NCBI GenBank assembly: GCA_019637855.1
Contig: JAHBUX010000008.1
Location: forward strand, 28,243-92,242
Source of the DNA: Bdellovibrionales bacterium
GTDB lineage: Bacteria; Bdellovibrionota; Bdellovibrionia; Bdellovibrionales; UBA1609
DNA length: 64,000 nt
Direction of reading: 5' to 3'
Numbering within the stretch: position 1 is the first letter of the stretch; every line of letters begins with the position of its first letter. A program made the translations under genes and the position numbers. Shown here piece by piece: positions 1-64,000 of the stretch. The notes below the pieces were generated by a model that saw only the letters and a program-made list of their open reading frames with translations, made no database searches and had not been told where the DNA came from.

Positions 1-348
1 ACGGCCCTCAAAAATGTAACGTTCAATGAGCCGTTCTTCCCCGGACATTTTCCCGAAATGCCCATCATGCCTGGCGTTCTTCAAATCGAAGCGCTGGCCC
101 AGGCCGCTTGCTTGGCCTACCTCCGCAAGGGAGATCCGGAATTCGATTTTTTCATCGCTGCCGTCCAAGAAGCGAAATTTCGCCGACCGGTGGTGCCTGG
201 CGATCAATTGATGCTGCATGTGGAGATCGTCAAAGACCGCGGTTCCATGCTGCAGGTGAACGCGGAAGCGCGCGTGGATGGCCAGACCGCCGCCGAATGC
301 ATGATTTTGGCAAAAGTTTTTCCGAAGACGAAACGGGACCAAGCATGA
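1..348 (+). CDS. fabZ: 3-hydroxyacyl-ACP dehydratase FabZ (5' end lies outside the window)
   Basis: Frame 1 is open from nt 1 and reads ...NEPFFPGHFPEMPIMPGVLQIEALAQ, the FabZ His/Glu hot-dog motif. Its stop overlaps the next start in ATGA (345-348). fabZ-lpxA synteny. Confidence 0.9.
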   Translation, partial: TALKNVTFNEPFFPGHFPEMPIMPGVLQIEALAQAACLAYLRKGDPEFDFFIAAVQEAKFRRPVVPGDQLMLHVEIVKDRGSMLQVNAEARVDGQTAAECMILAKVFPKTKRDQA

Positions 349-1136
349 AATCCGTAGAGATCCATCCTACCGCCGTGATCGACAAGCGTGTCGAACTCGG
401 CCAAGGCGTTAGTGTCGGTCCATTCTCCGTGCTCAAGGGCAAGGTGATGGTCGGCGACGGCACCAAGATTGAAAGCCATGTGGTGGTGGGCTCAGAGTAC
501 GGCGTCACCGTGCTGGGCAAGAACAATCACATCTACCCCGGCGCCATGGTGGGTGGACCGCCTCAAGATTTGAAATTCAAAAACGAAGAGACCCGTCTTG
601 AAATCGGTGATGGCAACATGATCCGGGAGTTCGTGACCATCAACGTGGGTACGGTCACTGGTCACGGAGTCACTCGCATCGGTGACAACAATTTGCTGAT
701 GGCCTATGTGCATATCGCCCACGATTGCCGTTTGGGCAGCAATATCGCTATCGCCAACACCAGTCAGTTTGCTGGTCATGTAACGGTAGAAGACAATGTG
801 CGTATTGGTGGGGTTTGTTCATTCAGTCAGTTTATCACTATCGGCAAATACGCTTTTATCGCCGGTGACAGTGCGGTGAACAAAGACATTATGCCGTTCA
901 CGATGGCCCAGGGAAAATATGCGGTCTCGCGCGCGCCCAATTCGGTCGGCTTAGAGCGAGCGGGCTTTCCCAAAGAGGAAGTGGACAACGTGTGGCGCGC
1001 CATTCGTATCCTCACCAAGGGCGGTCGCACGATCGCGGAAGCCTTGGACGATATCGCCAAAGAATGTGCTCCCAGCGAGAACATCCAGTACCTGACCTCC
1101 TTTATTAAAAAATCCGAAAGAGGCATTGCACGATGA
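345..1136 (+). CDS. lpxA: UDP-N-acetylglucosamine O-acyltransferase LpxA
   Basis: MKSVEIHPTAVIDKRVELGQGVSVGPF... is a left-handed beta-helix hexapeptide-repeat protein of LpxA length (263 aa). I chose the internal ATG at 345 because the 79-aa upstream extension of ORF 108..1136 is Arg-rich and overlaps fabZ. Confidence 0.9.
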   Translation: MKSVEIHPTAVIDKRVELGQGVSVGPFSVLKGKVMVGDGTKIESHVVVGSEYGVTVLGKNNHIYPGAMVGGPPQDLKFKNEETRLEIGDGNMIREFVTINVGTVTGHGVTRIGDNNLLMAYVHIAHDCRLGSNIAIANTSQFAGHVTVEDNVRIGGVCSFSQFITIGKYAFIAGDSAVNKDIMPFTMAQGKYAVSRAPNSVGLERAGFPKEEVDNVWRAIRILTKGGRTIAEALDDIAKECAPSENIQYLTSFIKKSERGIAR

Positions 1137-2074
1137 AACTGCGTACGGCCGTGATCGGTGTTGGCCATCTGGGCCGCTGGCACGCTCAAAAACATAAGAT
1201 GCTGCAAGAGGTAGAGCTGATCGGCGTATGCGACACGTTTCGTGAGCAGGCCGATAAGATCAGTCGCGAACTCGGTGTGCCCGCGTTCAACGATCCCAAG
1301 GACGTGATCAAAGCTGGTGTGGATGCGGTGACCATCGCCGCCAGCACTCCGGCTCATTACGATTTGGTAAAGTTGTTTTTGGAAAAAGGCGTACACGTGA
1401 TGGTTGAAAAACCCATCGCTTCAACCACCGCGCAAGCGGAAGAGCTTTGTGCGCTCGCCGAAAAACGTGATCTCAAATTCCAGGTCGGTCACGTCGAACG
1501 CTTCAACCCGGCCTTCCAGGCGGCGCGCGAGAAGATCACCAAGCCGTTGTTTATCGAATGCCACCGTCTTGCTCCCTTCAAAGTGCGCAGCACGGAGACC
1601 GACGTCGTTTTGGACCTGATGATTCACGACCTTGACGTGGTGTTGTCTCTGGTGCAAAGCGAGCCCACGGTGGTTTCGGCCGTAGGTTCTCCGGTATTGA
1701 CTAAAAAAGTCGATATTGCCAACGCCCGTATCGAGTTTGCTTCCGGTGCAGTCGCGAACTTGACGGCCTCGCGGGTGTCGCAAAACACGCAGCGCAAATT
1801 CCGCATCTTTCAACCCGATCAGTATGTGTCGATCGATTTCCAAGCCGGTGAGGTCAATGTGTTGACCAAGACGGGTGAGTGGACCGAAGGCGATATTCCC
1901 TTGGACCATCAAACTCACAGCATGGAGAAGGGCGATGCTTTGCTTGGTGAAACGCGCTCCTTCATCGAGTCCATTCGCGATGGTCATCCCGTGCAAGTCA
2001 GTGGCCGTGACGGCCTGAGGGCGCTGGACCTGGCGGAAAGGATCCTGAAAGATGCCCTCCGCCGAATCTCGTAA
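1133..2074 (+). CDS. Gfo/Idh/MocA-family NAD(P)-dependent oxidoreductase (GnnA-like position between lpxA and lpxB)
   Basis: N-terminal Rossmann motif VIGVGHLGRWH and an EKP motif (MVEKPIAS). ATGA overlap with lpxA. The gene sits inside the lpx cluster. Confidence 0.75.
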   Translation: MKLRTAVIGVGHLGRWHAQKHKMLQEVELIGVCDTFREQADKISRELGVPAFNDPKDVIKAGVDAVTIAASTPAHYDLVKLFLEKGVHVMVEKPIASTTAQAEELCALAEKRDLKFQVGHVERFNPAFQAAREKITKPLFIECHRLAPFKVRSTETDVVLDLMIHDLDVVLSLVQSEPTVVSAVGSPVLTKKVDIANARIEFASGAVANLTASRVSQNTQRKFRIFQPDQYVSIDFQAGEVNVLTKTGEWTEGDIPLDHQTHSMEKGDALLGETRSFIESIRDGHPVQVSGRDGLRALDLAERILKDALRRIS

Positions 2075-3212
2075 AGTCCTTATCATCGCTGCGGAAGCGT
2101 CGAGCTGCCTGTATGCTCAACGTCTTTTGCAGCATTGGAAGAAACATAATATTTCCATTGAGGCTTTCGGTATAGGCGACCAAGCCATGGCCGACGAAGG
2201 CTTTGAGTGTTTGGCTCGCGCCGAGGATATGGCGGTCGTCGGTTTTCAAGAAGTCATCGCTCATTGGGATGTGATCAAGCGTGCCTTTCACGCTTGCGTG
2301 CAGGCCGCTGAAGTGCGCAAACCGCAAGTCGTGTTGTTACTGGATTATCCCGGTTTCAATCTGCGTTTTGCGGCCAAGATGAAGGCTCTTGATCTGCCCG
2401 TCGTGTACTATATCTCGCCACAAGTATGGGCGTGGAAGCAGGGCCGCGTGAAAACCATCCGTAAAGTGGTCGATAAAATGCTGGTGGTGTTTCCCTTCGA
2501 AGTGGACTTCTACCGTCAGCACGATATGCAGGTGCAGTTCGTCGGCCACCCGTTGCTTGATGAACTTAACCCGAAGCACTTCGACGAAAAAGCACGGGAT
2601 GCGCATCGCGCGAAGTACGGTTTAACTCCCGACGATGTGCTGCTGGCCTTGATGCCAGGGTCGCGCAAATCCGAACTGAAGCATCATTTGCAGACGCAAC
2701 TCGAGACTGCGCGTAAATTGTTGGCAAAACATCCGCATTTAAAAGTGGCCATGTTCGTGGCCCCGAATTTTTCCAAAGAGGAAATGCAGGGCTTGCTCAC
2801 GGGTCTGGATTTCCCTTTGATGTTGATTAAGGACGAACCTTTCTCCATGATTGATTTAGCGGACGTGGTCCTGTGTGCTTCGGGAACGGCGACGCTCATG
2901 GTGGGATTGCTCGAAAAGCCGATGGTGGTCATGTACAGAATGAACGCCATCACGGCTTGGCTCGCCAGGATGTTCGTCACTGCCACTAAGCACTTTGGTT
3001 TAATCAATCTGGTTCTCGACGAGCGCGTGGTGCCCGAGCTGTTCCAAGAGCAGGCCGGCCCGGAGGGTCTTATCGCTGAATTGGAACCGCTCATCGTCAA
3101 TCGCGAACGGCGCAAGATGGTGAAAGAGCGCTTAAAGCCCGCGAAGAATCGTTTAGGTTCTAGCGGCGCCACCGAACGTGTGGCTGCGGCGTTAGAGAAC
3201 TATTGGATTTAA
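2052..3212 (+). CDS. lpxB: lipid-A-disaccharide synthase LpxB
   Basis: 386 aa. The N-terminus KVLIIAAEASSCLYAQRLL, the YISPQVWAWKQGR motif and the overall length are typical of LpxB. Position between lpxA and lpxK. Confidence 0.9.
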   Translation: MPSAESRKVLIIAAEASSCLYAQRLLQHWKKHNISIEAFGIGDQAMADEGFECLARAEDMAVVGFQEVIAHWDVIKRAFHACVQAAEVRKPQVVLLLDYPGFNLRFAAKMKALDLPVVYYISPQVWAWKQGRVKTIRKVVDKMLVVFPFEVDFYRQHDMQVQFVGHPLLDELNPKHFDEKARDAHRAKYGLTPDDVLLALMPGSRKSELKHHLQTQLETARKLLAKHPHLKVAMFVAPNFSKEEMQGLLTGLDFPLMLIKDEPFSMIDLADVVLCASGTATLMVGLLEKPMVVMYRMNAITAWLARMFVTATKHFGLINLVLDERVVPELFQEQAGPEGLIAELEPLIVNRERRKMVKERLKPAKNRLGSSGATERVAAALENYWI

Positions 3213-3227
3213 GGGAGCGGTCACGAC

Positions 3228-4253
3228 TTGAGAGAGGTTTTGTTCCCCGCACGCTGGCTCTATCAAAGCGTCACGGGTTTTCGTAATCTGATGTTCGACT
3301 GGCGAGTGATCAAAGCGCAAAAGGTCGATGCCAAGGTCATTTCTGTTGGTAATCTCACCATGGGTGGGACCGGAAAAACGCCGATCACTTTGGCGATCCT
3401 GGAGGAGCTCAGAAAGCGCAGCCTCAAAGCCGGCGTCGTCAGTCGCGGGTACAAACGTGAACAAAAAGGGGTCCTGGAAGTCGATGTCAGCAGTCGAACA
3501 GCGGCGCAGATTTTCGGTGACGAACCGGCGCTGATCAAGAGCACATTTCCCGATATTCCCGTGTTAGTGGGCGAGCGTCGTGTGGCGGCCGCACAGTCTT
3601 TATTGAACGCCAACAAAGTGGATTTTATCGTGTGCGACGATGCCTTTCAGCATCGCCGTTTGCACCGTGATCTTAATATCCTCTTACTGGATGCAACTGA
3701 GCCGCAGAGAAACTATCGCGTTTTACCGGTGGGGCGCGCGCGCGAGTCCATGCAGCCGGCCTTCAAGCGTGCCGATTTGATCGTTGTGACAAAGACCAAT
3801 CTTATTGATGCCGAGGAACTGAAGCGTCTCACCGACTGGTTGGAGAGCAAAACCAAGAAGCCCATCGTGCACGCCGAATACGAATTCAAGGGCTTTCGCC
3901 AAATCCAAACGGGCAAGATCGAAAAAGAACTCAAAGACAACGCCTATCTGGTATCCGGTATCGCCAAGCCTCAAGCGTTGGAAAAAACGCTCGAGGGCAA
4001 GGTTAAAGTCGTCAAACACCGCAGCTTTCCCGACCACCACCGCTACACTAGCCTTGAAGTCGAAGAGATCATGGATGAAAGCTCACAGCTTGCGGCCCGT
4101 TGGATCTTGACCACGGCCAAAGACAGCATGAAATTGGCTGCATTCCCACGCTTGCGTGAATGGCTGTGGGTCAGCGAACTGGGCATCCGGTTCAAAGGCG
4201 ATGTGAACGCGTTCTATGAAGCAATTGATCGGTTGGCCCGGGAGGGCCGCTAG
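3228..4253 (+). CDS. lpxK: tetraacyldisaccharide 4'-kinase LpxK
   Basis: P-loop VGNLTMGGTGKTP in the position typical of LpxK. 341 aa. TTG start. lpx synteny. Confidence 0.85.
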   Translation: MREVLFPARWLYQSVTGFRNLMFDWRVIKAQKVDAKVISVGNLTMGGTGKTPITLAILEELRKRSLKAGVVSRGYKREQKGVLEVDVSSRTAAQIFGDEPALIKSTFPDIPVLVGERRVAAAQSLLNANKVDFIVCDDAFQHRRLHRDLNILLLDATEPQRNYRVLPVGRARESMQPAFKRADLIVVTKTNLIDAEELKRLTDWLESKTKKPIVHAEYEFKGFRQIQTGKIEKELKDNAYLVSGIAKPQALEKTLEGKVKVVKHRSFPDHHRYTSLEVEEIMDESSQLAARWILTTAKDSMKLAAFPRLREWLWVSELGIRFKGDVNAFYEAIDRLAREGR

Positions 4254-5076
4254 CTATCTTCTCTACCACAGCCCGGCTTTTATCCGCCGCGGCCTTGGGC
4301 TTTTTTTAGCCTTCTTGTGGTTTGATCTGTTGCGCATTCGTCGCAAAGTCGTCACTGACAACATCGCCATCGCCTTTCCGGAGATGACTTTAAGTGAACG
4401 CACGGCGCTTGGTCGCCGCTCTCTTCGCCATTTGGGCATTAACTTTGTCGAGTACAGCTTTCTGCCTTGGCTTAAGCGCGAGAATATCGACCAGCACTTC
4501 GACTTCCTGAACGCGGAACTTTTCGAGCGGGCATTGGCTCAGGGGCGCGGTGTACTTTTGCTCACTCTGCACTTGGGCAATGGAGATTTGGCCTGCTCAG
4601 CTCTGTCGGTGCGTGGCTATCCAATGGTGATGGTGTCGAAGTACTTCACTTTCAAGTGGCTCAACGACCTGTGGTTTGGAATGCGGGAGCGTCTGGGCAC
4701 CAAGTTCGTACCTCCGCGCAACAGTTCCTACGCTTTGCTTAAAGCCCTTAAGACCAAGCAAGCGGTGGTGATTCCTTTGGATCAGTTCACCGGCCCACCG
4801 ATTGGGGTCAAAAGCACGTTTTTCGGGGTTGAGACGGGTACCGCGGCGGGTTTGGCCGTGATGGCTGAGCGTTCAAAAGCGACAGTGATTTCGGTCTATT
4901 CGTGGCGTCAACCGAACGGACGCCATGCCATCCAGTTCGTACGCGAAATCCCGGCGGGCGATGCAACGCCTGAGTTGGTGACGCAGAGATTTAATGACGA
5001 ACTCGAATCTTTTGTTCGATTGCATCCCGATCAATGGATGTGGATCCATAAACGCTGGAAAAAGTTTAAGTATTAG
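4216..5076 (+). CDS. lipid A biosynthesis (LpxL/HtrB-family) late acyltransferase
   Basis: The H(x)4D acyltransferase motif is present (LHLGNGD). The C-terminus HPDQWMWIHKRWK is typical of the lauroyl/myristoyl acyltransferase family. The start is uncertain because the ORF overlaps lpxK by 38 nt. Confidence 0.75.
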   Translation: MKQLIGWPGRAASYLLYHSPAFIRRGLGLFLAFLWFDLLRIRRKVVTDNIAIAFPEMTLSERTALGRRSLRHLGINFVEYSFLPWLKRENIDQHFDFLNAELFERALAQGRGVLLLTLHLGNGDLACSALSVRGYPMVMVSKYFTFKWLNDLWFGMRERLGTKFVPPRNSSYALLKALKTKQAVVIPLDQFTGPPIGVKSTFFGVETGTAAGLAVMAERSKATVISVYSWRQPNGRHAIQFVREIPAGDATPELVTQRFNDELESFVRLHPDQWMWIHKRWKKFKY

Positions 5077-5099
5077 AATGACGGTGGTACGATAGCTGC

Positions 5100-6164
5100 A
5101 TGATTGCCGTGCGTATGATCCGACGCTCTTGCCTCATTGTGTGCGTTCTTCTTAGTGGTTGTGCCGGCCATGTCCTGCAGCATGACAAGGCCGATAAGGT
5201 CTTAAAGGTCGATGAGTACGACCAAAAAGTGGACGTCAAAGAAGAAGAGCCCAGCTCTACGGCGACAGCCGCGGCTGATCCCGAGACAACGAAAAGCGAA
5301 CCGACAACCGGCAAAGAATCTGCTAAAAATGGCAGCAAGGATAAGCAAAAGAAAACCGGTAAGGGTAAGGCCGCTTTGGAAAAAGAAAAAGTAAAGCCGA
5401 AAGGTCCACGTCAGCCCGAGATTGAAGACACAGTTGGGTTTGATGGTCGTCGCCCGCTGGTGGATCCGTTTCGCGTGGGCGAGAAGGTGACGCTCAATCT
5501 TTCTTATTTCAATATCGTGGCCGGCACCATGGATATTGAAGTGAAGCCATTTGCTAAGGTGAACGGTCAAAAGGCCTATCATTTTGAAGTCGCCGCCAAA
5601 TCCAATTCATTTTTCAATCGCATATACGCGGTCGACGACAAAGCCACCACCTATATGTCTTACGACGAGATGGTGCCGTTCAATCTGGTGATCTCGATCA
5701 AAGAATCCAAACAGTTGGCGGAGACGCGCACGCTGTTTGATCTTAAGAACAACACGGCCAATTACTGGAAAAAGCGCATCACTTCGGACGACAAAGAAGA
5801 GAGCAAAAAGCTCGAGTGGAAGATCGCAGCTTATTCGCAAAACGTAATTAGTGCCGCTTACTATCTGCGTACCTTCAAAATGGAACCGGGGAAGAAGTTG
5901 GCGTTCCGCGTGGCTGATGAGGGGAAGAACATCGTGTTCACCGGTGAGGTGATTAAGCGTGAAGTTTTGAATACCGACATCGGCAAGCTCAACACAGTGT
6001 TGATTGTTCCGCAGCTCACGGTCGATGGTGTGTTCACTCCCGTTGGTGAGATCAAAATGTGGCTGACCGATGATGATCGTAAGTTCATCGTGCGTATGGA
6101 ATCGAAGATCAAGATCGGGACAGTGGTGGCCAAACTGAAGTCCATCGAGAAAGGCGCCGAGTAG
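5100..6164 (+). CDS. lipoprotein with Lys/Glu-rich linker and DUF3108-like beta-rich domain
   Basis: Lipobox LLSGC, then a low-complexity K/E/T segment. The C-terminal part resembles DUF3108 proteins; this call is from memory and needs an HMM check. Confidence 0.5.
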   Translation: MIAVRMIRRSCLIVCVLLSGCAGHVLQHDKADKVLKVDEYDQKVDVKEEEPSSTATAAADPETTKSEPTTGKESAKNGSKDKQKKTGKGKAALEKEKVKPKGPRQPEIEDTVGFDGRRPLVDPFRVGEKVTLNLSYFNIVAGTMDIEVKPFAKVNGQKAYHFEVAAKSNSFFNRIYAVDDKATTYMSYDEMVPFNLVISIKESKQLAETRTLFDLKNNTANYWKKRITSDDKEESKKLEWKIAAYSQNVISAAYYLRTFKMEPGKKLAFRVADEGKNIVFTGEVIKREVLNTDIGKLNTVLIVPQLTVDGVFTPVGEIKMWLTDDDRKFIVRMESKIKIGTVVAKLKSIEKGAE

Positions 6165-6253
6165 TCACTCGACGCGACCTAAGTCATTAGCGAAAAGTCG
6201 CGATAAGGGCTGAGCCAGCAGAAGCGCGCCCAAGCAAGCCGTATACTGAATGC

Positions 6254-7423
6254 ATGCCAGAAACCTCATGCAAGCATTTCAACGGCTACAAACCGTGCGG
6301 CCGCGGTCATGAATGTCAACGCACGCGCTGCGCTTCATTTGCCAGCGTTCAGCATCACATCTTGATCGTGCACTTGGAAGCTCTGGGCGCCGTCTTACGT
6401 AGTACATCTTTGCTTGCAGCCGTGCACCGTCAGTTTCCGCGTGCTCATGTGACCTGGGTGACGAAAGCTCCGGCTCAACATCTGTTGGCGGGTGTACCGG
6501 GCATTGATCGTGTACTGACGATCGGCGCTGAGGATCTTTTGGCTCTATCGGCATTGTCATTCGATGTGGCGCTTGTCATCGACAAGTCCCTGGTGGCGGC
6601 CGGTGTGCTGGCGCAAACCCAAGTGGGTGAGGTGCGCGGTTTCCGTACCGACCGCTCCACCGGCGCCATCGTACCGGCCAACTCCGAAGCTCATGAGCTC
6701 TGGCACCTAGGCCTGTCAGACCAAAAGAAATTCTTCGAAAACAAAAAAACCGAGCAGCATTTGGTGCATGAAGCCCTCGCTCTTGGCGCATATGCGCGCG
6801 ACGAATACGTCGTCGAACTGAATCCATATGAGCGCGAAACCAGTGTTCGCCGGCGTGAGCAGTGGGCTCCGTTTGGAACGTATATTCTCGGCATCAACAC
6901 CGGTTGCAGCCCCACCTTGCCGGCGAAAAAACTATCGGTGGAAGGCACTCGCCTGCTAATTCACAAGATTCTGGCTGACGATCGCTTCCAAGATTGTCGC
7001 ATCGTTTTGCTCGGTGGTCCCGAGGACAGCGAACGCAACACGAAAATCGCCCAGGGCCTTCCGGTGGTGGAGTCGCCGACCGACAAGGGCCTGCGCGATG
7101 GTTTGGCGAGCATGGCGGCCTGCGATCTTGTGTTCAGTGGTGATTCACTCGGTATGCACATGGCCATAGGCTTGCGTAAGTGGGTGGTGGCTTGGTTCGG
7201 CCCCAGCTGCGAGCAGGAGATTGATTTGTACGATCGCGGTGTCAAAATCCTCACTTCGGCGCCCTGTTCGCCATGCTGGAAGAGGGATTGTCAGAAATCT
7301 CTAATGTGCTACGATCAGGTCGATTTCGATCAAACGATCAGCGCTCTGGCGCAAGGTAGGACGTGGCTCACCTCGTATTCCAAACCGCATTCCCTGGAGA
7401 CGTTTTTCTCTCCATCCCCCTGA
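6254..7423 (+). CDS. glycosyltransferase family 9 (heptosyltransferase-like), Cys-rich termini
   Basis: GT9-like core (GINTGCSPTLPAKK, VFSGDSLGMHMA). Cys clusters lie at both the N- and C-termini. Adjacent to a second GT9 gene. Confidence 0.7.
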   Translation: MPETSCKHFNGYKPCGRGHECQRTRCASFASVQHHILIVHLEALGAVLRSTSLLAAVHRQFPRAHVTWVTKAPAQHLLAGVPGIDRVLTIGAEDLLALSALSFDVALVIDKSLVAAGVLAQTQVGEVRGFRTDRSTGAIVPANSEAHELWHLGLSDQKKFFENKKTEQHLVHEALALGAYARDEYVVELNPYERETSVRRREQWAPFGTYILGINTGCSPTLPAKKLSVEGTRLLIHKILADDRFQDCRIVLLGGPEDSERNTKIAQGLPVVESPTDKGLRDGLASMAACDLVFSGDSLGMHMAIGLRKWVVAWFGPSCEQEIDLYDRGVKILTSAPCSPCWKRDCQKSLMCYDQVDFDQTISALAQGRTWLTSYSKPHSLETFFSPSP

Positions 7424-8409
7424 TCAAGCGTTTGCGCGCCTTTGATCCGGGGACGCCCATTGTGTTGGCCTGTCGTCCCGGTTTGGGCGATTTCTTTTTA
7501 TTGAATGGTTTGGTCGATGAGGTCATCGCCATAGACAAGCGCAGTCGTACGGGCCGCGCGCAGGCCAGACAGCGCTTGCAGCGCGAAGAATGGGATTTGG
7601 TTCTTGTCCCGCATTCGAGTGTGCGTACGGCTTTATGGATGTGGGGTGTGCGTGCCCGTCGTGGCCGTGTCTCTTTTAGAAAGTGGTGGAACGCGCCGTT
7701 CTTTGATAAGCGCGTGGTGCGCCCTGATCACTTACCAGATGCGCTCAGGCAGATGAGTCTACTGGCTCCCATCGACAATCGTGTGGCCGAGTGGTTCGCT
7801 ACTCCCGAGGTTCACGATCTCGCCAACCCGATCGCCCAGCAATCACTCTCTTTGCGACAGCCGTTGATTCCCGATTGGGCTTCGATGGAGCTTGGTTACG
7901 GTGGGCCTATGGCGGAAAATGACCGCACGGTCTTTTTAGCGCCGGGCAGTGTGTGGGCCACTAAACGCTGGACACCGGAGGGCTTCGAAGATCTGGCGCG
8001 CATTCTTTTAGAGCGCGGTTACGAAGTGGAATTGGTAGGTAGCCAGGGTGAAAAAGCGCTGTGCGACCAAATCGCATCGCATGTGAAGGGCGTGAAGAAC
8101 TCCGCCGGGCAAACCTCACTGACCCAGTTGGTAAGCCGATTTTCTGCCGGCAAAGCTTTGGTGTGCAACGATAGCGGTGCGATGCATGCTGCCGCCGCTG
8201 CCGGTCTTCCGACCGTGGCGGTGTTTGGTCCTACCACTCTTGATTTGGGATTTCGTCCTTGGAACAACCATGCGGTAGTGGTGCAAAAGGAGCTGAAATG
8301 CCGACCGTGCGGTAAACATGGTCCGCAGAAATGTCCCTTGGGCACCCATGAATGCATGCAAAGCATCTCAGCCAAAGAGGTTTACGCCGCTTTGGAACCT
8401 CTGCTTTAA
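7363..8409 (+). CDS. glycosyltransferase family 9, WaaF/RfaF-like LPS heptosyltransferase
   Basis: Motifs FLAPGSVWATKRW, CNDSGAMHAAAAAGLPTVAVFGPT and C-terminal CRPCGKHGPQKC. GTG start at 7363 preceded by AGGTAGGA. Overlaps the previous gene by 61 nt. Confidence 0.8.
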   Translation: MAHLVFQTAFPGDVFLSIPLIKRLRAFDPGTPIVLACRPGLGDFFLLNGLVDEVIAIDKRSRTGRAQARQRLQREEWDLVLVPHSSVRTALWMWGVRARRGRVSFRKWWNAPFFDKRVVRPDHLPDALRQMSLLAPIDNRVAEWFATPEVHDLANPIAQQSLSLRQPLIPDWASMELGYGGPMAENDRTVFLAPGSVWATKRWTPEGFEDLARILLERGYEVELVGSQGEKALCDQIASHVKGVKNSAGQTSLTQLVSRFSAGKALVCNDSGAMHAAAAAGLPTVAVFGPTTLDLGFRPWNNHAVVVQKELKCRPCGKHGPQKCPLGTHECMQSISAKEVYAALEPLL

Positions 8410-8443
8410 ACTCTAATATCCAATGATTTTGCAGTTATTTATG

Positions 8444-8626
8444 TCAGCCATGCGAGCTCACAGTGATCGAACTCCAGTTTTGTGCGTCGAGAACTTTAAA
8501 AACAACGCGCCCGTTGTAGGATCCGCCGAGAGGCCCATTGCCTTGTGAGCTCAGCTCTTCATCGTTTTGTGAGAATTTATTTTTGCCGCAATTTTGAAAC
8601 GAAAGAAGCAGCGAACTCGCAATCAA
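8444..8626 (-). CDS. small putative lipoprotein (about 60 aa)
   Basis: TTG or CTG start. The hydrophobic N-terminus ends in SFQNCG (lipobox-like). It lies 28 nt downstream of the hot-dog gene pair on the same strand. No family recognised. Confidence 0.3.
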   Translation of the reverse strand: MIASSLLLSFQNCGKNKFSQNDEELSSQGNGPLGGSYNGRVVFKVLDAQNWSSITVSSHG

Positions 8627-8654
8627 AGCGGCGATCAGACGAGAGCGGCAGTTC

Positions 8655-9098
8655 TTATTGTGAAAAGGTGCGCATCTGCGCCTCGGCCAAAATCACATTC
8701 CCCAGCTTTACAATGCCGCGAAATGAGGTGATCGGGCCCATCGCTCGAATGCCGCTAATGTTGCATACTAGAGTGTCGCCACCTTTTACTCGCCGCAAAA
8801 CCTCCGGGGAGGCAAGCTTTACGTCTTTAAAAGCTGCAAGCATGGCCACGCTCATGCCTTTGGAAGTGGGGTCCACATTACGAGTGACCTGGCAGATCCA
8901 CATAAAACCATACGTCTGAGCGATAAACTCAATGAGCGATGAGGAGCGCAAGCCTTCCGGGCTCATGTACAGTGCATTTTCCTTAACATCGATTAGGCAT
9001 TCGCCGGCCGTCGGGCCATAGGCGGTGACCCAATCGATCCACACCATCGGCGGACGATGCGGAATATACTGTTGAATTTCTGCCGCGGAGATTTTCAT
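8655..9098 (-). CDS. FabA/FabZ-like hot-dog fold protein lacking the catalytic His
   Basis: The N-terminal IPHRPPMVWIDWV matches the FabZ LPHRYPFLLVD motif, and the central helix LIEFIAQT keeps the Glu. The GHFP His motif is replaced by SPEG. Confidence 0.7.
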   Translation of the reverse strand: MKISAAEIQQYIPHRPPMVWIDWVTAYGPTAGECLIDVKENALYMSPEGLRSSSLIEFIAQTYGFMWICQVTRNVDPTSKGMSVAMLAAFKDVKLASPEVLRRVKGGDTLVCNISGIRAMGPITSFRGIVKLGNVILAEAQMRTFSQ

Positions 9099-9433
9099 AC
9101 CATCCCCACCTTCAGGCGCAGTGAAGCAATTTTGCGCTCGTGATTGGCGGCCTCACTCCACTCGCACTCCCATTCGCCACCACCCACATCGGACACGTCG
9201 ATATGAACGCGTGCCTGAGGCCCGATTGGCTGCATGAATTTGGCAGACACAACCCCTGCGAGAAACAGCCCTGTGTTACCGGTTTGTTTACGAATAAGCT
9301 CTAGGCTTGCGTCGACAATACCGACGGCAGGAAAAACCGGATTGCCGGGAAAATGACCGGCAAAGTACGGCAGGTCGGCCGGGACGGTCCAATCGGTGTT
9401 CATGTTGGCGAAAACTTTCTGCGTATCGAGCAT
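9095..9433 (-). CDS. FabZ-like 3-hydroxyacyl-ACP dehydratase hot-dog subunit (His-bearing)
   Basis: YFAGHFPGNPVFPAVGIVDASLEL is a FabZ-type GHFP..P motif. The stop overlaps the next start in ATGA (9095-9098). I prefer the ATG at 9433 over the TTG at 9439. Confidence 0.7.
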   Translation of the reverse strand: MLDTQKVFANMNTDWTVPADLPYFAGHFPGNPVFPAVGIVDASLELIRKQTGNTGLFLAGVVSAKFMQPIGPQARVHIDVSDVGGGEWECEWSEAANHERKIASLRLKVGMV

Positions 9434-9484
9434 GCACAAGAGACTAACCTAAGTGCTTTGCCAAATGCAGCGAGAAACTCTAGT

Positions 9485-11371
9485 ATGAAGCCCTGTTGTA
9501 TGATTTTACGAGTCTGTGTCGTAATTCCTTGTTTCAATAACCCGCGCACCATCAGCTCCGTGCTGAAAGACGTTGTCAATAAGACATCCTATCCCATTCT
9601 CGTTTTGGACGACGGTTCCGAGACGCCGGTCACGAATGTGCTGTACTCTTTCGAGGTGCGCCAAGCCTTAGAGCAAGGGCGTCTGCGTGTGGTGCGCTTT
9701 GACGAGAATCGCGGCAAAGGAGCTGTGCTCCGTTATGCCATCCAAGATCTTATGGCCAAGGGTTTCACCCATATGCTCACCATGGACGGCAACGGCCGTC
9801 AGCTGGCTTCGCAAATTCCGAAACTGACGCGGGCGGCGGCCGCCCATCCTTGGGCTTTGATTGTCGGTCGGCGGAATTTGAAAACCGATCCACCGACGCG
9901 AATGCAGCGCTGGGGACGACAGATTCTCAATTTCTGTGTGCGTTTTGAAACGGGTGAATCTTTAAAAGATACCCAGAGTGGATTTCGTATCTATCCTTTG
10001 TTCTCGTTGCAGATGATGCGCTTTCGTACCCGTCGCTACGACTGGGAGATGGAGGCTTTGATTCGTTTGCTGTGGAGTGGTGTGCAAGTGCACGAGGTCG
10101 ATGTCGACACCGCACCGTTTAATGCGAGCGAGCACGTCGTTCACTTTCATCGCATCAAGGATTCACTGCGGTTGTCGCTTTTGAAGCTGGCTCTGATCGC
10201 GGTGTCTTTGGTGCGCACGCACGCCACGGCTTGGGAGCTCGGTCTGTCGGTGGCCGTAGGAGTGTTTGTCGGTGCGACACCGCTGTTTGGATTTCACACT
10301 TTGATTTTGATTGCGTTGGCCTTCGTGCTCCCGCTCAATTTCGTAGCGATGTACATTGGCAGTCACGTGGGCATCCCGGTGTTGATTCCCTTTCTTCTGG
10401 TGGCCGAAGTTTATATCGGACAGGTGTGGTTGGGGATTCCAACGGGCGATGGCCTGATGGGTCACTTTCTGCAGTGGTCGGCGGGGTCCGTTGTGCTGGG
10501 TATGATTTTGGGCGTACCGGCAGGTCTGCTGACCTATTGGGCCGTGCGCACGGCCCAAAATCCTCACGCTGAAGCGGACCTGGCCGCACAACAGGCGGGC
10601 CGTCATCATTTGTTCGTGTGGATCACTGAGACCTTTGGTGTGCGTGCGGCTTATGCGGTCATCCCTTTTGTGGTGGTATGGCGCTACTTAGTGCTGATGC
10701 GCGCTCGTCGAGGCTTGAACGAGTTCTACCGCGTGATGATGCCGGGGCAGGGATTTTTTCGCCGGCAGTTACAGGTGCTCGGTCATTTGCGCCGTTGCGC
10801 TGAGATTCAAGCCGATGGTTTAGCTTTGGCTTGCGGTCGCCACCCGGGAATCATCACCCGCCATGACGGCAATTTGAATGGTTCCGCTCGAGTGGTCATC
10901 TCCGCCCATTTGGGTTCGTGGGAGGCCGCCAGTGCCGCTCTGCAATCCTCGCCGCAGCTTTACTATGGCGATCGTTCGAGCGGGTATCGCTATGAATTGA
11001 TCCCGTTTATGGGCCGCTTGGCGCCGTTTGACGTGACGCCCTTTCAGCAAGCGGCCCGCCTCCAGGCGCCGTTGGCCTTTAGTTTTGGTTTGAAAACTGA
11101 GGGTGGTATTTACGACCTCTTCTCACGCCCGGCGATGTGTTACGAATTTCGCGGCGACACGGCAGAAGACTTGCAAATTTTAGAGTGGGCTAGTCGTTTT
11201 GTGCGTCAGCTGGAATTCTATGTGCGCAAGTACCCCGACCAATGGTTCAACCTCTATCCCTTCTGGTCGGCGCTGCCTCCGCGTCATGAGGTCCATGCGG
11301 GAGTGTTCATGGAGGATCTCGAGCCGGTGCCGCCGCTGCAACCGCAGCGGGGCGCGGACATCAAGACCTAG
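9485..11371 (+). CDS. tri-domain fusion: GT2 glycosyltransferase + DUF2062 membrane domain + LpxL-like acyltransferase
   Basis: The GT2 signature is VVIPCFNN, VLDDGSE and TMDGNG. A multi-TM segment (GVFVGATPLFGFHTLILIALAF) resembles DUF2062. The C-terminal domain carries an H(x)4E acyltransferase motif (AHLGSWE) and ends in KYPDQWFNLYPFW. I chose the ATG at 9485; the upstream part of ORF 9353.. overlaps the divergent gene. Confidence 0.7.
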   Translation: MKPCCMILRVCVVIPCFNNPRTISSVLKDVVNKTSYPILVLDDGSETPVTNVLYSFEVRQALEQGRLRVVRFDENRGKGAVLRYAIQDLMAKGFTHMLTMDGNGRQLASQIPKLTRAAAAHPWALIVGRRNLKTDPPTRMQRWGRQILNFCVRFETGESLKDTQSGFRIYPLFSLQMMRFRTRRYDWEMEALIRLLWSGVQVHEVDVDTAPFNASEHVVHFHRIKDSLRLSLLKLALIAVSLVRTHATAWELGLSVAVGVFVGATPLFGFHTLILIALAFVLPLNFVAMYIGSHVGIPVLIPFLLVAEVYIGQVWLGIPTGDGLMGHFLQWSAGSVVLGMILGVPAGLLTYWAVRTAQNPHAEADLAAQQAGRHHLFVWITETFGVRAAYAVIPFVVVWRYLVLMRARRGLNEFYRVMMPGQGFFRRQLQVLGHLRRCAEIQADGLALACGRHPGIITRHDGNLNGSARVVISAHLGSWEAASAALQSSPQLYYGDRSSGYRYELIPFMGRLAPFDVTPFQQAARLQAPLAFSFGLKTEGGIYDLFSRPAMCYEFRGDTAEDLQILEWASRFVRQLEFYVRKYPDQWFNLYPFWSALPPRHEVHAGVFMEDLEPVPPLQPQRGADIKT

Positions 11372-12774
11372 TCACCCAACTCGCGCACATTGATCGAGTA
11401 CTTTTTAATTTTACGCAGCAGAGTGTTTTTTGGAATATTGGCCTGAGCCACGGTCTGATTGATGCGGCCATTATTGGCCTTTAGGGCTTGAACGATAAAT
11501 TCTTTTTCCGTCTCTTCTTTGAAGCGGTCGAAGTCCAAAGGACCTGAGTAGGAACCAGGCAGATCGAATTCGATTTCGCTCTGAGCCGCATGGCGCATGG
11601 CCTCGGGCAGAGAGTTCAGGCTGATAAGCGAATCATTTTCGATCACGAAGCTGCGTTCAACCAGATTTTCCAATTCACGAATATTGCCGGGCCAGCGGTA
11701 CTTGCGCAGCACTTTGATGGCGTCAGGGGCAAAACCTTGAATGTGTCGGCCCATCTTGCGATTGAAACGACGAACGAAATGCGAGATCAGGTTCTCGAGG
11801 TCGTCGGTGCGCTCACGCAAAGGCGGCAGGAAGATCGGCATTACGTTCAGGCGGTAGAAAAGGTCTTCGCGGAACTCGCTCTCTTCGATCATCTTTTCCA
11901 GATTGCGATTGGTGGCCGCGATCACGCGGGCATTGGAAGAAACTTCGCGGTTTGAACCAACCGGAGTGAAGCGCTTCTCTTGCAGCACGCGCAACAGTTT
12001 GACCTGCATATCGGGACGCAACTCCGCGATCTCGTCTAGGAAGATCGTGCCTTTGTTGGCCAGCTGAAACTTGCCGATCTTACGCTCGACAGCGCCCGTG
12101 AAGGCGCCTTTTTCATGACCAAAGAGCTCACTCTCCATCAAAGCTTCAGGAATAGCGCCGCAGTTGATGGCCACAAACTCACCATGCTTGCGCGGCGAAT
12201 TGAAGTGAATGGCGCGGGCCACGAGCTCTTTACCCGTTCCGTTCTCACCGCGGATCAATACGGTGGTGTCCACCTGACTTAAACGGTTCACCAGATCGAA
12301 AATCTCGCGCATTTTCTTAGATGAGCCTACAAATTCCGTATCGACGTCATCGTCCAAAATAGGGGCGGAGATGGCGAGAGACGAAACCATCTCTTGTGTC
12401 TCTAGAGCCTTCTTGACGATCAGAGCGAGCTTTTCGGGCTGCACGGGCTTTTCGATGTAGTCGTAGGCGCCCTCTTTGATGGCGGTCACCGCGTCTTGCA
12501 AGTTGGAATGCGCGGTCATGATGACGACGAACACGCGGGGATCGAGAGCTTTGATCTGCGACAATGCTTCCAGACCGTTCATCTCCGGCATGCGCACGTC
12601 CATAAGGACCAAGTCAAAGTCGCTGCCTTCGACTTGTGACAGAGCTTCGCGGCCGTTGGCCGCTTCTTTTACGTTGAAGCTGAACTCGGGCATGGTGCTG
12701 GTAAGCACCGAAGCCACCGATTTTCTGAGTTCGGCTTCGTCATCGACGATCAAAACGCTAATTTCTTTGGTCAT
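11368..12774 (-). CDS. sigma-54-dependent response regulator (NtrC family: REC + AAA+ + Fis-type HTH)
   Basis: REC domain (LVLMDVRMPEMNG), Walker A GENGTGKE, the GAFTGA loop (HEKGAFTGA) and a C-terminal HTH. Confidence 0.9.
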   Translation of the reverse strand: MTKEISVLIVDDEAELRKSVASVLTSTMPEFSFNVKEAANGREALSQVEGSDFDLVLMDVRMPEMNGLEALSQIKALDPRVFVVIMTAHSNLQDAVTAIKEGAYDYIEKPVQPEKLALIVKKALETQEMVSSLAISAPILDDDVDTEFVGSSKKMREIFDLVNRLSQVDTTVLIRGENGTGKELVARAIHFNSPRKHGEFVAINCGAIPEALMESELFGHEKGAFTGAVERKIGKFQLANKGTIFLDEIAELRPDMQVKLLRVLQEKRFTPVGSNREVSSNARVIAATNRNLEKMIEESEFREDLFYRLNVMPIFLPPLRERTDDLENLISHFVRRFNRKMGRHIQGFAPDAIKVLRKYRWPGNIRELENLVERSFVIENDSLISLNSLPEAMRHAAQSEIEFDLPGSYSGPLDFDRFKEETEKEFIVQALKANNGRINQTVAQANIPKNTLLRKIKKYSINVRELGD

Positions 12775-12790
12775 ACACTCTCTCCGTTTA

Positions 12791-14593
12791 CTACGCTTCT
12801 AAAGGCAGGGTAAACCCCACTCTTGTACCTTTTCCGAGCTCGCTTTCCAAGAAGACTTCGCCTCCGTGCAGCTCAATGAAATACTTCACCAGGAACAGTC
12901 CCAAACCGGTACCTTTGATAGAGCTCTGCTGAGCCTGACCGCGAAAGAACTTCTCGAACAGATGCTCTTTGTCCTGCTCGGGAATGCCTGGGCCAGAGTC
13001 CTTCACGGTAAAGATCACTTTGTCGTCGATCTCGTTCGTTTGCACCTGGATGTCACCGTCGTTGGGCGTGTACTTCACGGCGTTCTCAACCAGATTCAAA
13101 ATCACTTCTTGAATCAAAACACCGTCGGCCTCGATCGAGAACATGGGCTCTAAATCCATAGCTAAACGCTGGCGTTTATCCTGCGAGAGCGGACGCAGCT
13201 GAGTGACGGCCTTTTCAACCACTTCGTTGAAGTCGATGGGCTCTTTGCGCACTTGAACTTTGTTGGACTCTAGCCGCGATATCTGCAAAATGCTTTGAAT
13301 GTAACGATGCAGCTCCATGCTCTCTTTACGCACGCTGCTCAAGCCCTCACGCACCTCTTCGCTGACCTCTTTGGGACTGGTCATAAGACGGTCGCAAATG
13401 GCTTGGATCTTGGCGATCGGAGTTTTCAAATCGTGGCTGATCAAGCTGACGAAGTTGTTGCGCAGCTGATCCAGTTCGGACAGCAGATGCTTCTCTTGCT
13501 CCAGGCGCCAGGTCTGATTCTCTTTCAACGACAACTGATAGCCGATAAACACCACGTAAGCCACCACCTCGAGCATCAAAGCCGAGTAAGCGGGTAGCCA
13601 AATGTAAAACGAATCAAACACCCACAACGACAGGGCGACCGAGCCGAGCGCGATCCACACCAAGAAAACCGCCGCCACCATCTGCGGGTAGTTGGTCAGA
13701 ACGGCCACCGCTAGAAGCAAAACCGCGAGCAAGTAGATCGACGACAGCCAAAGTGGCGTGCGTTTGATCCAACGCTTTGCCAAAACATTGTCGGTGGTCT
13801 GCGCGATCACATCGGCGCGTGCCATTTGCCCGACCGGTGTGTGATAGGCCGAGAGTTGTGAACTGCCGATGATTACGATTTTGTCTTTGAAGAACGCCGG
13901 TGGGACGCGACCCTGCAAAACATTGAGGGCGGAGATCGAGGGGAACACGCCCTTCGGGCCGCGGTAGTTGATCGTGCGCGATTCGCCGATCAATGCATTC
14001 ACATCCTGTGGGGCCACCTGAGCTGAAGATTCAGCCAGTTTGATGGCCATATGGGGAATTGGGGCGAGAGGCGGAGAGAAGCGCCGTAAAACACGATCTT
14101 CATCTTCGCGCAAATCGACCAGCGCGGCATTGTGGCCGTAACTAGTGGCCATCAAGGGCAGCGCCACCCGCCCCTCATTGTCCAATTGCGCCGCCCAAAT
14201 CACCCGCGGGTCAAAGAGATAGCGTTGAGTTTCGTCAGGGCGAGGCAAGTTGGGATTGAATACGAAGCTGACGCCGATGGAACGCGGATCTTGCGCCAAG
14301 ATATTGCCCAATAAACGGTTCCACACGGCCGTGCGCCAGAAAGAGGCATCGTTCAGCTCGTTGGTTTCTTTCAACGTTCGCAACCAATTTTGGCTGGCGC
14401 CGACCCACGCGTTCCAATCTTCTTGATCGAAGTAGACCATAACGATTTGCTTCGACACCTCTTGGGTGCCGCGCAGACGGAAACGAGTGTCATACTGCTT
14501 CACTTCATCAAAAGCGGGGAACGTGCTTCCCAGAGCCCAGCAAAACAGGATTCGGAGCCAAAGACCTTTGGCTTGCCATATGCGGTCAAACAT
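12791..14593 (-). CDS. sensor histidine kinase with large N-terminal extracytoplasmic (CHASE2-like) domain
   Basis: One N-terminal TM, a periplasmic region of about 270 aa and three TM segments. H-box SHDLKTPI, plus N and G boxes (DSGPGIP, GTGLGL). It lies 16 nt upstream of the regulator gene. The ATG at 14593 is preferred over the TTG at 14611. Confidence 0.8.
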   Translation of the reverse strand: MFDRIWQAKGLWLRILFCWALGSTFPAFDEVKQYDTRFRLRGTQEVSKQIVMVYFDQEDWNAWVGASQNWLRTLKETNELNDASFWRTAVWNRLLGNILAQDPRSIGVSFVFNPNLPRPDETQRYLFDPRVIWAAQLDNEGRVALPLMATSYGHNAALVDLREDEDRVLRRFSPPLAPIPHMAIKLAESSAQVAPQDVNALIGESRTINYRGPKGVFPSISALNVLQGRVPPAFFKDKIVIIGSSQLSAYHTPVGQMARADVIAQTTDNVLAKRWIKRTPLWLSSIYLLAVLLLAVAVLTNYPQMVAAVFLVWIALGSVALSLWVFDSFYIWLPAYSALMLEVVAYVVFIGYQLSLKENQTWRLEQEKHLLSELDQLRNNFVSLISHDLKTPIAKIQAICDRLMTSPKEVSEEVREGLSSVRKESMELHRYIQSILQISRLESNKVQVRKEPIDFNEVVEKAVTQLRPLSQDKRQRLAMDLEPMFSIEADGVLIQEVILNLVENAVKYTPNDGDIQVQTNEIDDKVIFTVKDSGPGIPEQDKEHLFEKFFRGQAQQSSIKGTGLGLFLVKYFIELHGGEVFLESELGKGTRVGFTLPLEA

Positions 14594-14666
14594 CACGACA
14601 CGTCGTATCAAAAAGGTCTTGAGAATTCAATTGGTTCCGCTCCGGAAATCGGTCATTTTACCGGCC

Positions 14667-15584
14667 ATGCAAGTATGGCGAGAGTTCGATCCTAAAGCGG
14701 CTTCCGGTTTCCCGGGTGCGGCTGTAATGATCGGTAATTTCGATGGGTTACATCGTGGGCATCAGTCCCTGCTACAGGCTGCCGGGCGCTGTCCGGGCCC
14801 CCGCGTGGTGATCACCTTCGATCCACACCCCCTGCAGGTGTTACAGCCGGCCAAAGCCTTGAAACGCCTGCTTCCGCGTGAGGACCTTGCCGAGCAGCTA
14901 CCACGCTATGGGGTTGATCTGCTGATTTTGCTTAAGTTTGACCGTTCGTTTGCGGCGCAAACGGCGGAAGAATTTCTAAATACCTATGTTGGTGCTTTTA
15001 CTCCGAAGCACATCATTGCCGGCTATGATTTTGGTTTTGGTAAAGCACGTGAGGGTTCGTTGCAGAGTCTGCGCTTGTGGAGTGAAGCACGAGATGCAAA
15101 GCTGCACGTCGTGCAGCCGATGAGAATCGATGGCGATATCATTTCGAGCCGTCGCATTCGCGATTTAGTGACCGCGGGGGATGTGGAACATGCGGCACTT
15201 TTGCTGGGTCGCCCATTTTACCTACGCGGTGAAGTGGTGGCCGGTGCGGGACGTGGTCAGCAGATCGGTGTGCCCACCATGAACCAACATGTGCAAAATG
15301 AAACTTTGCCGCAGCAAGGAGCGTATGCCACCCGCACGCGTTTAAAGGGCATGACCTATCCCTCCGTGACCAATATAGGAATCAATCCAACGTTTGGCGG
15401 AAACGAGGGCGTTAAAGTGGAAACACATGTGCTCGACGCTACACCGTACGCGCGCGGTGAAACCATTGACGTCGACTTTGTCCATCGCTTGCGTCCTGAA
15501 ATGAAGTTCGCGGGCATCGAAGACTTGAAACAACAGATCCAAAAAGACATCCTGAAAGCCAAACAGCTTTTGGGAGTGAAGTGA
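14667..15584 (+). CDS. ribF: bifunctional riboflavin kinase / FMN adenylyltransferase
   Basis: IGNFDGLHRGHQSL and a C-terminal riboflavin kinase domain (PTMNQ, THVLD). The internal ATG at 14667 removes an Arg-rich extension that overlaps the divergent kinase gene. Confidence 0.9.
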   Translation: MQVWREFDPKAASGFPGAAVMIGNFDGLHRGHQSLLQAAGRCPGPRVVITFDPHPLQVLQPAKALKRLLPREDLAEQLPRYGVDLLILLKFDRSFAAQTAEEFLNTYVGAFTPKHIIAGYDFGFGKAREGSLQSLRLWSEARDAKLHVVQPMRIDGDIISSRRIRDLVTAGDVEHAALLLGRPFYLRGEVVAGAGRGQQIGVPTMNQHVQNETLPQQGAYATRTRLKGMTYPSVTNIGINPTFGGNEGVKVETHVLDATPYARGETIDVDFVHRLRPEMKFAGIEDLKQQIQKDILKAKQLLGVK

Positions 15585-16405
15585 AACGCTGGACATCGAT
15601 CGCGACCGCCAATGAAGACGCCCGTTGGAACCTGCTGAGCGAACGCATGAAAAAGCAGGGCATCGCCAACGAGTACGTACCGTGGACCGGTGCCACCGAC
15701 ACGTTTCACGATATCGCTACCCTGAAAGAGTTCGATCATGTTCGTCTGTCGAGCCGCATTGGACCACGAGTTCTGCAAAGCCTAAAAGTGCAGTCGACAT
15801 GGACGACCATGTTGGGCGTGATCGACGGCATGGTGAAGAATGAGCATGGCTGGTGGCCGCTGTGCGCGCTATATGAAAGTTTCGGTCAAACGCTGATTCG
15901 CATCGGCCAACAGCTCGATCAACGCGGCAACGTGTTTGTGGCCGGCGCGGGTGGGGCGGCCCGCACGGCCATCATTGCCTTCTTCAAGGCCGGCTTTCGC
16001 AATTTCTTGCTGACCAACTTCGTCGACTCGGAAGCGGATGAAATGATCAATGACATTCGCAGCAAGTTTTTCGGACTCAATATTCAGTGGGTGCCGATGG
16101 ATCAAATCGTACTCTTGCCCGGCGAGACTTCGGTGTTGGTCAATTGCACGCCGAGCGTGGAAGAAAATCCTCTCTTGATCGAACTTTCTTATCTGAACTT
16201 TCTCAAGCGGCCCGGCTTTCTGGTCGACATCAGTCGCAGTAAGAAGCCCAGCATTCTGGTGACCGAGGCGGATGATGCGGGTGTGAATCTCATCACCGGT
16301 GTCGAAATCGGCGCTCGCGCCGATGTGCTGTGGGCCAAGTGGGCTTTTCAAGCCGAGATCTCGCCGGAAGAGTACATGCAGGAATTCGGCGCCGCCCTTT
16401 CTTAA
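15581..16405 (+). CDS. shikimate dehydrogenase (AroE)-like fold protein, catalytic motifs degenerate
   Basis: The Rossmann motif VFVAGAGGAARTAIIAF sits in the AroE position. The N-terminal substrate-domain motifs (GNPI.HS.SP, NTD) are not recognisable. GTGA overlap with ribF. Confidence 0.45.
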   Translation: MKRWTSIATANEDARWNLLSERMKKQGIANEYVPWTGATDTFHDIATLKEFDHVRLSSRIGPRVLQSLKVQSTWTTMLGVIDGMVKNEHGWWPLCALYESFGQTLIRIGQQLDQRGNVFVAGAGGAARTAIIAFFKAGFRNFLLTNFVDSEADEMINDIRSKFFGLNIQWVPMDQIVLLPGETSVLVNCTPSVEENPLLIELSYLNFLKRPGFLVDISRSKKPSILVTEADDAGVNLITGVEIGARADVLWAKWAFQAEISPEEYMQEFGAALS

Positions 16406-16483
16406 ATAGACCTACGTCCAGTTACAAAAAACGGCACCAGGCATTACTCTTAATATTGAAGGTCACTTCAAAAAGGGGAATTC

Positions 16484-18196
16484 ATGGCGGCGAAGAAAGC
16501 GTTGGCGGAGCTCCTAGTCTCCAGCAACCTTTTGGACTTAGAACAGCTCGAGCAAGCGCGCCGTGATCAGAAGGCCAATGGTGGACGTTTGACCACCTCT
16601 ATCGTGCGTCTGGGATTCCTCAAAGATTCGCAATTGGTGGAGTTCCTTGGCCAGCAGTACGGTTTGCCGACCATCGAGCTTTTTGGTTTCGAGGTCGACC
16701 CCGAAGCATTGAAAATGTTGACCCGTCAGGTGTGCGACAAACACATGGTTATCCCGCTGTCGAAAGCAGGAAAGAGCCTCGTTGTAGCCTTTGCCGACCC
16801 TTCGAACATTTACGTCAAAGACGATTTGGCTCTTCTCACGCGCTGTAAAATCGAGGCGGTGATTGCGTCGGAATCCGCCATTCTGGCCGCTATCGATAAG
16901 TACTATGGCGGCAACCAAAAGATCGAAAACCTGATTTCAGAGATCGAAGACTCAGCTGATACTGCCCGCAATATGGTCGAGATGAATGTTGAGGTCGTCG
17001 ATCAAGCGATGTCGACGGATGAGGGGCCGATCGTAAAGTTCGTCAACGCGATGTTGGCTGAAGCCATCAAGACGCGCACCTCTGATATTCACATCGAACC
17101 TTATGAGAAGCGCTTTCGCATTCGTTTTCGTATCGACGGTGCACTGGTTGAAAAGACGCAACCTCCGGCCAATGCCGCTGCAGCTATCGTCAGCCGTATT
17201 AAGATTCTAAGCCGCTTGGATATCGGTGAACGTCGTAAGCCGCAAGACGGCCGTATGAAAGTGAAGATGAGAAACGGCGTTGAGATCGACTTTCGTGTCA
17301 GCTGCTTGCCCACGATCTTCGGTGAAAAGGTGGTTATGCGTTTGCTCGATAAGAGCAATTTGCAGGTCGATATGACCAAGCTCGGTTTTGAACAAGACGA
17401 CTTTCAAACTTTCCTCGAAGCGATCCGTCAGCCACAAGGGATGATTCTGATCACCGGTCCCACGGGTTCGGGGAAAACGACGACCATCTATTCGGCGTTG
17501 AACGAGCTCAACAAGCCCGACGTCAACGTGTCGACGGCCGAAGATCCCGTCGAATACAATCTTGATGGTATCAATCAGGTGCAAGTAAACCCGGCTATCG
17601 GTTTCACCTTCGCGGAAGCTCTGCGCTCCTTTCTGCGTCAAGATCCTGAGATCGTGATGGTGGGGGAGATTCGCGACTTAGAAACAGCCGAAGTGGCGTT
17701 CAAAGCCGCGTCCACTGGTCACTTGGTGGTGAGTACGCTACACACCAACGATGCTCCATCGACCGTGGCCCGTCTGGTTGAAATCGGTGTTGAACCCTAT
17801 GTCGTGTCCGAAGCCACCAGTATCGTGGTGGCACAGCGTCTGTTGCGCCGTAATTGCCCGAAATGCTCGGTGGAGCATCGAATCCCGCGCGAAGTTTTGT
17901 TGAAGATTGGTATTCCGGAAAAAGAGATCGAAGCGTTCAAGGGTGCCCGTAAGGGTGAAGGTTGCGAAGAGTGCAACGGCACCGGACTCAAAGGTCGTAT
18001 GGCGATTTTCGAATTGCTGACCATGACTTCGGGTGTGAAAGAGGCGATCTACAAAGGCGCCTCTCCAATGGAGATCAAGCGTGAGGCAATGAATGGCGGC
18101 ATGCGCACTCTTCGCCAGGCTGCGATTTTGAAAATGAAGGCCGGGCAAACGACGCTTGAAGAAGTACTGAACACAACGATTCCAGATCTGACATGA
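16484..18196 (+). CDS. pilB: type IV pilus assembly ATPase PilB (GspE family with N-terminal T2SSE_N/MshEN-like domain)
   Basis: Walker A GPTGSGKTTT, Asp box, Walker B and a tetracysteine motif (CPKC...CEEC). Upstream of pilT and pilC. Confidence 0.9.
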   Translation: MAAKKALAELLVSSNLLDLEQLEQARRDQKANGGRLTTSIVRLGFLKDSQLVEFLGQQYGLPTIELFGFEVDPEALKMLTRQVCDKHMVIPLSKAGKSLVVAFADPSNIYVKDDLALLTRCKIEAVIASESAILAAIDKYYGGNQKIENLISEIEDSADTARNMVEMNVEVVDQAMSTDEGPIVKFVNAMLAEAIKTRTSDIHIEPYEKRFRIRFRIDGALVEKTQPPANAAAAIVSRIKILSRLDIGERRKPQDGRMKVKMRNGVEIDFRVSCLPTIFGEKVVMRLLDKSNLQVDMTKLGFEQDDFQTFLEAIRQPQGMILITGPTGSGKTTTIYSALNELNKPDVNVSTAEDPVEYNLDGINQVQVNPAIGFTFAEALRSFLRQDPEIVMVGEIRDLETAEVAFKAASTGHLVVSTLHTNDAPSTVARLVEIGVEPYVVSEATSIVVAQRLLRRNCPKCSVEHRIPREVLLKIGIPEKEIEAFKGARKGEGCEECNGTGLKGRMAIFELLTMTSGVKEAIYKGASPMEIKREAMNGGMRTLRQAAILKMKAGQTTLEEVLNTTIPDLT

Positions 18197-19260
18197 TTAC
18201 ATTACACCAATTGTTAAAAGCAGCTGTGAAACAAGGGGCCTCGGATCTGCACATCGTGGCGGGATCACCTCCCGTATTGCGAGTGGATGGGCGCATCGTA
18301 CGCGTGAAATCTCCGGATCTTACGCCCGAGCAATCGCGCGACACCTGTTACTCGATTCTAACCGACGCGCAGAAAAGTCGTTTCGAGGCCACGAAGGAGC
18401 TCGATTTTAGTTTCGGGATCAAAGGTGTTGCGCGCTTCCGTGGTAATTTGTTTTTTCAAAAAGGCCACGTGTCGGGTGTGTTTCGGCGTATCCCGCTTGA
18501 AATTCCTGATCTTGAGGTTCTGGGTCTGCCGAAGATCGTGTCGGACCTGGTGAACTATCCCACCGGATTGGTGTTGGTCACCGGGCCGACCGGTTCCGGA
18601 AAGACGACGACAATTGCGGCTCTGATCGATAAGCTCAATCGCGAACGGCGCAGCCATATCGTGACTCTCGAAGATCCGATCGAATATGTGCACGCGCATA
18701 AATCCTGTATCGTGAATCAACGTGAAGTGGGTGTGGATACGGTCAGCTATCGCTCGGCCTTGAAACACGTTTTGCGGCAGGATCCCGATATCTGTATGAT
18801 GGGGGAGTTGCGCGATCTGGAAACGATCGAAGCGGCGATGAACGTGTGCGAAACCGGTCACTTGGTATTCGCCACTTTGCACACCAACTCCGCCATTTCG
18901 ACAATCACGCGAATGATCAACGTATTTCCCGCCGATCAGCAAGATCGCGTGCGCACGCAGCTTAGCCTTACGCTCAACGCCACTATCAGCCAGCGTCTGA
19001 TCCCAGCCATCAATGGCGGTTTGGTGCCTGCGCTTGAAATCATGATTTTGAATCCCAGCATTCGCAACCTGATTCGCGAAGACAAACTGCACCAAGTTTA
19101 CGGCATGATGCAAGTCGGTCAGGATAAATCGGGCATGATTACCTTGAACCAGTCGCTGCTGAACCTGGTGATGAAACGTAAAGTCGATGTGAGAACCGCT
19201 TTTATGTACACGGCCGATCCGGATGAATTGGACAAGATGTTGAAACAAGCAGGAGTTTAA
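18193..19260 (+). CDS. pilT: twitching motility (retraction) ATPase PilT
   Basis: ASDLHI, GPTGSGKTTT and the AIRNLIRE-like motif (SIRNLIREDK). 355 aa. ATGA overlap with pilB. Confidence 0.9.
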   Translation: MITLHQLLKAAVKQGASDLHIVAGSPPVLRVDGRIVRVKSPDLTPEQSRDTCYSILTDAQKSRFEATKELDFSFGIKGVARFRGNLFFQKGHVSGVFRRIPLEIPDLEVLGLPKIVSDLVNYPTGLVLVTGPTGSGKTTTIAALIDKLNRERRSHIVTLEDPIEYVHAHKSCIVNQREVGVDTVSYRSALKHVLRQDPDICMMGELRDLETIEAAMNVCETGHLVFATLHTNSAISTITRMINVFPADQQDRVRTQLSLTLNATISQRLIPAINGGLVPALEIMILNPSIRNLIREDKLHQVYGMMQVGQDKSGMITLNQSLLNLVMKRKVDVRTAFMYTADPDELDKMLKQAGV

Positions 19261-20478
19261 TTGGCCACGTTTGAATTCCACGCCAAAGCGGAAGACGGTC
19301 GGATCGTTAAAGGCGAGCTCGATGCCGCCAACGAAGCCGAAGCCCGGATTCGTATGCGCGCTCAGCGTTTGACGCCGCTGCGTATGGAAGTCAAACGCAA
19401 GAGTGGTGCCAGCGCAGTGAAGCTTAACCTCTTCGGCGACAGCGTTTCCATGAAGGATCTGCAGGTTTTCACCCGACAATTCGCTGTGCTGGTGGGCGCC
19501 GGTGTTCCTATTGTGCAAAGCCTGGAAGCGATGTCTAAAGGTGCGCGCAGCGCCGGCATGACTAATGTTTTGCAGCAGGTGACGGGAGATGTCGAACGTG
19601 GTCGTCGTTTGGCCGACGCTCTGGCTTCACGCCCGGCGGTTTTTGATCGCTTGTACGTGAACTTGATCAAGGCCGGAGAAGAGGGGGGCGTGCTCGAGAC
19701 GGTTTTGAACCGTCTGGCGGCCTATATCGAGACCACCGTGCGTCTGCGCGGCAAGGTGAAGGGCGCACTGGTATATCCGATCGCCATCGTGATTGTCGCG
19801 ATTGTGGTGATCGCGTTTATTATGATCTTCGTGGTGCCGAAAATGTCGGCCATGTTTACACAGTCTGGCCAAAAGCTTCCTGCTCTCACGCAAATCGTGA
19901 TCAATTGCTCGAACTTCGTGCAGAGCTATTGGTATCTGCTGGTCGCTGTTCTGGTCGCTGTTCCAATGGTGATCAAGCTCTATTACGAAACAGAGAACGG
20001 TCGCAAAACTTGTGATTCGATATTTATTGAAGTTCCTGTGTTCGGCGATTTGATCAAGAAGAGCGCCATCGCGCGTTTTTCGAGAACGTTGTCGACGCTG
20101 CTAGCCTCAGGTGTGCGCATCATCGACGCACTCGAGATCTCTTCGGCCACAACCGGTAACTGGATGATTGAAAAGGCGTTGATCGAAACCAAAGAGGCCG
20201 TTTCGCGCGGTAAGACTTTGGCTGAGCCTCTGACCAAGATTAAGTACTTTCCCAATATGGTGACACAGATGATCTCTATCGGTGAACAAACCGGTAACAT
20301 CGATCAGATGTTGTCCAAAGTGGCCGATTTTTATGAAGACGAAGTCGAGAACGCCACTGACGCTTTGACCAGTTTGATGGAGCCTATTCTGATGGTGGTT
20401 TTGGGCGGTATCATCGCGATCATCGTGGTCGCCATGTATCTGCCGATCTTTAACCTGGCCAACACGATCGGACAGTAA
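19261..20478 (+). CDS. pilC: type IV pilus platform protein PilC (GspF family)
   Basis: The N-terminus MATFEFHAKAEDGRIVKGELDA.. is typical of PilC. Two GspF repeats and three TM segments. TTG start immediately after the pilT stop. Confidence 0.9.
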   Translation: MATFEFHAKAEDGRIVKGELDAANEAEARIRMRAQRLTPLRMEVKRKSGASAVKLNLFGDSVSMKDLQVFTRQFAVLVGAGVPIVQSLEAMSKGARSAGMTNVLQQVTGDVERGRRLADALASRPAVFDRLYVNLIKAGEEGGVLETVLNRLAAYIETTVRLRGKVKGALVYPIAIVIVAIVVIAFIMIFVVPKMSAMFTQSGQKLPALTQIVINCSNFVQSYWYLLVAVLVAVPMVIKLYYETENGRKTCDSIFIEVPVFGDLIKKSAIARFSRTLSTLLASGVRIIDALEISSATTGNWMIEKALIETKEAVSRGKTLAEPLTKIKYFPNMVTQMISIGEQTGNIDQMLSKVADFYEDEVENATDALTSLMEPILMVVLGGIIAIIVVAMYLPIFNLANTIGQ

Positions 20479-22170
20479 ATGAACGTGGTGGAGATCCGGA
20501 ATCGCAACTTGCGGTTGGTTGAACCGCGGACGCTGGAGCACTTCACGCGCCCGTGGCTGCTTGTTCATACCATTCGTACGGCCTTCTTGGTGTGCATTCT
20601 GCTGACCTCGGTGATCTATCAGATCCGTTTGGGCAATTTTCTGAATATCGAGATCTGGCTTCCAGTGTACGCTGTGCTGCTGACTGGTTTTCTGCTGAAT
20701 TCGGTCTATTTGTTCTTCTTCGACCGTCTGCAGGGGCAAGAGTATTGGAACGCGGTCTTGTTCGCGCTCGATACCTTAGCCGTGACTCTATTGATCTATT
20801 TCACCGGTACAGGTCAGTCTTTGTTTCTGTTCTTGTATCTGGTCAATCTCATTTTAGGCAGCTTGGTGTTCAGCAAGGAAGGCGCTTGGATGCTCGCCAT
20901 CTGGACGTCGATCTGTTTTAGCGCGCTTTTGATCCTGTCGCCGGAAATCTCAGGTCAGAGCCTATATTTCTCTTTGGCGGTAAACAATGTGGCTTTTATC
21001 GCGGTCACTTTGCTCAGCGGACGTCTATCGGAGCAGCTCTCGCAAGCCGGCACGCGGTTGCAAGAGGCGCACTCGGACCTGCAAGTTTTGCAGAACCTGA
21101 ACGAGAGTATCGTCAACAACATCACCACCGGTATCGTGGTGGTCAGCCGCACCGGTTTTGTGCAGTTCTTCAATCCACGCGCGAGTTCCATTCTTGAGTC
21201 GGATCACTTCCAGCAAGTTAAGATTCAAGATATTGTTCCTGAACTGCAGTGGCCTTGGGAAGCGCTTATGGAAGACGAAAGCCGCGAGTTCGAACGCCGT
21301 GAGATCCGTATCCAGCGCGACGCGGGCGTGGTGAAAATTCTTGAAGTGGTGGTCACTCGCTTGCGTGATGCGGAAGACAAACTGCGCGGCTGGTTGGTGC
21401 TGTTCGACGACCGCACAGACCAGAAACTCTTGGAAGACAATATGCGCCAGCAAGAGAAATTGGCGGCCGTAGGTCAGCTAGCGGCCGGCATTGCGCACGA
21501 GATCCGTAATCCTCTAGCCAGTATTTCGGGCAGCGTGCAACTGATGATGGCCAATCCGGCCGCGCATAGTGAAGACGACATGAAACTGATGCGTATCGTG
21601 GATAAAGAAATCGATCGCCTCAACGGTCTGATCACGGAGTTTTTAGAGTATGTTCGTCCCGAAAGCCGCGTTAGCACACCGGTAAACTTGAATAATCTGC
21701 TGCGTGAAGTGCTTGAGTCGCTCCAGTTCAATGCAAAGCTACGCAAAGACGTCGAACAGAAGGTCGCGCTGAAAGCGAAGTCAGATATCGCGGGCAACCG
21801 CGACAAGCTCAAGCAAGCCTTGCTCAACTTTGTGATCAATGCTTATCAAGCCATGGACAAAGTGCCGAATCCGATATTCGAAGTCGAAACCCACGACCAA
21901 GACGACCTGGTTGTGCTGATCCTCCGCGACAATGGCTGCGGTATAAAAAAAGAGAACCTCAATCGTATCTTCGAACCTTTTCATACCACCAAGCCGAATG
22001 GCACGGGCCTAGGTCTAGCGGTCACCCATAAAATCCTACAGGCGCACGAGGCGCGGGTTTTGGTCGACAGCGCTGAGGGTGAAGGTACACGTTTTCTGAT
22101 CGAGTTTCCCGCCCTTCGCGATGTCCATACCGAAGACTTGATTCCGCTGAAGCAAGGGACCAAAGGTTGA
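20479..22170 (+). CDS. pilS: PilS-like membrane sensor histidine kinase
   Basis: Six N-terminal TM segments, a PAS-like region, H-box AHEIRNPL and an HATPase domain (DNGCGI, GTGLGL). Located between pilC and pilR. Confidence 0.8.
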   Translation: MNVVEIRNRNLRLVEPRTLEHFTRPWLLVHTIRTAFLVCILLTSVIYQIRLGNFLNIEIWLPVYAVLLTGFLLNSVYLFFFDRLQGQEYWNAVLFALDTLAVTLLIYFTGTGQSLFLFLYLVNLILGSLVFSKEGAWMLAIWTSICFSALLILSPEISGQSLYFSLAVNNVAFIAVTLLSGRLSEQLSQAGTRLQEAHSDLQVLQNLNESIVNNITTGIVVVSRTGFVQFFNPRASSILESDHFQQVKIQDIVPELQWPWEALMEDESREFERREIRIQRDAGVVKILEVVVTRLRDAEDKLRGWLVLFDDRTDQKLLEDNMRQQEKLAAVGQLAAGIAHEIRNPLASISGSVQLMMANPAAHSEDDMKLMRIVDKEIDRLNGLITEFLEYVRPESRVSTPVNLNNLLREVLESLQFNAKLRKDVEQKVALKAKSDIAGNRDKLKQALLNFVINAYQAMDKVPNPIFEVETHDQDDLVVLILRDNGCGIKKENLNRIFEPFHTTKPNGTGLGLAVTHKILQAHEARVLVDSAEGEGTRFLIEFPALRDVHTEDLIPLKQGTKG

Positions 22171-22219
22171 GAAACACTAGAAATATCGTGAAAATATTTA
22201 AAGAAGCAGAGGTACATCT

Positions 22220-23632
22220 ATGAAATCACGCGTCTTGGTCGTTGATGACGAAGAATCAATCCGCGAGTTTTTGGAAATCATGTTGCGCAAAGAAGGCTTT
22301 GAAGTCACCTGCGCCGAAGACGGACAGAAGGCTTTGGAGACGATCAAAAAGAAGTCCTTCGACTTAGTGATCTCGGATTTGCAGATGCCCAACATGACGG
22401 GTATCGAGCTTCTGCGCCATGTGAAAGATCAGTATCCCGATATCCTGTTCATGATGATCACGGCTTTCGGTACGACCGAGACCGCTGTTGAAGCCATGAA
22501 GCTCGGCGCTTACGACTACATCACTAAGCCGTTCAAAATCGACGAAGTGCGCATCAACATCAACAACGCCCTTCGCTCGAAGAACCTCGAGGTAGAAAAC
22601 CGCACGCTCAAGAAAGAGCTGACCAAAGAGTACTCCTTCCAGAATCTGGTCGGTAACTCGGAGAACATGCATCGCATTTATGAGATGATCCGTCGCGTTT
22701 CGCAAACTCCCACCAACGTTTTGATCACGGGAGAAAGCGGTACCGGTAAAGAGATGGTGGCCAAAGCGATCCACTTCAACGGTCCTCTTAAAGATAAACC
22801 GTTTGTTACGATTAACTGCGGTGCCATTCCCGAATCTCTGATGGAATCAGAGATGTTCGGTCATAAAAAAGGTTCCTTCACCGGCGCTGTGGCTGACAAA
22901 GCCGGTCTGTTTGAAGTCGCGGATGGCGGAACGCTGTTCTTGGACGAAGTCGGTGAATTGCCCCTGACCATTCAGGTGAAACTCTTGCGTGCCATTCAGG
23001 AGCGCGTGATCCGTCGCGTGGGCGGCACTGAAGACATGAAAGTGGATGTGCGCATTATCGCCGCCACCAACCGCGATCTGGAAGATATGGTGAAAAAGGG
23101 CGGTTTCCGCCAAGATTTGTTTTACCGTTTGAACGTAATCAACATCCGTACGCCCGGCTTGCGCGAGCGCCCCGAAGACATTGCTCTGTTAGCCAATCAC
23201 TTCTTGAAGAAATACAACGATCGTTTGAGCAAAAGCATCGGCGGTATCAGCGCCGAAGCCATGGACATGCTCAAGAAGTACGATTACCCCGGAAACGTGC
23301 GGGAGCTCGAGAACATCATCGAGCGCACCGTGGCCTTGGAAGGCGGAGCGACCATTTTGCCCGAGAGCTTACCGCCTTTCGTGAACACTCCGTCGGGTCG
23401 CAAGATGGCCTCCACTCATGAGATCCAAGTGACTGAAGAAGGTCTGGATCTAGACAAGGTGATGGGTCAGATTGAAAAAGAGCTTCTGATCAAAGCCATC
23501 CACGCTGCCGGCGGCGTGAAGAAAAAAGCGGCCAAACTTCTGAGCATCACTTTCCGCTCTATGCGCTACCGCGTAGAAAAATACAGCCTCGGTTCACTGG
23601 GAGATGACGATCTCGAAGATGAGTCGGCGTAA
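22220..23632 (+). CDS. pilR: PilR-like sigma-54-dependent response regulator
   Basis: REC domain ([14 protein letters not shown]), GESGTGKE, the GAFTGA-class loop (HKKGSFTGA) and a C-terminal HTH. Confidence 0.85.
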
Positions 23633-24437
23633 AAGGTACCAGCTTCCTTTCTGGCATGCAGGGCGTAATCTAGGATTCGCCCTGTTTTTATTTTGGCGGT
23701 CGGTAACAGCGGCCGCTCCCTCCGCCACATTCAATCGCTATCATTGTCTGCGTGACTTGATGCCCATCACTGAACGCGGCGTTTTTATCAATCAAAGGAA
23801 GGGCGTCGAAGATCCTTTCGTGGTCAACAATCGTCATCTCGTTTTTCCTGAGGTGGAGAGCGGCGAAGTCATTGGCTTTTATGTCTACGACGAAACTGGC
23901 GCCTGGCATTACGACGCCGTTGAAAGCAAAGACGGTAAACAGCTGATCAAAGATTTAAAGTTCGACAGCAGCCAGGGAATTCTAGAACTGGTGGCACAGC
24001 CCAAAGGCCTTGAAACTTTCAGCATGACCTATCTTCCAGGATTTAATCCAAAAGAACCCGATCAAGGCGGGTCGGTGATGTTAGGGTCGAGCGTCCTCCC
24101 GGTCGTGGGAGCGATGATCTCCAGACCACTACCCCCAAAGAATGCCTTCAACAACCCAGCCACTGCTTACGAGAGCGACTTGCGGCGCTGGATGTCCAAA
24201 CACTCATCCGGTCGGTTTCCCGCCGATGACAAGAAGGCGGAGATCAAAAAGACCATGCGTCGTCTCTCATTATCCGGCCGTGGGGACGCCTGGGCACCGC
24301 TCGACAATGAACTCAAATTGCGTCAGCAATGGATTCGCACGCATAATTTGGACGAGCAAGCCTTTCGCAGTTTCACCCGCATTATGGACGGCAGCTGCAA
24401 ACGTCAGGGACAAGTCCAAAGCTCATCGCAGAAATAA
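23619..24437 (+). CDS. hypothetical secreted protein
   Basis: ORF with a basic, hydrophobic N-terminus ([32 protein letters not shown]). No motif recognised. It occupies the slot where pilA sits in related pil clusters. Its 3' end overlaps the egtD 3' end by 34 nt. Confidence 0.45.
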
Positions 24438-25378
24438 CCCCGATAGTCCGTGAAGCTGGCCAACCGGGTGAATCCCGTCGTATGCGCCAGTGCTTTGATG
24501 TCGCGCGGAGAGAACTTCCATGACGTTTCCGTATGAATGGCTTCAAAGGCATCGAGGTGCAAAGACATGTTCAAATTACGTAAGTGTACGCTTTGTTCTT
24601 CTAACGATAAAAGCCAACTCTCCATCGCACCGGTCGAGGGATTGTAGACGGCCACATGCTTGAAGCGGTTGGGATTGAAATCGGCATGCACTTCGCGATT
24701 CAAACGTTCCAGCAGATTCATGTTGAAAGCGCGGGTCACGCCCTTGGAATCGTCGTAGGCTTTCTGCAAGACGGCGGGGTCTTTCTTCAGATCTAAGCCT
24801 AAAAGAAGGCGATCGCCCGAATGCAATTTCTCGCACAGGCTATCTAAGAAGACACGCTGCTCGTCGGGCGTAAAGTTGCCTAGACTTGAACCCAGATAAA
24901 GCACCAGGTTTCGCTCCTTGGGATCAATAGGGAGTTTTTCAAATTCACGTTCTATATCCATCACGGCGGGCTCGATGCGCAGATCGGGAAGGCTTTCATG
25001 CAAGCGGGCTTGCAAGTCATCTAAAGCCTGCGCGGAGATATCGACAGGGCGATAGTTTACCGCCACACCTTTGTCTCGAGCGGCCTTCAGCAGATGTAAA
25101 GTTTTGCGTCCGTCGCCGGCGCCAAGTTCGACGAGGTTCAGATATTTCGGAACTCCGCAGTCGGTCAGAATATCGCGCGCATGTCTGTGCAGGATTTCGC
25201 TTTCGCAGGCGGTGGGATAGTACTCTTCAAGATCGGTGATGCGTTCAAACAAGCGGCTGCCTCGATCGTCGTAGAAATACTTAGAAGGAATGCGGCGCGG
25301 GCGCTCGTCCAAGGCCTGCATCAAATCGTAGTGCGGATGTTTTTCTAGAGTGCTAAGCGGATACCTGAAAACTGCCAT
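24404..25378 (-). CDS. egtD: L-histidine N-alpha-methyltransferase EgtD
   Basis: IPSKYFYDDRGSRLFERITDLEEYYPTACE and the SAM-binding LVELGAGDGRKT are typical of EgtD. I chose the internal ATG at 25378; the longer ORF extension is Arg-rich. Confidence 0.85.
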   Translation of the reverse strand: MAVFRYPLSTLEKHPHYDLMQALDERPRRIPSKYFYDDRGSRLFERITDLEEYYPTACESEILHRHARDILTDCGVPKYLNLVELGAGDGRKTLHLLKAARDKGVAVNYRPVDISAQALDDLQARLHESLPDLRIEPAVMDIEREFEKLPIDPKERNLVLYLGSSLGNFTPDEQRVFLDSLCEKLHSGDRLLLGLDLKKDPAVLQKAYDDSKGVTRAFNMNLLERLNREVHADFNPNRFKHVAVYNPSTGAMESWLLSLEEQSVHLRNLNMSLHLDAFEAIHTETSWKFSPRDIKALAHTTGFTRLASFTDYRGYFCDELWTCP

Positions 25379-26496
25379 CTCATCTCCGGATAAAAGAAGT
25401 TGCGGTAAGTGGAACGATAATGTGACTCGGGAGTGGCGAAGCAGCCGCCCCGTAAAACCATTTGGCCAACCATGAATTTGCCGTTGTATTCGGCGAAGGC
25501 GCCGGCAAATGGCCGATAGCCGGGGTAGGCAAGATACGCACTCTGTGTCCATTGCCACAAAGGTGCGCGCGGTTGATCGCCGAAAGCTGCCTCCCATTCA
25601 AACTCCGTAGGCAAACGCGCGTTCTTCCAGCGTGCAAATGCGTCGGCTTCATAGTAGCTGACATGAGCGACCGGCCGTCGCGCGGCAAGAGTTTGCATAC
25701 CCCCGAGGGTGTATTCTTGCCACCCCTCACGCGTGTTGCGCCAATAGAGCGGATGGCGAACGGAGTTCTCTCGCACCCAGCGCCAGCCATCCGACAACCA
25801 GTGTTTGGCCTGTGTATAACCGCCGTCTTCAACAAAGGCGAGGTATTCACCATTGCTAACTAGATCCTTACGGATCTTGAAATCTTGAAGCAGAACCTGG
25901 TGGCGAGGTGATTCGTTGTCGAAGGCGAATTCATCACCGCTTTTGCCGACGGAATATATGCCGCCCGGAACACTCAGCCACTCTTCAGCGACGCTGTCCT
26001 CGTACTCGTTGAAAGCTTGCGCGGCGCTATAGGCCGGATGCGCCGGCTGTTCAAACAAAATTGATTTAATATCCATGAGCAATAGTTCTTGGTGCTGCTG
26101 CTCATGTTGCAAGCCGAGCTCGAGGATGCGTCGCCACGCGGGCTCGTCGGAGCGATCACTGATCAATAGCGACGCTTCATACATGCGCCCGTCGACATGT
26201 GCGCGGTAGGCGTGCACCTCATCCAGAGTCGGGCGCGAAAGCACACCTCGCCGTCCTTGTTCAATGTGTCGCCCCTGACTCTCATAGTAAGAGTTGAAGA
26301 CGTAGGGGAAGCGCGTATCGAACACGTCCATATTGAAAAACTGGCGCAGGCAGAATGTTTCGAAAAACCAAGTGGTATGCCCTAGGTGCCATTTGGGAGG
26401 GCTGACGAAAGGAAACGGCTGCACCGCATGGTCTTCTGTCTCCAGATTGGCGCACAACTGCAAGCTTTGCTCGCGTACAGATTCGTACAGGCGCAC
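25345..26496 (-). CDS. egtB: hercynine/sulfoxide synthase EgtB (DinB_2 + FGE-sulfatase domains)
   Basis: N-terminal DinB-like His motifs (WHLGHTTWFFE, HEQQHQELL). The C-terminal FGE-type domain carries RGGCFATPESHYRSTYRNFFYP. GTG start with a GGAGGAAG SD. Confidence 0.85.
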   Translation of the reverse strand: MRLYESVREQSLQLCANLETEDHAVQPFPFVSPPKWHLGHTTWFFETFCLRQFFNMDVFDTRFPYVFNSYYESQGRHIEQGRRGVLSRPTLDEVHAYRAHVDGRMYEASLLISDRSDEPAWRRILELGLQHEQQHQELLLMDIKSILFEQPAHPAYSAAQAFNEYEDSVAEEWLSVPGGIYSVGKSGDEFAFDNESPRHQVLLQDFKIRKDLVSNGEYLAFVEDGGYTQAKHWLSDGWRWVRENSVRHPLYWRNTREGWQEYTLGGMQTLAARRPVAHVSYYEADAFARWKNARLPTEFEWEAAFGDQPRAPLWQWTQSAYLAYPGYRPFAGAFAEYNGKFMVGQMVLRGGCFATPESHYRSTYRNFFYPEMRWQFSGIRLAL

Positions 26497-26577
26497 GGTT
26501 TCTTCCTCCTTCAGTGACTTTAAGACTAAGCAACCGGCGGGCCGAAGTGAGGCGCGAGTGTGCGCAAGATAAGGTGG

Positions 26578-26597
26578 AAAAAATCCCCTCTACGGGG
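26578..26597 (-). terminator. weak rho-independent terminator candidate after the YihY-family gene
   Basis: On the minus strand, CCCC-gtaga-GGGG is followed by TTTTTT, starting 13 nt after the stop. Confidence 0.35.
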
Positions 26598-26609
26598 CGA
26601 AAAGCCGTC

Positions 26610-27437
26610 TTAGGCGGGACTTTGCGAGCGTACGAGCAACGAGCTCACTTGCGCGCCGATAAAGGTGATCAGCGTCGAATAGTAAACCCACACCAACAAA
26701 ACAATCAGTGAGCCGGCCGCGCCATAGGGCGAACCGATGGCACTTTTGCCGAGGTAAAGACCGATCAATTCTTTGCCCACCACAAAAAGAGCGGCGGTCA
26801 AAATGCCGCCTTGAATGGCTTGGCGCCAGGGTTGATGGCGGTCGGGCAAGTAGCGGAACACCAGTGTGAACATCGCGGCAAAGAAGGCAAAGCTGGCGCA
26901 CACATTCACCAGGTAGGCGAAGTCGCGTTGCCCGCCTTCGAGAGTGGCGGATAGAACGCTTGAGGCCAGCAGAGAAATTATCAGGCACAGAATCCCAATG
27001 AGCGCCAAAGCGATATGAGTCAAACGGTCGCGTAGGAATTGCCATAGAATAGCCAACCCACCGGAGGCCATGGGCGGCTCTTGAATACCAAAAATGCGAT
27101 TCAAAGCCGTGCGCAGCTGACCAAAGATCAAGCTGGCTGAGATCAACAAAGTGCTAGCCCCCAGAATTCCTGCTAATGACGTCAGATCGGCACGCGATTT
27201 TGCACTTTCGATCACGATGCCTAAGGCTTGCGCCGCTTCGCCACCCATCAGACTATGAGCGCCGCTCAAGAACTCGGCCTGCAGGTGATCGTCGAGGTGC
27301 GCTGATATAGCAACAAACAGAATCAGCAAGGGCGCGAGAGAAAGAGCCGTGTAAAACGCCAGCGATGCGGCCAAGGTGGTCGTCTCGTCCTTGAAAAACT
27401 TATCAAAGAAACTGGTTATAATCTGCTTAGCGCTCAT
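26610..27437 (-). CDS. YihY/BrkB-family (ribonuclease BN-like) inner membrane protein
   Basis: LAASLAFYTALSLAPLLILFVAI and six hydrophobic segments, with the typical family N-terminus. The start could instead be at 27488. Confidence 0.75.
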   Translation of the reverse strand: MSAKQIITSFFDKFFKDETTTLAASLAFYTALSLAPLLILFVAISAHLDDHLQAEFLSGAHSLMGGEAAQALGIVIESAKSRADLTSLAGILGASTLLISASLIFGQLRTALNRIFGIQEPPMASGGLAILWQFLRDRLTHIALALIGILCLIISLLASSVLSATLEGGQRDFAYLVNVCASFAFFAAMFTLVFRYLPDRHQPWRQAIQGGILTAALFVVGKELIGLYLGKSAIGSPYGAAGSLIVLLVWVYYSTLITFIGAQVSSLLVRSQSPA

Positions 27438-27494
27438 AGGAGTTGCCACCTGCAACTTGTGCACCGCTCGTTGCGGTGCCGCCATCACCGCAGG

Positions 27495-27929
27495 CTAGAC
27501 GGAGCCTGGCTTCCTTAGCATTTTTTCGACCTCAGCAATATGCATCTCTTCTTCAGTGATCATCTGACGAGCGTATTCCTCCAGGAAAATCACGTCGTCC
27601 TTGGTCAGGTCGAGAAGCTTCTTGTAGTTTCCGCATTGCTCGGTCTCATGTGCCAGACTCTCACGGAGGATGTCATCGATGCCGTGTTTGTGACTTTCCA
27701 GGAGCTTGGAGATTTTTAATGAGGGATGACCGCCGAGCGTGGAGATGTGCTCTCCGGCCTGACTGGCGTGGGTCAGCGATTCTGTAGCCTGATCACGCAA
27801 CCAACCCACAATCGGAATGCGGTTGTGGCCGAAGACCATAAGAGAATAGTGCGTGTAGCGAACCACACCCGCCAGTTCATGTTCGAGGATCGTATTCAGG
27901 ATTTCTACGATTTTGGTTTTGTCAGCCAT
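27495..27929 (-). CDS. ferritin-like di-iron protein (bacterioferritin family, apparently without the haem Met)
   Basis: Four-helix-bundle ligand pattern: E in HELAG, ExxH in ESLTHA, E in HETE, ExxH in EEEMH. 144 aa. Confidence 0.7.
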   Translation of the reverse strand: MADKTKIVEILNTILEHELAGVVRYTHYSLMVFGHNRIPIVGWLRDQATESLTHASQAGEHISTLGGHPSLKISKLLESHKHGIDDILRESLAHETEQCGNYKKLLDLTKDDVIFLEEYARQMITEEEMHIAEVEKMLRKPGSV

Positions 27930-27930
27930 T

Positions 27931-28185
27931 TTACTTGCTCCCTAACTGTTTGCATTTGTAAAGCGCGCAAGGACTGTGGTCCGTGCCGCGCACCTTCGCT
28001 TCGCAACGTTCGATCGCATCGGTGAGGGCGTCGAGCTCCGTACGCCCGTAACCGTAGCCTGGTTTCACCGCCAGGCGAGCCTCACCGCCGGTCACGGTCG
28101 AAACCGCGACACAACGGAACTGCATCGTTTCGGCCTGTGCACCCAGTGTCATCAGGCCTATGAAAATCCCCAATACCCCTCGCAC
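27931..28185 (-). CDS. small secreted 4-Cys protein (DUF4189-like pattern)
   Basis: Signal peptide MRGVLGIFIGLMTLGAQA. The mature part has the pattern C..S..G..YG...A...AI.RC-x10-C-x4-C. It is a paralogue of 30980..31300. GTG start with an AAGGGG SD. Confidence 0.55.
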   Translation of the reverse strand: MRGVLGIFIGLMTLGAQAETMQFRCVAVSTVTGGEARLAVKPGYGYGRTELDALTDAIERCEAKVRGTDHSPCALYKCKQLGSK

Positions 28186-28212
28186 TTTTCCCCTTAAAGT
28201 GTCGTCCTACCC

Positions 28213-28665
28213 CTAGGACGGCTTATTGGCCGCTTTGCTGGCCGCCTTTTTGGCGGCCTTTTGTTCCGGAGTCAGTCCCCACGGAGACTCTTTCGGCCCT
28301 TTGCCTTTGCCGGCGTCTTTTTTCTTACCGCCACCGCGCGGGTCGTTTTTCGTCAGGCTGATCGCCTTGGGGGCCGCTTTGAATTCGGGAACATAAACGA
28401 ACTCTTCGATTTTAGTGGCTTTGGGAGGAGCGTTTTCGCCCTCGCCCAAGCTGCCCACCAGAATGCGCATCAGGTCGGGTTCGGTGATAGTGGAAGCCAC
28501 TTCCAAAGCGTTTACGAAGTGCTTCAGTTTGTCGCCTTCGTATTTGTGAGCTTCACCGATAGCGGGTGCGATCTCTTCAGGTGTTTTGCCTGCAGCAACC
28601 AGATCGGCCTTAGTTTTAAGGCCTTTTTGTAAATGAACACTCCAGAATTCGGTCACGGATTTCAT
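28213..28665 (-). CDS. hypothetical protein with Lys/Ala-rich basic tail
   Basis: The ATG at 28665 has a GAAGGG SD. The C-terminal 45 aa are K/G/A-rich (GGGKKKDAGKGKGPK...KAAKKAASKAANK). No family recognised. Confidence 0.5.
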   Translation of the reverse strand: MKSVTEFWSVHLQKGLKTKADLVAAGKTPEEIAPAIGEAHKYEGDKLKHFVNALEVASTITEPDLMRILVGSLGEGENAPPKATKIEEFVYVPEFKAAPKAISLTKNDPRGGGKKKDAGKGKGPKESPWGLTPEQKAAKKAASKAANKPS

Positions 28666-28749
28666 CGCTTTACCCTTCGTTCGATATAGGTGTGGTACAG
28701 CCATGTACCACAGCGTCAGCCTAGGTCAAGCGATCCGCCCATGAAATCG

Positions 28750-30888
28750 TCAGTTTGAAAGAGTTTGCGCACTGATTTCGATCAGTTCCGCACGATTGAT
28801 GGGCTTGGTTAAATAGGCGCTAAATCCGCGGGCCAAGGCGCGCTCGCGTTCTTCGCGCAAGGCGTGAGCGGTCAAGGCAATCACCGGAGTCTTAATCCCC
28901 AACTCTTTCAACTTATCGAGCGCGGCCAATCCATCCATGATCGGCATTTGAATGTCCATCAGTATGAGGTCAAAGCCGCCTTGACGGGCTTTCTCAACCC
29001 CCTGTTGACCATCTTTGGCTACGCTCACTAGAGCGCCGGTTTGGGACAAAATCATACTGATCAGAATCTGATTGTCCTCAGAGTCTTCGACCAAAAGGAT
29101 TTTGCGTCCCGACAGATCGCCGGAGAACATAGTGGTCTTTTTCGTGGCGCTATTTTCGCTCGCCATTGTGAACGGTACGCTTAGTTCAAATGAGCTGCCC
29201 ACGCGCTCGTGGCTTTGTTGCAGCACTAGCGATCCCCCTAAGCCGCGCGCGATTTCACGCGACAGCGCGAGACCCAAGCCGCTGCCGCCGAAGCGTCGGG
29301 TGATGGAACTGTCCCCTTGCGAGAATGGCACGAACAAGCGCGAACGATTCTTCTCGGCGATGCCAATACCGGTATCGGCCACGATAAAATGAATTCTCTG
29401 ATCGTTGCGATTGTATCCGACGTGAAAACGGATCTTGCCGCGTTCGGTGAACTTGACCGCGTTGGCCAATAGATTGGTCAGTACCTGCTTTATGCGAATT
29501 TGATCGCTGACGATGTGCGAGGGCAGGTCACTCGCGACCTCGGCTTCAAATTCCACGCCCTTGGCGGCGATGATCGGGCGCCACGCCTCGATGGTTTCAT
29601 TGACCATGCTTGTGAGCGAAAATGTCGACGGATCGAAAGTGAGCGAGCGTGCCTCGACCTTAGAAACGTCAAGCACATCACCTAAAATGCGGGTAAGCTC
29701 CTGGCCGTTGCGTAGGACTGTGTTTAGAGATTTTTCTCTCTCGACTTTGTCGTTTTGTTCCAACGCCAGTTCGGTAAAGCCCAGCATCACTCCGAGCGGA
29801 GTTCGAACCTCGTGGCTGATATTGGCGAGGAAGATCGACTTGGCCTGGTTTGCCGCATCGGCTTCGCGCCTGGCACTTTGACTACGGCGCAAAGCCAGCG
29901 CCACGGCTAAGCTCAACAGCAGGCCAAAGATAAAAAGCAAATAGGGTGTGGAGGTCGCCGATGGTAGTAAAAAACCTTCGGGCGCGGACAGCACAAGAGT
30001 CCAGGTATGGCGGGCAAACTCAAATTGCACTTCGCGATTGAGAATCGGACTGGCCTTGCCGCCATCGGCGTTGGAGTACATCAAGCGTTGCGGCTCAGCC
30101 TTGTCGCCGTCGTAGATCTGCACGAGAAAAGGAATGCGAACGCGCATATCGTCGGCGACTGTGCCGAAGAGGTTGTTTACGCGAAAGCCGGCGTAAACGA
30201 AGCCGATTAGTGCGGATCGGCGTTCTTCGACGGTCTTCAACGGCAGCCCCTGACGGTAGCGCGGCACGATCAGCAAGAAGGCATAAGGATTTCTACCGGC
30301 GTCTGGTTGAAAAGGCGTGACTCGATCGGTGGCGACAGGTTCCCCACTATCACGGGCCCGATCCATGGCGGCTCGACGCTCCGGAGTGGCGGCGAGATTG
30401 GCTCCCGAGGCGTTATTGGTGGACGTCGGGTGCAAACGCTCTAGATAAAGAATCGGGTAGACTGTGGCTTTGGAGTCCTCGCCCCAATTGCGCAGTTCGG
30501 GCACGATCTTGAGCGCCTTTAGGCGACGGTCCGCTTGCGGCACAGTCATGCGCTCGGCATAGCCTAGCGTTTGAATTCCAGGATAATTCTGCCGCAGTTC
30601 CATGCCTTGCACAAAACGGCGGAACTCCTCCATCGTTAGATCCGGATGAATGTCGAAGAGGTTGCGCGTGTACACGACGGCGTTGGTGTAGATATTCATG
30701 CGGCTGCGCAGGCTCGTAACAAAATTGGCAACGCCACGCTCAAAGCGGCCTAGGTTTTCAGCGCGCGCGCTGAAAAGCGCGAAATAGGTCGCGCCCACGG
30801 TCAAGGCCAAGCAGAGGCCGAAAGCCACTGCGGGTGTCAGTAGTCGAGGGAAAAATGGGCGCTTTTGGGTCAAATTTACCTTCCGCAC
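28750..30888 (-). CDS. hybrid sensor histidine kinase: CHASE extracytoplasmic domain + HisKA/HATPase + receiver
   Basis: Two TM segments bracket a domain of about 270 aa with a CHASE-like pattern (YPILYLERLHP...NLAATPERRAAMDRARDSGEP). H-box SHEVRTPL, DTGIGI, GSGLGL. C-terminal REC domain (DLILMDIQMPIMDG). Confidence 0.85.
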   Translation of the reverse strand: MRKVNLTQKRPFFPRLLTPAVAFGLCLALTVGATYFALFSARAENLGRFERGVANFVTSLRSRMNIYTNAVVYTRNLFDIHPDLTMEEFRRFVQGMELRQNYPGIQTLGYAERMTVPQADRRLKALKIVPELRNWGEDSKATVYPILYLERLHPTSTNNASGANLAATPERRAAMDRARDSGEPVATDRVTPFQPDAGRNPYAFLLIVPRYRQGLPLKTVEERRSALIGFVYAGFRVNNLFGTVADDMRVRIPFLVQIYDGDKAEPQRLMYSNADGGKASPILNREVQFEFARHTWTLVLSAPEGFLLPSATSTPYLLFIFGLLLSLAVALALRRSQSARREADAANQAKSIFLANISHEVRTPLGVMLGFTELALEQNDKVEREKSLNTVLRNGQELTRILGDVLDVSKVEARSLTFDPSTFSLTSMVNETIEAWRPIIAAKGVEFEAEVASDLPSHIVSDQIRIKQVLTNLLANAVKFTERGKIRFHVGYNRNDQRIHFIVADTGIGIAEKNRSRLFVPFSQGDSSITRRFGGSGLGLALSREIARGLGGSLVLQQSHERVGSSFELSVPFTMASENSATKKTTMFSGDLSGRKILLVEDSEDNQILISMILSQTGALVSVAKDGQQGVEKARQGGFDLILMDIQMPIMDGLAALDKLKELGIKTPVIALTAHALREERERALARGFSAYLTKPINRAELIEISAQTLSN

Positions 30889-30979
30889 TCGGTGATCTCA
30901 TCGGCCGGGCGCGCAAGGCAAGAGAAAGCTTTATTTCGCTACAGTGCCGCCTTCCGCAGCGGCACATGCAGCAAGTTCT

Positions 30980-31300
30980 CTAGCGACAGGTTCTCAACTG
31001 GCAGGATGTCGAAACTGAGCCGCAGCGGCTCATCGCAATCCGTCGCGCTGAATTGCGATTGGTACTGGAGCCGGTAAACGTGCGTCCCTGACGACTGCGC
31101 ACCCAGCAGGTCCACATGCGCGAACCTCCGTGCCATTGGACATTTTCAATCATTCCGGCCCAGGTGTTTTGGTCAAGATCTTCGCCGATCTCTAACTCTT
31201 CGGCATCGGTCAACACGAGTTCGTCCGTAGGCGCGGAGTCGGTGTTGGCATAGACATTCATTGAGCTCGCAAGAACTATACACGCGATTGTTTTGAACAT
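30980..31300 (-). CDS. small secreted 4-Cys protein, paralogue of 27931..28185
   Basis: Strong AGGAGG SD and a signal peptide MFKTIACIVLASSMNVYA. An acidic linker precedes WTC..S..G..F.G......A..IAMSRC-x6-C-x4-C. Confidence 0.6.
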   Translation of the reverse strand: MFKTIACIVLASSMNVYANTDSAPTDELVLTDAEELEIGEDLDQNTWAGMIENVQWHGGSRMWTCWVRSRQGRTFTGSSTNRNSARRIAMSRCGSVSTSCQLRTCR

Positions 31301-31421
31301 ACATACCTCCTAGGTATGACTTGGTTCGTACTCCTATTTTGCAGTCGAGCAAGCGGATCTTTTTCAAGCTCTGGCGCATACATCTTGCATTCAAAGTCGA
31401 CAAAAGGAATGGAGGTGGCTA

Positions 31422-32192
31422 TTGAAGCCCCAACTGATTTTATTTGTCTTAGTCGCGGCCATTTTCGGTACGAACGTCGGAGCAAAAGAAGACGAAGAGA
31501 TCCAACCTGATGGCGAAATGCATCGCATGCCACTGATGATTGGCGACACAAAAATCGTAAGTGGCAATTTGGCTCATCGAACAGGTTTGGTTCTCGATGA
31601 AGAGGGCACGGTTTATATATTGTCCGTCAGCGGAGCAAGTCACGCCACTCTCTTCCGCATAAGCAAGAAGAACACGGCTAAGCAATTGATCCTCTATCGC
31701 GGTTGGCCCTATCTGCTGGATAATCACGGTCGCCTTATGGCCTTTGATGCCTCCTGGTACACGTCTTTGCGTAACAAGTTTCCTTATCTCAGCATGCGCT
31801 TTGTGAAGACCGCTCCTCTTGCTGTGGGCGTCGGGTTAAGCGGTTACTTCATCAACTTGATCGACGGCACATTTTTAGGACTTCTGCCTTCGCGCGACGT
31901 CCAAGCCTTCACTACGATTCTGGGTGGGGTGCTGGTCTTTTATGGATTGGACATCGGCAACACGATCTTAAATCGTTCACACCGCGCGATCGATATGGGC
32001 TCTAATTTCTTCACTCTCACGGTAGCTAAAGGCGTCAGTGACATCGTTCCTCATCCTGATTTCGATGACTACCTTGTAGAGACCAAGGCTTGGCGGAAGG
32101 TCGTAAAGCGAGAGCCTTTGAGTCTCTTGATCCCGCACTCTTTGGTGGGCCGATCATGCGCCGAGTACTTGACTCGGCTCAGTCTACTTTAG
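31422..32192 (+). CDS. hypothetical signal-peptide protein with two central hydrophobic segments
   Basis: TTG start with a GGAGGTG SD 4-5 nt upstream. Signal peptide MKPQLILFVLVAAIFGTNVGA. No family recognised. Confidence 0.5.
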   Translation: MKPQLILFVLVAAIFGTNVGAKEDEEIQPDGEMHRMPLMIGDTKIVSGNLAHRTGLVLDEEGTVYILSVSGASHATLFRISKKNTAKQLILYRGWPYLLDNHGRLMAFDASWYTSLRNKFPYLSMRFVKTAPLAVGVGLSGYFINLIDGTFLGLLPSRDVQAFTTILGGVLVFYGLDIGNTILNRSHRAIDMGSNFFTLTVAKGVSDIVPHPDFDDYLVETKAWRKVVKREPLSLLIPHSLVGRSCAEYLTRLSLL

Positions 32193-33122
32193 CTACGGTT
32201 CATCCACCTCCATTTCGCTGGGTTGTACATTGGGCGGCACCGGTGGTTCACCGGTCCGCAGGATCTCGACGCTAGTGACACGGTAGTTGGTTGAGTAGGC
32301 ATATAGAATCGAGGACAGCCAGGCGTGTACCTCGAAGAGGCGTACGTAGCTTAAGCGCACCACTTCACCGGTCAACATGGCTAAAACTAAGTGATCAAAC
32401 ATGCCTTGGGTATTTACGCTTAAGCGCAGGTAGTTGTTGCCGAGACTGCCCAGTTGAAAAGTGATTTCATAAGATTTGCGAATGAAGTGGGAGAGGGATG
32501 CCTTCACCACGCGTCCCTCGACAAAGCCTGCGGCTGGGTTAATGGCTTGCGCGACCGGCAGTTCGCCGCGCTCGACATGGTAAAACGTGGGCGCCGGGGA
32601 GGCCGGATTGGTGGGAAAAACATCTTGCACGTAATTCAGCGTGTCGGTCGTAAACGCGCGTAGTGACCGCGTACGGGTGGCGCCAAAGATCGAGTTGGTC
32701 GAGCGTGTGTAGTACACCACGACTGGAACCAAACCGATATCGCGGAAACGATCGAACAGGACGGGGCTCACCATACTAAAACGCCAAGGGTTGGCTTCGA
32801 TGGAACAGAGCTCGTTCATTTGATCTTGCATCGAGAGACGGCTGTCTACTCGAGTTGAGCGTTGAATTCGTTGCGTAAACTGGACTTCACACTCGCGATC
32901 GCGAATCATTTCGGGACTGGAGCCAAAGCCCATCATGAACTTGCCTTCGAAGTTCCATAGGAGTCGTGCTTCCACGCGTAGCATGTAGCCCAAGCGAAAT
33001 CCTTCTTCAGTGAACGTGGGGTTGGGCGACCAACGGATACGTGGAACGCCAGGTGGCAGTTCGGTCTGAGCGTGCAAGGTGAGGGAGGTCGTAGCGAACA
33101 GGACGAAGAGAAGAGCTTTCAT
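32193..33122 (-). CDS. hypothetical secreted protein (third gene of the coupled operon)
   Basis: Signal peptide MKALLFVLFATTSLTLHA. Its ATG overlaps the upstream stop in ATGA (33119-33122). No family recognised. Confidence 0.6.
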   Translation of the reverse strand: MKALLFVLFATTSLTLHAQTELPPGVPRIRWSPNPTFTEEGFRLGYMLRVEARLLWNFEGKFMMGFGSSPEMIRDRECEVQFTQRIQRSTRVDSRLSMQDQMNELCSIEANPWRFSMVSPVLFDRFRDIGLVPVVVYYTRSTNSIFGATRTRSLRAFTTDTLNYVQDVFPTNPASPAPTFYHVERGELPVAQAINPAAGFVEGRVVKASLSHFIRKSYEITFQLGSLGNNYLRLSVNTQGMFDHLVLAMLTGEVVRLSYVRLFEVHAWLSSILYAYSTNYRVTSVEILRTGEPPVPPNVQPSEMEVDEP

Positions 33123-35134
33123 GGGTACCATCCTTTTGTCTGTCCAAAGCTATCGAGTGAGGCAAAGCCGAAGTCGGTGCGGATTTTTATGATGTGAGGA
33201 TCTTCTTTGGATTCGTACCAGCGCGAAGGTGACTCTCCCGGCGCGACGATGAGAATCCCCCGCGCGCGAATTTTGATGTCGGGATGTCGCCGGATAAATT
33301 CCGATAGACGTTGCAGGCCTTGTCGACATTTCTTGCTGTTCAGTGTCGCGAAGGGACTGCATTGGATGGGCACTTCGATCCGCGCCAGCAACGTCTCTTG
33401 CAGTTCGGCCACTTGTCGGCGCTCGCTCTGAATGTCTGCAAGTGTTCCGGTATCGTTGGCCTCTGCGGCACTCCAATCGAGGAATGCTTTGATCTCTTTC
33501 CAGTCGGCACGTGCGGGAATAGATTCGCGCAGTTTCATGCCTGACTCGCTTAATTCTTCGAAGTCGGCGCCCACGCGTAGAACCTCGGTGGCTCGGTCAA
33601 ACGTCGCAGGAGATTGGCGCATGAGGATCTCGAGCTGACGCAGAGAGTGCCAACGCTGTCCGATGCTCAGCGACGGATCGAATTCCATGATCAGACCGGT
33701 GTTGAGATGGATGTTTTCTTTGTAGGCTTCAAAGTGTTCAACACCCGTCGCCAGGCGGTGGAAACTCGGATTCAATAGTATAGGCATGACGAATTCGTAC
33801 ATGCGGACGGGAGTGAATATGTAGGGCAGTTGAACCATGGCATTCCATTCGCCATAGTGGATCTGCGGAAGATCTCCTTGCACCAGATGTATCTGCAAGA
33901 GTGAACTTTCGCGCCCCTCAAGGCGCGTGATACTGCCGTTGTAAAGTGCGCGCGCGAAGGAACGTAGTCCATCTATGCATTGCAGATCCGAGAGTCCTGT
34001 CCAAAACGAATCGTCACAGCCGACATGGTAGCCATAGTCGGTGCGAATCAGTTCCGACAGGCGAGCGGGGATCTGGGCGAGATGCGCATTGGAGAATTCA
34101 AATGCCTCTTTAGCCAAGGCGATAGTGTCGTTGCCGGGAATCGCCAGCAGTTCCTCGCGGTGTTTGTCTAGCCATGGGCGAAACAGCTGCACCATCTGCG
34201 CTTGTACTTGGATCAAGAAGACGATCTGCACTTGAGGCTCGCGTGAATGCTGCGAAAGCAACTCGATGTCACGCATTTGCTCGGTCCAGCTGGACGTGAT
34301 GTTTGTTTGTCGTTCGGGCGGCGAAGGGTTTAACTTGGCCTCCGCAAACTGATAGGTGACCGATTCGGCCGCAAAGGCCACCGAGCGGGCACCGAAGGCG
34401 GCCCAAGGCCCGATGGCCAAAGCGCTGCTTCCGAGGATTTTCGCCGCCAGTGGCGGCGCTACCTGCCATAAGAAAATGGACGCCAGGGTTGCGGCACCGA
34501 TGAGAGTGAGCGAAACGCGTTGGCGACTTTCCAGCTCCGTTTGTGCCGTTTTTAAAAGGTCCGTGACCATGTGATCGAAGCCGGCGAGACCGGGGTTGCC
34601 AATGCCTTTTAAGTGAAAGTGACTCAGCTCGCGAGCTAGATCGGCGAAGCTTTGGGCGGTCTCCTGGCGGTTTGTGAACGGACACTTTGTTAGATCTCTG
34701 TGATCTAGAGAGGAGTAACCGCCTTCGCCTCCGCTCACAAAGAGCGAATGAACGGCAAAAATAGCAGAGGTGATCAAATGAAAGCGCGCGCGGGCGCCGA
34801 CATCCGCAGTCTGCAAATTCGCGAGACTGTCCTTTAGCTCGACTAGCAGATCCGCCACCGTAGTGGAAAAGCGCTGACAACGCTGCGAGGGGTTGTTGGT
34901 CATTGCCGTGGACCAGGCCTCCGCGAAGGCTTCGGTTCGGTTTAGCAACTGCTGCCGGCTCTGCAGGTAAGTTTTGTCATGTAGCGTGGCGGGGACTCCG
35001 TTGCGCAGCAAAGCGAGGGTTTGCAAAGTCTCGGATTCCGACCGAGCCTGCGGAGGGAATCCTAGGAAAAAAGAGAGAGCGACTGCCCACACTCGACGTG
35101 CGGCAGCCGCTTTCTTGCAAGGCAATGGTCTCAT
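33119..35134 (-). CDS. hypothetical 671-aa envelope protein (second gene of the coupled operon)
   Basis: The internal ATG at 35134 overlaps the upstream stop in ATGA (35131-35134). The N-terminus is signal-like (RRVWAVALSFFLGFPPQA). Central hydrophobic segments (LTLIGAATLASIFLW, ILGSSALAIGPWAAFGA). No family recognised. Confidence 0.6.
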   Translation of the reverse strand: MRPLPCKKAAAARRVWAVALSFFLGFPPQARSESETLQTLALLRNGVPATLHDKTYLQSRQQLLNRTEAFAEAWSTAMTNNPSQRCQRFSTTVADLLVELKDSLANLQTADVGARARFHLITSAIFAVHSLFVSGGEGGYSSLDHRDLTKCPFTNRQETAQSFADLARELSHFHLKGIGNPGLAGFDHMVTDLLKTAQTELESRQRVSLTLIGAATLASIFLWQVAPPLAAKILGSSALAIGPWAAFGARSVAFAAESVTYQFAEAKLNPSPPERQTNITSSWTEQMRDIELLSQHSREPQVQIVFLIQVQAQMVQLFRPWLDKHREELLAIPGNDTIALAKEAFEFSNAHLAQIPARLSELIRTDYGYHVGCDDSFWTGLSDLQCIDGLRSFARALYNGSITRLEGRESSLLQIHLVQGDLPQIHYGEWNAMVQLPYIFTPVRMYEFVMPILLNPSFHRLATGVEHFEAYKENIHLNTGLIMEFDPSLSIGQRWHSLRQLEILMRQSPATFDRATEVLRVGADFEELSESGMKLRESIPARADWKEIKAFLDWSAAEANDTGTLADIQSERRQVAELQETLLARIEVPIQCSPFATLNSKKCRQGLQRLSEFIRRHPDIKIRARGILIVAPGESPSRWYESKEDPHIIKIRTDFGFASLDSFGQTKGWYP

Positions 35135-37092
35135 CGCGAGTCTTGATTGGTCAGCTCGACGGTAAGACGGTTCACCTGATCTTTGGGAATCAGGCTTTCG
35201 AGGTAAAGAGCCTCGTGGCCTTCGCCATAACGGCGTCCTTCGTTGTAACCCTCCATCATAAATGCATAGAGAGGAACAGCCGAGCCCACGGTGACCGCTG
35301 TAGCCCACGGAAGATCGAAGTTTTTAAGCTTCGGTTTCAGAGAGCTCACGGCTTGATTGGCCACATTGCGGGTTTTTTGAGCCGCCTCGGCGACGCCGGC
35401 ACGAGCTCGTTGCCCAAAGGTGGGTTGGGCTGCCGCGATCGACACGACTTCGTCAGCTGAAGCTTCCGTCGTCTGAACTGCCGGTGTGGCACCAACAGGC
35501 GTGGTTAGCGGAATATCGCCATCGTATTTCGCTTCGGCTACTGACTTTTTGCTGCGCGAGCGTGTGGTTTTGGCTTTGGCAATAGGCACACCACTTTGTT
35601 CCGCTTCTTCGACGGTCAAGCGTGTGGGGGTGATCGCGCCCGTGCTGTCGGCGACCATCAAGAAGTCTTTTCCGCCTTCGTCAGGATGTTGAAAGCGGAT
35701 CTGTCGAACGATGTCGTCGGCTTCGGCGGCGGGTAGTTCACGCGACGCTACGATCACAGGGCGCGGACTTAGGGTATCCCAGCGTGACATTGAAAACACG
35801 ATGCGACGATTTCCATTGAGCGCCATATCTTCCCATTGATCTACTACGGCGTATTTCAGGCCCGGCATATTGGTAGGCTCGAATTGCTGAAAGCCGGCCG
35901 AGGCATGCTGGGCACGATCCAATCCTAAGCCACGTGCGATGTTCGCATCTACACCGAGCGCGGTAATGTCTCGACGTACGATCTCTTGCGAGCCGAGAGG
36001 AAGATTGGAGATTGATCTACGCAGGCCGTAGCGAGCGGTGGGACCGGCCTCGCTGCTGGCTTTGTACGGGAACAGTGAGCTCACCTTGTTACGTGCGGTC
36101 TTGTAAGACGAACTCACTTTTTCCGCGGCGGTAGTAAGTGTGCGTCGTGGGCTGAACTCGTGCACAAAGTGGCGTGCGCCCTCAAAACCGTGAAAGCCGG
36201 CAAAGGCGCCTAGAGCCAAAGAGGTGCCTGCGACCCAAAGTCCGTCGCGCAGCAGTTCTCCGCTGCCGTCCACGCGAATGCGGTCATCAAGCTGCGCTTG
36301 AAGGTAAGCGGTGCGTGCGGCCACATCCTTATCATAGAGGTTGTTCTCCGATAGTCGGCGCAAGCCCAGCTGCAGCTTCATCACTTTAGCGCGGGCTTGA
36401 TCGGGTTCGTTGAAGATCTCATCGATCAGCAAAGCCGAGTAGGCGTCGGCCCGCTCGGGATCACGCTCTGAAATCACGGCGGTTAGCAGCTCGGACATCT
36501 CATCGTTGGGGTTGATGACCTCTTTCACCACGTCTGCACGAGCAGGCTGTGATTGCGCCATGGCGATCTTCAGTTGCTCCACTTCGCGATCGCGTTGCTG
36601 CAGAGCTTGTTGATGAATGACATCTATCGAATCTTTGCCCAGCTCATTGGCCGGAGTGGGATTGATTAGAGTTTGCGTTGATTCCGTAAGCTCCCGGGTG
36701 GTGTCTTGAATGCCCTTACCCACCGAAGTCAGCTGATCTTCGACGTAAGTAGCTGCTTTGCCTACTTGATCCTTTACTGTGTTGTAGCCTCTTTCATAAA
36801 AAGGAGCGTTGTCGTCCGAGGGACGGGAAGTCGATGTGGGTGGAGGAAGGGAGGCATAGGGAGGAGGTGAGTTCTGGGAAGCACTACGCTCTTGATTTTG
36901 CTGAGGAGTGGACCCGTCGGAAGTTCTGGTTGGCGGTGGGGTTTGTGTTTGCGGTCTGGCCGGTTCAGTTTTTGTTACCTCTGGAGTCGGCTGTCGATTT
37001 TGTTCCGGTGGCGTGTTGCTTTTTCTTTCGCAGGCCGAAATCAGGACTGCCGACGCCACTAGTGCGAGCGTCATCGATCGAAAACGGGTCAT
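35131..37092 (-). CDS. hypothetical lipoprotein with Pro/Thr/Gln-rich linker (first gene of the coupled operon)
   Basis: Strong GGAGGTG SD and a lipobox (AVLISAC). About 90 aa of low-complexity P/T/Q/S sequence, then two hydrophobic segments (WVAGTSLALGAFAGF, ATAVTVGSAVPLYAFMM). No family recognised. Confidence 0.65.
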   Translation of the reverse strand: MTRFRSMTLALVASAVLISACERKSNTPPEQNRQPTPEVTKTEPARPQTQTPPPTRTSDGSTPQQNQERSASQNSPPPYASLPPPTSTSRPSDDNAPFYERGYNTVKDQVGKAATYVEDQLTSVGKGIQDTTRELTESTQTLINPTPANELGKDSIDVIHQQALQQRDREVEQLKIAMAQSQPARADVVKEVINPNDEMSELLTAVISERDPERADAYSALLIDEIFNEPDQARAKVMKLQLGLRRLSENNLYDKDVAARTAYLQAQLDDRIRVDGSGELLRDGLWVAGTSLALGAFAGFHGFEGARHFVHEFSPRRTLTTAAEKVSSSYKTARNKVSSLFPYKASSEAGPTARYGLRRSISNLPLGSQEIVRRDITALGVDANIARGLGLDRAQHASAGFQQFEPTNMPGLKYAVVDQWEDMALNGNRRIVFSMSRWDTLSPRPVIVASRELPAAEADDIVRQIRFQHPDEGGKDFLMVADSTGAITPTRLTVEEAEQSGVPIAKAKTTRSRSKKSVAEAKYDGDIPLTTPVGATPAVQTTEASADEVVSIAAAQPTFGQRARAGVAEAAQKTRNVANQAVSSLKPKLKNFDLPWATAVTVGSAVPLYAFMMEGYNEGRRYGEGHEALYLESLIPKDQVNRLTVELTNQDSR

Positions 37093-37193
37093 TGTTCACC
37101 TCCAAAAAGTGAGAGAGCGCTGCGGAGCGATGACTACATCATTGCAGTTTAGTTAACGACATCGCTAACCGCATGTTTTCGCGTTGTCGATTA

Positions 37194-37209
37194 AGCAAGA
37201 TCGCGGCCA
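37194..37209 (-). promoter_or_regulatory. sigma-54 (-24/-12) promoter candidate for the three-gene operon
   Basis: The minus strand reads TGGCCG-CGATC-TTGCT, matching TGGCAC-N5-TTGCW with exact GG-N10-GC spacing. It lies about 100 nt upstream of the ATG at 37092. Confidence 0.5.
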
Positions 37210-37373
37210 GTGCGGGACTCAAGTACATTTGATTGCTTTAGTCGTGAGGGTTCTTTTTTGGTTTGGAGAAGGCATTTAGCCCCGGCGTTTAAGTCATCCG
37301 CTGTTGTTTACATGCGGATTTTACCCGCGCGGTGAGAGAGTGGGGGTCCTGAGATTACTTTTGTGGAGCCGCC

Positions 37374-37408
37374 TTAAAACAAAAGCGCGAGGTATAAACC
37401 TCGCGCTT
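37374..37408 (-). terminator. rho-independent terminator after lipoprotein paralogue 1
   Basis: Perfect 11-bp stem AAGCGCGAGGT / ACCTCGCGCTT with a 4-nt loop. On the minus strand it is followed by TTGTTTTAA. It starts 34 nt after the stop at 37443. Confidence 0.8.
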
Positions 37409-37442
37409 CGAAGAACTTCATGATGGAGAAACTTCAGGGCTG

Positions 37443-38780
37443 CTAGTCTACTTTATAAGAGAACCACAAGTCGAAGATCAGGTCGATCGAGCCGTCGATG
37501 CGTCCCACGATGGACTTCATCAAGGTTTGGTTGCCGTACTGGTCGGTCTCTGCAAACTCTGTGGAGAAATCTAAATCGATGTAAGAGATGCCGGCTTGGC
37601 GCAAGCTGATTAACTCGTGGGCTTGAGCGATGCCGTCGTGGTTGCGGTCCATCCACACTCTTAGTCGTGAATAGACAGCGTCACGTTGATCGATAAAGCC
37701 ATCGGCCTTGCCGGACTGGAAGCGTCCGTCTTCAGTGGTGCCATCGTACTTAGCCAGAGCGGCGTAACCGTCGGCGGCGAACTTCTGATCCGGTCCCAGT
37801 GTTGCGTTACCAAAGAGTTGATCGATGCCGCGTACGCGTCCACGTGCATCCGGCAGGGCGAGCATGCCGTATTCGTGGTTGGTGAACCAGGAGATGCGAA
37901 CCGGTCTGTGGTCGTTCTTGGCGCCAAGTATATCGAACATCACACCGTCTTCTTGCGAGCTCAGGGCGATAGGCAGAGGACGGGTCGGATCTGAGTTCAC
38001 ATGGATGACGAGCGGTGAAGTCTTGTTGTCACACAGGGCGTCCGCAACTTCAGACGCAACAGAGGTGTCTTGGTTGGCGGCGTAGACGATGTTCATCGAA
38101 CCAAATGCGCTTCTGTACGATGCGTTGGCAAAATCAAGGTTGACCACAGAGCCACTGGCAGGTTTGGCCGAAGGGCAAATCTTGGCGAGGTCTGCGTAGG
38201 TGACACCCTTTTTGTAGATCATCGATTTGATTGTGCTCGTGTTGCTCGTGCAGGCCTGATCATTCACAGAGAGAGTCATCGCGAGACCCTCGGCGAAGGC
38301 ACGTTTCAAGCTGGTTTTCGATTTAACATAGGCATCCGAGCAGGTGAGTACGAAAGCGACGCCATCACCGCCGGGTTCAGCCAATTCGGTTTTGGGTGGC
38401 GGGATCACAGTGCGTGGATCTGTCACCACTCCGCTGGCGCTGTCTCCGCTCGAAGGTTGATTCACCGAACCACCGGCGTTGCCACCGTTGGACGGTTGAT
38501 TGATGACTCCACCGCTGCCGCCGTTGTTGCTGCCATTTGAAGGTTGATTGATGACTCCGCCAGCGCCACTGTTGCCTGATCCGGGCTGTCTGATCACGCC
38601 ACCGGCGTTGTCTTCGACGCCAGGTTGCTTGATGACTCCGTTAGCTGCGTCGTCGGCCTGACTGCTGCTCATCACAGAGGTCTTGGCTAGAAATTGGCTT
38701 TTGCTGGAGAACTTGGTTGCGGAGCATGCGGATAAGGCCGCTGCCCCAAATAAAAGCAGAACTACACGCTGTACGTTCAC
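37443..38780 (-). CDS. lipoprotein paralogue 1: Gly-rich G-G-V-I-x-Q-P repeat linker + EF-hand-like C-terminal domain
   Basis: GTG at 38780 lies 5-6 nt after GGGGGA. Lipobox ALSAC. Repeats GGVI[KRN]QP[GS]. The C-terminus has a canonical 12-residue EF-hand loop DRNHDGIAQAHE within an FDILG...LFGNAT...DGFIDQRD..RVW.DRNHDG pattern. Confidence 0.7.
   Translation of the reverse strand: MNVQRVVLLLFGAAALSACSATKFSSKSQFLAKTSVMSSSQADDAANGVIKQPGVEDNAGGVIRQPGSGNSGAGGVINQPSNGSNNGGSGGVINQPSNGGNAGGSVNQPSSGDSASGVVTDPRTVIPPPKTELAEPGGDGVAFVLTCSDAYVKSKTSLKRAFAEGLAMTLSVNDQACTSNTSTIKSMIYKKGVTYADLAKICPSAKPASGSVVNLDFANASYRSAFGSMNIVYAANQDTSVASEVADALCDNKTSPLVIHVNSDPTRPLPIALSSQEDGVMFDILGAKNDHRPVRISWFTNHEYGMLALPDARGRVRGIDQLFGNATLGPDQKFAADGYAALAKYDGTTEDGRFQSGKADGFIDQRDAVYSRLRVWMDRNHDGIAQAHELISLRQAGISYIDLDFSTEFAETDQYGNQTLMKSIVGRIDGSIDLIFDLWFSYKVD
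38454..38642 (-). repeat. in-frame imperfect tandem repeat encoding the Gly-rich QP linker
   Basis: The DNA unit GGTTGATTGATGACTCC[A/G]CC recurs. It encodes NGVIKQPG / GGVIRQPG / GGVINQPSNG x2 / GGSVNQPS. Confidence 0.8.
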
Positions 38781-38970
38781 GATATCCCCCACGGTTCGTT
38801 TCGTTGTGTGTTTGTGAGAATCGGAGCAACGTCCAGCGAATGGCTCTCTTGAATAGATTAAGCGCAGTGCGTCGGAAGGTAAAATAGAAACTTGAGGAAT
38901 TACGATTTTGTGAAGGTGATTTTATTAAAAGTGCAGTGGATACAGGGGGTTATTTATTAAAAAATGGGAA

Positions 38971-38983
38971 TCTCAAATTGAGA
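38971..38983. promoter_or_regulatory. palindrome TCTCA-AAT-TGAGA upstream of paralogue 1 (conserved with 40769-40781)
   Basis: The same 5+3+5 palindrome lies at an equivalent distance (about 185-190 nt) upstream of both paralogue starts. Both copies are followed by AAAT[T/A]TGTGAA. Confidence 0.4.
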
Positions 38984-39322
38984 ACAGTGAAATTGTGAAT
39001 AGCTGGCCCCTCGCCGTGCAGATTTCGCAGCCCAACAGTTTCTGCGAATGGTTGCTCTCCACGGGCGGAGGAATGCTCAAGTCTGCCTATCTTGTTCCAT
39101 AGAATCTTGGCTATCCGAAACTCGGTCACTGGTCCGGCTGGCCGTCCCTTTCTGCAGCTCTACGGCCAATGGGTTTGGAAAGTTCTGGCGTAAACGGTCG
39201 GCACAACGGTGTCTGTTTGTGACTGTAGAAGGTGCTTTTTTCGGTGCAGATTATCTGCACGAAAAGGGGCCAGCTTTAGATGGTTCGTGCGAGAAGATGC
39301 GCAGCACTTTTTCGAGACTCGC

Positions 39323-39344
39323 GCGCGAGGGTTCGCCCTCGCGC
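39323..39344 (-). terminator. GC-rich hairpin after lipoprotein paralogue 2 (no U-tract)
   Basis: GCGCGAGGG-ttcg-CCCTCGCGC starts 13 nt after the stop at 39358. It is homologous to the stem of the 37374-37408 terminator and shares the flank CCTCGCGCTTCGAA. Confidence 0.4.
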
Positions 39345-39357
39345 TTCGAAAGTAGGC

Positions 39358-40584
39358 CTAGTTCAAGTCGATCTTGAACCACAAGTCGAAGATCAGATCC
39401 ATGGAGCCGTCGCTGCGGCCGACGACTGATTTCATCAGCGTCTCGTTGCCGTGCTTGTCGGTTTCTGCGAATTCGGTGGAGTAGCTTAAGTCGATGTAAG
39501 TGATTCCCGAGGCGCGGAGACTCTTAAGCTCATGCGGTTGAGCGATGCCGTCATGGTTGCGATCGACCCACACACGTAGGCGTGAATAAACAGCGTCACG
39601 CTGATCGATAAAGCCATCGGCCTTACCGGATTGAAAGCGGCCGTCTTCCGTCGTGCCGTCGTATTTGGCGAGAGCGGCGTAGCCGTCGTCGGCCGACTTG
39701 TTATCGGGTCCAATTGTAGCGTTACCAAAGAGTTCATTGATGTTGCGCACGCGTCCTGCAGAATCCGGAAGTGCGAGCAAACCGTATTCGTTGTTGGTAA
39801 ACCAGGAGATGCGAACAGGCATGTTGTTACCTAAGATGTCGAACGTCACGCCGTCTTCAGGCGCGCTCAGCGCGATAGGCAGAGGGCGGGTCGGATCGGA
39901 GTTCAGATGAATGACCAGAGGTGAAGTTTTCTCCGCGCACAAGTCGTCGGCTACTTCGCTCGCGGGCGAAGTTCCTTTGTTCATCGCATAGGCAACATAA
40001 ATTCGGTCGCCGTATGAGGGGAACGTGGAATTGCCAAGCTTTAATGCCACGGAAGCATTGGGTGACATAGCATTCAGAGAAGGGCAAATCTTGGCCATCT
40101 CTCCGAAGGTGATGATGTCTTTCTTGGTCACGAGATCCTTGATTACGCTTGCGTTGCTTGTGCAGACTTTATTGTTTATGAGCAGGCTCATGGGAAGATT
40201 CTGAGCCACGGCCCGCTTGAAAGTTGTCTCAGTTGATGAAAGGGCGTCCGAACACATGCGTGTGAGATTGATGCCATCATTCAGAGTGTAGTGCACAGGC
40301 TCTTCTTCGTTAATGGGTTGCGAGACGTTGCCGCCCGCTCCGTCACTACCGGGTTGCGAGATGTTGCCGCCAGTGCCGTCACTGCCAGGCTGCTTAATCA
40401 CTCCGCCACTATCTTCGTCTGTCGAAGGCTGATTGACTTGCCCGTTGTATTCGTCGCCTGCGTTGCGTGAGGCGAAAACGGAGGTCTTTGCTAGAACTGC
40501 CGATTTGGTTGAAAACTTTGTTGGGGAGCAGGCGGCCATAGCCACTGTCCCAAGTAGAATGAAAACAATTTGCTTTACGTTCAC
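39358..40584 (-). CDS. lipoprotein paralogue 2 (shorter repeat linker, same EF-hand-like C-terminal domain)
   Basis: GTG at 40584 after GGGGGA. Lipobox AMAAC. Repeats GGVIKQPGSDGTGGNISQPGSDGAGGNVSQP. The C-terminal 165 aa or so are highly similar to paralogue 1, including a 40-aa identical run. Confidence 0.7.
   Translation of the reverse strand: MNVKQIVFILLGTVAMAACSPTKFSTKSAVLAKTSVFASRNAGDEYNGQVNQPSTDEDSGGVIKQPGSDGTGGNISQPGSDGAGGNVSQPINEEEPVHYTLNDGINLTRMCSDALSSTETTFKRAVAQNLPMSLLINNKVCTSNASVIKDLVTKKDIITFGEMAKICPSLNAMSPNASVALKLGNSTFPSYGDRIYVAYAMNKGTSPASEVADDLCAEKTSPLVIHLNSDPTRPLPIALSAPEDGVTFDILGNNMPVRISWFTNNEYGLLALPDSAGRVRNINELFGNATIGPDNKSADDGYAALAKYDGTTEDGRFQSGKADGFIDQRDAVYSRLRVWVDRNHDGIAQPHELKSLRASGITYIDLSYSTEFAETDKHGNETLMKSVVGRSDGSMDLIFDLWFKIDLN
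40315..40446 (-). repeat. in-frame Gly-rich QP repeat region of paralogue 2
   Basis: Encodes NGQVNQPS..GGVIKQPGSDGTGGNISQPGSDGAGGNVSQP. It has fewer units than paralogue 1. Confidence 0.7.
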
Positions 40585-40768
40585 AAAATCCCCCACGGTC
40601 ACAATTAAATGCTTGTGAGATCTGTCTAACGTCCAGCGATTGCTCTCTACTTAAGATTAAGGCGATTGCGAATGTGGGTAAATGAGAAAGTTTTAGATTG
40701 TGAAGATTTATAGATCGAGCGCAGAAAAATAGAACAACAACAGTGGTTTAACACGGCCAAGAATTAAG

Positions 40769-40781
40769 TCTCAAACTGAGA
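40769..40781. promoter_or_regulatory. palindrome TCTCA-AAC-TGAGA in the divergent region between paralogue 2 and the DUF4214 gene
   Basis: Counterpart of 38971-38983. It also lies about 120 nt upstream of the sigma-54 promoter candidate at 40898, a position compatible with an activator site. Confidence 0.4.
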
Positions 40782-40897
40782 CCTTAAAATATGTGAAGAC
40801 GAGCGCACGTGGTGTTAGCCCTAACTACAAATGTTGAAAGGTAAGCCGCTACCGAAGAGCGAATTCACGATGTCTTCAACTGTGGTACTTGTGAGCG

Positions 40898-40913
40898 TGG
40901 AATGCCCCTTGCT
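40898..40913 (+). promoter_or_regulatory. sigma-54 (-24/-12) promoter candidate for the DUF4214-repeat protein gene
   Basis: TGGAAT-GCCCC-TTGCT has exact GG-N10-GC spacing. It ends 26 nt before the GTG start at 40940, which has a GGGGG SD. Confidence 0.45.
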
Positions 40914-40939
40914 TCTCCTTTAGAGCTCGGGGGTTAATC

Positions 40940-42271
40940 GTGATAAGGAAATATAGCTTCTCTGTTTTTATTCTTTCATTTTTCACTGTCTCAGCTTGGG
41001 CCACGGATCCGCATATCACCGATGATCTCACGATCAGCAAAACGGTGCTGGGTTCTCCTTTATCAATACGCTCGGCAGATCAGTTCGCCGGCGCCATCGA
41101 CTCTCTAATATGGAAGGGCGTAGAGTTCATCAACCGTTACGACCATGGCCGCCAGCTGCAATCGGCTTCCTCATTTGATGGTTTGGGAGAATGTTTCAAC
41201 CCCACAGAGGCGGGCCGTTCCGCCGACCAGCGGAGCGTGGACAGCACGAGCGTGCTTCTGCGCCGGACTGCCACAGGCAATTATCTTGAGACGACCTCAC
41301 AAATGGCTTTTTGGTTGCGTCCCAATCAAAGCTATCCCAATAAATGTGGGTCGACCAATTTGGTCGTGTCTCAAAATACGACAGCTCTGTCCGATCACCG
41401 TCTGACCAAACGTGTGGCCATTGGCTATAAGGAGTTTGAAAACGTCATCGACTATCAAGTCACCTACCATGTTCCGGAGGCGCGTAAATCGGCCACGTTT
41501 GAGGCTTTGACGGGCTATATGCCTCCGACCTTTTCAGTGTTTTCAATTTACAATACAAAGACAGACAAAGTGGAGGCGTTGAGCGATGGCCCGGGTGAAC
41601 AGGCTCATCCCGTGATTCTATCCACATCCGATGGCTCTGCGGCCATGGCTGTGATCTCGCCTCTGAAGGCGGGCTATGGTCGTTGGCGGTTCGTGAAAGT
41701 CCTGGGACCGACCAACAAATGGAACTGTGTTTTTCGTGAGACCAGTTTAAAGGCTGGCGACTTCACCTATAAATGCTTGGTCGTGGTGGGCAGCTTGGCG
41801 CAGGTTACGGATACCGTGCGTGCGCTCTCAAAACGTTTCCAGAAAACTCCCGATCTTTCCACGCCCGTAGCGGGAGCAAGTGACATCGCTCCGGTCTATA
41901 GTTCTTCTGCCGAAGCTCGTGCCTTTAAAGGTCGTGAGCAATATGTGGAGATGTTGTATCGCTCGTTTTTAGGACGCCCGTCGGAGCCGGCCGGTCGTGC
42001 TTGGCATGTGGATGTCATCAAGTCCTGGGGCTGCGCGACGGATGTGCGGATATTCGCTGATTCACCGGAGTTCAATGCCTATCGTGCGGCGAGCGATTTG
42101 ATCTATGTGACCGCGCTCTACAATGCGACTTTGTTCCGCGCGCCGGATACAGAGGGATTGAACTTTCACTTAGACCTGCTTCGTCGCAAACTGATCACGC
42201 GCGATAGGATGCTGGAAGACTTCCTGGCCAGCCGCGAATTCACTCAGACGTGCAAGAAGTATAACTTTTAG
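40940..42271 (+). CDS. secreted protein: unknown N-terminal domain + two C-terminal DUF4214-like repeats
   Basis: Signal peptide MIRKYSFSVFILSFFTVSAWA. The C-terminus carries two copies of the DUF4214-type pattern (YRSFLGRPSEPAGRAWHVD...SPEF and LYNATLFRAPDTEGLNFHLD...SREF). Confidence 0.6.
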   Translation: MIRKYSFSVFILSFFTVSAWATDPHITDDLTISKTVLGSPLSIRSADQFAGAIDSLIWKGVEFINRYDHGRQLQSASSFDGLGECFNPTEAGRSADQRSVDSTSVLLRRTATGNYLETTSQMAFWLRPNQSYPNKCGSTNLVVSQNTTALSDHRLTKRVAIGYKEFENVIDYQVTYHVPEARKSATFEALTGYMPPTFSVFSIYNTKTDKVEALSDGPGEQAHPVILSTSDGSAAMAVISPLKAGYGRWRFVKVLGPTNKWNCVFRETSLKAGDFTYKCLVVVGSLAQVTDTVRALSKRFQKTPDLSTPVAGASDIAPVYSSSAEARAFKGREQYVEMLYRSFLGRPSEPAGRAWHVDVIKSWGCATDVRIFADSPEFNAYRAASDLIYVTALYNATLFRAPDTEGLNFHLDLLRRKLITRDRMLEDFLASREFTQTCKKYNF

Positions 42272-42843
42272 TCCTTCAGGCAAGCCGCGCTGGTCTGCAA
42301 AAGCCGACTGGCGCGTTGAACAGCAGTGACATTTTGATAAAAGGCCGCCCATTTCTGGGCCGGCTGGTCATTGTTGCTGCTGTTGCACAGGGGGTACTTG
42401 TACTCGTTACCCACCATCGCATCGCTGGTGGTGAAACCAAAGTTCTTTAAGCTGCTGGCATTGTCGATCACCGGTTGATTGACTTTGGCAACGGCTGGCA
42501 GGGTCTGCGCTACTGCGCGCGTGAAGCTGTCCACTCTTCCATTTTGCAGGTCAGCTAGTGTGGAACCGATGCCATCTTCGGCAATGCGGTATTGGGCGGT
42601 GAGCGCTTTTAAAGTCTTGTTGGTTTGCGCAATGTATTCCGAACGTTCGGGATTGAAACACTTCTCGACATTGGCGTCGACTGCGGGTGCTAACGCCAGG
42701 GCTCCGCGGACACCGGTGAGGAAACTGCTCGAGGCTTTCTCGGCGCCACAAGAGTCGGCGGCGGCGGCGCTAAATGAAAATGAAATGCTACAGGTGAAAA
42801 TACCAAGGATGAGATGCGATGGAGTGAAGAAATGTTTTTTCAA
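42268..42843 (-). CDS. hypothetical secreted protein
   Basis: TTG start with a signal-like N-terminus (ILGIFTCSISFSFSAAAA). Four Cys. No family recognised. Convergent with the previous gene, with a 4-nt overlap. Confidence 0.45.
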   Translation of the reverse strand: MKKHFFTPSHLILGIFTCSISFSFSAAAADSCGAEKASSSFLTGVRGALALAPAVDANVEKCFNPERSEYIAQTNKTLKALTAQYRIAEDGIGSTLADLQNGRVDSFTRAVAQTLPAVAKVNQPVIDNASSLKNFGFTTSDAMVGNEYKYPLCNSSNNDQPAQKWAAFYQNVTAVQRASRLLQTSAACLKD

Positions 42844-43023
42844 TGAGAGCCCTTTCCAATTTGGCGTGTGCGTTTATCTAGTGGCAAAGCGTGTAGGTTT
42901 TCAAACCTATCGACGTCTATTGAATTTTATATGTGTCATTTTGTCTATACTCTATGCGAACTCGCGGCGGTGCAGCTGAGTGGATGCTGGTCAAACACAG
43001 GACGATAGTGTTAGCTCAGAGTC

Positions 43024-44835
43024 ATGAAACATCCTGTCTCCGCCTATTTTAATCGCATGGTTGTCTTTCCTTTTCCCGCTCTTAGTCCCGATGGCAAGCG
43101 CGTGGCGTACTTGTCTTCGGTCACTGGTTCGCCGCAGATTTGGTTGGGTTCGATGTGCAAGGGCTTGCTCGAATTCCCGCGCCCGTTGACGGCGGGTACA
43201 GAAAAGCAGCCTTACGTTTTGGGGCCAAAGATCGATTGGGCTGGGCCGGACCGTTTGGTGGCGGTGATGGATCGTCACGGCGATGAAGCCACTTTTATTG
43301 AAGTGACGAACTTGAAAACCGGCGAGCGTTACACCCTCGACGATAAGCCCGGAACGCGCTCTTCTTTTAGTCACATCGGCCGTGACAACAATACGATTTT
43401 CCTCAGCTCGAACCGCGACAATCCGGTTGCGCAGGCTCTTTACACCTTCGATATGAAAAATCGTCGGCTGGAGAAATGGTTCGAGGATAGCAAGAGTTTC
43501 AGTGCCAGCTGGCTGGGCGAGAAGACCTTCAAAGGCCATCGCCTGTTTATGCTCTACCGTGGAGCGGGTCATGTTTCGATTCATGGTATTCATCCGAAGA
43601 CCAAAAAGGTTATCGATGTTTTTCACAAAGAAGACGGCATTTTTATTCCGGTGGGTGAGTGGCGCAAAGGCAAGTGGTTGGTGGTCAGCGATCAAGGCCG
43701 TCAATTCTCGGGTCTGGCGATCTACGATTTTAAGACCGGAGAGTTCAAGTGGCTTGGCCGCGATCAGTGGGATGTGGAGTTCGCCGATGTTTCGCCGGAC
43801 AAAAAGCATCTGGTGGTCAGCCGCAATGTGGCCGGTCGCAGTGAAGTCGAAATTTTGACCTGGCCGGCGTTGAAAAAGCTTGCGCTTAAAGTGCCGAAGG
43901 ATGGCGTGATCGATGGTTTGAGTTTCAGCAAGAATGGTAAAGAGGCTGTATTTAGCATGCAGTCTCCGACCGAGACGCGAAACCTCTATCACCTGGACCT
44001 GCGTTCGCGCAAAGTGCGACCGTTGACCGACACCTGGACATCGCCGGTTCCGCATGCGGCTTTGGTAAAGCCTGAGTTGGTGAAGTACGAATCGAACGGC
44101 AAATCGATCCACGCATGGTTTTATCGGCCGAAGGGCGCCAAGAAAGACGCTTCGCTGCCGGTGATTGTGTGGCCGCATGGGGGGCCGCAGTTTCAAGAGC
44201 GCGCCTCCATTCGCCCGATCTTTCAGTACTTCGTTGCGCGTGGTTTTGCGGTTTGGGCGCCGAACCCTTCGGGTTCAACCGGTTATGGCAAGGACTTCAT
44301 GCGTGCCATCGAGGGGCAGTGGGGCACGGCCGATTTGCCTGATATGCAAAATGGAATTGCGTGGCTGAAGAGCAGCGGTTGGATCGATGAGAAGCGTATC
44401 GCCATCATGGGCGGCTCTTACGGAGGTTATATGACCTTGCGTTCGATCACTCGTTTGCCTGAGGTGTTCAAGGTGGCAGTGGATATTTTTGGCCCCTCCA
44501 ACTTACTCACCTTCGCAAAGTCCGTCCCTCCAGATTGGACACCGTATATGGATCAGCTTCTAGGCAATCCGGAGCGCGACAAAGAGAAACTGATGGAACA
44601 ATCGCCGATCTTCTCTTTGGACAAAATTCGCTGTCCGCTATTGGTGATCCAAGGCGCGAAAGACCCGCGCGTCGTGCAGGCCGAATCGGACCAGATCGTG
44701 GAGGCGTTGAAGAAACGTGGTCACCCTGTCGATTATATTGTGTTCGAGGATGAGGGCCACGGTTTCTTCAAATTGGAGAATGAGCTGAAGGCGTACACAG
44801 CGGCGGCGGATTTTCTTGAGAAGTATCTGGGGTGA
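43024..44835 (+). CDS. S9-family serine peptidase (prolyl oligopeptidase / acylaminoacyl-peptidase type)
   Basis: N-terminal beta-propeller-like region. The C-terminal alpha/beta hydrolase domain has the nucleophile motif GGSYGGYM, plus later Asp and His (QGAKDPRV, FEDEGHGF). Confidence 0.85.
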   Translation: MKHPVSAYFNRMVVFPFPALSPDGKRVAYLSSVTGSPQIWLGSMCKGLLEFPRPLTAGTEKQPYVLGPKIDWAGPDRLVAVMDRHGDEATFIEVTNLKTGERYTLDDKPGTRSSFSHIGRDNNTIFLSSNRDNPVAQALYTFDMKNRRLEKWFEDSKSFSASWLGEKTFKGHRLFMLYRGAGHVSIHGIHPKTKKVIDVFHKEDGIFIPVGEWRKGKWLVVSDQGRQFSGLAIYDFKTGEFKWLGRDQWDVEFADVSPDKKHLVVSRNVAGRSEVEILTWPALKKLALKVPKDGVIDGLSFSKNGKEAVFSMQSPTETRNLYHLDLRSRKVRPLTDTWTSPVPHAALVKPELVKYESNGKSIHAWFYRPKGAKKDASLPVIVWPHGGPQFQERASIRPIFQYFVARGFAVWAPNPSGSTGYGKDFMRAIEGQWGTADLPDMQNGIAWLKSSGWIDEKRIAIMGGSYGGYMTLRSITRLPEVFKVAVDIFGPSNLLTFAKSVPPDWTPYMDQLLGNPERDKEKLMEQSPIFSLDKIRCPLLVIQGAKDPRVVQAESDQIVEALKKRGHPVDYIVFEDEGHGFFKLENELKAYTAAADFLEKYLG

Positions 44836-44881
44836 GTCCCCATTGCGGAGCGGGTGAGACTGACTTATGCACCCGCAATCA

Positions 44882-45190
44882 CTACCGCCGCACTTCCACC
44901 AATATAAAATCCGAATCGCGTAACGAGCGAGCGATGACATGTAATCCGTTCTTCTTGATTTTCAATCTTTTATAGTTGTCATCCGAGGACTTGAATAGAG
45001 CGAGCACATTCGTTTTTACGAAGTTCTCTAGGTCGTTTGCACTCACATGTGAGATGCGAATCAGCTTTCGCCCAGCCTCATTGATCTTTGAGATTTTCCC
45101 AAGCTTATGCACCAAGAATATCGGCTGATGAATCTTCTCGAGAAATACGAATCCAAAGTCGGCCAAGTTTGTTCCAAGACTGTATTTCAT
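44882..45190 (-). CDS. small stand-alone PAS-like protein (tentative)
   Basis: 102 aa with an AAGGAGAG SD. The pattern PIFLVHKLGKISKINEAGRKLIRISHVSANDL resembles a PAS core. It is the first gene of the AT-richer block. Confidence 0.35.
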   Translation of the reverse strand: MKYSLGTNLADFGFVFLEKIHQPIFLVHKLGKISKINEAGRKLIRISHVSANDLENFVKTNVLALFKSSDDNYKRLKIKKNGLHVIARSLRDSDFILVEVRR

Positions 45191-45243
45191 TACGCTCTCC
45201 TTTGGGACTCTATAACCTTGATTTCAATCTACGCTCATCGTCC

Positions 45244-45285
45244 GTAAAAATGGCGTAAAAACAGCGATTTTTACGCCATTTTTAC
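45244..45285. promoter_or_regulatory. perfect 18-bp inverted repeat containing tandem ATTTTTAC half-sites (KdpE-type operator candidate)
   Basis: GTAAAAATGGCGTAAAAA-cagcga-TTTTTACGCCATTTTTAC. On the plus strand ATTTTTAC occurs at 45267 and 45278, an 11-bp period. The repeat ends 67 nt upstream of the porin-kdp start. Confidence 0.45.
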
Positions 45286-45351
45286 ACGCCAGGCATGGCG
45301 GCGAAGAGTAGGGTGAACAAGTAACTTTGAATGCTCTTGCAGGAGGTCGCA

Positions 45352-46683
45352 ATGACCAATAGATTTCGCCTTATAACGATCAAGTTGTCTTTAGTTGGCT
45401 TTGCCGCTTTTCTTTCGCCATGTTCGAACGCGGATGAGAGCGCTGCGCCTTTTGCTTTCGGTGACTTTTCATGGATGCCCGGAAACTTTGGGCCTAGCGA
45501 AAGTAGACTAGTCACAAAATATTTTACGCCCGAAATCCGATTGGATTCCGCTTATCATTATTCGTTCGCTAATCCGAAGGACAACACAATCTCTGGTTCG
45601 AGCGAAGTATTTCGCCATCAAGAATTGCAGCTTACTCAAATTGGTGTCGGTGGAGATTTTAACGTGGACAACGTGGGATTTCGCTTGATGACCCAATTCG
45701 GAATGTATTCGCAATCCACGCCACGAAATGACCCAAGTAGTGAGCGCGGACAATGGCAAACCGCCGATGCCTACCGCTACATCTCGGAAGCTTACGGAAG
45801 CTACCATTTAGATTACGATCATGGGATCAATATTCAGGCGGGTATCTTCATGTCCTATGTGGGACTGTGGAGCTACTACAACTTCGACAATTGGACTTAT
45901 CAACCGTCTTACGTTTCTTCAAATACACCGTGGTTTTTCAATGGCGTCCGGGTCCAATACTTCCCGACCGACAAACTGAAAATCGAACCCTGGCTCATCA
46001 ACGGTTGGCAAGCCTACGGTATGTTCAACAACTCGCCCGGTCTGGGACTTCAAGTGGCTTGGCGTCCGGCCGAATGGTTCGGATTTACCTCAAACAATTA
46101 TTACGGCGCCGACACTTTGAATACTCCGGATCGAAAGCGCATGCACACCGACAATAGCGCAATGGTGAGATATTATATTCGAGATTCCGCTGGACTTAGC
46201 CGCGCCGCCGCCTCTTTGACCGTCGATGCAGGATGTGAGAGTGGAGGGGGAACGGATTGCGAACGATCCTACTTCTTAGGCTTCATGGCGTACAATCGAC
46301 TTTGGTTTAATCACAATCGCTATGGTCTCACTATCGGCGGCGGGATGATTAATAACCCTGGCCGTTATCTGGTGCTCGTCCCTCCGATCAACGGCGCCAC
46401 CGCCTATTCCGGTGCTCCGACATGGTTTACGGCAAATCCTGGCGACCCCTACCGCGCTTGGGACGTTCAGGTTTCGGGAGACTACAGCCCAACTCGTAAC
46501 CTCACCTTTCGCTTGGAATACAACCATAGGTGGGCAAGTATTCCTTATTTCACCGGACCCGAAGGCGTAACTCCGCCGGGAGGAAATGTGGGGACGCCTG
46601 GTTCTGATCCTGGAACTGGATGGGCGCCGGATCTCGTACAAACCGAAGACCGTATCACCGCTTCGATGCTCATTAGGTTGTAA
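45352..46683 (+). CDS. outer-membrane beta-barrel porin-like protein leading the kdp operon
   Basis: AGGAGG SD 5 nt before the ATG at 45352. Signal peptide and lipobox-like LSPCS. Alternating amphipathic strands rich in Y/G/N/F and an aromatic-containing C-terminus (ASMLIRL). Located 11 nt upstream of kdpF. Confidence 0.6.
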   Translation: MTNRFRLITIKLSLVGFAAFLSPCSNADESAAPFAFGDFSWMPGNFGPSESRLVTKYFTPEIRLDSAYHYSFANPKDNTISGSSEVFRHQELQLTQIGVGGDFNVDNVGFRLMTQFGMYSQSTPRNDPSSERGQWQTADAYRYISEAYGSYHLDYDHGINIQAGIFMSYVGLWSYYNFDNWTYQPSYVSSNTPWFFNGVRVQYFPTDKLKIEPWLINGWQAYGMFNNSPGLGLQVAWRPAEWFGFTSNNYYGADTLNTPDRKRMHTDNSAMVRYYIRDSAGLSRAAASLTVDAGCESGGGTDCERSYFLGFMAYNRLWFNHNRYGLTIGGGMINNPGRYLVLVPPINGATAYSGAPTWFTANPGDPYRAWDVQVSGDYSPTRNLTFRLEYNHRWASIPYFTGPEGVTPPGGNVGTPGSDPGTGWAPDLVQTEDRITASMLIRL

Positions 46684-46694
46684 CGGAGATACCT

Positions 46695-46778
46695 ATGGAT
46701 TTTGTCATCGCCGGAATCATAGCTTTCGCTCTCTTGGGGTATCTTACGTACTCGTTGTTCTATCCTGAGAGATTTTGA
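46695..46778 (+). CDS. kdpF: K+-transporting ATPase subunit F (27 aa; below the ORF-track cutoff)
   Basis: atg gat ttt gtc ... translates to MDFVIAGIIAFALLGYLTYSLFYPERF*. It is a single TM ending in the KdpF-typical P-E-R-F and lies directly upstream of kdpA. Confidence 0.8.
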   Translation: MDFVIAGIIAFALLGYLTYSLFYPERF

Positions 46779-46786
46779 GGTGGAAA

Positions 46787-48478
46787 ATGCAAACACCCGA
46801 CTTCGTACAACTTAGCCTTTTCATTCTTGCCCTGGTCATTTTCACACCCATTCTTGGCCGGTTTATGGCCAAGGTGTTTGACGGCCAGAGGACGCTTTTG
46901 CATCCCATTCTTGGGCCAGTCGAAAGCGCTATCTACCGCATTTCGGGAGTCGATCGGTCAGAGGACATGAGCTGGAAGCGGTACGCGGTAAGTCTGATGT
47001 GGTTCAATATTCTGGGCATTGCCGTCGTGTTCTTGTTTCTGCGTCTCCAGGGTTTTCTACCTCTTAATTCTTCAAGTCTTCCGGGCGTGGGTTGGCATTC
47101 TGCCTTGAACACCGCCGTCAGTTTCGTGACCAATACGAATTGGCAGGGATATGCGGGCGAAACCACGATGAGCTACTTGAGCCAGATGCTCGCATTAAGC
47201 GTTCAGAACTTCTTAAGTGCAGCGGTAGGAATGGCGGTAGCCATTGCTTTTGCCCGAGGAATCTCGCGCGCTTCCAGTGAGGGAATAGGAAATTTTTGGA
47301 CCGATGTTATCCGCGCGACCACATACATTCTTTTGCCGCTTTCACTTCTATTCGCCGTCGTTCTCATCGGAGAAGGGGTTATACAGTCTTTCTCGCCTTA
47401 CGTGCAGGTGACGACAATCGAAGGTGGTAGCCAAACGCTTCCTATGGGACCGGCGGCTTCACAAGTCGCGATCAAGCAACTTGGCACGAATGGCGGGGGA
47501 TTTTTTAACGCGAACAGCGCACATCCTTTTGAGAACCCAACCCCGCTTTCAAATTTCCTTGAAATTCTTGCGATCTTTCTGATCCCGGCAGCCCTGACAT
47601 TTACGTTTGGATCTATCGTTAGGTCACGAAAGCACGGTTGGATCATATTCGGTTCGATGCTTATGATGTTCCTCGCAGTACTAACAGTTTCTTTGGTCGC
47701 AGAGTTCTCCAGCAATCCAACGCTTGCGCAATCTACTGTGATGGAAGGAAAGGAAGTTCGTTTTGGAACTTTCGGAAGCACGCTATTTGCGATGGTAACC
47801 ACTGCCGCATCTTGTGGTGCCGTCAACGCTCTTCACTCCAGCCTTTCGCCGCTAACCGGCGCGATGACTCTGCTCAACATGATGGTGGGTGAGGTGATTT
47901 TTGGCGGAGTCGGCGCAGGCCTCTATGGGATGTTACTCTTCGTGATTATGACGGTGTTTCTGGCGGGCCTTATGGTGGGAAGAACGCCTGAGTATTTGGG
48001 TAAGAGAATTGAGGCGCGCGAGATGACTTTGGTAATCCTGGCCATATTGGCGCCATCCGCGATGATCTTAATAGGTACCGGAATTTCCGTTGTCTCGCCG
48101 GTCGCGCTCTCAAGTCTAGCGAACACCGGACCTCACGGTTTCTCGGAAGTTCTCTATGCTTTTACGTCTGCGAGCGCCAATAACGGAAGCGCGTTTGCGG
48201 GACTGAATGCAAATACGACCTATTACAATTTGATGCTTTCAATCGCGATGTTTGTCGGTCGGTTTGCGGTCATCATACCGGCTCTCGGAATCGCGGGAAG
48301 TCTTGCCCGGAAAAAGTATACGCCACCATCTCCCGGAACTTTTAAAGTGGATACCGTTCTCTTCGGGGTTCTTCTGATCGGGATCATTCTCATCGTTGGC
48401 GGACTCACATTCTTTCCGGCGTTGGTCCTGGGACCAGTTGTTGAACACTTGCTCATGCTACAAGGTCGTTCTTTCTAA
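46787..48478 (+). CDS. kdpA: K+-transporting ATPase subunit A
   Basis: [31 protein letters not shown]... is a typical KdpA N-terminus. The selectivity-filter-like motifs NTNWQ and GTNGGGF are present. About 563 aa. Confidence 0.92.
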
Positions 48479-48485
48479 GGTGATT

Positions 48486-50564
48486 ATGGAATCTAGTAAA
48501 TCAAGTTTAGTGGTGCCCGCGATCAAAGACGCCTTTGTGAAGTTGGACCCTAGAGTTCAAATTAGGAATCCTGTCATGTTCGTCACAATGATTGGCGCGG
48601 TCATCACATCTGTCTACGCCTTTCACGACTTGATAAACGGTCGGAGTGTCGCGTTTGATCTTCAGATTGCGCTTTGGCTTTGGTTTACGGTTCTCTTTGC
48701 CAATTTCGCTGAGGCGCTTGCCGAAGGCAGAGGTAAAGCTCAGGCCGATTATTTAAGACAGACTCGGACTTCCACAGTGGCGAGGAGATTCAAGAATGGC
48801 AGTGAAGAAAAGATTTCTGCTAGCTCACTTAGAGTTGGTGACATGGTGGTTTGCGAATCCGGCGATATGATTCCAGGCGATGGTGAAGTTGTTGAAGGCA
48901 TTGCCAGCGTCGATGAATCCGCTATTACTGGCGAATCTGCACCTGTGATTCGCGAAAGCGGAGGCGACCGTTCAGCGGTAACTGGAGGCACCAGGGTTAT
49001 TAGTGACCGCATCGTCGTAAGAATCACCGCTGAACAAGGGCGTAGCTTCTTAGACCGAATGATCGCCCTCGTTGAAGGCGCAAAACGACAAAAAACTCCA
49101 AATGAGATCGCCCTAAGTGTCGTGTTATCGGGGCTTACGATAATTTTTCTGCTTGCGGTCTCGACTCTCAAGTTATTTGCCGACTACAGCGGTTCCGCCG
49201 CCAATCAGGACCTATCCTCTATCGTGACAGTGCCGATCCTCGTTTCGCTTTTGGTCTGCTTGATACCAACGACTATTGGTGGTCTCTTGAGCGCGATCGG
49301 CATCAGCGGGATGGACCGGTTGATCCGTCGGAACGTGATTGCCACAAGTGGACGCGCAGTCGAAGCCGCAGGCGACATCGACGTTCTCCTGCTCGACAAA
49401 ACGGGTACCATTACACTCGGAAACAGAATGGCTTCGGATTTCTTGCCTTTACTGGGAATCGAGAGCCAACGGCTTGCTGAGGCGGCGCAATTGGCTTCGC
49501 TCGCAGACGAAACCGCCGAAGGAAGATCTATCGTTGTCTTAGCCAAAGAGAAGTTTAATCTTCGGGCTCAGAGCCTTTCTCCGCATGACGCCAACTTTAT
49601 TGCGTTCTCCGCGAACACTCGAATGAGCGGCGTGGATATTCATAAAGGAGCAGATGGGTTCTCCCGCATTATTCGCAAAGGCGCTGGCGAGGCCATCGCC
49701 GCCCATGTGCAATCGCTTGGAGGCATCTTTCCCGCATTTGCTAAAGAGCTGGTCGAGCAGGTGGCAAAGCAGGGAGGAACACCGCTCGTAGTATGCGAAG
49801 GAAATGCGGTTCTTGGAGTCATCAGGCTTAAAGATGTCGTTAAAGGTGGTATTAAGGAGCGATTCGCGGAGCTCAGAAAAATGGGCATCCGCACGGTGAT
49901 GATTACCGGCGACAACCCTTTAACGGCAGCAGCTATTGCGGCGGAGGCGGGTGTCGATGATTTCCTGGCCCAGGCTACCCCTGAAACGAAGCTCAAGCGC
50001 ATTCGTGATGAGCAAGCCGCCGGCCATCTTGTGGCGATGACCGGCGACGGTACGAACGACGCGCCCGCTCTCGCGCAAGCGGATGTTGGCGTCGCGATGA
50101 ACACGGGGACTCAAGCAGCTCGCGAGGCCGGAAATATGGTGGATTTGGACAGCAATCCGACAAAGCTCATCGATATAGTAGAAATCGGAAAACAGCTTCT
50201 GATGACGAGGGGATCTTTAACGACATTTAGTGTTGCGAACGATGTTGCAAAGTACTTCGCGATTCTTCCGGCGCTTTTCGGCGGCCTGTATGCAGTCAAT
50301 GGCGGTTTTGAAGGCCCGCTTGCAAGTTTGAACATTATGGGACTTTCTTCACCGCAGAGTGCGATCTTGAGCGCGGTGATTTTCAACGCGCTCATTATCG
50401 TGGCGCTGATCCCATTGTCACTTGCGGGTGTTCGTTATCGTGCCCTCGGAGCCTCCGAGGTGTTGAAAAGAAATTTATTTTTTTACGGACTCGGTGGCCT
50501 CATAGCGCCGTTTGTCGGCATTAAGATCATTGATGTAGCAGTTGTTTTGGTCGGACTTGCGTAG
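48486..50564 (+). CDS. kdpB: K+-transporting P-type ATPase subunit B
   Basis: Phosphorylation motif DKTGTIT, TGES, and [19 protein letters not shown] chose the internal ATG at 48486 because the ORF extension overlaps the kdpA end. Confidence 0.95.
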
Positions 50565-50573
50565 GGAGGTTTT

Positions 50574-51128
50574 ATGAAGTCGATTTTTATCAGTTTGCGG
50601 CTATTGTTGGTTATGACAGTTCTCACTGGCATTGTATATCCGATCGCGGTTACGTTGATTGGGCAGGCGATATTTCCAAGGGAATCGAGTGGAAGCCTCA
50701 TCGAACAAAACGGCAAGGTCATTGGATCGTCGCTCATTGGTCAAAAATTTGCTCAAGATAAATACTTTTGGAGTCGTCCGTCGGCCAATGACTACAACCC
50801 ACTGCCTTCGGGGGGATCGAATTTGGCTCCAACCTCTAAAAAATTGTCTGATTCGGTTAGGGAATTGAGCGCCAAGTATACCGGCGGCGTAACGGTGCCG
50901 CCGGATATGCTCTTCTCGTCAGCCAGTGGTTTGGACCCCCACATTAGCCCCGAATCAGCGATTTTTCAGATCGACCGGATCCTAAAGGCTCGCGGGTGGG
51001 ATGAAACCAGAAGAGATTCAATTGCAGCTCTTGTTCGTAAATATACGGCACCCCGCCAAATGGGTTTTTTGGGGGAAAAAAGGGTTAATGTATTAGCATT
51101 GAATATGGCCCTAGATGGGCTTGGATAG
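50574..51128 (+). CDS. kdpC: K+-transporting ATPase subunit C
   Basis: 184 aa with a single N-terminal TM. Motifs SGGSNLAPTS and ASGLDPHISP are typical of KdpC. GGGAGG SD. Confidence 0.9.
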   Translation: MKSIFISLRLLLVMTVLTGIVYPIAVTLIGQAIFPRESSGSLIEQNGKVIGSSLIGQKFAQDKYFWSRPSANDYNPLPSGGSNLAPTSKKLSDSVRELSAKYTGGVTVPPDMLFSSASGLDPHISPESAIFQIDRILKARGWDETRRDSIAALVRKYTAPRQMGFLGEKRVNVLALNMALDGLG

Positions 51129-51133
51129 TAAAA

Positions 51134-53818
51134 ATGGTGGACGATAATCGACCTAACCCGGACCAGATTCTTAAGGCTATCGAGGAGGAGCAAAAACGCT
51201 CTCACTTAGGCAGCCTCCGGGTTTTTTTAGGAATGTCCGCCGGGGTTGGAAAAACATACGCCATGCTCAGGGAGGCGCAAGCGCGATTGCGCGAAGGTGC
51301 TGACGTAATTGTCGGCATAGTCGAAACACACGGTCGATCTGAGACCGAAGCGATGCTCTCGAATCTTCCCATGCTTCCTCGAAAAAGAGTTTCGTATCGT
51401 GATGTTGCCATTGAAGAGCTTGATATCGATGAAATCTTACGGAAAAGACCGAAGCTAGTTCTCGTTGATGAACTTGCGCACACCAACACTCCGGGCTCAC
51501 GGCACAACAAACGCTACCAAGACGTCATCGAGCTGCTTGACGCCGGTATAGATGTTTACACCACCATCAATATCCAACACTTGGAGAGCAGAAAGGATCT
51601 TGTTGAAAAGATCACAGGCGTATCTATTCGTGAAACCGTACCCGACTCAATTCTGGAACGCGCGCAACAAATTCAGGTTGTTGATATTACACCCGCTGAA
51701 CTTTTACGTCGGTTGAAGGATGGCAAGGTTTATCTAGGCGATAAGGCAGAGCGCGCGGTTCAAAATTTTTTTAAACCAGACAGTTTGACGGCGCTACGGG
51801 AAATTGCCCTTCGCTTCACCGCCGAAAAAGTCGATCAAGAGCTCCAGAGCTTTTCCGACATCAAACAAAAAAACGGCCCATGGCAAACCAATGAGCGATT
51901 GATGGTCGCCGTGAGCCATAGTCCTTATTCCGAACGCCTCATACGAGCAACTCGAAGGCTTGCATTCAACCTCGAGGCTCCTTGGGTCGCCGTTCACGTC
52001 GATAACGGAGTAAAGCTATCGGATGAAGATCAAAACCAACTTTCAAAGAATCTCGCTCTCGCAAGGGAACTGAAGGCCGAAGTGATTACGACGGCCGAAA
52101 CGGACATCGTAGAAGCGCTCAGGCGTATCGCTAGGCAAAGAAATGTCACGCATATTGTGGTCGGACGACCGAGTAGGCGAATGTTTAAGGACTTTGTCGA
52201 AGGCGGCAACCTTTTGGATCGCCTTGTCGATGAGAGTTGGGAGATAGACATTCATGTCATAAGGCAGGATGACGTACCTGCTTATTCACCGAAGTTTAGA
52301 CTGAATATGGATTTTGAAAAGGACTTTGTTCCCTATTGGAATACCCTTTGCGGTCTATTCGCGGTTGCGATGATGAATGGCGTTCTCGAATCGGTTATCG
52401 GCTATCGTGCTGTCGGATTTGTCTTTCTCTTGTATGTTCTGTTTGTCGGAACTAAAACTTCTCTAGGTCCGGTGCTCATGGCTGGCGCTTTAAGTGCTAT
52501 TATCTGGAACTTCTTTTTTATTCCGCCGCGACTTACGTTTGCGATCTCCTCGGCTGAAGACATCATCATGTGTTTAACTTATTTTGTTGTCGCCCTGATA
52601 ACTGGCACGATGACGAATCGGTTGCGCCAACATGAGGGACTGATTAGGGAGCGAGAAGATCGGACTAATATCCTTTACGAAGCTTTGAAAGATATTACCG
52701 CAAGTCGGGAAAAGGCCGAGTTTATAGACAAAGTATGCCGTCGTTTGGAGGGCGCATTAGTCGGGACTTGCGGCGTTGTATTGCGAGACCGAAATCGAAA
52801 ACTCAGCGCGCAAACAAATCATCGATATGGCGTTTATTTGAATGAAAAGGAGTATGCGGTAGCGCAATGGGCTTTTGAAAACCGAAAGCCGGCTGGTTGG
52901 TCTACCGAAACTCTTTCGCAATCACCTTCCCTTTACATTCCTCTTGAAGGAAACTCCGAAGTCGTTGGTGTCTTTGTCTATACCCCTGAGAAACAGCGCA
53001 AATTGTCACTTGAGCAGGAAAATCTTCTTTACTCGGTTTGTGGCCAGCTTGGTGCCTCTATCGAGCGGCATTTCGCGGAGAAACGCCTGCGTGAGACGGA
53101 GAAGCTGCAAGACTCCGAAAAACTGCATCAGACACTTTTGAATTCAATTTCTCATGAAATGCGCACTCCGCTCACCGCGATTATGGGAGCGGCGGAGGCT
53201 TTGCTACAGCAGACGCCCCCTCAATCTGATGATAATAGAAAGATTCTCGCTGAGGAGCTCCTACAAGCGGGAGAGCGATTAAACCGAGTGATTGAGAATC
53301 TATTGGATATGACCAGGCTCGAATCGGGAGCCTTGGCCATCAAAACGGAGTGGCATGATCTTCATGATGTCGTTGGTGTCGTGCTAAACCGTTTGAAAAA
53401 GAATCTTGATGGCCATGTCGTCCAGGTGAACATTCCTGATGATCTACCGTTGTTAAATTTGGACTTTCGGCTCTTTGAACACACACTCACGAACATCATT
53501 TACAACGCGACCGTCTATACTCCGGTAGGTAGTGAGATCACGATTTCTGTTCTGACAGAAAGCGACAATGTTCAGATCATTGTCGAAGATAATGGATCGG
53601 GAATTCCAAAGGAATCCTTGCCCAAATTGTTTGAGAAGTTCTACCGGGTTCCGGGCTCGCCCACTGGGGGAACGGGGCTTGGGCTTTCAATCGCGAAAAG
53701 CATAGTCGAATTTCACAAAGGGACCATTCGGGCCGAGAATAGAGAAGATGGCGGCGTGAGGTTTACCATTGAACTTCCTAAGGGACAGGCCCCCGACGCT
53801 CCGAAGGAGTCTGTATGA
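51134..53818 (+). CDS. kdpD: sensor histidine kinase KdpD
   Basis: N-terminal KdpD P-loop domain (GMSAGVGKTYAML), a Usp-like region and four TM segments. H-box SHEMRTPL, DNGSGIP, GTGLGL. Confidence 0.92.
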   Translation: MVDDNRPNPDQILKAIEEEQKRSHLGSLRVFLGMSAGVGKTYAMLREAQARLREGADVIVGIVETHGRSETEAMLSNLPMLPRKRVSYRDVAIEELDIDEILRKRPKLVLVDELAHTNTPGSRHNKRYQDVIELLDAGIDVYTTINIQHLESRKDLVEKITGVSIRETVPDSILERAQQIQVVDITPAELLRRLKDGKVYLGDKAERAVQNFFKPDSLTALREIALRFTAEKVDQELQSFSDIKQKNGPWQTNERLMVAVSHSPYSERLIRATRRLAFNLEAPWVAVHVDNGVKLSDEDQNQLSKNLALARELKAEVITTAETDIVEALRRIARQRNVTHIVVGRPSRRMFKDFVEGGNLLDRLVDESWEIDIHVIRQDDVPAYSPKFRLNMDFEKDFVPYWNTLCGLFAVAMMNGVLESVIGYRAVGFVFLLYVLFVGTKTSLGPVLMAGALSAIIWNFFFIPPRLTFAISSAEDIIMCLTYFVVALITGTMTNRLRQHEGLIREREDRTNILYEALKDITASREKAEFIDKVCRRLEGALVGTCGVVLRDRNRKLSAQTNHRYGVYLNEKEYAVAQWAFENRKPAGWSTETLSQSPSLYIPLEGNSEVVGVFVYTPEKQRKLSLEQENLLYSVCGQLGASIERHFAEKRLRETEKLQDSEKLHQTLLNSISHEMRTPLTAIMGAAEALLQQTPPQSDDNRKILAEELLQAGERLNRVIENLLDMTRLESGALAIKTEWHDLHDVVGVVLNRLKKNLDGHVVQVNIPDDLPLLNLDFRLFEHTLTNIIYNATVYTPVGSEITISVLTESDNVQIIVEDNGSGIPKESLPKLFEKFYRVPGSPTGGTGLGLSIAKSIVEFHKGTIRAENREDGGVRFTIELPKGQAPDAPKESV

Positions 53819-54489
53819 GCAGAGTCCTAGTTATCGAAGATGAAGAATCCATCCGTCGTGTACTTCGTCTGAATCTTGAGGGCAGAAACTATCAAGTTTC
53901 AGAAGCTCCTAACGCCGCGGAGGGGTTGCGGCAGCTCGGTGAGTTTAAGCCCAGCATTGTTATTCTCGATCTCGGGCTTCCCGACAAAAATGGATTGGAG
54001 GTTCTTAAGGAAATTCGTGAATGGTCAACCGTACCCATTATTGTCCTAACTGTGAACGACAACGAGAAGACGAAGGTCGAACTGCTCGAGGCTGGAGCAG
54101 ACGACTATATAACCAAGCCATTTGGTCCCCTGGAACTTCTCGCAAGAATTCATGTGGCGTTACGACATCGAGGTGTCGAAGTCGATAGTACGCCGGTATT
54201 TGAGTCTGGAAATTTAAAAGTCGATATTCCATCGAGAACTGTATTGAAGGACGGCCAGCCTGTTCATCTGACCGCTACGGAAATGAACCTTTTAAAGGCA
54301 CTCATTCGGGGCGGTGGCCAGGTGGTTCATCAAGATCATGTCCTTAAGGAGGTCTGGGGGCCTGGCGCGCTCGACAATCCCCACTACTTGCGAATCTACA
54401 TTGGCCTCTTACGTAAAAAACTTGAGGCGAATCCGACCACCCCTCGGCATATTTTAACGGAGCCTGGAGTTGGATACCGACTGGTATAG
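53815..54489 (+). CDS. kdpE: OmpR-family response regulator KdpE
   Basis: REC domain (VILDLGLPDKNG) plus a winged-helix domain (HYLRIYIGLLRKKLE...EPGVGYRL). ATGA overlap with kdpD. Confidence 0.9.
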   Translation: MSRVLVIEDEESIRRVLRLNLEGRNYQVSEAPNAAEGLRQLGEFKPSIVILDLGLPDKNGLEVLKEIREWSTVPIIVLTVNDNEKTKVELLEAGADDYITKPFGPLELLARIHVALRHRGVEVDSTPVFESGNLKVDIPSRTVLKDGQPVHLTATEMNLLKALIRGGGQVVHQDHVLKEVWGPGALDNPHYLRIYIGLLRKKLEANPTTPRHILTEPGVGYRLV

Positions 54490-54560
54490 GGCTCATGTCA
54501 AAAATTGGAAGTTTGCGGACTGACCTACTAAGAGCTGCTTGGTACCCGTTGCGAAAATTC

Positions 54561-54637
54561 TGGCGATCCGGGCAGGACTCGAACCTGCGACCTGCTGCTT
54601 AGAAGGCAGCTGCTCTATCCAGCTGAGCTACCGGACC
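54561..54637 (-). tRNA. tRNA-Arg (anticodon UCU), CCA encoded
   Basis: The minus strand reads GGTCCGG-TA-GCTC-AGCTGGATA-GAGC-A-GCTGC-CTTCTAA-GCAGC-AGGTC-GCAGG-TTCGAGT-CCTGC-CCGGATC-G-CCA. All four stems pair (one G-U in the acceptor stem). 77 nt. Confidence 0.95.
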
Positions 54638-54665
54638 TTTTTGGATATCTGGAAGCTAGCACGGG

Positions 54666-55688
54666 TTATTCGAAACGGCTAAGGATTTTGCCCAGTGCTT
54701 CGCGCGAGGGGCGACTTTCCTCGCCCACAGCGCTTAGCGGGCGGGCTGGCAAGGCCAATTGTTCACCCAGCGGGCGGCTGTCCTTGTCCCAATAAAATAA
54801 ACCTGTCAGGAATTCGCCCTTGTTGCGTGCTTCGTTTAAACGCGCAAAAGCCAAATCTCGATTGGCGATGTCGTGCTCGGCGCTCAAAAGCTTGCGCAAA
54901 ATCAAACGACTGCCGTCGTGCAGTTCGACTTGCTGAGTGGTGCCCTCTTCGTACTGCACCTTAATCTCCTGCTGCGGCTGTACAAAGCCCAGCTCCTGCA
55001 GATGCACATTGTGCGACTTGACCGCATCGAACGAACGCGTTGAACCCTCGTGATTGGCAAACGTCACACAGGGCGAAATCACATCGATAAAAGCCGTGCC
55101 CCGATGGCGGATCGCCAAGTTCAACAGCGGAACCATCTGCTTCGCATCACCGGAAAACGAGCGTGCCACAAACGTGCAGCCCATCTCTAAAGCCAATGTG
55201 CACAAATCGATGCCCTGAAACGAATTGATAAGGCCGCTTTTCGCCTTCGAACCCGACTCCGCCGTGGCCGAAAACTGACCCTTCGTTAAACCGTACACAC
55301 CATTGTTCTCGACGATGTAGATCATCGGGATATTTCGGCGCAACATATGAGCAAAGCTGCCAAGACCAATGCTGGCCGTATCACCATCACCGGAAACGCC
55401 AATCAACTGTTGTGAACTATTGGCTAGGTGAACTCCTGTCGCCACCGGCGCCATTCGACCATGAATCGAATTGAAACCATGCGAGCGCCCGAGGAAGTAT
55501 GCCGGCGTCTTGCTCGAACAACCAATGCCCGACAACTTCGAAACCTTGTAGGGATCGACGCTGGATTGGTAAAACGCGGTGATGATGTGACTCGTGATCG
55601 AGTCATGACCACAGCCTACGCACAACGTGCTCTTAGCGCCGACGTAGTCAGTTTTGTTTAAGCCCACGCGGTTGGTTTCGCCACTCAT
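54666..55688 (-). CDS. korB: 2-oxoglutarate/2-oxoacid:ferredoxin oxidoreductase beta subunit (TPP-binding)
   Basis: CVGCGH at the N-terminus and the TPP motif GVSGDGDTASIG...NNGVYGLTKGQ. The ATG at 55688 overlaps the korA stop in ATGA. Confidence 0.85.
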   Translation of the reverse strand: MSGETNRVGLNKTDYVGAKSTLCVGCGHDSITSHIITAFYQSSVDPYKVSKLSGIGCSSKTPAYFLGRSHGFNSIHGRMAPVATGVHLANSSQQLIGVSGDGDTASIGLGSFAHMLRRNIPMIYIVENNGVYGLTKGQFSATAESGSKAKSGLINSFQGIDLCTLALEMGCTFVARSFSGDAKQMVPLLNLAIRHRGTAFIDVISPCVTFANHEGSTRSFDAVKSHNVHLQELGFVQPQQEIKVQYEEGTTQQVELHDGSRLILRKLLSAEHDIANRDLAFARLNEARNKGEFLTGLFYWDKDSRPLGEQLALPARPLSAVGEESRPSREALGKILSRFE

Positions 55689-57484
55689 GTAGATACCATT
55701 TCTGCCGCATGGATCTGCTCGTAAACGAAGTCTGGATCGAGCGGCATGCCATCGTAATGCAATACCGAAACGCACTTGCTCGAGTATTGCGGCATTTCAC
55801 TGCGCACGATGCTCATCAGCTGCGCATCGCGGTTTTGTTCGACGATGTAAATGCGGTCATGTGAGGCCAAAAATTCTTCAAATTCGAGGGTCAGAGGCAA
55901 AGCCCGCAAACGCATGTAGTTGGTGCAGATACTATTTCTTTGCAAAAGAAAGCGGGCTTCCGAGGTCGCCTCATGCGAGCTTCCGAATGTTACAATGCCT
56001 ACCTTATTATCCGGTTGTACATCCGCGACGGGGCGGGGAACAAGGAGGCGAGCGGTGTCGAGCTTGCGCGAAAGGCGGTCCACATTGGCTTTGTAGGTCT
56101 CTGGATTTTCGGAATATAGGCCCGCCTCATCATGGCCCGTGCCACGCGTGAAGTAAGCCGCCGTCGGATGCGCTGTCCCCGGCAAAGTGCGATAGGGAAC
56201 TCCATCGCCGTCCACATCTTTGTAACGCTGAAACCGTCCCGCCGCCGCCAGCTGTTCAGCGCTCAACACTTTTCCGCGGGCAAATGGCTTTTCAGGATAA
56301 GCAAACTTGGTTGCGCCATGCAGATTCATGCCGATGTCCAAATCACTTAGCACGATCACCAACGTCTGCAAGCGCTCGGCCAAATCAAAAGCCACTTGGC
56401 CGTACTCGAAACACTCCTCCGGAGTTCCCGGAAGTAAGACGACGTGTTTGGTGTCCCCATGCGAAAGATAGTAAGCCGCATGCAGATCCCCCTGCATCGT
56501 CCGCGTCGGCAAGCCCGTGGACGGCCCCACCCGTTGCACATCCCAGATCACGGCCGGGATCTCGGCGTAATAAGAGAGACCTGCGGCCTCAGCCATCAAA
56601 GACAAACCCGGCCCTGACGTGGCAGTCATGGCCCGTGCACCAGCCCAGCCCGCACCAAGCACCATGGCGATAGACGCCAACTCGTCTTCAGCCTGAACTA
56701 CGGCGAAGTTCTTCTTTCCGTCAGCATCGATACGATACTCACTGGCCATATCGATAAAGGATTCCACCACCGAGCTTGAAGGTGTGATGGGATACCAGGC
56801 CACCACCGTACAACCACCAAATACCATGCCCATGGCCGAGGCCGTGTTGCCATCGATCAAAATCTTACCGTCGTTTTGGCCGGCACGTTCCGCAACCTCC
56901 CAGGGCAGGTCGACATCTTTCAGGTGTTCGGCGGCGTAGGCACGGCCCGCGGCGATCGCCTTCTTGTTGGTCTCGATGACCGAACTTTTATCGCCAAACT
57001 GATGCTCGATGGTCGCATCCAAAGCGGATTCAGGAATTCCCAGCAGCTCGGCCAGTACGCCCACGTAGGCCATATTGACTAAGAGTTTTTTAAGCTTCAC
57101 CGAGTCGGTGACGTTATCGACAATCTTCTTAAACGGAATACTGATCACGTGTACATCAGGGCGCCACTGCGATTCAGGCAGCTTGGCATCGGCACTCAGC
57201 AAAACATAACCGCCCGGGTGCACCAGCTTCATATCTTCGCTGGCCGTGGCTGGATTCATAGCCACCACCATATCGGCCAGCCGTTTGCGCGCCGTAAAGC
57301 CTTTCTCATTCACCCGAATGGTGAACCACGTGGGTAGCCCCTGAATGTTGGATGGAAACAGGTTTTTGCCCCCCACCGGCAAGCCCATACGGAAAAGTGT
57401 CCGCACCAACACGTTGTTGGACGACTGGCTGCCGCTGCCATTGGCCGTTGCCACTGTGATAACGAAGTTATTGACGGAGGACAT
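55685..57484 (-). CDS. korA: 2-oxoglutarate/2-oxoacid:ferredoxin oxidoreductase alpha subunit
   Basis: A 599-aa fused gamma/alpha-type subunit (GSGSQSSN, YPITPSS, ATSGPGLSLM). Immediately upstream of korB. Confidence 0.85.
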   Translation of the reverse strand: MSSVNNFVITVATANGSGSQSSNNVLVRTLFRMGLPVGGKNLFPSNIQGLPTWFTIRVNEKGFTARKRLADMVVAMNPATASEDMKLVHPGGYVLLSADAKLPESQWRPDVHVISIPFKKIVDNVTDSVKLKKLLVNMAYVGVLAELLGIPESALDATIEHQFGDKSSVIETNKKAIAAGRAYAAEHLKDVDLPWEVAERAGQNDGKILIDGNTASAMGMVFGGCTVVAWYPITPSSSVVESFIDMASEYRIDADGKKNFAVVQAEDELASIAMVLGAGWAGARAMTATSGPGLSLMAEAAGLSYYAEIPAVIWDVQRVGPSTGLPTRTMQGDLHAAYYLSHGDTKHVVLLPGTPEECFEYGQVAFDLAERLQTLVIVLSDLDIGMNLHGATKFAYPEKPFARGKVLSAEQLAAAGRFQRYKDVDGDGVPYRTLPGTAHPTAAYFTRGTGHDEAGLYSENPETYKANVDRLSRKLDTARLLVPRPVADVQPDNKVGIVTFGSSHEATSEARFLLQRNSICTNYMRLRALPLTLEFEEFLASHDRIYIVEQNRDAQLMSIVRSEMPQYSSKCVSVLHYDGMPLDPDFVYEQIHAAEMVST

Positions 57485-57508
57485 AGCCTAGAGTCTTACC
57501 AGAGACGT

Positions 57509-58288
57509 CTATTCGTCTTCAAGGTCATCCGCCGTATTTTCGTCCTCATCGGGCAGGGGAGGAAGGCTAGAGGGGCGATAGGCGTTGGGATTGATCTTGG
57601 TTACCCATTCACGATAGGCGAGAATAATCTCGTCGATCGGGGCCGGGGGGTGGACAGGACCCACGTGCACGCGCAAAACACCCGGAAACGGGATCAAACG
57701 CCCTTTGGGCCACAGTTCATTGTTGCCCTCAAGGTAGAGGAAGATAATCGGCGTTTCTGTGCGCATCGCAAACAGGCTCACCCCACGTTTAAAGGGATTG
57801 ATGTAACCATCCTTGGAGCGCGTGCCCTCGGGAAATAGAATCAACCAAATGCGCGGCAGGTTTTCCAGCAAATTGGTGCACAGTTTGATGGCCTCACCTT
57901 TGCGATCTTTGCGGTCGATGGGAATGGCGCCCAGGCAGTGCTTGCTGAAAAAAGTGAATAGCGGATTACTGAACCAGTAGTCCTTAGCCGCCGTGATAAA
58001 CAAAAACTTCCAATAGCGAAACGGTACCGCCGCGGCGATCGACACCGCATCCAAGTGACTGGAGTGATTGGAGATCAACAGCAGGCGTTTGTGCTCTTTA
58101 TAGACCTTGTGAAAGTCACCCACCACCTGCAGGCGAATATAGAAACGAAAGGCGATGAAGATAAACAGACCCCACAGCATGCGAAAGATCAGGCTGGTGA
58201 AGTCGAAGTAGCGCGTGAACAGCGGCAGATGTTTCAGATGCGGAGGCAACTGGGTCCACTGCTCGTTCTCGTAGTTCCAGTCTCTCAT
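57509..58288 (-). CDS. 1-acyl-sn-glycerol-3-phosphate acyltransferase-like (PlsC family)
   Basis: Acyltransferase motifs NHSSHLD (H(x)4D) and FPEGTRS. N-terminal TM and an acidic C-terminal tail. Confidence 0.8.
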   Translation of the reverse strand: MRDWNYENEQWTQLPPHLKHLPLFTRYFDFTSLIFRMLWGLFIFIAFRFYIRLQVVGDFHKVYKEHKRLLLISNHSSHLDAVSIAAAVPFRYWKFLFITAAKDYWFSNPLFTFFSKHCLGAIPIDRKDRKGEAIKLCTNLLENLPRIWLILFPEGTRSKDGYINPFKRGVSLFAMRTETPIIFLYLEGNNELWPKGRLIPFPGVLRVHVGPVHPPAPIDEIILAYREWVTKINPNAYRPSSLPPLPDEDENTADDLEDE

Positions 58289-59208
58289 CGGAAGTCGATC
58301 TGCTGCAGATAGATGTAGAGGTAAAAGTACATGGGACCGATAAAGATCAGTTTTTCCACCCGGGTGAGGATGCCGTCGCGGCCGATAATGAAGATACCCG
58401 TGTCTTTAATGCCCAAGTCACGGCGAAACACATTGATCAATAGATCGCCCATACGGCCGAAGATGGCGGCCACCAGACCCGCGGCAATCCAAAAGCGTTC
58501 GGAGCGATCGGGGAGCAGGTGACGCAAGCCCCACGCGCACAGCATGGTGACGATCAACGCGACCAGCATGCCCTCGATGGTCACTTTGCTGGTGATACGG
58601 CTAAAGGGTTTGTACTTGCCCCAGATTTTGGAGACGGCCCAGGAGGTGTTCTCGCTGACCTCAGCCAACAGATAGAGATATAGCACCATCAGTTCGCCGC
58701 CTTCAAAGGTCAGCAGGCGGCCCATGTGCATGTAGGACCAACCCCAAAAGATAAAGGCCATCAACGACAGCGCGATGTATTGAATCATCTGCGTGGCCGA
58801 GTTGCGCAACATCGGGATCAAGCAAATCACGAACAAAAAGATCATGGGCGAGAGATTGTAGAACTCAAGCTGACCGTGATTGATGATATGGCCTAATGCG
58901 AAGATGCCGAGGTAGGTCGTCCACACAAACCAGCTGCGGTGATACATGCCGACGAGTTGAAAGAACGATTTGGCGCTGAGCACGCCCATCCAAGTGACGA
59001 ACACCAGCGGCCAAGGTTTGGGCAAAGCAAAAGCCAGGAAGAGCAGTGGAGCGACGAACATCCAGCTCTTGGCACTGGCCCAACCGGAAGCAAACGGAGC
59101 GCCTTTGCGCCTGAGGAAAAACAGCAGCAGGCTGAGTACGGCCAAAGACCCTAAAATAATGGCTGCTGTCTCAACGTAGCGCGGATTGTTCCAAAGGCCG
59201 TAAATCAT
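58285..59208 (-). CDS. CdsA-family (phosphatidate cytidylyltransferase-like) membrane protein with degenerate C-terminal signature
   Basis: About 8 TM segments. ITSKVTIEG matches the family SP.KT.EG motif. The C-terminal signature reads NVFRRDLGIKDTG..IGRDGILTRVE instead of S..KR....KD...PGHGG..DR.D. Confidence 0.6.
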   Translation of the reverse strand: MIYGLWNNPRYVETAAIILGSLAVLSLLLFFLRRKGAPFASGWASAKSWMFVAPLLFLAFALPKPWPLVFVTWMGVLSAKSFFQLVGMYHRSWFVWTTYLGIFALGHIINHGQLEFYNLSPMIFLFVICLIPMLRNSATQMIQYIALSLMAFIFWGWSYMHMGRLLTFEGGELMVLYLYLLAEVSENTSWAVSKIWGKYKPFSRITSKVTIEGMLVALIVTMLCAWGLRHLLPDRSERFWIAAGLVAAIFGRMGDLLINVFRRDLGIKDTGIFIIGRDGILTRVEKLIFIGPMYFYLYIYLQQIDFR

Positions 59209-60543
59209 CTATTCGCTCCGCCACTGAATCCCGTGGTCCTTAATCTTTTTGTACAGACTAGAACGCGAGATTTTCAGTGTGCGGGCAGCTTCGTCAATAT
59301 CGTTCTGATTGGACAGGGCTTTTTGTATGATTTGCGCCTCATACTCATTCACCAAATCCGACAAACCACGGTTCAGATCCACGTGCGTGGTCTGCACGCC
59401 CTGGGCCTGCGGGCGAATCACTGCGAGCACATCCTCACGCCGTAAAACGGGCAGAGGCGCCAGCAAAATCAGCTGTTCACAAACCCGTTTCAATTCGCGC
59501 ACGTTGCCGGGCCAGTGATACTCCTTCAGCACCTGCATGGCGTCATCGCCGATCTCTTTTTTGCGATACTTGTCTTGCGACAAGAAGTGGCGCACCAGTT
59601 CGGCAATGTCTTCGGGGCGTTCGCGCAAGGGCGGTAGCAGAATCTTTTTGCCGCTCAGGCGCCATAGCAGATCTTCACGAAACTTGCCTTCAGACACCAG
59701 TTGATTGAGATTGCGGTTGGTGGCCGCAATCACGCGGCATTGCACAATCATGGCCTCTTTGGCACCTACGCGGCGCACTTCGCCGGTTTCTAAAAAACGC
59801 AACAGCTTGGCCTGCAGCGGCGGCGACAGCGCTTCGATCTCATCCAAGAAAAGATCGCCGCCATTAGCGGCTTCAGCTAAACCCATTTTGTTTTGATCGG
59901 CGCCGGTGAAAGCGCCTTTGACGTGACCGAAGAATTCAGATTCAAAAAGATTTTCGGGCACGCTCGCCACGTTGATGGCGACAAATGGGCCGCCTGGGGC
60001 TTGTGAGTGAATCAAGGCTGCCGAAACCTCTTTGCCCGTTCCGGACTCACCTTCGATCAGAATGGGGCCGTTCTCGTTGCGCAGTTGGGCGATCTGCCGC
60101 TGAATGGTCTGTGAAGCGCTGCTCGATCCCACCCAGCGCACGCCGGCCGTGCCCGAGCGCGAAGTCGCTCCCTGCATCAAGAACAGGGCTTCAATTTTAT
60201 CCAGCGTCAGAGTGAGTTCATCCAGACTGAGAGGTTTGGCCAAGAAGCGGGAAGCACCGGCCTTCAAGCATTGTTCCATAATCTGGCGATCCAGATTTCC
60301 CGACATGGCGATGATTTCCAAATGCGCGTGTTTTTGCGACAACCGGCGGATGACTTCGATGCCTTCGGTGCGGCCTAGCTGGCCGGTGAGATGAATATCC
60401 ACCAAAGCCGCGTGATAGCCGCGCTCGGGTAGATTGGCCGGGTTTTGACAGGCCATCATGCGCCATTGATCAGGCAGCGCCAGCTTTACCGACTGGATCA
60501 CCAGATCATCGTCGTCTACGACCAGCAGAATCAATTCTCTCAT
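59209..60543 (-). CDS. sigma-54-dependent response regulator (NtrC family)
   Basis: REC domain (AALVDIHL), GESGTGKE, the GAFTGA loop (HVKGAFTGA) and a C-terminal HTH. Its stop abuts the CdsA-like start with zero spacing. Confidence 0.88.
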   Translation of the reverse strand: MRELILLVVDDDDLVIQSVKLALPDQWRMMACQNPANLPERGYHAALVDIHLTGQLGRTEGIEVIRRLSQKHAHLEIIAMSGNLDRQIMEQCLKAGASRFLAKPLSLDELTLTLDKIEALFLMQGATSRSGTAGVRWVGSSSASQTIQRQIAQLRNENGPILIEGESGTGKEVSAALIHSQAPGGPFVAINVASVPENLFESEFFGHVKGAFTGADQNKMGLAEAANGGDLFLDEIEALSPPLQAKLLRFLETGEVRRVGAKEAMIVQCRVIAATNRNLNQLVSEGKFREDLLWRLSGKKILLPPLRERPEDIAELVRHFLSQDKYRKKEIGDDAMQVLKEYHWPGNVRELKRVCEQLILLAPLPVLRREDVLAVIRPQAQGVQTTHVDLNRGLSDLVNEYEAQIIQKALSNQNDIDEAARTLKISRSSLYKKIKDHGIQWRSE

Positions 60544-60625
60544 AGGCTCTACCTCTGTCTAAAAACTAAAAGTACATCGAGAAAGGGCGTGTGACAACGA
60601 AATGGAACTGGAGTACCTATGGGCT

Positions 60626-61828
60626 ATGTCCATCAAAATTTTACTCCTCGAAAACATCCACCCGTGCGCTCAAGAGGCTCTGGCCGAGCAAGGATTTCAG
60701 ATCCATGTAGAAAAGGGCGCTTTGGGCGAAGATCAGCTGGCAGCTAAACTGGCGGACTATCAGGTCCTGGGTATTCGTTCCAAGACGCAAATCACCGCCA
60801 AGATCCTTGAGCGTAACCCGCATCTGCATGCCATTGGCGCCTTCTGTATCGGTACCAATCAAATCGATTTGATAGAGGCCAATCGTCAAGGCATCCCAGT
60901 GTTCAATGCGCCCTATAGCAACACCCGCAGCGTCGCGGAGTTGGTTTTGGCCGAGATGGTGGCCCTATCGCGCCAGCTGGGAGATGTGAACAACGCCGCC
61001 CACAGAGGCGAATGGCTGAAGTCGGCCAAGGGCGCGCGCGAGGTGCGTGGCAAGACATTGGGCATCGTGGGATATGGGCATATCGGAAGTCAGGTGAGCA
61101 TTTTGGCGGAGGCTTTGGGCCTGCGCGTGCTTTACTACGATATTGTTAAGAAGCTGCCGCTGGGCAATGCGCGCTCGACGGACTCGCTCAACGATCTGCT
61201 GACCCAATCGGATTTCGTGACTTTGCATGTTCCTGAAACACCTTTGACCCGAAATATGATGGGTGCCTCCGAACTTCAGATTATGCGGCGCTCAGCATGC
61301 TTAATCAATGCTTCGCGCGGAACGGTGGTCGAGATCCCGGCTCTCGCGGCAGCGGTGAAGTCCGGTCACATTGGTGGGGCGGCCTGCGACGTTTTCCCAG
61401 AGGAGCCTGAGAACAACGATCAGAGATTTCACAGCGAGTTGCAGGGTTTGAAAAACGTGATTCTGACTCCGCATATCGGTGGCAGCACCGAAGAGGCACA
61501 AGAGGCCATCGGTCGCGAAGTGGCGCACAGCCTGGGAGAGTTTTTGCTCTCCGGCCTGACCTTGGGAGCGGTGAACTTTCCTCAGGTCAGCGTGCCGCCC
61601 AAAGACAAGAACACCTCACGCTTGATCAACGTGCATAGAAACGTGCCGGGCGTGCTGGGGGAGATCAACGGCATCGTGTCCAAAGCCGGTGGCAATATTC
61701 GGGCGCAGTATCTGTCGACCGATATTCATATGGGCTATGTGGTGATGGATACTGAGGGCGATAAACCTGGGCAGATTTTTGACCAGGTTTCCCGGCTTAA
61801 GACTTCGATTAAGACACGAATAGTCTAA
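60626..61828 (+). CDS. serA: D-3-phosphoglycerate dehydrogenase with C-terminal ACT domain
   Basis: MSIKILLLENIH.., NAD motif GIVGYGHIGSQV, catalytic ..ASRG..V../..TPHIGGST. About 400 aa, as for E. coli-type SerA. Confidence 0.88.
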   Translation: MSIKILLLENIHPCAQEALAEQGFQIHVEKGALGEDQLAAKLADYQVLGIRSKTQITAKILERNPHLHAIGAFCIGTNQIDLIEANRQGIPVFNAPYSNTRSVAELVLAEMVALSRQLGDVNNAAHRGEWLKSAKGAREVRGKTLGIVGYGHIGSQVSILAEALGLRVLYYDIVKKLPLGNARSTDSLNDLLTQSDFVTLHVPETPLTRNMMGASELQIMRRSACLINASRGTVVEIPALAAAVKSGHIGGAACDVFPEEPENNDQRFHSELQGLKNVILTPHIGGSTEEAQEAIGREVAHSLGEFLLSGLTLGAVNFPQVSVPPKDKNTSRLINVHRNVPGVLGEINGIVSKAGGNIRAQYLSTDIHMGYVVMDTEGDKPGQIFDQVSRLKTSIKTRIV

Positions 61829-61860
61829 GAACTGGTCGACCACTGTGTGGTCGCCAGTTC
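61829..61860. repeat. 14-bp-stem palindromic hairpin immediately after the serA stop (also the left terminal repeat candidate of the IS-like element)
   Basis: GAACTGG(T)CGACCAC-tgt-GTGGTCGCCAGTTC, with one bulged T. No U-tract follows. Confidence 0.7.
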
Positions 61861-61888
61861 GGCTTAAGGCTTGCTTAGTCTTAGGGTC

Positions 61889-62767
61889 ATGCACCTCAGC
61901 TGCCCTTATTGTGAGCTTTCACGTGATTATGTGATCGATTCTCGGACGATCGTCCGGCACGGCGTCTTTCGCCGGACTTCCGATTCGAAATCTATTGAAC
62001 GATTTCGCTGCTTAATCTGCAAAAAGACCTTCTCCAAAGCCACTTCACATCCCTTTGTCAGACAAAAGAAACGGCAGAAAAACCCGATGATCTTTGAGCT
62101 TTTGGCCTCAGGTGTTTCACAAAGAAGGATAGCCAGGCTTTTAAGAGTGAATAGAACCACCATTGCAAGAAGGCTTATTTTTTTAGGAGAGCTCTGTAGA
62201 GAAAAGCTCTTTATGGACAATGCGGATGAACCCATCACCGAGCTTCAGTTCGATGATCTGGAAACAATAGAGCATAGCAAGTGTAAGCCGGTCAGCGTGA
62301 CCTTAGCGGTTGAGGGAAAGACCCGTAGGCTTGTAGGCTTCCGTGTGGCCTCAATGCCCGCAAAAGGTCTTCTTTCAAAGAAAGCGATTCAAAAATATGG
62401 CTACCGTAAAGACGAGCGCTCTCAGAAGAGAAAGGAGCTCTTTAAAGAGCTACAGCCGCTTATTAAACCCGGCACCTTGATTAAATCGGACTCCAATCCC
62501 TACTACACCGCCGATGTGAAGGCCTTTTTTCCCGGCTGCATCCATGAAACGTGTATTGGGAAGCGGGGATCGGTCACAGGACAGGGAGAACTCAAAAAGG
62601 TAAGGTTCGACCCCATCTTCAGCCTCAATCACACCTGTGCGATGCTGCGAGCGAACATTGCAAGATTGATCCGAAAGACCTGGTGTACGACTAAAAAACG
62701 GGAGCGTTTGGCGGACCATATCGCCATCTACGCCGTCTATCACAATCAACATTTAAAGAAGGCTTAG
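61889..62767 (+). CDS. IS1/IS1595-like transposase (Zn-ribbon + HTH + DDE/DDN domain)
   Basis: CPYC...CLIC zinc ribbon and an HTH (SQRRIARLLRVNRTTIARRL). D in FDDLETIEH and D in IKSDSNPYY. The C-terminal LNHTCAMLRANIARLIRKTWCTTKK aligns with the IS1 block IERHNLNLRQHLARLGRKS.SFSK, placing N where IS1 has E. Confidence 0.6.
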   Translation: MHLSCPYCELSRDYVIDSRTIVRHGVFRRTSDSKSIERFRCLICKKTFSKATSHPFVRQKKRQKNPMIFELLASGVSQRRIARLLRVNRTTIARRLIFLGELCREKLFMDNADEPITELQFDDLETIEHSKCKPVSVTLAVEGKTRRLVGFRVASMPAKGLLSKKAIQKYGYRKDERSQKRKELFKELQPLIKPGTLIKSDSNPYYTADVKAFFPGCIHETCIGKRGSVTGQGELKKVRFDPIFSLNHTCAMLRANIARLIRKTWCTTKKRERLADHIAIYAVYHNQHLKKA

Positions 62768-62846
62768 GAAAGCTAAGCTCCGTTGATCAAAATGATCCCG
62801 AAGAGATCATCGCTCCGTCCAAAAACCACAGGCTGGTCAGCCAGTT

Positions 62847-63998
62847 CTAGAAGATCTTCCCGGGATTTAAGATGGAATCGGGATCGAAGACTTTTTTGAT
62901 CCCTTTCATCAAAGTGATCTCCTCCGCGGAGCGCGTACGATTCAAGTAGGGTTTTTTAGTCAGGCCCACGCCGTGCTCGGCGGAGACCGAGCCTTGAAAG
63001 CGTTCAATCATATCGAACATCAGATCGTCGACCTTCTTGCATTCTTGCAAAAATTCCGCGGTCGCCATGTCTCTAGGTTTTAAAATGTTGATGTGCAAGT
63101 TGCCGTCGCCGATATGGCCGAACCAGACCACTTCGAAGTGCGGGTAGTTCTTCGTCAAGATGCCGTCCATCTCGATCAAAAACTCAGGCACTTTGGCGAT
63201 GCGGACAGAGATATCATTTTTGTAGGGTGAAAACGGGGCTGTGGCTTCGCTGATATCTTCGCGCAAACGCCAGAGCTCCTTAGCCTGTTGCGGATTTTGC
63301 GCTTGGATCCCATCGAGAATCCAACCCTGTTCCATGCCATTTTCGAAAATCGTCATGGCCTTTTCGAGTACTTCTTCGGCGGCGGTTTCGAACTCCACCA
63401 GCACATAATAGTTGTGCGGCTCACCAAACGGACGTTTCAGATCGGTGTGGTGATGAAGCACGTGTTTCAGCGCCACTTCGGTGAACATCTCAAAAGCCAA
63501 TACGGGCAGTTGAGTTTTAAAGGCGTGGTAGATCTTCATCACGCTCGACAAGTCTTCCACGCCAAAGCAGAACAGATTGGCCGGGGCGGTAGGGCGCGAA
63601 AGATTCAAAGTCACTTTGGTGATCAATGCCAACGTGCCTTCCGAACCTATCAGCAGATGGCGCAGATCATAGCCCGTGGCGTTTTTGACCAGCGAATTGT
63701 TTAAATGCAGAACTTCGCCGCTTCCTGTGACGGCTTCAAGGCCGGCCACCCATTGACGAGTCAGGCCGAAACGCAGAACTTTGATTCCACCGGCATTGGT
63801 GGCCACGTTGCCGCCGATTTGACTTGAGCCGCGCGAAGCAAAATCGACCGGATAGATCAGGCCTTTTTCTTCGGCAAACTTCTGCACGGTTTCGGTAATG
63901 ACTCCGGCCTCAACCGTAACGGTTTGGTCCGCCTCGTTGTATTCGAGAATGCGATTCATCTTTTGAAAGGACACCACCACTTCGCCGTTCAAAGCCAC
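62847..63998 (-). CDS. FAD-linked oxidase (GlcD / D-lactate dehydrogenase family), N-terminus outside the window
   Basis: FAD-binding PCMH-type motifs (GGNVATNAGG, ITKVTL). The C-terminal oxidase domain ends in AEHGVGL.K....DP..ILNPGKIF. The reading frame is open to the window edge. Confidence 0.8.
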   Translation of the reverse strand: MALNGEVVVSFQKMNRILEYNEADQTVTVEAGVITETVQKFAEEKGLIYPVDFASRGSSQIGGNVATNAGGIKVLRFGLTRQWVAGLEAVTGSGEVLHLNNSLVKNATGYDLRHLLIGSEGTLALITKVTLNLSRPTAPANLFCFGVEDLSSVMKIYHAFKTQLPVLAFEMFTEVALKHVLHHHTDLKRPFGEPHNYYVLVEFETAAEEVLEKAMTIFENGMEQGWILDGIQAQNPQQAKELWRLREDISEATAPFSPYKNDISVRIAKVPEFLIEMDGILTKNYPHFEVVWFGHIGDGNLHINILKPRDMATAEFLQECKKVDDLMFDMIERFQGSVSAEHGVGLTKKPYLNRTRSAEEITLMKGIKKVFDPDSILNPGKIF

Positions 63999-64000
63999 GG

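Follow-up and report, generated by a model that had tools for sequence, protein, structure and literature searches.

The window, a stretch of 64,000 nucleotides from a Bdellovibrionales bacterium, contains a trio of genes, two hot-dog genes and a fusion gene, which comparison of sequences and gene order identifies as the remnant of the in situ reduction of a ~20-kb aryl polyene (APE)/flexirubin-like type II PKS cluster. We consider it probable that the fusion gene and the apeI and apeP genes left beside it form an eroding ApeJ-type relic, in which the canonical chemistry is decaying and the dehydratase pair would still be active. The ancestral cluster would have been cut down in place, sparing apeP, apeI and the fusion gene. 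The acyltransferase domain may now be a catalytically dead vestige with a structural or lipid-binding role, and the GT2-DUF2062 part would be a pseudoenzyme or, at best, a lipid-phosphate glycosyltransferase of weakened activity, possibly independent of metal. ApeI and ApeP, with catalytic His/Asp and Glu intact everywhere, probably still act as a 3-hydroxyacyl-ACP dehydratase, the present substrates of which may be housekeeping FAS-II intermediates. Features are listed in Table 1.

Table 1. Features of the reduced locus, with positions in the window.
Feature	Position	Strand	Basis or remark
ApeP-like hot-dog subunit, PHRPPMVWID and Glu helix LIEFIAQT, without His motif	8655..9098	-	FabZ models
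ApeI-like hot-dog subunit, catalytic His/Asp (GHFPGNPVFPAVGIVDAS)	9095..9439	-	PF07977; likely start ATG at 9433
Divergent intergenic region	9440..9484	.	one sigma-70-like match TTGCCA-17-TAGTAT, 9458-9486, +
ApeJ-type fusion gene	9485..11371	+	628 aa from ATG at 9485; 623 aa from ATG at 9500
GT2 (GT-A) domain, residues ~6-235	9500..10189	+	Pfam PF00535, AF2/Foldseek, family profile
DUF2062 membrane segment, residues ~236-360	10190..10564	+	Pfam PF09835, hydropathy scan
Trimmed LpxL/LpxM/PatA-type acyltransferase domain, residues ~372-598	10598..11278	+	profile vs LpxM, AF2/Foldseek
Core deletion site, ~53-57 residues	10940..10960	+	alignments; between ...AASAALQSSP and QLYYGDR

The frame of the fusion gene is open over 9353-11371 (+), and the second candidate start (MILRV) is the one found in most homologues. 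All four motifs quoted in the original prediction (VVIPCFNN, DDGSE, MDGNG and AHLGSWE) were found in the ORF. Its reading as a single polypeptide of GT2, DUF2062 and LpxL-type acyltransferase parts was borne out, by Pfam for the former two and by profile comparison, an AF2 model and long homologues for the latter. Of the three proposed Pfam models, PF00535 (residues 11-142, E = 2.3e-9, 37.8 bits, cut-off 23.3) and PF09835 (residues 242-359, E = 1e-13, 51.9 bits, cut-off 27.4) were called, but PF03279 stayed below threshold (E = 0.13, 11.9 bits, cut-off 22.3; Pfam, and Pfam plus NCBIfam on the C-terminal domain alone). A hydropathy scan gave four hydrophobic spans in the DUF2062 segment (about 252-270, 273-291, 291-309 and 336-354). 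The possibility that a sequencing frameshift or annotation merged separate GT2, DUF2062 and acyltransferase genes, raised at the outset as the case against the fusion, has a chance close to nil: nothing was found in its favour, the same one-ORF architecture occurs in dozens of proteins (at least 28 protein clusters and many loci) from independent assemblies and several phyla, and E. coli ApeJ, from a finished genome, fuses both enzymatic domains.

In APE pathways ApeJ is proposed to put a sugar on a phospholipid-derived anchor by means of its GT2 domain, after which its LpxL/M-type domain would transfer the polyene from ACP to that sugar. Sequence similarity identifies the fusion protein as a Bdellovibrionota-type ApeJ, the two-domain fusion being already known, and the hot-dog pair as ApeI and ApeP. 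Against E. coli CFT073 ApeJ, identity is 34% in both enzymatic parts, over 232 aa for GT2 (E = 6e-31) and over 103 aa for the C-terminus of the acyltransferase (E = 4e-11). ApeJ has been described as the glycosyl/acyltransferase of APE lipid synthesis (bioRxiv 10.1101/2020.12.19.423268; PMC8253772). The kinship with aryl-polyene clusters put forward in the original prediction is correct, but the accompanying statement that GT2 and LpxL-type acyltransferase are separate genes in such clusters is wrong, since ApeJ itself fuses both and only the DUF2062 insert is additional. Like the ApeJ proteins of E. coli CFT073 (WP_000115634) and Xenorhabdus doucetiae, the fusion protein joins an N-terminal GT2 to a C-terminal LpxL/M-type acyltransferase and has ApeI encoded nearby; in relatives there is a whole APE-type cluster, with a PlsC-type ApeD directly upstream. 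It differs in the four-helix DUF2062 insert, which is found in Bdellovibrionota proteins and one Polyangiaceae homologue and not in E. coli, in the replacement of DADGQH by DGNGRQ, and in the absence of ~53-57 acyltransferase core residues; the window genome moreover is without PKS, ACP of APE type, ApeD or exporter. Completeness of the acyltransferase core, as in ApeJ, is therefore lacking, even though the H-x4-E dyad is present.

The AF2 model of the GT2 domain (pLDDT ~90) gave the polyprenyl-phosphate glycosyltransferases ArnC, GtrB and DPMS as top Foldseek matches (E 1e-11 to 1e-9). For the GT2 and juxtamembrane part, these enzymes (PDB 9B77, 5EKP, 5MLZ) are the best structural matches (E ~1e-11, about 360 aligned columns), with the GT-A fold and juxtamembrane/transmembrane helices of this type, and for the GT2 part they are also the best sequence-profile matches (E = 1.5e-10). 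The GT2 sequence used alone as a query found no match among PDB sequences, whereas the profile did. This kinship implies that the acceptor would be a lipid phosphate on the membrane surface. Identity is ~15%, however, and the membrane part of the window protein is a DUF2062 followed by an additional acyltransferase domain. DDGS is kept, but the metal-binding DxD-x-Q of these enzymes, for which the family consensus DGDGQ pairs with ArnC DADLQ in the profile alignment, is replaced by D101-G-N103-G-R105 (DGNGR). A D-to-N change in DxD weakens a GT-A enzyme without always abolishing its activity. A candidate role of the GT2 in lipid A mannosylation of the Bdellovibrio type, as the source of a polyprenyl-phosphate sugar, was rejected as unsupported, the altered DxD and the inherited position speaking against it.

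Affiliation of the third domain was established by means of profiles and structure. Long homologue P0008 reaches 44.9 bits for PF03279, and longer homologues exceed the threshold. A profile built from the C-terminal domains of the family matched A. baumannii LpxM (5KN7) with E = 6e-7 and aligned H-x4-E motifs, 'sahlGgwe' being placed onto LpxM 'PHFGTWE'; the full-length family profile gave E = 3.9e-6. Residues 372-628 were modelled by AF2 as a compact fold (pLDDT 84), the first Foldseek matches being LpxM (E = 3e-6, TM 0.53) and PatA (TM 0.54). Residues 372-598 hence resemble the lipid A secondary acyltransferases LpxM/LpxL and mycobacterial PatA (PDB 5KN7, 5F2Z) in both fold and sequence profile, although the TM-score is only ~0.5 and the Pfam threshold is not reached. 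H475-x4-E480 (AHLGSWE) is kept and aligns with LpxM H122/E127, C-terminal motifs ELIPFMGRLAPFDVTPF and YPDQWFNLYPFW are conserved, and a C-terminal P-x-Q-W motif is matched in the genuine LpxL encoded in the window. The missing segment corresponds to about LpxM residues 131-190, which comprise central-sheet strands and helices. E. coli ApeJ and every full-cluster homologue have this segment; in the alignment the window protein has 10 residues here against 54-63 in long forms. Since H475 and E480 are kept, some residual acyl transfer may still occur.

As had been predicted, the hot-dog pair is divergent from the fusion gene, both genes lying on the opposite strand across the short gap. The ApeI-like protein, which is also FabA-like, is detected by PF07977 (E = 5e-8) and is 43% identical to the full-cluster ApeI of locus L001 (E = 5e-6 against E. 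coli ApeI); the ApeP-like protein is detected by FabZ models (E ~1e-7) and matches E. coli ApeP with E = 1e-5. The pair resembles the ApeI/ApeP dehydratase of APE synthases in having His/Asp on one subunit and PHRPP plus the Glu helix on the other, and in being encoded by adjacent genes which overlap in ATGA. It differs in having no partner KS, KR or ACP in the window and in falling below the cut-offs of the Pfam models for ApeI (PF22818, E = 0.0024, 18.6 against 28.5) and ApeP (PF22817, E = 0.15, 12.1 against 27), for which matches are recorded in the orthologues of L003, L005 and L006. When aligned to ApeI and ApeP from E. coli and from full clusters, both subunits have intact motifs in every reduced locus. 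A promoter scan of the divergent region gave one consensus match against 2.1 expected by chance, and thus no evidence of a promoter there. A small ORF at 8444-8626 (-), downstream of apeP, was rejected as a further member since it has no counterpart in L003, in which apeP directly adjoins a GT9 gene.

Close relatives contain a ~20-kb APE/flexirubin-like cluster with TAL, ligase, halogenase, KS/CLF, ACPs, KR, PlsC, LolA and MMPL. In congeners it sits between the second heptosyltransferase gene and an NtrC-type regulator (NtrC/CHASE2 two-component genes), which is the very site of the trio in the window. P0008, a homologue with 41% identity, is encoded in a complete cluster together with AMP-ligase, halogenase, TAL, KS genes, ACPs, KR, PlsC, AAT, MMPL, LolA and a methyltransferase, and fusion homologues were also found inside full clusters in L008, L009, L012-L016, L018 and L046; the cluster of L008 adjoins a GT9 gene 60% identical to that of the window, and the cluster of L009 an NtrC gene 84% identical. 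The absence of APE-cluster KS, KR and ACP genes noted in the original prediction was confirmed for the window and extends to the genome, which is 99.98% complete and has no APE PKS: a search for APE KS/CLF, LolA, MMPL and AAT found only fabG-acpP-fabF, and PF13723 was not found in it either. PF22817 was left out of the counts, because as a genome search it missed even the apeP gene of the window and is too insensitive. Upstream of the trio lie lpxA, a Gfo/Idh/MocA gene, lpxB, lpxK, lpxL, a DUF3108 gene and two GT9 genes, so the placement at the end of the LPS core block stands as far as adjacency is concerned. As the full cluster occupies the same site in congeners, however, this adjacency is an inherited one and cannot be taken to indicate a role in LPS.

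In eleven lineages, including that of the window, ApeP, ApeI and the fusion are the only genes left of the cluster, in the shared order GT9-GT9-ApeP-ApeI-fusion. The proposed co-occurrence of fusion and hot-dog pair is hereby verified, and of the decayed, unconserved APE remnant named beforehand as the adverse outcome, the remnant part applies, given the full cluster at the same site in congeners, but the lack of conservation does not, given the recurrence of the trio. Phylogenetic comparison indicates that reduction to the same three genes occurred more than once in the genus. Full-cluster loci are nested among reduced loci in the fusion tree, L009 (full) groups with L094 in the NtrC tree (support 95) and L008 (full) with L099 in the GT9 tree (support 99). 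A single clade of reduced forms was rejected by an AU test (p = 0.0002) in which the reduced forms were set against rows of known full-cluster context only. The apparently independent reductions could also represent one reduction, after which the full cluster was regained by homologous recombination between congeners. In the clade of the window apeI is inverted and translationally coupled to apeP, an innovation of the reduced state, and this inversion and the same acyltransferase deletion are shared as derived characters, which means that reduction preceded the divergence of the clade to 47-57% identity.

Erosion was studied by comparing reduced copies with long forms. All 13 long-form proteins have 54-63 residues in the core segment and intact DxDxQ and H-x4-D in the alignment, and those whose context was checked all lie within full clusters. 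In each reduced copy 28-59 residues of the acyltransferase core are missing, with 4-35 left in the segment, and most of these copies are also without the H-x4-D/E dyad, the GT2 DxDxQ, or both. The dyad is lost in four of the five members of the clade of the window. Among reduced copies it reads R/E in P0003, H/R in P0004 and P0005, N/A in P0015 and R/K in L099. The DxDxQ motif of the window protein, P0015, P0024 and L099 is either altered or gone. Three congeners show further loss or degradation, for which slow decay fits as well as retained function: G059 has a 361-aa GT2 joined to an acyltransferase tail without the membrane part, G052 a fusion derivative in which DxD and His are gone, and G056 ABC-transporter genes in place of the fusion. 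The trio genes are separable, the dehydratase pair being kept without the fusion in G056 and the fusion derivative without the pair in G052. Between the window and L003 the substitution pattern nevertheless indicates that the fusion ORF is open and under purifying selection, with pN 0.278, pS about 0.70 and dN 0.35, pN and pS being reported instead of dN/dS ratios because synonymous sites are saturated; dN for GT9b and LpxB in the same comparison is 0.28 and 0.13. Acyltransferase residues 491-598 have a dN of 0.285, and such selection on the C-terminal half shows that this half does something.

The original prediction was of a compact three-protein module that hydrates or dehydrates, acylates and glycosylates an envelope lipid. 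Three-step catalysis by the reduced trio is unlikely, considering the core deletion, the loss of the dyad in most of the clade and the DGN-G-R motif. A fully active trio, in which ApeI/ApeP would dehydrate acyl-ACP, the LPLAT would transfer the chain and the GT2 would add a sugar to that same lipid of the envelope, be it lipid A or another glycolipid, is given a small chance only. Conservation in eleven lineages beside the lipid A/core block, the dyad kept in the window protein, purifying selection on the ORFs and the inversion and coupling of apeI after reduction would agree with it; none of the reduced copies has a full acyltransferase core, however, the dyad is lost and DxDxQ lost or altered in the respective copies named above, the LPS adjacency was inherited from the position of the full cluster, and G056 and G052 each do without part of the trio.

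The opposite view, that the three genes are just the last undeleted pieces and that the fusion is non-functional and on its way out, is improbable too. Graded decay at one site in one genus, from full cluster over trimmed trio to G059, G052 and G056, the mosaic loss of catalytic motifs and the long branches of reduced copies are what it would predict. Against it, a frame of 620 codons has stayed open despite saturated synonymous sites, pN, at 0.28, lies well under the ~0.7 that an unconstrained gene would show, the clade of the window with its shared derived characters reached its present divergence after reduction, and three separate deletions in separate lineages spared the same three non-adjacent genes. 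The eroding relic with an active dehydratase pair is preferred here. A more tentative proposal, which we rather doubt, is that ApeI, ApeP and ApeJ have an envelope-lipid role independent of a polyene synthase, with ApeJ as pseudoenzyme, scaffold or metal-independent lipid-phosphate glycosyltransferase and ApeI/ApeP active on housekeeping acyl-ACP. If true, it would explain why separate lineages dropped the other ~15 genes yet kept exactly these three non-adjacent ones.

APE clusters are regarded as among the most widespread biosynthetic gene-cluster families of Gram-negative bacteria, and to our knowledge the roles of ApeJ, ApeD and ApeI/ApeP are known from two model systems only. A literature search combining 'aryl polyene' and 'Bdellovibrio' found no paper on this reduction. 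Within one Bdellovibrionales genus, a single chromosomal site presents a natural series from full cluster to three-gene remnant, with more than one origin, and on to further decay, which makes it a clear case study of the in-place decay of a biosynthetic cluster and provides a testable hint that the function of ApeI, ApeP and ApeJ may be separable from pigment synthesis. A call of GT2 plus LPLAT domains beside lpx genes is thus no sound ground for annotating a lipid A-modifying enzyme, position and domains alike being a legacy of an eroded pigment pathway.

The plus-strand frame is open from 9353 to 11371; the originally proposed ATG at 9485 gives 628 aa, and ATG 9500 (MILRV) is the start in most homologues and in the database copy P0002 (623 aa). 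The five codons 5' of MILRV are kept in both the window (MKPCC) and the related locus L003 (MKLCC), and the upstream ATG may be the true start in this sub-clade. The predicted three-domain architecture was recovered, albeit by different means: Pfam identified a PF00535-type GT2 and DUF2062, whereas PF03279 remained below threshold on the window's own protein (11.9 bits, cut-off 22.3). The third domain is nevertheless an LpxL/LpxM-type acyltransferase, since a profile of 18 homologous C-terminal domains matches A. baumannii LpxM (5KN7, E = 6e-7), pairing 'sahlGgwe' with the catalytic 'PHFGTWE', the whole-length family profile does likewise (E = 3.9e-6), and the AlphaFold2 model of residues 372-628 (pLDDT 84) has LpxM and PatA as first matches (E = 3e-6, TM 0.53-0.54). 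The full-length model (pLDDT 84.4, pTM 0.83) retrieved the polyprenyl-phosphate glycosyltransferases ArnC, GtrB and DPMS for GT2 and the membrane-proximal part. In a hydropathy scan DUF2062 shows four hydrophobic spans and the acyltransferase domain one more at its beginning, by which count both enzymatic domains would face one side of the membrane.

Proteins were compared with the E. coli CFT073 ape cluster. The GT2 domain is 34% identical to ApeJ over 232 aa (E = 6e-31) and the acyltransferase C-terminus 34% over 103 aa (E = 4e-11); the neighbouring hot-dog genes match ApeI (E = 5e-6) and ApeP (E = 1e-5). The identification of the fusion as an ApeJ homologue, and of the hot-dog pair as its ApeI/ApeP partners, is well supported. 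GT2 and acyltransferase had been thought to be separate genes in aryl polyene (APE) clusters, but the ApeJ proteins from E. coli and Xenorhabdus are themselves glycosyl/acyltransferases, the separate acyltransferase being the PlsC-type ApeD (bioRxiv 10.1101/2020.12.19.423268; PMC8253772). E. coli ApeJ lacks DUF2062, an insert common to the Bdellovibrionota proteins and one Polyangiaceae homologue. ApeJ-family fusions are likewise found in Desulfobulbales, Campylobacterota and Gammaproteobacteria, with KS, ACP, KR and TAL genes alongside in nearly every case.

Coordinates of the features discussed (window positions unless a locus or genome is named)
Feature	Position	Strand	Remarks
Fusion	9485 (or 9500)-11371	+	
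GT2 domain	fusion residues 11-142		Pfam 37.8 bits, cut-off 23.3
DUF2062 domain	fusion residues 242-359		Pfam 51.9 bits, cut-off 27.4
MKPCC codons	9485-9499	+	
MKLCC codons	L003:8500-8514		
ApeI-like hot-dog gene	9095-9439	-	His/Asp motif GHFPGNPVFPAVGIVDAS
ApeP-like hot-dog gene	8655-9098	-	PHRPPMVWID; Glu helix LIEFIAQT; no His motif
Small ORF	8444-8626	-	60 aa; hydrophobic start, Cys (MIASSLLLSFQNCG...)
Gfo/Idh/MocA oxidoreductase gene	1133-2074	+	overlaps lpxA and lpxB
Ammonia-lyase homologue	G000:C25:110893-112299		window's genome, outside window
Complete APE-type cluster	L001:1-22091		Pseudobdellovibrionaceae
Fusion copies in G049	C1:1440-3338; C147:13824-15641		
ApeJ derivative in G059	L096:9945-11030		361 aa
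ApeJ derivative in G052	L095:8605-10170		521 aa

As predicted, the hot-dog genes (8655-9439) lie divergently beside the fusion, overlapping each other in ATGA. Upstream on the plus strand are lpxA, the Gfo/Idh/MocA gene, lpxB, lpxK, lpxL, DUF3108 and two GT9 heptosyltransferase genes, and downstream on the minus strand an NtrC-type regulator and a CHASE2 kinase. The Gfo/Idh/MocA gene, in a GnnA-like position between lpxA and lpxB, is kept there in every related lipid A block inspected. The small ORF between the ends of apeP and the GT9 gene is probably not a gene, L003 having no space for it as apeP there abuts the GT9 gene.

The homologue P0008 (41% identical to the fusion) sits mid-way in a complete APE/flexirubin-like cluster of AMP-ligase, halogenase, aromatic ammonia-lyase, three KS and a CLF-type KS, two ACPs, KR, amine-oxidase-like gene, ApeI, DUF3261-like gene, AAT, MMPL, LolA, deacetylase and methyltransferase, with a PlsC-type acyltransferase gene immediately 5' of the fusion. 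Equivalent full clusters enclose the fusion in L008, L009, L012-L016, L018 and L046. The L008 cluster is immediately preceded by a GT9 gene sharing 60% identity with the second heptosyltransferase of the window, and the L009 cluster terminates beside an NtrC with 84% identity to that of the window, so that the full cluster fills the exact interval holding three genes in the window. The absence of KS, KR and ACP genes of an APE cluster was confirmed in the window's genome (completeness 99.98%): tblastn with all L001 cluster proteins found no other cluster gene, matching outside the window only housekeeping fabG-acpP-fabF and a 31%-identical ammonia-lyase, and PF13723 had no match. That lone aromatic/histidine ammonia-lyase homologue of the cluster TAL is most likely a HutH and not a leftover of the cluster. 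It is well supported that the trio was orphaned when an APE-type PKS cluster was lost in situ. The trio does adjoin lpx and GT9 genes, but this adjacency is inherited from the site of the full cluster.

Eleven distinct loci (window, L003 = L004, L005, L006, L089 = L098, L090-L094, L099) share the order GT9-GT9-ApeP-ApeI-fusion, with NtrC/kinase or PFK next. The original prediction had considered a decayed APE remnant conserved nowhere else; a remnant it is, with the full cluster at this interval in congeners, but one in which fusion and hot-dog pair co-occur repeatedly. Most reduced loci have ApeP on the minus and ApeI on the plus strand, which, from gene order, is the expected outcome of three deletions from L008; in the window, L003, L005 and L006 apeI is inverted and overlaps apeP. 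We argue from sequence for more than one origin of the reduced state, since in the fusion tree full-cluster proteins branch from within the reduced ones, the AU test (11 reduced against 9 known full-cluster forms) rejected a single clade of reduced forms (p = 0.0002), and flanking genes pair full with reduced loci (NtrC, L009 with L094, support 95; second heptosyltransferase GT9b, L008 with L099, support 99). One reduction, with the full cluster later regained through recombination, is a possible alternative to these multiple origins.

All 13 long forms align with 54-63 residues between the H-x4-D and GDR motifs and with H..G.WD and D(G/A)D(G/D/S)Q intact; each whose context was checked lies inside a full cluster, and E. 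coli ApeJ has the equivalent core segment and H-x4-E. All reduced copies retain just 4-35 residues there, the missing piece corresponding approximately to LpxM residues 131-190, and the variation in length points to trimming that was repeated or progressive. The dyad is H/E in the window, R/E in P0003, H/R in P0004, P0005, P0025 and P0027, H/Q in P0016, P0024, P0026 and P0028, H/N in P0023, N/A in P0015 and R/K in L099. The GT2 motif is DGNGR in the window, DGDGR in P0003-P0005, DGDGK in P0023 and P0025-P0028, DADGQ in P0016, DANGL in P0024, APDGT in P0015 and ENSLP in L099; P0020 and P0021 have both intact. This motif aligns with DADLQ of ArnC, so that window N103 and R105 stand for the second Asp and Gln, which in the DPMS structure are metal ligands. 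ApeI GHFP..P..D and ApeP PHRPP with its Glu helix are kept in every reduced locus.

Selection was compared between the window and L003, which have the derived deletion and the inverted apeI in common; at pS 0.63-0.77, their synonymous sites are saturated. The fusion has dN 0.35 (pN 0.278), with 0.27 in GT2, 0.41 in DUF2062, 0.52 in residues 361-450 and 0.285 in residues 491-598; ApeI has 0.31, ApeP 0.27, GT9b 0.28, LpxB 0.13 and NtrC 0.07. Constraint on the fusion is about that on the neighbouring heptosyltransferase. It is weakest over the acyltransferase domain's N-terminal half, also the least conserved region of reduced forms (mean identity 0.34, versus 0.62 in long forms). Elsewhere in the genus, G059 has an open ORF in which a damaged GT2 directly joins the acyltransferase tail without the membrane part, and G052 an open derivative without DUF2062, DxD, catalytic His or hot-dog genes. 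G056 retains ApeI and ApeP but has two ABC-transporter genes in place of the fusion. These cases show that the three genes are separable. The fusion search (E <= 1e-20) had no match in genomes G053, G055, G056 and G058 of the genus.

Of the envisaged hydrating or dehydrating, acylating and glycosylating module, the ApeI/ApeP dehydratase is probably active, its substrate presumably housekeeping acyl-ACP; the trimmed acyltransferase domain is most likely inactive, retained as a structural or lipid-binding part, and the GT2-DUF2062 part, with DGNGR in the window, would be weakened or non-catalytic there. Purifying selection and the repeated survival of these three non-adjacent genes argue for some residual function, and the decay series and mosaic motif loss for one that is weak or dispensable.

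The complete APE/flexirubin- or xanthomonadin-like cluster of Pseudobdellovibrionaceae MAGs (L001, with L008, L009 and L012-L014 alike) includes TAL, AMP-ligase, flavin halogenase, amine-oxidase-like gene, two ACPs, KS/CLF, LolA, MMPL, AAT and deacetylase. Its gene content implies that these relatives of predatory bacteria make a halogenated aryl-polyene lipid; our literature search found no paper on it. Genome G049 (94% complete, 4% contamination) carries a reduced trio-type fusion and, on a different contig, a second fusion beside a PF13723 KS; either a single organism has both loci or the bin is contaminated.

Follow-up and report, generated by a model that had tools for sequence, protein, structure and literature searches.

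A conserved four-gene cluster for exported, membrane-associated proteins in Bdellovibrionales-like bacteria

Gene content and organization of the locus

The window analysed here, a 64-kb stretch of DNA from a Bdellovibrionales bacterium, contains a conserved cluster of four genes (g1 to g4) that encode exported, membrane-associated proteins without a known family. The cluster and its regulatory features are arranged as follows.

31374-31389, plus strand: sigma-54-like element of g4, GCGCATACATCTTGCA, with a perfect -12 half and a displaced -24 GG (GG-N12-GC)
31422-32192, plus strand: g4, 256 aa, with a TTG start behind GGAGGTG and a signal peptide; orthologs adjoin g3
32193-33122, minus strand: g3, 309 aa, with a signal peptide, the invariant pair Cys78/Cys106 and a mixed alpha/beta fold
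33119-35134, minus strand: g2, 671 aa, a fusion of a helical N-terminal half and a three-repeat C-terminal half
35131-37092, minus strand: g1, 653 aa, with a lipoprotein signal, a disordered tether and two hydrophobic segments
37097-37103, minus strand: Shine-Dalgarno sequence of g1, GGAGGTG, 5 nt ahead of the g1 ATG
37194-37209, minus strand: sigma-54-type element TGGCCGCGATCTTGCT (GG-N10-GC), ending 101 nt ahead of the g1 ATG
37382-37409, minus strand: intrinsic terminator closing the gene upstream (37443-38792); its stem has 12 pairs, 7 of them G-C, and a T-run comes after it

The three minus-strand ORFs of 653, 671 and 309 codons and the ATGA overlaps that chain g1 to g2 (gcgATGAgac, 35131-35134) and g2 to g3 (cccATGAaag, 33119-33122) were read directly from the sequence, in agreement with a preliminary description of this DNA, and the start points of orthologs match the 671-codon g2 start and the 309-codon g3 start. 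That description treated the unit as a triad; the three genes are indeed real and chained, but a fourth conserved gene, g4, had been missed, and the unit comprises four genes. In the window g4 is convergent with g3, with zero gap between the two stop codons.

The G+C content is 0.548 in the cluster versus 0.529 in the window, bearing out the earlier statement that the composition is backbone-like. Recent import and a defence island were both ruled out as origins of the cluster on the basis of this G+C content and the absence of mobile-element and defence matches. The strong terminator previously placed upstream at 37374-37408 was found as the stem and T-run at 37409-37382, where it closes the gene at 37443-38792 and insulates the cluster from read-through. 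A scan of positions 30500-38000 against Rfam returned no RNA family.

Co-conservation and distribution

The four genes occur together in the window and in loci L001/L002, L007, L008, and L013, and JGI contigs carry gene sets of matching size. Contigs L006, L010, L011, and L012 are truncated, and every part of the cluster that fits on them is present. Orthologs of g4 adjoin g3 in L001, L007, L008, L010, L011, and L013 and run in the same direction as the triad in L008, L011, and L013; every locus long enough to show g4 pairs it with the triad, except L014, in which g1 to g3 are present and g4 was not detected. A lack of co-conservation, which would have counted against the preliminary description, is not seen: g1 to g3 are found together with the same 4-nt start/stop overlaps in other genomes (L001, L006, and L007).

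The four genes may instead encode separate exported proteins that form no single machine, their gene order reflecting shared regulation or inheritance only. Consistent with this, many soil metagenome contigs have a g3-like protein but none of g1, g2, and g4, a distant g3 homolog in L003 adjoins unrelated genes, one lineage has g4 turned around with respect to the triad, and profile-profile comparisons among g1, g2, g3, and g4 find no homology between components. However, at 24-46% identity the set reappears in one locus after another with entirely different flanking genes, the 4-nt overlaps are maintained, and the two halves of g2 are fused in some genomes, which is a classic sign of functional linkage. 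Independent neighbours are thus improbable in our estimation, and a functionally linked module is the preferred reading. The two neighbours of the L003 homolog (402 aa and 1058 aa) were also tested as diverged forms of g2 or g1, and this was ruled out.

Searches of Pfam and NCBIfam with g1 to g4 gave nothing at the curated cut-off or at a credible E-value, PADLOC and PHROGs gave no matches at E-values up to 0.1, and extending these scans to 42 relatives of g2, 13 of g3, and 5 of g1 yielded nothing above noise. Searches of PDB sequences, both single-sequence and profile-based, returned weak or artefactual matches only. The earlier claim that the proteins belong to no family therefore stands at the level of sequence, and no characterised system was matched, either by HMM or by the structure of a whole protein, but the C-terminal half of g2 does have a significant fold match, described below.

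All family members are metagenomic, the organism label, where one is given, is mostly Bdellovibrionales, and the searches returned no homolog from a cultured organism, predators included. The best reading is that g1 to g4 constitute a new family restricted to uncultured Bdellovibrionales-like bacteria. Among 1.84 billion representatives, 68 relatives of g2 were counted. A metagenome scan with g3 yielded loci, and one with g1 gave no confirmed locus.

Predicted properties of the encoded proteins

Every component carries a lipobox or a signal peptide. The hydrophobic segments are conserved across each family, although their Kyte-Doolittle values reach only 1.2-1.7 and they are rich in Gly and Ala, and they may not be true membrane spans. 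Together, the signal peptides, the Cys pairs of g2 and g3, and the conserved hydrophobic segments support export of the components to the envelope, as judged from sequence.

The g1 features noted in the preliminary description were all located, including the GGAGGTG Shine-Dalgarno sequence (TTGGAGGTG, kept in L001 and L006), the lipobox LISAC, the P/T/Q-rich tether, and the two hydrophobic segments. The lipobox Cys21 is invariant in five orthologs (ISAC, LSAC, VTAC, LSAC, and LTGC), and g1 satisfies the bacterial-lipoprotein criterion of a signal ending in [LVI][ASTVI][GAS]C with a conserved Cys. The disordered tether runs from residue 22 to about 95 (~75 aa) and is followed by amphipathic and helical regions. 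The Gly/Ala-rich hydrophobic segments at 285-303 and 594-612 flank a basic region together with a small domain (about 400-480) that is conserved, and a C-terminal motif is also conserved among the orthologs (P0017-P0020, L008, L013, and L014). The charges flanking the two segments fit a placement of residues 304-593 inside the cell. Family searches with g1 returned weak matches only (ApoO, YtxH, and RcsF-linker types). In g1, as in RcsF-type tethered lipoproteins, a long disordered linker rich in Pro comes after the lipobox, and the g1 profile matches RcsF weakly (residues 12-100, E-value 0.006); however, this match is limited to the signal peptide and the low-complexity linker, and the other 550 residues are unrelated.

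The signal-like N-terminus and central hydrophobic segments earlier ascribed to g2 are present, but what had been described as a single gene is a fusion of two genes that are separate in many genomes, where the split C-terminal halves bear signal peptides of their own. In the AlphaFold2 model of g2 (pLDDT 91.5, pTM 0.83), the N-terminal half (about 1-335) comprises the signal peptide and a helical bundle; the bundle includes a hydrophobic hairpin of helices at 207-256, in which a 52-residue helix and a return helix are predicted to carry the hydrophobic tip. The charges flanking this segment fit a hairpin whose loop is cytoplasmic. Three tandem alpha/beta units, identified as repeats by hhalign, make up the modelled C-terminal half (337-671). 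Conserved Cys pairs occur at 86/151, 373/386, and 592/603.

Foldseek aligned the modelled C-terminal half of g2 (about 337-671) to the repeated alpha/beta units of TCAIM, a human mitochondrial DNAJC-type co-chaperone (8i0k chain C), and to the Trypanosoma brucei mitoribosome assembly factors mt-SAF6 (7pub/7pua/6sga chain F6) and 6yxx chain E3, which have the same fold class (E-values 6e-8 to 7e-4, probability 1.00, 313-409 aligned columns), with low TM-scores of 0.36-0.41 on the target. By sequence, neither g2 nor 41 of its relatives had a Pfam match, to TCAIM/DUF4461 or otherwise, and a profile search of PDB sequences with g2 returned neither 8i0k nor mt-SAF6. The model thus suggests that the C-terminal half of g2 resembles TCAIM and mt-SAF6 in sharing their repeated alpha/beta fold class. 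TCAIM binds native folded protein through beta-repeat motifs (PMC13311838). In contrast to TCAIM and mt-SAF6, whose context is the mitochondrial matrix, the g2 domain is an exported one with disulfide-type Cys pairs, and its partner, by fusion or as a neighbouring gene, is a membrane-hairpin helical bundle. No Pfam family, the J-domain (DnaJ) included, matches g2. A Foldseek search of g2 against viral models returned nothing.

The product of g3 was described earlier as a signal-peptide protein, and the signal peptide was confirmed. Its model has moderate confidence (pLDDT 68.8, pTM 0.71), and Foldseek against the PDB found no significant match, the N-terminal 170 residues matching nothing. The C-terminal 90 residues are modelled in a strand-strand-strand-helix-strand-strand order that is OB-like, a strand/helix order shared with the periplasmic or secreted OB-fold proteins CusF/SilF and AB5 toxin B subunits, in which a helix lies between strands 3 and 4 of a five-stranded barrel. 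The best partial matches were to SilF (probability 0.96, TM 0.69 on target) and AB5 B subunits, all with E-values of at least 0.05. Pentatricopeptide matches of g3 were rejected as artefacts, with no passing stretch and all of them on designer repeat proteins. In g4, a pair of Gly-rich hydrophobic segments lies at about 130-184, and the flanking charges fit no simple topology.

These features could also belong to a secreted multi-component alpha-helical pore-forming toxin, in which the N-terminal half of g2, g4, and perhaps g1 would insert into the prey membrane while the C-terminal half of g2 and g3 would provide targeting. The module resembles ClyA-family toxins (AhlABC/SmhABC and YaxAB/XaxAB) in having several co-transcribed components, and the N-terminal half of g2, with its long helix and return helix, recalls their helical bundle with a protruding, hydrophobic-tipped hairpin. 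Several components of the module each have a Gly/Ala-rich hydrophobic hairpin whose hydrophobicity is low for an obvious membrane anchor. The family is confined to a predatory lineage, and Foldseek with g2 lists AhlC, which belongs to a tripartite pore former. However, the AhlC match (6h2e_P), obtained with the whole-g2 model as query, is not significant (E-value 2.6, probability 0.05), and no ClyA-family, colicin, or other toxin family was found in the Pfam and PDB searches. Moreover, the module proteins differ from these toxins in carrying Sec or lipoprotein signals and extra domains, g1 is a lipoprotein, none of the loci links the cluster to a secretion system, and no homolog comes from a cultured predator. 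We consider a toxin quite improbable, slightly more so than a set of independent proteins, and continue to favour a module that stays in the producer's own envelope.

Probable promoter and upstream region

The sigma-54 promoter proposed earlier for g1 corresponds to the element TGGCCGCGATCTTGCT, which agrees with TGGCAC-N5-TTGCW at 9 of the 12 specified positions and has both dinucleotides and their spacing exact. Counterparts lie upstream of g1 in L001 (TGGCAACAATCTTGCT), L006 (TGGCAGCGATCTTGCT), and L008 (TGGCACATCAAATGCA); a canonical -24/-12 element is present in four of the seven orthologous loci, at only 35-46% protein identity. In the three most divergent loci, L007, L013, and L014, it is missing or departs from the canonical form. 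The pattern TGGC-N7-TTGCW matches three times in the window, where 1.64 matches are expected, and 24 of 100 shuffled sequences reach that number. The exact spacing proposed earlier is borne out, but the motif is not above chance within the window, and its support comes from the other genomes. The intergenic region upstream of g1 contains no sigma-70-like promoter.

Upstream of g4, the L001 counterpart of the sigma-54-like element, TCGCACGCATCTTGCA, agrees at 11 of 12 consensus positions, with CG in place of GG. Only two copies of the pattern C-N4-ATCTTGCW exist in the 64 kb, one ahead of g1 and one ahead of g4. These elements may instead be sites of another regulator or sigma factor common to the g1 and g4 units: the core ATCTTGCW precedes both genes, whereas the GG is displaced (window) or replaced (L001) at g4, three loci have no canonical motif upstream of g1, the motif does not reach significance within the window alone, and no activator site is detectable. 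Against this, the full TGGC-N7-TTGC (ATGC in L008) recurs with exact spacing in four genomes within DNA that is otherwise unalignable, L008 keeps TGGCAC and varies the bases between the halves, which is the pattern expected from selection on -24/-12 contacts, and the genome is rich in sigma-54 activators. Another regulator is unlikely, though to be taken more seriously than the alternatives above, and the g1 operon is probably sigma-54-controlled, as judged from motif conservation.

Three sigma-54 activators are encoded in the 64-kb window, with Sigma54_activat, receiver, and HTH_8 domains (E-values 1e-58 to 1e-74); rpoN is not in the window, and no activator gene adjoins the cluster. An RpoN-like gene, bd0843, has been reported for B. 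bacteriovorus (PMC3464611). The 6-bp inverted repeat at 37296-37319, suggested earlier to be an activator site, is present, but such repeats occur at 1.75 per 300 bp in the window and this one has no counterpart in the orthologous upstream regions, so that the suggestion is not upheld. No conserved activator site was found upstream of the promoter, and the four upstream regions have no meaningful shared 9-mer.

The operon pspABCDE, with its activator PspF, and zraP, with ZraSR, are sigma-54-dependent envelope operons of Enterobacteria. As in these operons, a -24/-12 promoter precedes envelope genes in the g1 unit, which would imply expression only upon signalling through an AAA+ activator. In contrast to them, the cluster has no adjacent activator gene and no detected upstream activator site, and neither Pfam nor NCBIfam finds a PspA/IM30, PspB/C, or ZraP/CpxP domain in g1 to g4.

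A possible envelope module

Taken together, the cluster, a self-contained unit of four genes and five domains, may encode a lineage-restricted, signal-induced, membrane-anchored, periplasm-facing envelope complex, a reading that we regard as an even bet and in which complex formation and stoichiometry are inferred. Sigma-54 RNA polymerase would bind the -24/-12 element at 37209-37194, as motif conservation suggests, and transcription would start only once an NtrC-type activator ATPase of the organism is switched on; an activator-dependent start would make the module signal-induced rather than constitutive. Ribosomes would terminate and restart at the ATGA overlaps of g1, g2, and g3, which may tie their outputs together, while g4 would here have a sigma-54-like promoter to itself, on the opposite strand, and in other genomes belongs to the same operon.

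All four proteins are predicted to be exported. The g1 protein would be lipid-anchored through Cys21 and hang on its long disordered tether, and by the positive-inside rule applied to its two marginally hydrophobic segments, residues 304-593 may be cytoplasmic. The helical hairpin would hold g2 in the membrane, which would place both of its disulfide-bearing domains in the periplasm, where the three TCAIM-like repeats may serve as a protein-binding platform. The g3 protein may be a partner that is soluble in the periplasm and binds a ligand through its OB-like end, and g4 a further membrane-associated subunit. Our best guess is that the module is an inducible one that serves as a scaffold or binding platform in maintaining the envelope or in handling periplasmic material.

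A further reading, which we hold to be doubtful, is that the module is a new, signal-induced envelope apparatus specific to Bdellovibrionales-like predators and anchored in the inner membrane by helical hairpins, in which g1 bridges cytoplasm and periplasm and the C-terminal half of g2, as the core binding platform, is a bacterial periplasmic relative of TCAIM and mt-SAF6. If true, the TCAIM/mt-SAF6 domain, so far eukaryote-only, would have a counterpart in bacteria and a cellular role not seen before.

Bacterial genomes commonly contain conserved operons for hypothetical envelope proteins, and the present family is very small, with metagenome-derived members only. In Bdellovibrio-like predators, attachment, invasion, and self-protection depend on envelope machinery, much of it still undescribed. 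The module is compact and well delimited, with clear export signals, a confident g2 model, and a plausible on/off promoter, and these properties make it directly testable. Moreover, a TCAIM-like fold is unexpected in an exported bacterial protein and may help to explain the role of that repeat.

Gene content and genomic context

The module comprises the following genes:
35131-37092, minus strand: g1, 653 aa, lipobox-bearing protein
33119-35134, minus strand: g2, 671 aa
32193-33122, minus strand: g3, 309 aa
31422-32192, plus strand: g4, 256 aa, overlooked in the preliminary description

The proteins encoded by g1, g2, and g3 (the triad) are identical to NCBI entries KF799_10660, KF799_10655, and KF799_10650 of this Bdellovibrionales metagenome-assembled genome, each labelled "hypothetical protein". 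Most of what the preliminary description had read from the DNA was borne out. The three genes appear as consecutive minus-strand ORFs in the ORF list of the window, and the proposed ATGA start/stop overlaps are present at both junctions (gcgATGAgac and cccATGAaag, 4-nt overlap at each). Since the orthologs start at the same methionines, g2 and g3 have 671 and 309 codons. The Shine-Dalgarno sequence GGAGGTG lies 5 nt ahead of the g1 ATG, and the g1 N-terminus, MTRFRSMTLALVASAVLISAC, contains the expected lipobox, the Cys of which is invariant in 5 orthologs and is followed by a P/T/Q-rich tether up to about residue 95. The reported hydrophobic segments (285-303 and 594-612 in g1, 207-256 in g2) are kept across each family. 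A terminator with a 12-pair stem at 37409-37382 closes the gene upstream of the cluster, and the G+C content of the cluster (0.548) resembles that of the window (0.529), as claimed.

The predicted g1 5' untranslated region (37093-37182, minus strand) folds somewhat better than shuffled sequences (-27.5 kcal/mol, z -2.4) and had no match in Rfam. It includes a small hairpin in which the Shine-Dalgarno sequence GGAGGUG pairs with an upstream CACUUUU, and at the same leader position a related locus, L001, has CUCC-AUU-GGAG. This hairpin may mask the ribosome-binding site.

Apart from g4, the neighbors of the triad in the window are conserved in none of the loci compared. Upstream are two paralogous lipoprotein-like genes (37443-38792 and 39358-40602, both minus strand; 57% identity); both encode repeats of the GGVINQPS type, rich in Gly, Asn, and Gln, together with a conserved C-terminal domain. 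Pfam gave no match for them, and they do not accompany the module in other genomes. An unpartnered hybrid kinase with a CHASE domain (28750-30888) is located about 0.5 kb from g4. Elsewhere, the window encodes an OmpL-like beta-barrel porin (BBP2; 45331-46683, plus strand) ahead of the KdpA and KdpB potassium-pump genes (46775-50564, plus strand), and an adjacent pair (24404-26496, minus strand) of a histidine-specific methyltransferase (Methyltransf_33, E 7e-98) and a DinB_2/FGE-sulfatase protein, an EgtD/EgtB domain pattern that suggests ergothioneine synthesis in this genome.

Conservation of the module

A word-indexed search of 5.8 billion proteins recovered, besides the queries themselves, one relative of g2, four of g1, and 12 of g3. 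The triad order recurs in L001/L002 (662, 679, and 303 aa), on a 107-kb JGI contig (634, 685, and 299 aa), in L007, L008, L013, and L014, and on a second JGI contig. The proposed unit of three genes was thus found elsewhere in the same order, but it is incomplete, as g3 is followed, at every locus with the triad order apart from L014, by a gene of roughly 250 aa with homology to the ORF at 31422-32192 (plus strand) in the window; L014 yielded no g4 relative. The g4 relatives share 38-47% identity with the window ORF; on the two JGI contigs, g4 was called by gene size and position alone. The gene is convergent with g3, 0-3 nt apart, in the window, L001, L007, and L010, and co-directional with g3 in L008, L011, and L013.

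The g2 gene is split into two near residue 322-345 in L007, L008, L013, and one JGI contig. An exhaustive HMMER search identified 68 g2 relatives among 1.84 billion representatives, which are a mix of fused proteins (650-700 aa), N-terminal halves (330-360 aa), and C-terminal halves (360-380 aa), and the stand-alone C-terminal halves carry their own signal peptides.

All members of the module families that were looked up are metagenomic, and the sole hits of a g3-based scan of 185,579 species genomes were a MAG of the Pseudobdellovibrionaceae and a short contig from a Xanthobacteraceae bin. The g3 family extends beyond the module, since more distant g3-like genes (32-36% identity) stand by themselves in many contigs of soil metagenomes or beside unrelated genes. 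The lone genes encode about 283 aa, and the loci with such proteins and without g1, g2, and g4 are L003, L009, and L015-L030. In L003 (1886-10816), a class A penicillin-binding protein (transglycosylase and transpeptidase) and two unannotated proteins are encoded upstream of the g3-like gene.

Relationship to known families and folds

In line with the preliminary description, the triad proteins reached no curated cut-off or credible E-value in Pfam, NCBIfam, PADLOC, or PHROGs. The same was true of g4 in these four collections, and no credible family match was found in the relatives of g2 (42), g3 (13), or g1 (5). PDB sequences, queried with single sequences and profiles, yielded nothing real. 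Matches of g3 to designer pentatricopeptide proteins were rejected as artefacts with no individually significant stretch, and a match of g1 to RcsF did not extend beyond the signal peptide and Pro-rich linker. Judged by sequence, none of the components of the module falls in a described family.

Significant resemblance is limited to the level of a predicted fold, shared with a mitochondrial domain whose context is unrelated. The g2 model, built with 42 relatives as input, is confident (pLDDT 91.5, pTM 0.83) and is entirely helical at residues 29-330 and alpha/beta at residues 337-671. Its least confident part is a 52-residue helix (183-234) with a return helix (243-268), which bear the hydrophobic segment. 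Five PDB structures matched significantly over 313-409 columns (TM 0.36-0.41 on the target): a trypanosome mitoribosome assembly factor, chain F6 of 7pub, 7pua, and 6sga (E 6e-8 to 2e-6), human TCAIM (8i0k_C, E 1e-5), and 6yxx_E3 (E 7e-4). Chain F6 is apparently mt-SAF6, according to its label and PMC8784144. From the aligned length, this type of match probably sits in the C-terminal half of g2.

Profile comparison with hhalign on slices of the family alignment revealed three tandem repeats in g2 (unit 1 vs 3, E 9e-8; 2 vs 3, E 3e-6; 1 vs 2, E 7e-4), and units 1 and 3 each have a conserved Cys pair. TCAIM is described as a binder of native OGDH E1 via beta-repeat motifs (PMC13311838). The g3 model is of moderate confidence (pLDDT 68.8, pTM 0.71) and had no significant match in the PDB; the elements of its last 90 residues are in OB-fold order in this model, and OB folds were the best partial, non-significant matches.

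Export and membrane topology

Every component of the module has a signal peptide or lipobox, and conserved Cys pairs occur in g2 (86/151, 373/386, and 592/603, in both halves) and g3 (78/106). These features, together with the separate signals on the split g2 C-terminal halves, suggest that the module proteins are exported. As the hydrophobic helices of g2 are even in number, both Cys-bearing domains would be on one side of the membrane. The hydrophobic segment has slightly acidic flanks and a short loop with a conserved Lys, and this charge pattern agrees with a putative inner-membrane hairpin that leaves both g2 domains in the periplasm. Around segment 285-303 of g1, the net charge averaged over the family shifts from -0.8 before to +5.6 after; around segment 594-612 it shifts from +3.0 before to -2.0 after. 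By the positive-inside rule, residues 304-593 would be cytoplasmic, and g1 could combine a lipid anchor with two passes through the membrane at these marginally hydrophobic segments. For g4, no simple topology accounts for the charges.

The main alternative is a secreted multi-component toxin that inserts into membranes. The predatory lineage and the weak hydrophobicity of the helical hairpins could suit it, but significant structural support for a toxin is absent: the pore-former AhlC appeared in the g2 structure search at a non-significant E of 2.6. The g2 model matched nothing in a viral structure library.

Putative sigma-54 promoters

The sigma-54 promoter proposed for g1 is near chance in the window alone, where TGGC-N7-TTGCW occurs 3 times against 1.64 expected and by itself proves nothing, but an element is found at the same place in L001, L006, and L008.

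Sigma-54-like elements ahead of g1, with the number of nucleotides to the start codon
Window: TGGCCGCGATCTTGCT, 101 nt
L001: TGGCAACAATCTTGCT, 82 nt
L006: TGGCAGCGATCTTGCT, 75 nt
L008: TGGCACATCAAATGCA, 114 nt

These four elements sit in otherwise unalignable intergenic DNA, with g1 identity of 35-46%, and this comparison of sequences is stronger evidence for the element than the window statistics. Three loci depart from the pattern: in L007, TGGCAC and TTGCG are both present but wrongly spaced; in L013, TGGCAA precedes a TTTGT that is out of register by one base; and L014 has no recognizable element. No sigma-70-like promoter was detected upstream of g1 in the window. The inverted repeat at 37296-37319, previously taken as an enhancer site, is not conserved and is no more frequent than chance predicts, with 1.75 such repeats per 300 bp.

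A related element is located upstream of g4.

Elements upstream of g4
Window, 31374-31389, plus strand: GCGCATACATCTTGCA
L001, about 11701-11716, minus strand: TCGCACGCATCTTGCA
L007, about 15925-15940, minus strand: TGGCATTCTAATTTCA instead

The g4 element shares the core ATCTTGCA with the g1 promoter, and C-N4-ATCTTGCW occurs only upstream of g1 and of g4 in the whole 64 kb. At its -24 position, the GG is either shifted or changed to CG, a deviation kept between the window and L001, where 11/12 consensus positions match and C replaces the first G of GG.

An RpoN-like gene is present in B. bacteriovorus (PMC3464611), and the 64-kb window encodes three NtrC-type sigma-54 activators:
11368-14611, minus strand: sigma-54 activator (11368-12774) and an adjacent CHASE2 histidine kinase
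16484-23632, plus strand: PilR activator (22220-23632), preceded by a PilS-like kinase and a PilB-type ATPase, in a type IV pilus region
59209-60543, minus strand: lone sigma-54 activator

Overall, sigma-54 control of g1-g3 in the window genome is fairly likely.

Implications

The evidence supports a self-contained, lineage-restricted module whose products are exported, associate with the membrane, and are produced jointly, probably only in response to a signal. Because the set is kept while its flanks change, the 4-nt overlaps are maintained, and g2 undergoes fusion and fission, the four products may form a complex. The most likely arrangement would be a periplasm-facing complex held in the inner membrane, in which the three repeats of g2 provide a platform for protein binding. 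The module is a real, clean, and testable finding. As an uncharacterized envelope operon it is one of many, and it occurs only in uncultured organisms; it lies outside the known kinds, belonging to no described family and having only a fold-level likeness to a mitochondrial domain.

Follow-up and report, generated by a model that had tools for sequence, protein, structure and literature searches.

A tandem pair of Bdellovibrionota lipoproteins with a C-terminal domain resembling the FrpC self-processing module and a serine at its junction

The window analyzed here, a stretch of 64,000 nucleotides from a predatory-type Bdellovibrionales bacterium, contains two co-oriented lipoprotein genes, A and B, that end in a domain resembling FrpC's self-processing module (SPM) (Table 1). 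Both start at GTGAACGTA and are preceded by the ribosome binding site GGGGGA, they carry the only copies of the module in the window, and their proteins are 57% identical (E=8e-176, BLASTP). By the Nei-Gojobori method, the pair has an overall dN/dS of 0.26 at a dS of about 1.2, which is near saturation, and for the C-terminal domain a dN/dS of 0.16 at a dS of 0.84 is obtained. According to the initial annotation, the complete module was duplicated in tandem long ago and both copies are kept by purifying selection, and this holds: the genes are old tandem duplicates (dS about 0.8-1.2), and dN/dS over the C-terminal domain is not near 1. For a 40-residue run that is identical in both proteins, about 13 silent nucleotide differences had been given; all are silent, with 0 amino-acid changes, but their number is 16. 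Judged by sequence and predicted structure together, A and B are very probably paralogues from an old tandem duplication and belong to a multi-copy family of lipoproteins, the C-terminal domain of which is homologous to the SPM and shares its fold. The family occurs mostly in Bdellovibrionota.

Table 1. Features of genes A and B and of their flanks (positions in the window)
Feature	Position	Strand	Basis or remarks
Gene A, lipoprotein with C-terminal SPM-like domain	37443..38780	-	ORF, 445 codons + stop; database protein P0001
Gene A signal peptide and lipobox, MNVQRVVLLLFGAAALSA-C19	38724..38780	-	read from sequence
Gene A post-Cys tether motif, C-x3-K-F-x2-K-x3-L-x4-V-F/M	38667..38723	-	column counts
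Gene A disordered Gly/Asn/Gln/Pro/Ser linker, GGVINQPSNG-type repeats	38373..38666	-	pLDDT <50, residues 44-136
Gene A four-cysteine alpha/beta passenger domain, aa 137-254	38019..38372	-	pLDDT about 90-98
Gene A Ser255-Pro256 junction (TCA CCG)	38013..38018	-	equivalent of FrpC Asp414-Pro415
Gene A SPM-like domain, aa 256-445, to C-terminus	37446..38015	-	phmmer, family profile, Foldseek
Gene A canonical EF-hand loop, DRNHDGIAQAHE	37614..37649	-	matches FrpC Ca site D521-E532 (alignment)
Gene A conserved leader with RBS	38781..38890	-	blocks TCGCTGGACGTT, TCTCACAA, CTTAATCT, CCGTGGGGGAT
Palindrome TCTCA-N3-TGAGA, candidate operator	38971..38983	.	about 197 nt 5' of gene A
Gene A 3' hairpin, intrinsic terminator	37372..37412	-	12-bp stem, then TGTTTT (terminator scan); flank TTCGAAGCGCGAGG
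Gene B, paralogue of gene A	39358..40584	-	ORF, 408 codons + stop; database protein P0002
Gene B signal peptide and lipobox, MNVKQIVFILLGTVAMAA-C19	40528..40584	-	read from sequence
Gene B shorter repeat linker	40279..40470	-	36-nt tandem repeat at 40315-40383 (Tandem Repeats Finder); protein alignment
Gene B four-cysteine passenger domain, aa 103-220	39925..40278	-	alignment to gene A
Gene B Ser221-Pro222 junction (TCA CCT)	39919..39924	-	gene A's alignment column
Gene B SPM-like domain, aa 222-408	39361..39921	-	82% identical to gene A domain, E=8e-98; PF26745
Gene B canonical EF-hand loop, DRNHDGIAQPHE	39529..39564	-	sequence and alignment
Gene B conserved leader with RBS	40585..40694	-	similarity to gene A leader
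Palindrome TCTCA-N3-TGAGA	40769..40781	.	about 191 nt 5' of gene B
Gene B 3' hairpin	39323..39350	-	stem as gene A, other loop, without T-tract

The assignment of both genes as lipoproteins, which had been made before, is borne out by their lipoboxes, ALSAC and AMAAC, and by the lipobox cysteine column, which is kept in 102 of 116 homologues. The tether motif behind this cysteine is conserved as well (F24 in 95, K27 in 87, L31 in 80, V36 in 84 and F37 in 82 of the 116), and the predicted structure of gene A has a helix there at residues 27-33. The linker that follows ranges from 0 to 213 residues across the family; between A and B it cannot be aligned reliably, and the repeat numbers differ. 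The passenger domain has four cysteines, in gene A C147, C177, C202 and C250, each of them kept in 98-112 of the 116 homologues, and neither fold nor profile searches gave a PDB match for it. The middle region had been called strongly diverged, and at the family level it is variable indeed, with other passengers ahead of the same C-terminal module in about 20% of close relatives, among them Cys-rich repeat proteins of 600-900 residues. In A and B, however, it consists of the conserved four-cysteine domain, with a dN/dS of 0.26, and the repeat linker, and there is no sign of diversifying selection. The surface tethering and the ligand-facing position that had been suggested as well would be putative, and the proteins may face either side of the outer membrane. 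These passenger swaps indicate that the module is portable, in parallel to the FrpC SPM, which is reported to work independently of its passenger (PMC7846742).

The relationship of the C-terminal domain to the FrpC SPM is seen with a single sequence (gene A against 6sjw, E=8.5e-12, phmmer) and with a family profile (E=1.2e-39, residues 19-173 of the 179 in the chain), and extends over nearly the entire 177-residue module, the fold of which is otherwise unique. A Foldseek search with the gene A model returned only 6sjw and 6sjx as significant PDB matches (target-normalised TM-scores of 0.78, at E=4e-13, and 0.76, respectively), and the Pfam family PF26745, named 'SPM', is precomputed on P0001 and P0002. 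From the published list of functional residues (PMC7078468), W451, L475, G477, G491, W519, D579 and L580 of FrpC correspond to the near-invariant columns W298, L322, G324, G338, W376, D437 and L438; both have the Trp-Trp pair, the 'port' residues LFG and G, and a D-L strand at the C-terminal end. An RTX-adhesin-like calcium module had been suggested at first, of which the calcium-binding type and the relation to RTX proteins stand, but the domain is not a generic one. Since it is a homologue of the self-processing module of FrpC and ApxIVA, the family is in part an already characterised one.

The setting of the domain is a different one. SPMs have been said to occur 'exclusively' in large RTX proteins (PMC7078468), whereas A and B are without RTX repeats and without a type I secretion signal and possess a Sec/lipoprotein signal peptide instead. 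They comprise about 400 residues as compared to over 1,000 in SPM-bearing RTX proteins, they belong to Bdellovibrionota and not to proteobacterial pathogens, and the module, internal in FrpC, is found at the extreme C-terminus in all top 150 representatives. In A and B, a type of calcium-triggered module that has so far been described only from large secreted RTX proteins such as FrpC forms the tail of lipid-anchored proteins. The differences from described SPMs lie in this context of a Sec-exported lipoprotein and in the serine at the junction.

The FrpC SPM is unfolded without calcium and folds once calcium is present, and its calcium sites have been defined (PMC7078468). The EF-hand loop DRNHDGIAQ[AP]HE, which had been recognized earlier, is present in both copies, and its columns are practically fixed in the family (D378 in 116, G383 in 115 and E389 in 116 of 116 homologues). 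Two of the four EF-hand-like sites are degenerate in A and B, where D419/D421/D423 of FrpC are replaced by HVNSD and D462-E474 by LPDARGRVRGIDQ, and a third site contains a 10-residue insertion. The position of FrpC D478 is occupied by Asn in A and B. In a broad sample, the carboxylate at this position tends to be missing in forms with Ser, Thr or Cys at the junction, with Asn rather than Asp, which fits a loss of the fifth, bond-twisting calcium site.

The junction itself is strictly patterned. Its proline is present in 116 of 116 homologues, in which it is preceded by Ser, Asp, Thr or Cys only, and as in FrpC strand beta1 begins there (residues 257-260 in the gene A model, directly after the junction). 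A census of 365 collected relatives gave 337 aligned cases, with Ser in 237, Asp in 74, Thr in 15, Cys in 9 and Glu and Tyr in 1 each, so that 335 belong to the same four residues; Ala, Gly and Asn are all absent. A crude tree requires at least 20 switches between these residues. Canonical RTX-type SPMs with an intact LDLDGDG loop show the S/T/C/D spectrum too, and one genome encodes both an Asp-Pro and a Ser-Pro paralogue (JSU04_12505 and JSU04_19435). In FrpC, the D414A exchange abolishes both cleavage and ligation, and this Asp is essential (PMC7846742); a Ser substitution at 414 was not found in the literature on FrpC. The serine that replaces the catalytic Asp before the invariant proline is the most informative feature of the pair, and it had escaped the initial annotation, in which the domain was also left unnamed. 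With Ser at the homologous site, the anhydride route is excluded there in A and B.

Ser, Thr, Cys and Asp are the nucleophiles of known protein autoprocessing, and Ser, Thr and Asp are also the classic residues of Asx and ST turns before proline, so that a purely structural constraint could yield much of the junction pattern. The occurrence of Cys would rather favor a chemical role, because Cys is a poor hydrogen-bond cap and calcium ligand. We therefore tentatively propose, as the most plausible reading although short of a probable one, that the Ser/Thr/Cys-Pro forms are self-processing junctions as well, with a hydroxyl or thiol as nucleophile. Sec would export the protein in an unfolded state, lipidation would follow, and in the calcium-containing envelope or exterior the SPM-like domain would fold round Ca2+, involving at least the canonical D-x-N-x-D-G...E loop. 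Folding would clamp the x-Pro junction between beta1 and the last strand, within the 'port' formed by conserved residues (W, LFG, G, FDLWF). In Asp-Pro members of the family, the module would be clipped off, leaving on the lipid-anchored passenger an aspartic anhydride able to cross-link a nearby amine. In A and B, where that anhydride cannot form, an ester (or, with Cys, a thioester) might arise instead, most plausibly when Thr254-Ser255 undergoes an N-to-O acyl shift. The protein would thereby lose the module, whereas the passenger would be kept on its lipid anchor, either free or passed to an acceptor.

Such a course would work like the N-to-O/S acyl-shift systems (SEA, GPS/GAIN, Nup98, Hint/intein, hedgehog and pyruvoyl enzymes), in which a strained backbone at Ser, Thr or Cys gives an ester or thioester that is then hydrolyzed or transferred to another nucleophile. 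The set of residues is the same as at the junction of this family, but these systems are related to the SPM-like domain neither in sequence nor in fold, and they cleave on the N-terminal side of the nucleophile, while in the SPM it is the bond on its C-terminal side that is strained. This speaks against the proposal, as FrpC strains the amide C-terminal to 414 and a Ser hydroxyl attacking the carbonyl of the same residue would have to pass through a four-membered lactone. The bond on which an N-to-O shift would act is another than the one known to be strained.

It is also quite possible that the Ser-Pro forms do not cleave at all and are pseudo-SPMs, which would serve as calcium-dependent folding or stability caps or as binding domains on envelope lipoproteins, close to the calcium-dependent module of the initial annotation. 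The serine would then just preserve the turn before the proline, for which Ser, Thr and Asp are typical. The loss of processing in FrpC D414A, the fact that Ser is not known to act as the nucleophile here, the degeneration of calcium sites 1 and 2 in A and B and the tendency to Asn at 478 in the S/T/C group agree with this, although the FrpC D478N mutant still cleaves. A dead site should moreover drift, yet the four nucleophilic residues account for nearly all aligned cases despite repeated switching, Cys recurs 9 times, and the proline and the 'port' residues stay near-invariant within the Ser-Pro clade.

We think it improbable that the module is a C-terminal sorting or secretion tag by which lipoprotein passengers get through the outer membrane or onto it (a calcium-driven folding ratchet would be one way), and which a separate enzyme might then remove. 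A common module at the extreme C-terminus of diverse passengers in a single phylum recalls the C-terminal domain of type IX secretion and other sorting tags, which are removed while the new C-terminus becomes covalently attached; the conserved N-terminal tether motif suggests a common handling pathway, and calcium-dependent folding (PMC7078468) would suit a ratchet. Those tags, however, have an unrelated fold and require a dedicated sortase-like enzyme and a secretion machine, whereas any cleavage here would be autocatalytic. The 68 loci inspected have no conserved neighbor gene, sortase-like or other, no link to a secretion system was found, and at 190 residues the module is a homologue of a domain for which another activity is already known. 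Very improbable indeed is a classical clip-and-link reaction at another Asp-Pro, NS-D264-P265-TRP, nine residues downstream of Ser-Pro. This dipeptide is placed equally in both paralogues and some close relatives, and, going by length, only a few residues separate it from the extrapolated FrpC P415 (phmmer alignment). It is unconserved, though (Asp in 43 and Pro in 16 of 116), and D264 aligns with FrpC D423, a ligand in the degenerate first calcium loop, while the invariant proline and the motif [DSTC]-P-[LI]-[VIL]-[VIL], aligned with D414-PLAL of FrpC, are found nine residues upstream.

In their overall layout, A and B resemble outer-membrane lipoproteins with long disordered linkers, such as LpoB of E. 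coli, in which a lipid anchor at the N-terminus is likewise joined to a small globular domain through a long, flexible linker. The C-terminus of Asp-Pro relatives could link covalently to an amine, which would recall covalent envelope tethers such as Braun's lipoprotein Lpp. Neither LpoB nor Lpp is homologous to them, and an attachment to peptidoglycan or another acceptor is speculation.

The duplicated unit consisted of a promoter-proximal leader, the coding sequence and a terminator hairpin; afterwards the passenger and the number of linker repeats drifted while the module was constrained throughout. The 3' hairpin (TTCGAAGCGCGAGG-loop-CCTCGCGC, with differing loops), which had been noted as shared, is confined to these two gene ends in the window, and only that of gene A is followed by a T-tract. 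A shared leader of about 190 nt had also been proposed; all its quoted blocks and the palindrome are present, but similarity is significant only at -110..-1 (66% identity, z=8.4 against shuffles) and, with the exception of the palindrome, not at -111..-400 (z<=0.7). TCTCA-N3-TGAGA has 2 matches in the whole window as compared to 0.12 expected, at near-equal distance from both starts, and a paralogue at another locus (L005) has it about 190 nt upstream, too.

The C-terminal domain of the two lipoproteins is homologous to the module with which the RTX protein FrpC processes itself (self-processing module, SPM) and has an SPM-like fold. The FrpC SPM was matched by phmmer at E=8.5e-12, and a profile of 116 homologues aligned with it at E=1.2e-39, covering residues 19-173 of the 179 in the chain. 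The Pfam family PF26745, named SPM, is precomputed on all 116 homologues including P0001 (the product of gene A) and P0002 (that of gene B), and at the domain level Pfam already files both proteins under this module; local scans of both with NCBIfam and with a Pfam-A copy without PF26745 gave no match. The AlphaFold2 model computed on the family alignment has a mean pLDDT of 80.9, which exceeds 90 over residues 256-445 (numbering of P0001), and the only PDB entries that Foldseek matched to it with significance were 6sjw and 6sjx, which gave target-normalised TM-scores of 0.78 and 0.76 at E=4e-13. The SPM fold, with two perpendicular beta-sheets and paired N- and C-terminal strands, was described as novel and without structural relatives (PMC7078468), so that this match is specific.

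The setting of the module differs from the one known for it. SPMs have been described as confined to type I-secreted RTX proteins of more than 1,000 residues with an Asp-Pro site (PMC7078468). Proteins of the FrpC/ApxIVA class carry RTX nonapeptide repeats and, at the C-terminus, a signal for type I secretion, whereas the window proteins have neither, comprise only 445 and 408 residues and start with a lipoprotein signal peptide. Pfam scans found no PF00353 RTX repeats in either protein, both of which end with the module, and among the homologues these repeats occur only in the distant match P0116. Full-text literature searches for SPMs located in lipoproteins or in Bdellovibrio, or having a Ser-Pro, Thr-Pro or Cys-Pro junction, yielded no publication. 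Of interest here are the new architectural context of the module and the polymorphism of its nucleophile position.

The FrpC SPM comprises 177 residues and is unfolded without Ca2+ (PMC7078468). Once four to five Ca2+ ions are bound, it twists the Asp414-Pro415 amide; the side chain of the Asp next acts as a nucleophile on the carbonyl of the same residue, which breaks the bond and leaves a C-terminal aspartic anhydride that acylates nearby lysines (PMC7078468, PMC7846742). The exchange D414A abolishes the activity (PMC7846742). In the window proteins, the module begins with Pro256 in the product of gene A and with Pro222 in that of gene B, a column that is invariant in 116/116 homologues, and strand beta1 (residues 257-260) directly follows this junction in the model. 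The invariant Pro sits in a motif x-P-L-[VI]-[IV], which aligns with D414-P-L-A-L of FrpC via intermediates such as SPILVDVSGNGF and DPLILDLDGNGV. The residue in front of it, however, is Ser (codon TCA) in both proteins, and the catalytic Asp is absent. As both this Asp and the RTX context were looked for and neither was found, we do not class the two genes as encoding clip-and-link proteins of the FrpC type.

The Ser is not peculiar to this locus. Among 245 close relatives, the junction residue is Ser in 201, Asp in 34, Thr in 5 and Cys in 2, and in a separate sample, for which an RTX-type SPM from Vibrio served as the seed and in which the canonical LDLDGDG loop is kept, the counts are 41 Asp, 35 Ser, 9 Thr and 7 Cys. 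When pooled, there are 237 Ser, 74 Asp, 15 Thr, 9 Cys and one each of Glu and Tyr, while Ala, Gly and Asn do not occur; most sampled members thus have Ser, Thr or Cys in place of Asp. Parsimony on a crude UPGMA tree requires at least 20 changes at this position, and Asp-Pro and Ser-Pro paralogues are found together in one MAG (JSU04_12505, JSU04_19435). Each of these two forms is also represented among cultured strains, Ser-Pro in Bdellovibrio sp. HCB117 and Asp-Pro in HCB209, HCB185ZH and HCB274. Given this spectrum, the repeated switches and the coexisting paralogues, the alignments identify Ser as one state of a four-state position that extends over the superfamily, and not as local degeneration.

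The surroundings of the junction are strongly conserved. Functional residues of FrpC include the Trp pair W451/W519 and a narrow port formed by L475, G477, G491 and D579-L582 (PMC7078468). In P0001, W298 and W376 correspond to the Trp pair (115/116 each), L322-F-G324 to L475-F-G477, G338 to G491 (116/116), and D437-L438 in the terminal FDLWF strand to D579-L580; the columns W298, W376, L322, G324, G338 and D437-L438-W439-F440 are each kept in 91-116 of the 116 homologues. The Ca2+ sites are retained less uniformly. FrpC has four EF-hand-like sites, namely D419-G424 with D456, D462-E474, D499-D511 and D521-E532, and a transient fifth site made of D414, D478 and D579 (PMC7078468). The initial annotation had recognized a canonical EF-hand loop, DRNHDGIAQxHE; this holds, and the loop can now be placed as the FrpC site D521-E532, with its columns D378 and E389 invariant in the family, so that at least one canonical Ca2+ loop is present. 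The D499 site is kept as well, but ten inserted residues (GTTEDGRFQS) interrupt it in 43/116 homologues including both window genes. Degenerate in the window proteins are the D419/D421/D423 site, which reads HVNSD, and the D462-E474 site, which reads LPDARGRVRGIDQ. The positions of the fifth site are occupied by Ser, Asn and Asp, with Asn at position 478; a D478N mutant of FrpC cleaves only moderately more slowly.

Genes, upstream palindromes and N-terminal protein regions of the tandem pair (residues in P0001 numbering)
Feature	Window position	Strand	Residues	Remarks
Gene A	37443..38780	-		445 codons
Gene B	39358..40584	-		408 codons
Signal peptide and lipobox			1-19	ALSA-C in gene A, AMAA-C in gene B; Cys column 102/116
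Motif C-x3-K-F-x2-K-x3-L-x4-V-F	38667-38723 (gene A), equivalent stretch in gene B		20-38	Conserved columns
Disordered linker with GGVINQP-type repeats			39-136	pLDDT <50
Alpha/beta domain, four Cys conserved			137-254	Passenger
Palindrome TCTCA-N3-TGAGA	38971-38983			About -197 of gene A
Palindrome TCTCA-N3-TGAGA	40769-40781			About -191 of gene B

The predicted lipoprotein signals, MNVQRVVLLLFGAAALSA-C in gene A and MNVKQIVFILLGTVAMAA-C in gene B, combine a positively charged N-terminal part, a hydrophobic core and a lipobox of the type [LVI..][AST..][GAS]-C, as expected of substrates of signal peptidase II. The usual lipobox rule is [GAS]-C, and this rule is broken in about one third of the family, where F-Q-N-C takes the place of the canonical lipobox (Asn at -1 in 41/116, Gln at -2 in 42/116; examples in the columns of P0001 residues 16-19 are P0086, P0129, P0133 and the gene at 5242-6573 of the related locus L032). 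Either signal peptidase II has a relaxed specificity in Bdellovibrionota, or these members are handled differently. The motif that directly follows the Cys, C-[SAT]-x-[AT]-K-F-x-x-K-x-x-x-L-x-x-x-S-V-F-G, is strongly conserved, predicted to be helical and retained even where the passenger is of quite another kind; possible roles are in docking or as a signal for the sorting or surface export of lipoproteins. The linker varies between 0 and 213 residues across the family, and that of gene B includes a tandem repeat of 36 nt (40315-40383). In this stretch and at 38420-38620 of gene A, repeats of 12-16 residues (GGVINQPSNGxN; GSDGxGGN[IV]SQP) are seen in unequal number in the two genes, which suggests that their expansion and contraction sets the reach of the tether.

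The four-Cys passenger domain has no relative in the PDB, either by sequence profile or by fold. An HMM finds it in about 80% of the close relatives and in none of the RTX-seeded set, and the remaining close relatives join other passengers, including Cys-rich repeat proteins of 600-900 residues, to the same C-terminal module, which is hence portable. In P0129 and P0133 (773-916 aa) and in P0148, P0213 and P0242 (600-714 aa), the stretch between the FQNC signal and the module contains numerous Cys-rich tandem repeats, each about 45 aa long (C.FNG.T..HG.SV...C.SE.R.C.NG.LSGS...SC), to which no family is assigned. The passenger can also be an enzyme: P0322, a protein of 274 aa from a JGI metagenome, carries an M23 peptidoglycan endopeptidase domain (PF01551) directly in front of a Ser-Pro SPM (...EISPIILDLDGDGIE...), which there stands outside both the RTX and the lipoprotein context. 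The module lies at the end of the protein in 150/150 best representatives. An intact stand-alone Ser-Pro SPM would have argued for a function independent of processing, and P0340 (180 aa, starting with MSPIVIDV) was considered as such a case. At its locus, L069 2090-3043, the in-frame sequence in front of it reads ...GGCCQPVT and follows a stop, and a signal-peptide ORF (2090-2425) lies just upstream in another frame, so that P0340 appears to belong to a single longer gene that frameshifts or errors of the assembly have interrupted.

With 11,607 cluster representatives at E<=1e-3 (273 at E<=1e-30), the SPM is far more widespread than described, and small lipoproteins exported by Sec make use of it. 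When species-representative genomes were scanned, 68 loci were obtained, nearly all from Bdellovibrionota (Bdellovibrionales, Pseudobdellovibrionaceae, Oligoflexales and Halobacteriovorax), with a few from Pyrinomonadaceae or Blastocatellia, Campylobacterales and Thermoanaerobaculia. Several copies per genome are frequent, tandem pairs also occur in two of the related loci (L014, L025), and no neighbouring gene is conserved across the 68 loci.

With respect to function, the proteins would be exported by the Sec system and then lipidated, the module would fold on Ca2+ outside the cytoplasm, and the folded module would clamp the x-Pro junction. For members with Asp-Pro, clip-and-link is the straightforward expectation. 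At the homologous site of the two window proteins, chemistry rules out the anhydride route, because Ser and not Asp precedes the Pro. Our leading interpretation, held tentatively and at somewhat less than an even chance, is that Ser, Thr and Cys serve as alternative nucleophiles at the junction. We favour it because, apart from the single Glu and Tyr, this position admits only Ser, Thr, Cys and Asp, the side chains of protein autoprocessing, because it switches frequently without any visible Ala, Gly or Asn, because it can be Cys, a poor hydrogen-bond cap or Ca2+ ligand, and because the port around it is nearly invariant. The main rival, a Ca2+-dependent fold that does not cleave and in which Ser preserves an ST-turn, is a serious possibility that we also place below even odds. 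It is supported by the degenerate Ca2+ sites, by the tendency of the Ser, Thr and Cys forms toward Asn at position 478, and by the geometry, which is a problem for a nucleophile as the strained bond lies C-terminal to the junction residue; in addition, the Asp is essential in FrpC (PMC7846742). That the module is instead a sorting tag appears improbable to us, and we consider cleavage at an Asp-Pro bond elsewhere in the module very improbable. The candidate for the latter, D264-P265 (NS-D-P-TRP), was rejected, as the two columns are not conserved (Asp in 43/116, Pro in 16/116) and the invariant Pro is found nine residues upstream behind Ser.

The alternative nucleophiles can be extended to a joint reading, which we regard as unlikely in its entirety: the Ser/Thr/Cys-Pro SPMs would be an unrecognised majority class capable of Ca2+-triggered self-processing, and together with their Asp-Pro paralogues they would arm lipid-anchored envelope proteins of Bdellovibrionota, fastening the passengers covalently. 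They would then yield an ester or thioester and not an aspartic anhydride. When Ca2+ is met, the C-terminal module would be shed and the passenger covalently joined to an acceptor, which might be a surface protein of the prey at the stage of irreversible attachment, or the predator's own cell wall. Predation by predatory bacteria is Ca2+-dependent. The SPM is, to our knowledge, the only natural protein module that makes a reactive anhydride on demand, and the NeissLock ligation tools are based on it. If the Ser, Thr and Cys forms are active, new chemistries for inducible protein ligation would become available, together with a self-contained mechanism by which predatory bacteria attach envelope proteins covalently; if they are inactive, they would provide a large and clearly delimited set of natural controls for the activation of a bond by a fold.

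The tandem duplication is in itself ordinary, and the interest lies in the module. The two genes are arranged head-to-tail, and their products share 57% identity (E=8e-176). Mechanical listing gave GTG-initiated ORFs of 449 and 414 aa, which overshoot the true starts, since GGGGGA-N5-GTGAACGTA is common to both genes and is also where the database entries P0001 and P0002 begin. A tblastn search found no third copy in the window; two more paralogues, P0032 and P0035 (KF799_11075, KF799_11080), are assigned to the same contig, 158,300 bp long, of a Bdellovibrionales MAG. The copies had been proposed to be old and constrained, which the Nei-Gojobori estimates on the codon alignment of genes A and B bear out: dN/dS is 0.26 for the whole gene (dS about 1.2), 0.16 for the C-terminal domain (dS 0.84) and 0.26 for the four-Cys domain, where synonymous sites are near saturation, and in a 40-residue run that is identical in both proteins all 16 nucleotide differences are silent. 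Both copies are thus under purifying selection. The 3' half has a lower dS, for which either codon constraint or a conversion event of older date may be the cause.

The account of the duplication in the initial annotation is confirmed overall, with the length of the leader as the one correction. Instead of a continuous conserved leader of 190 nt, there is a conserved proximal part of about 110 nt (66% identity, z=8.4) and, further upstream, an isolated palindrome, as the similarity between -111 and -400 is only at shuffle level. The leader blocks are absent upstream of orthologues in other genomes, so that their conservation is a property of this paralogue pair, and Rfam has no match in the region at E<=1, so that the leader does not belong to a known RNA family. 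The palindrome TCTCA-N3-TGAGA occurs twice in the 64 kb, where 0.12 occurrences are expected, and 13 times in 69 Bdellovibrionota loci, about tenfold the chance rate (L005 5794-5806, L014 5636-5648, L032 2918-2930 and 3055-3067, L034, L028 and others). The copy in L005 stands upstream of a paralogue, at a distance of about 190 nt, and the two palindromes of L032, from Bdellovibrio sp. HCB209, are situated between divergent genes, upstream of a gene for a 647-aa secreted protein that precedes the family gene. The motif looks like a candidate transcription-factor operator of a secreted-protein regulon. At the 3' ends, both genes have a hairpin TTCGAAGCGCGAGG-loop-CCTCGCGC with different loops, which is absent elsewhere in the window and is followed by a T-tract at gene A only.

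Just downstream of gene A, at 35131-37092 (-), a lipoprotein of 653 aa is predicted, with the lipobox LISAC and a disordered linker rich in Pro, Thr and Gln, and it is overlapped by an ORF at 33119-35308 (-), at most 729 aa long, that has an internal signal-peptide-like start; neither of the two ORFs has a significant match in Pfam or NCBIfam or a tblastn match in the related loci. The single tRNA gene of the window, for tRNA-Arg (anticodon TCT) at 54561-54637 (-), has no obvious link to the gene pair. Upstream of gene B follow a divergent gene for a secreted protein with a C-terminal DUF4214 domain (40940-42271 (+), E=2.6e-17), a 191-aa signal-peptide protein without a family (42268-42843 (-)) and a peptidase of the S9 prolyl-oligopeptidase family that carries a beta-propeller at its N-terminus (43024-44835 (+)), and with these three genes the neighbourhood is rich in envelope or secreted proteins.
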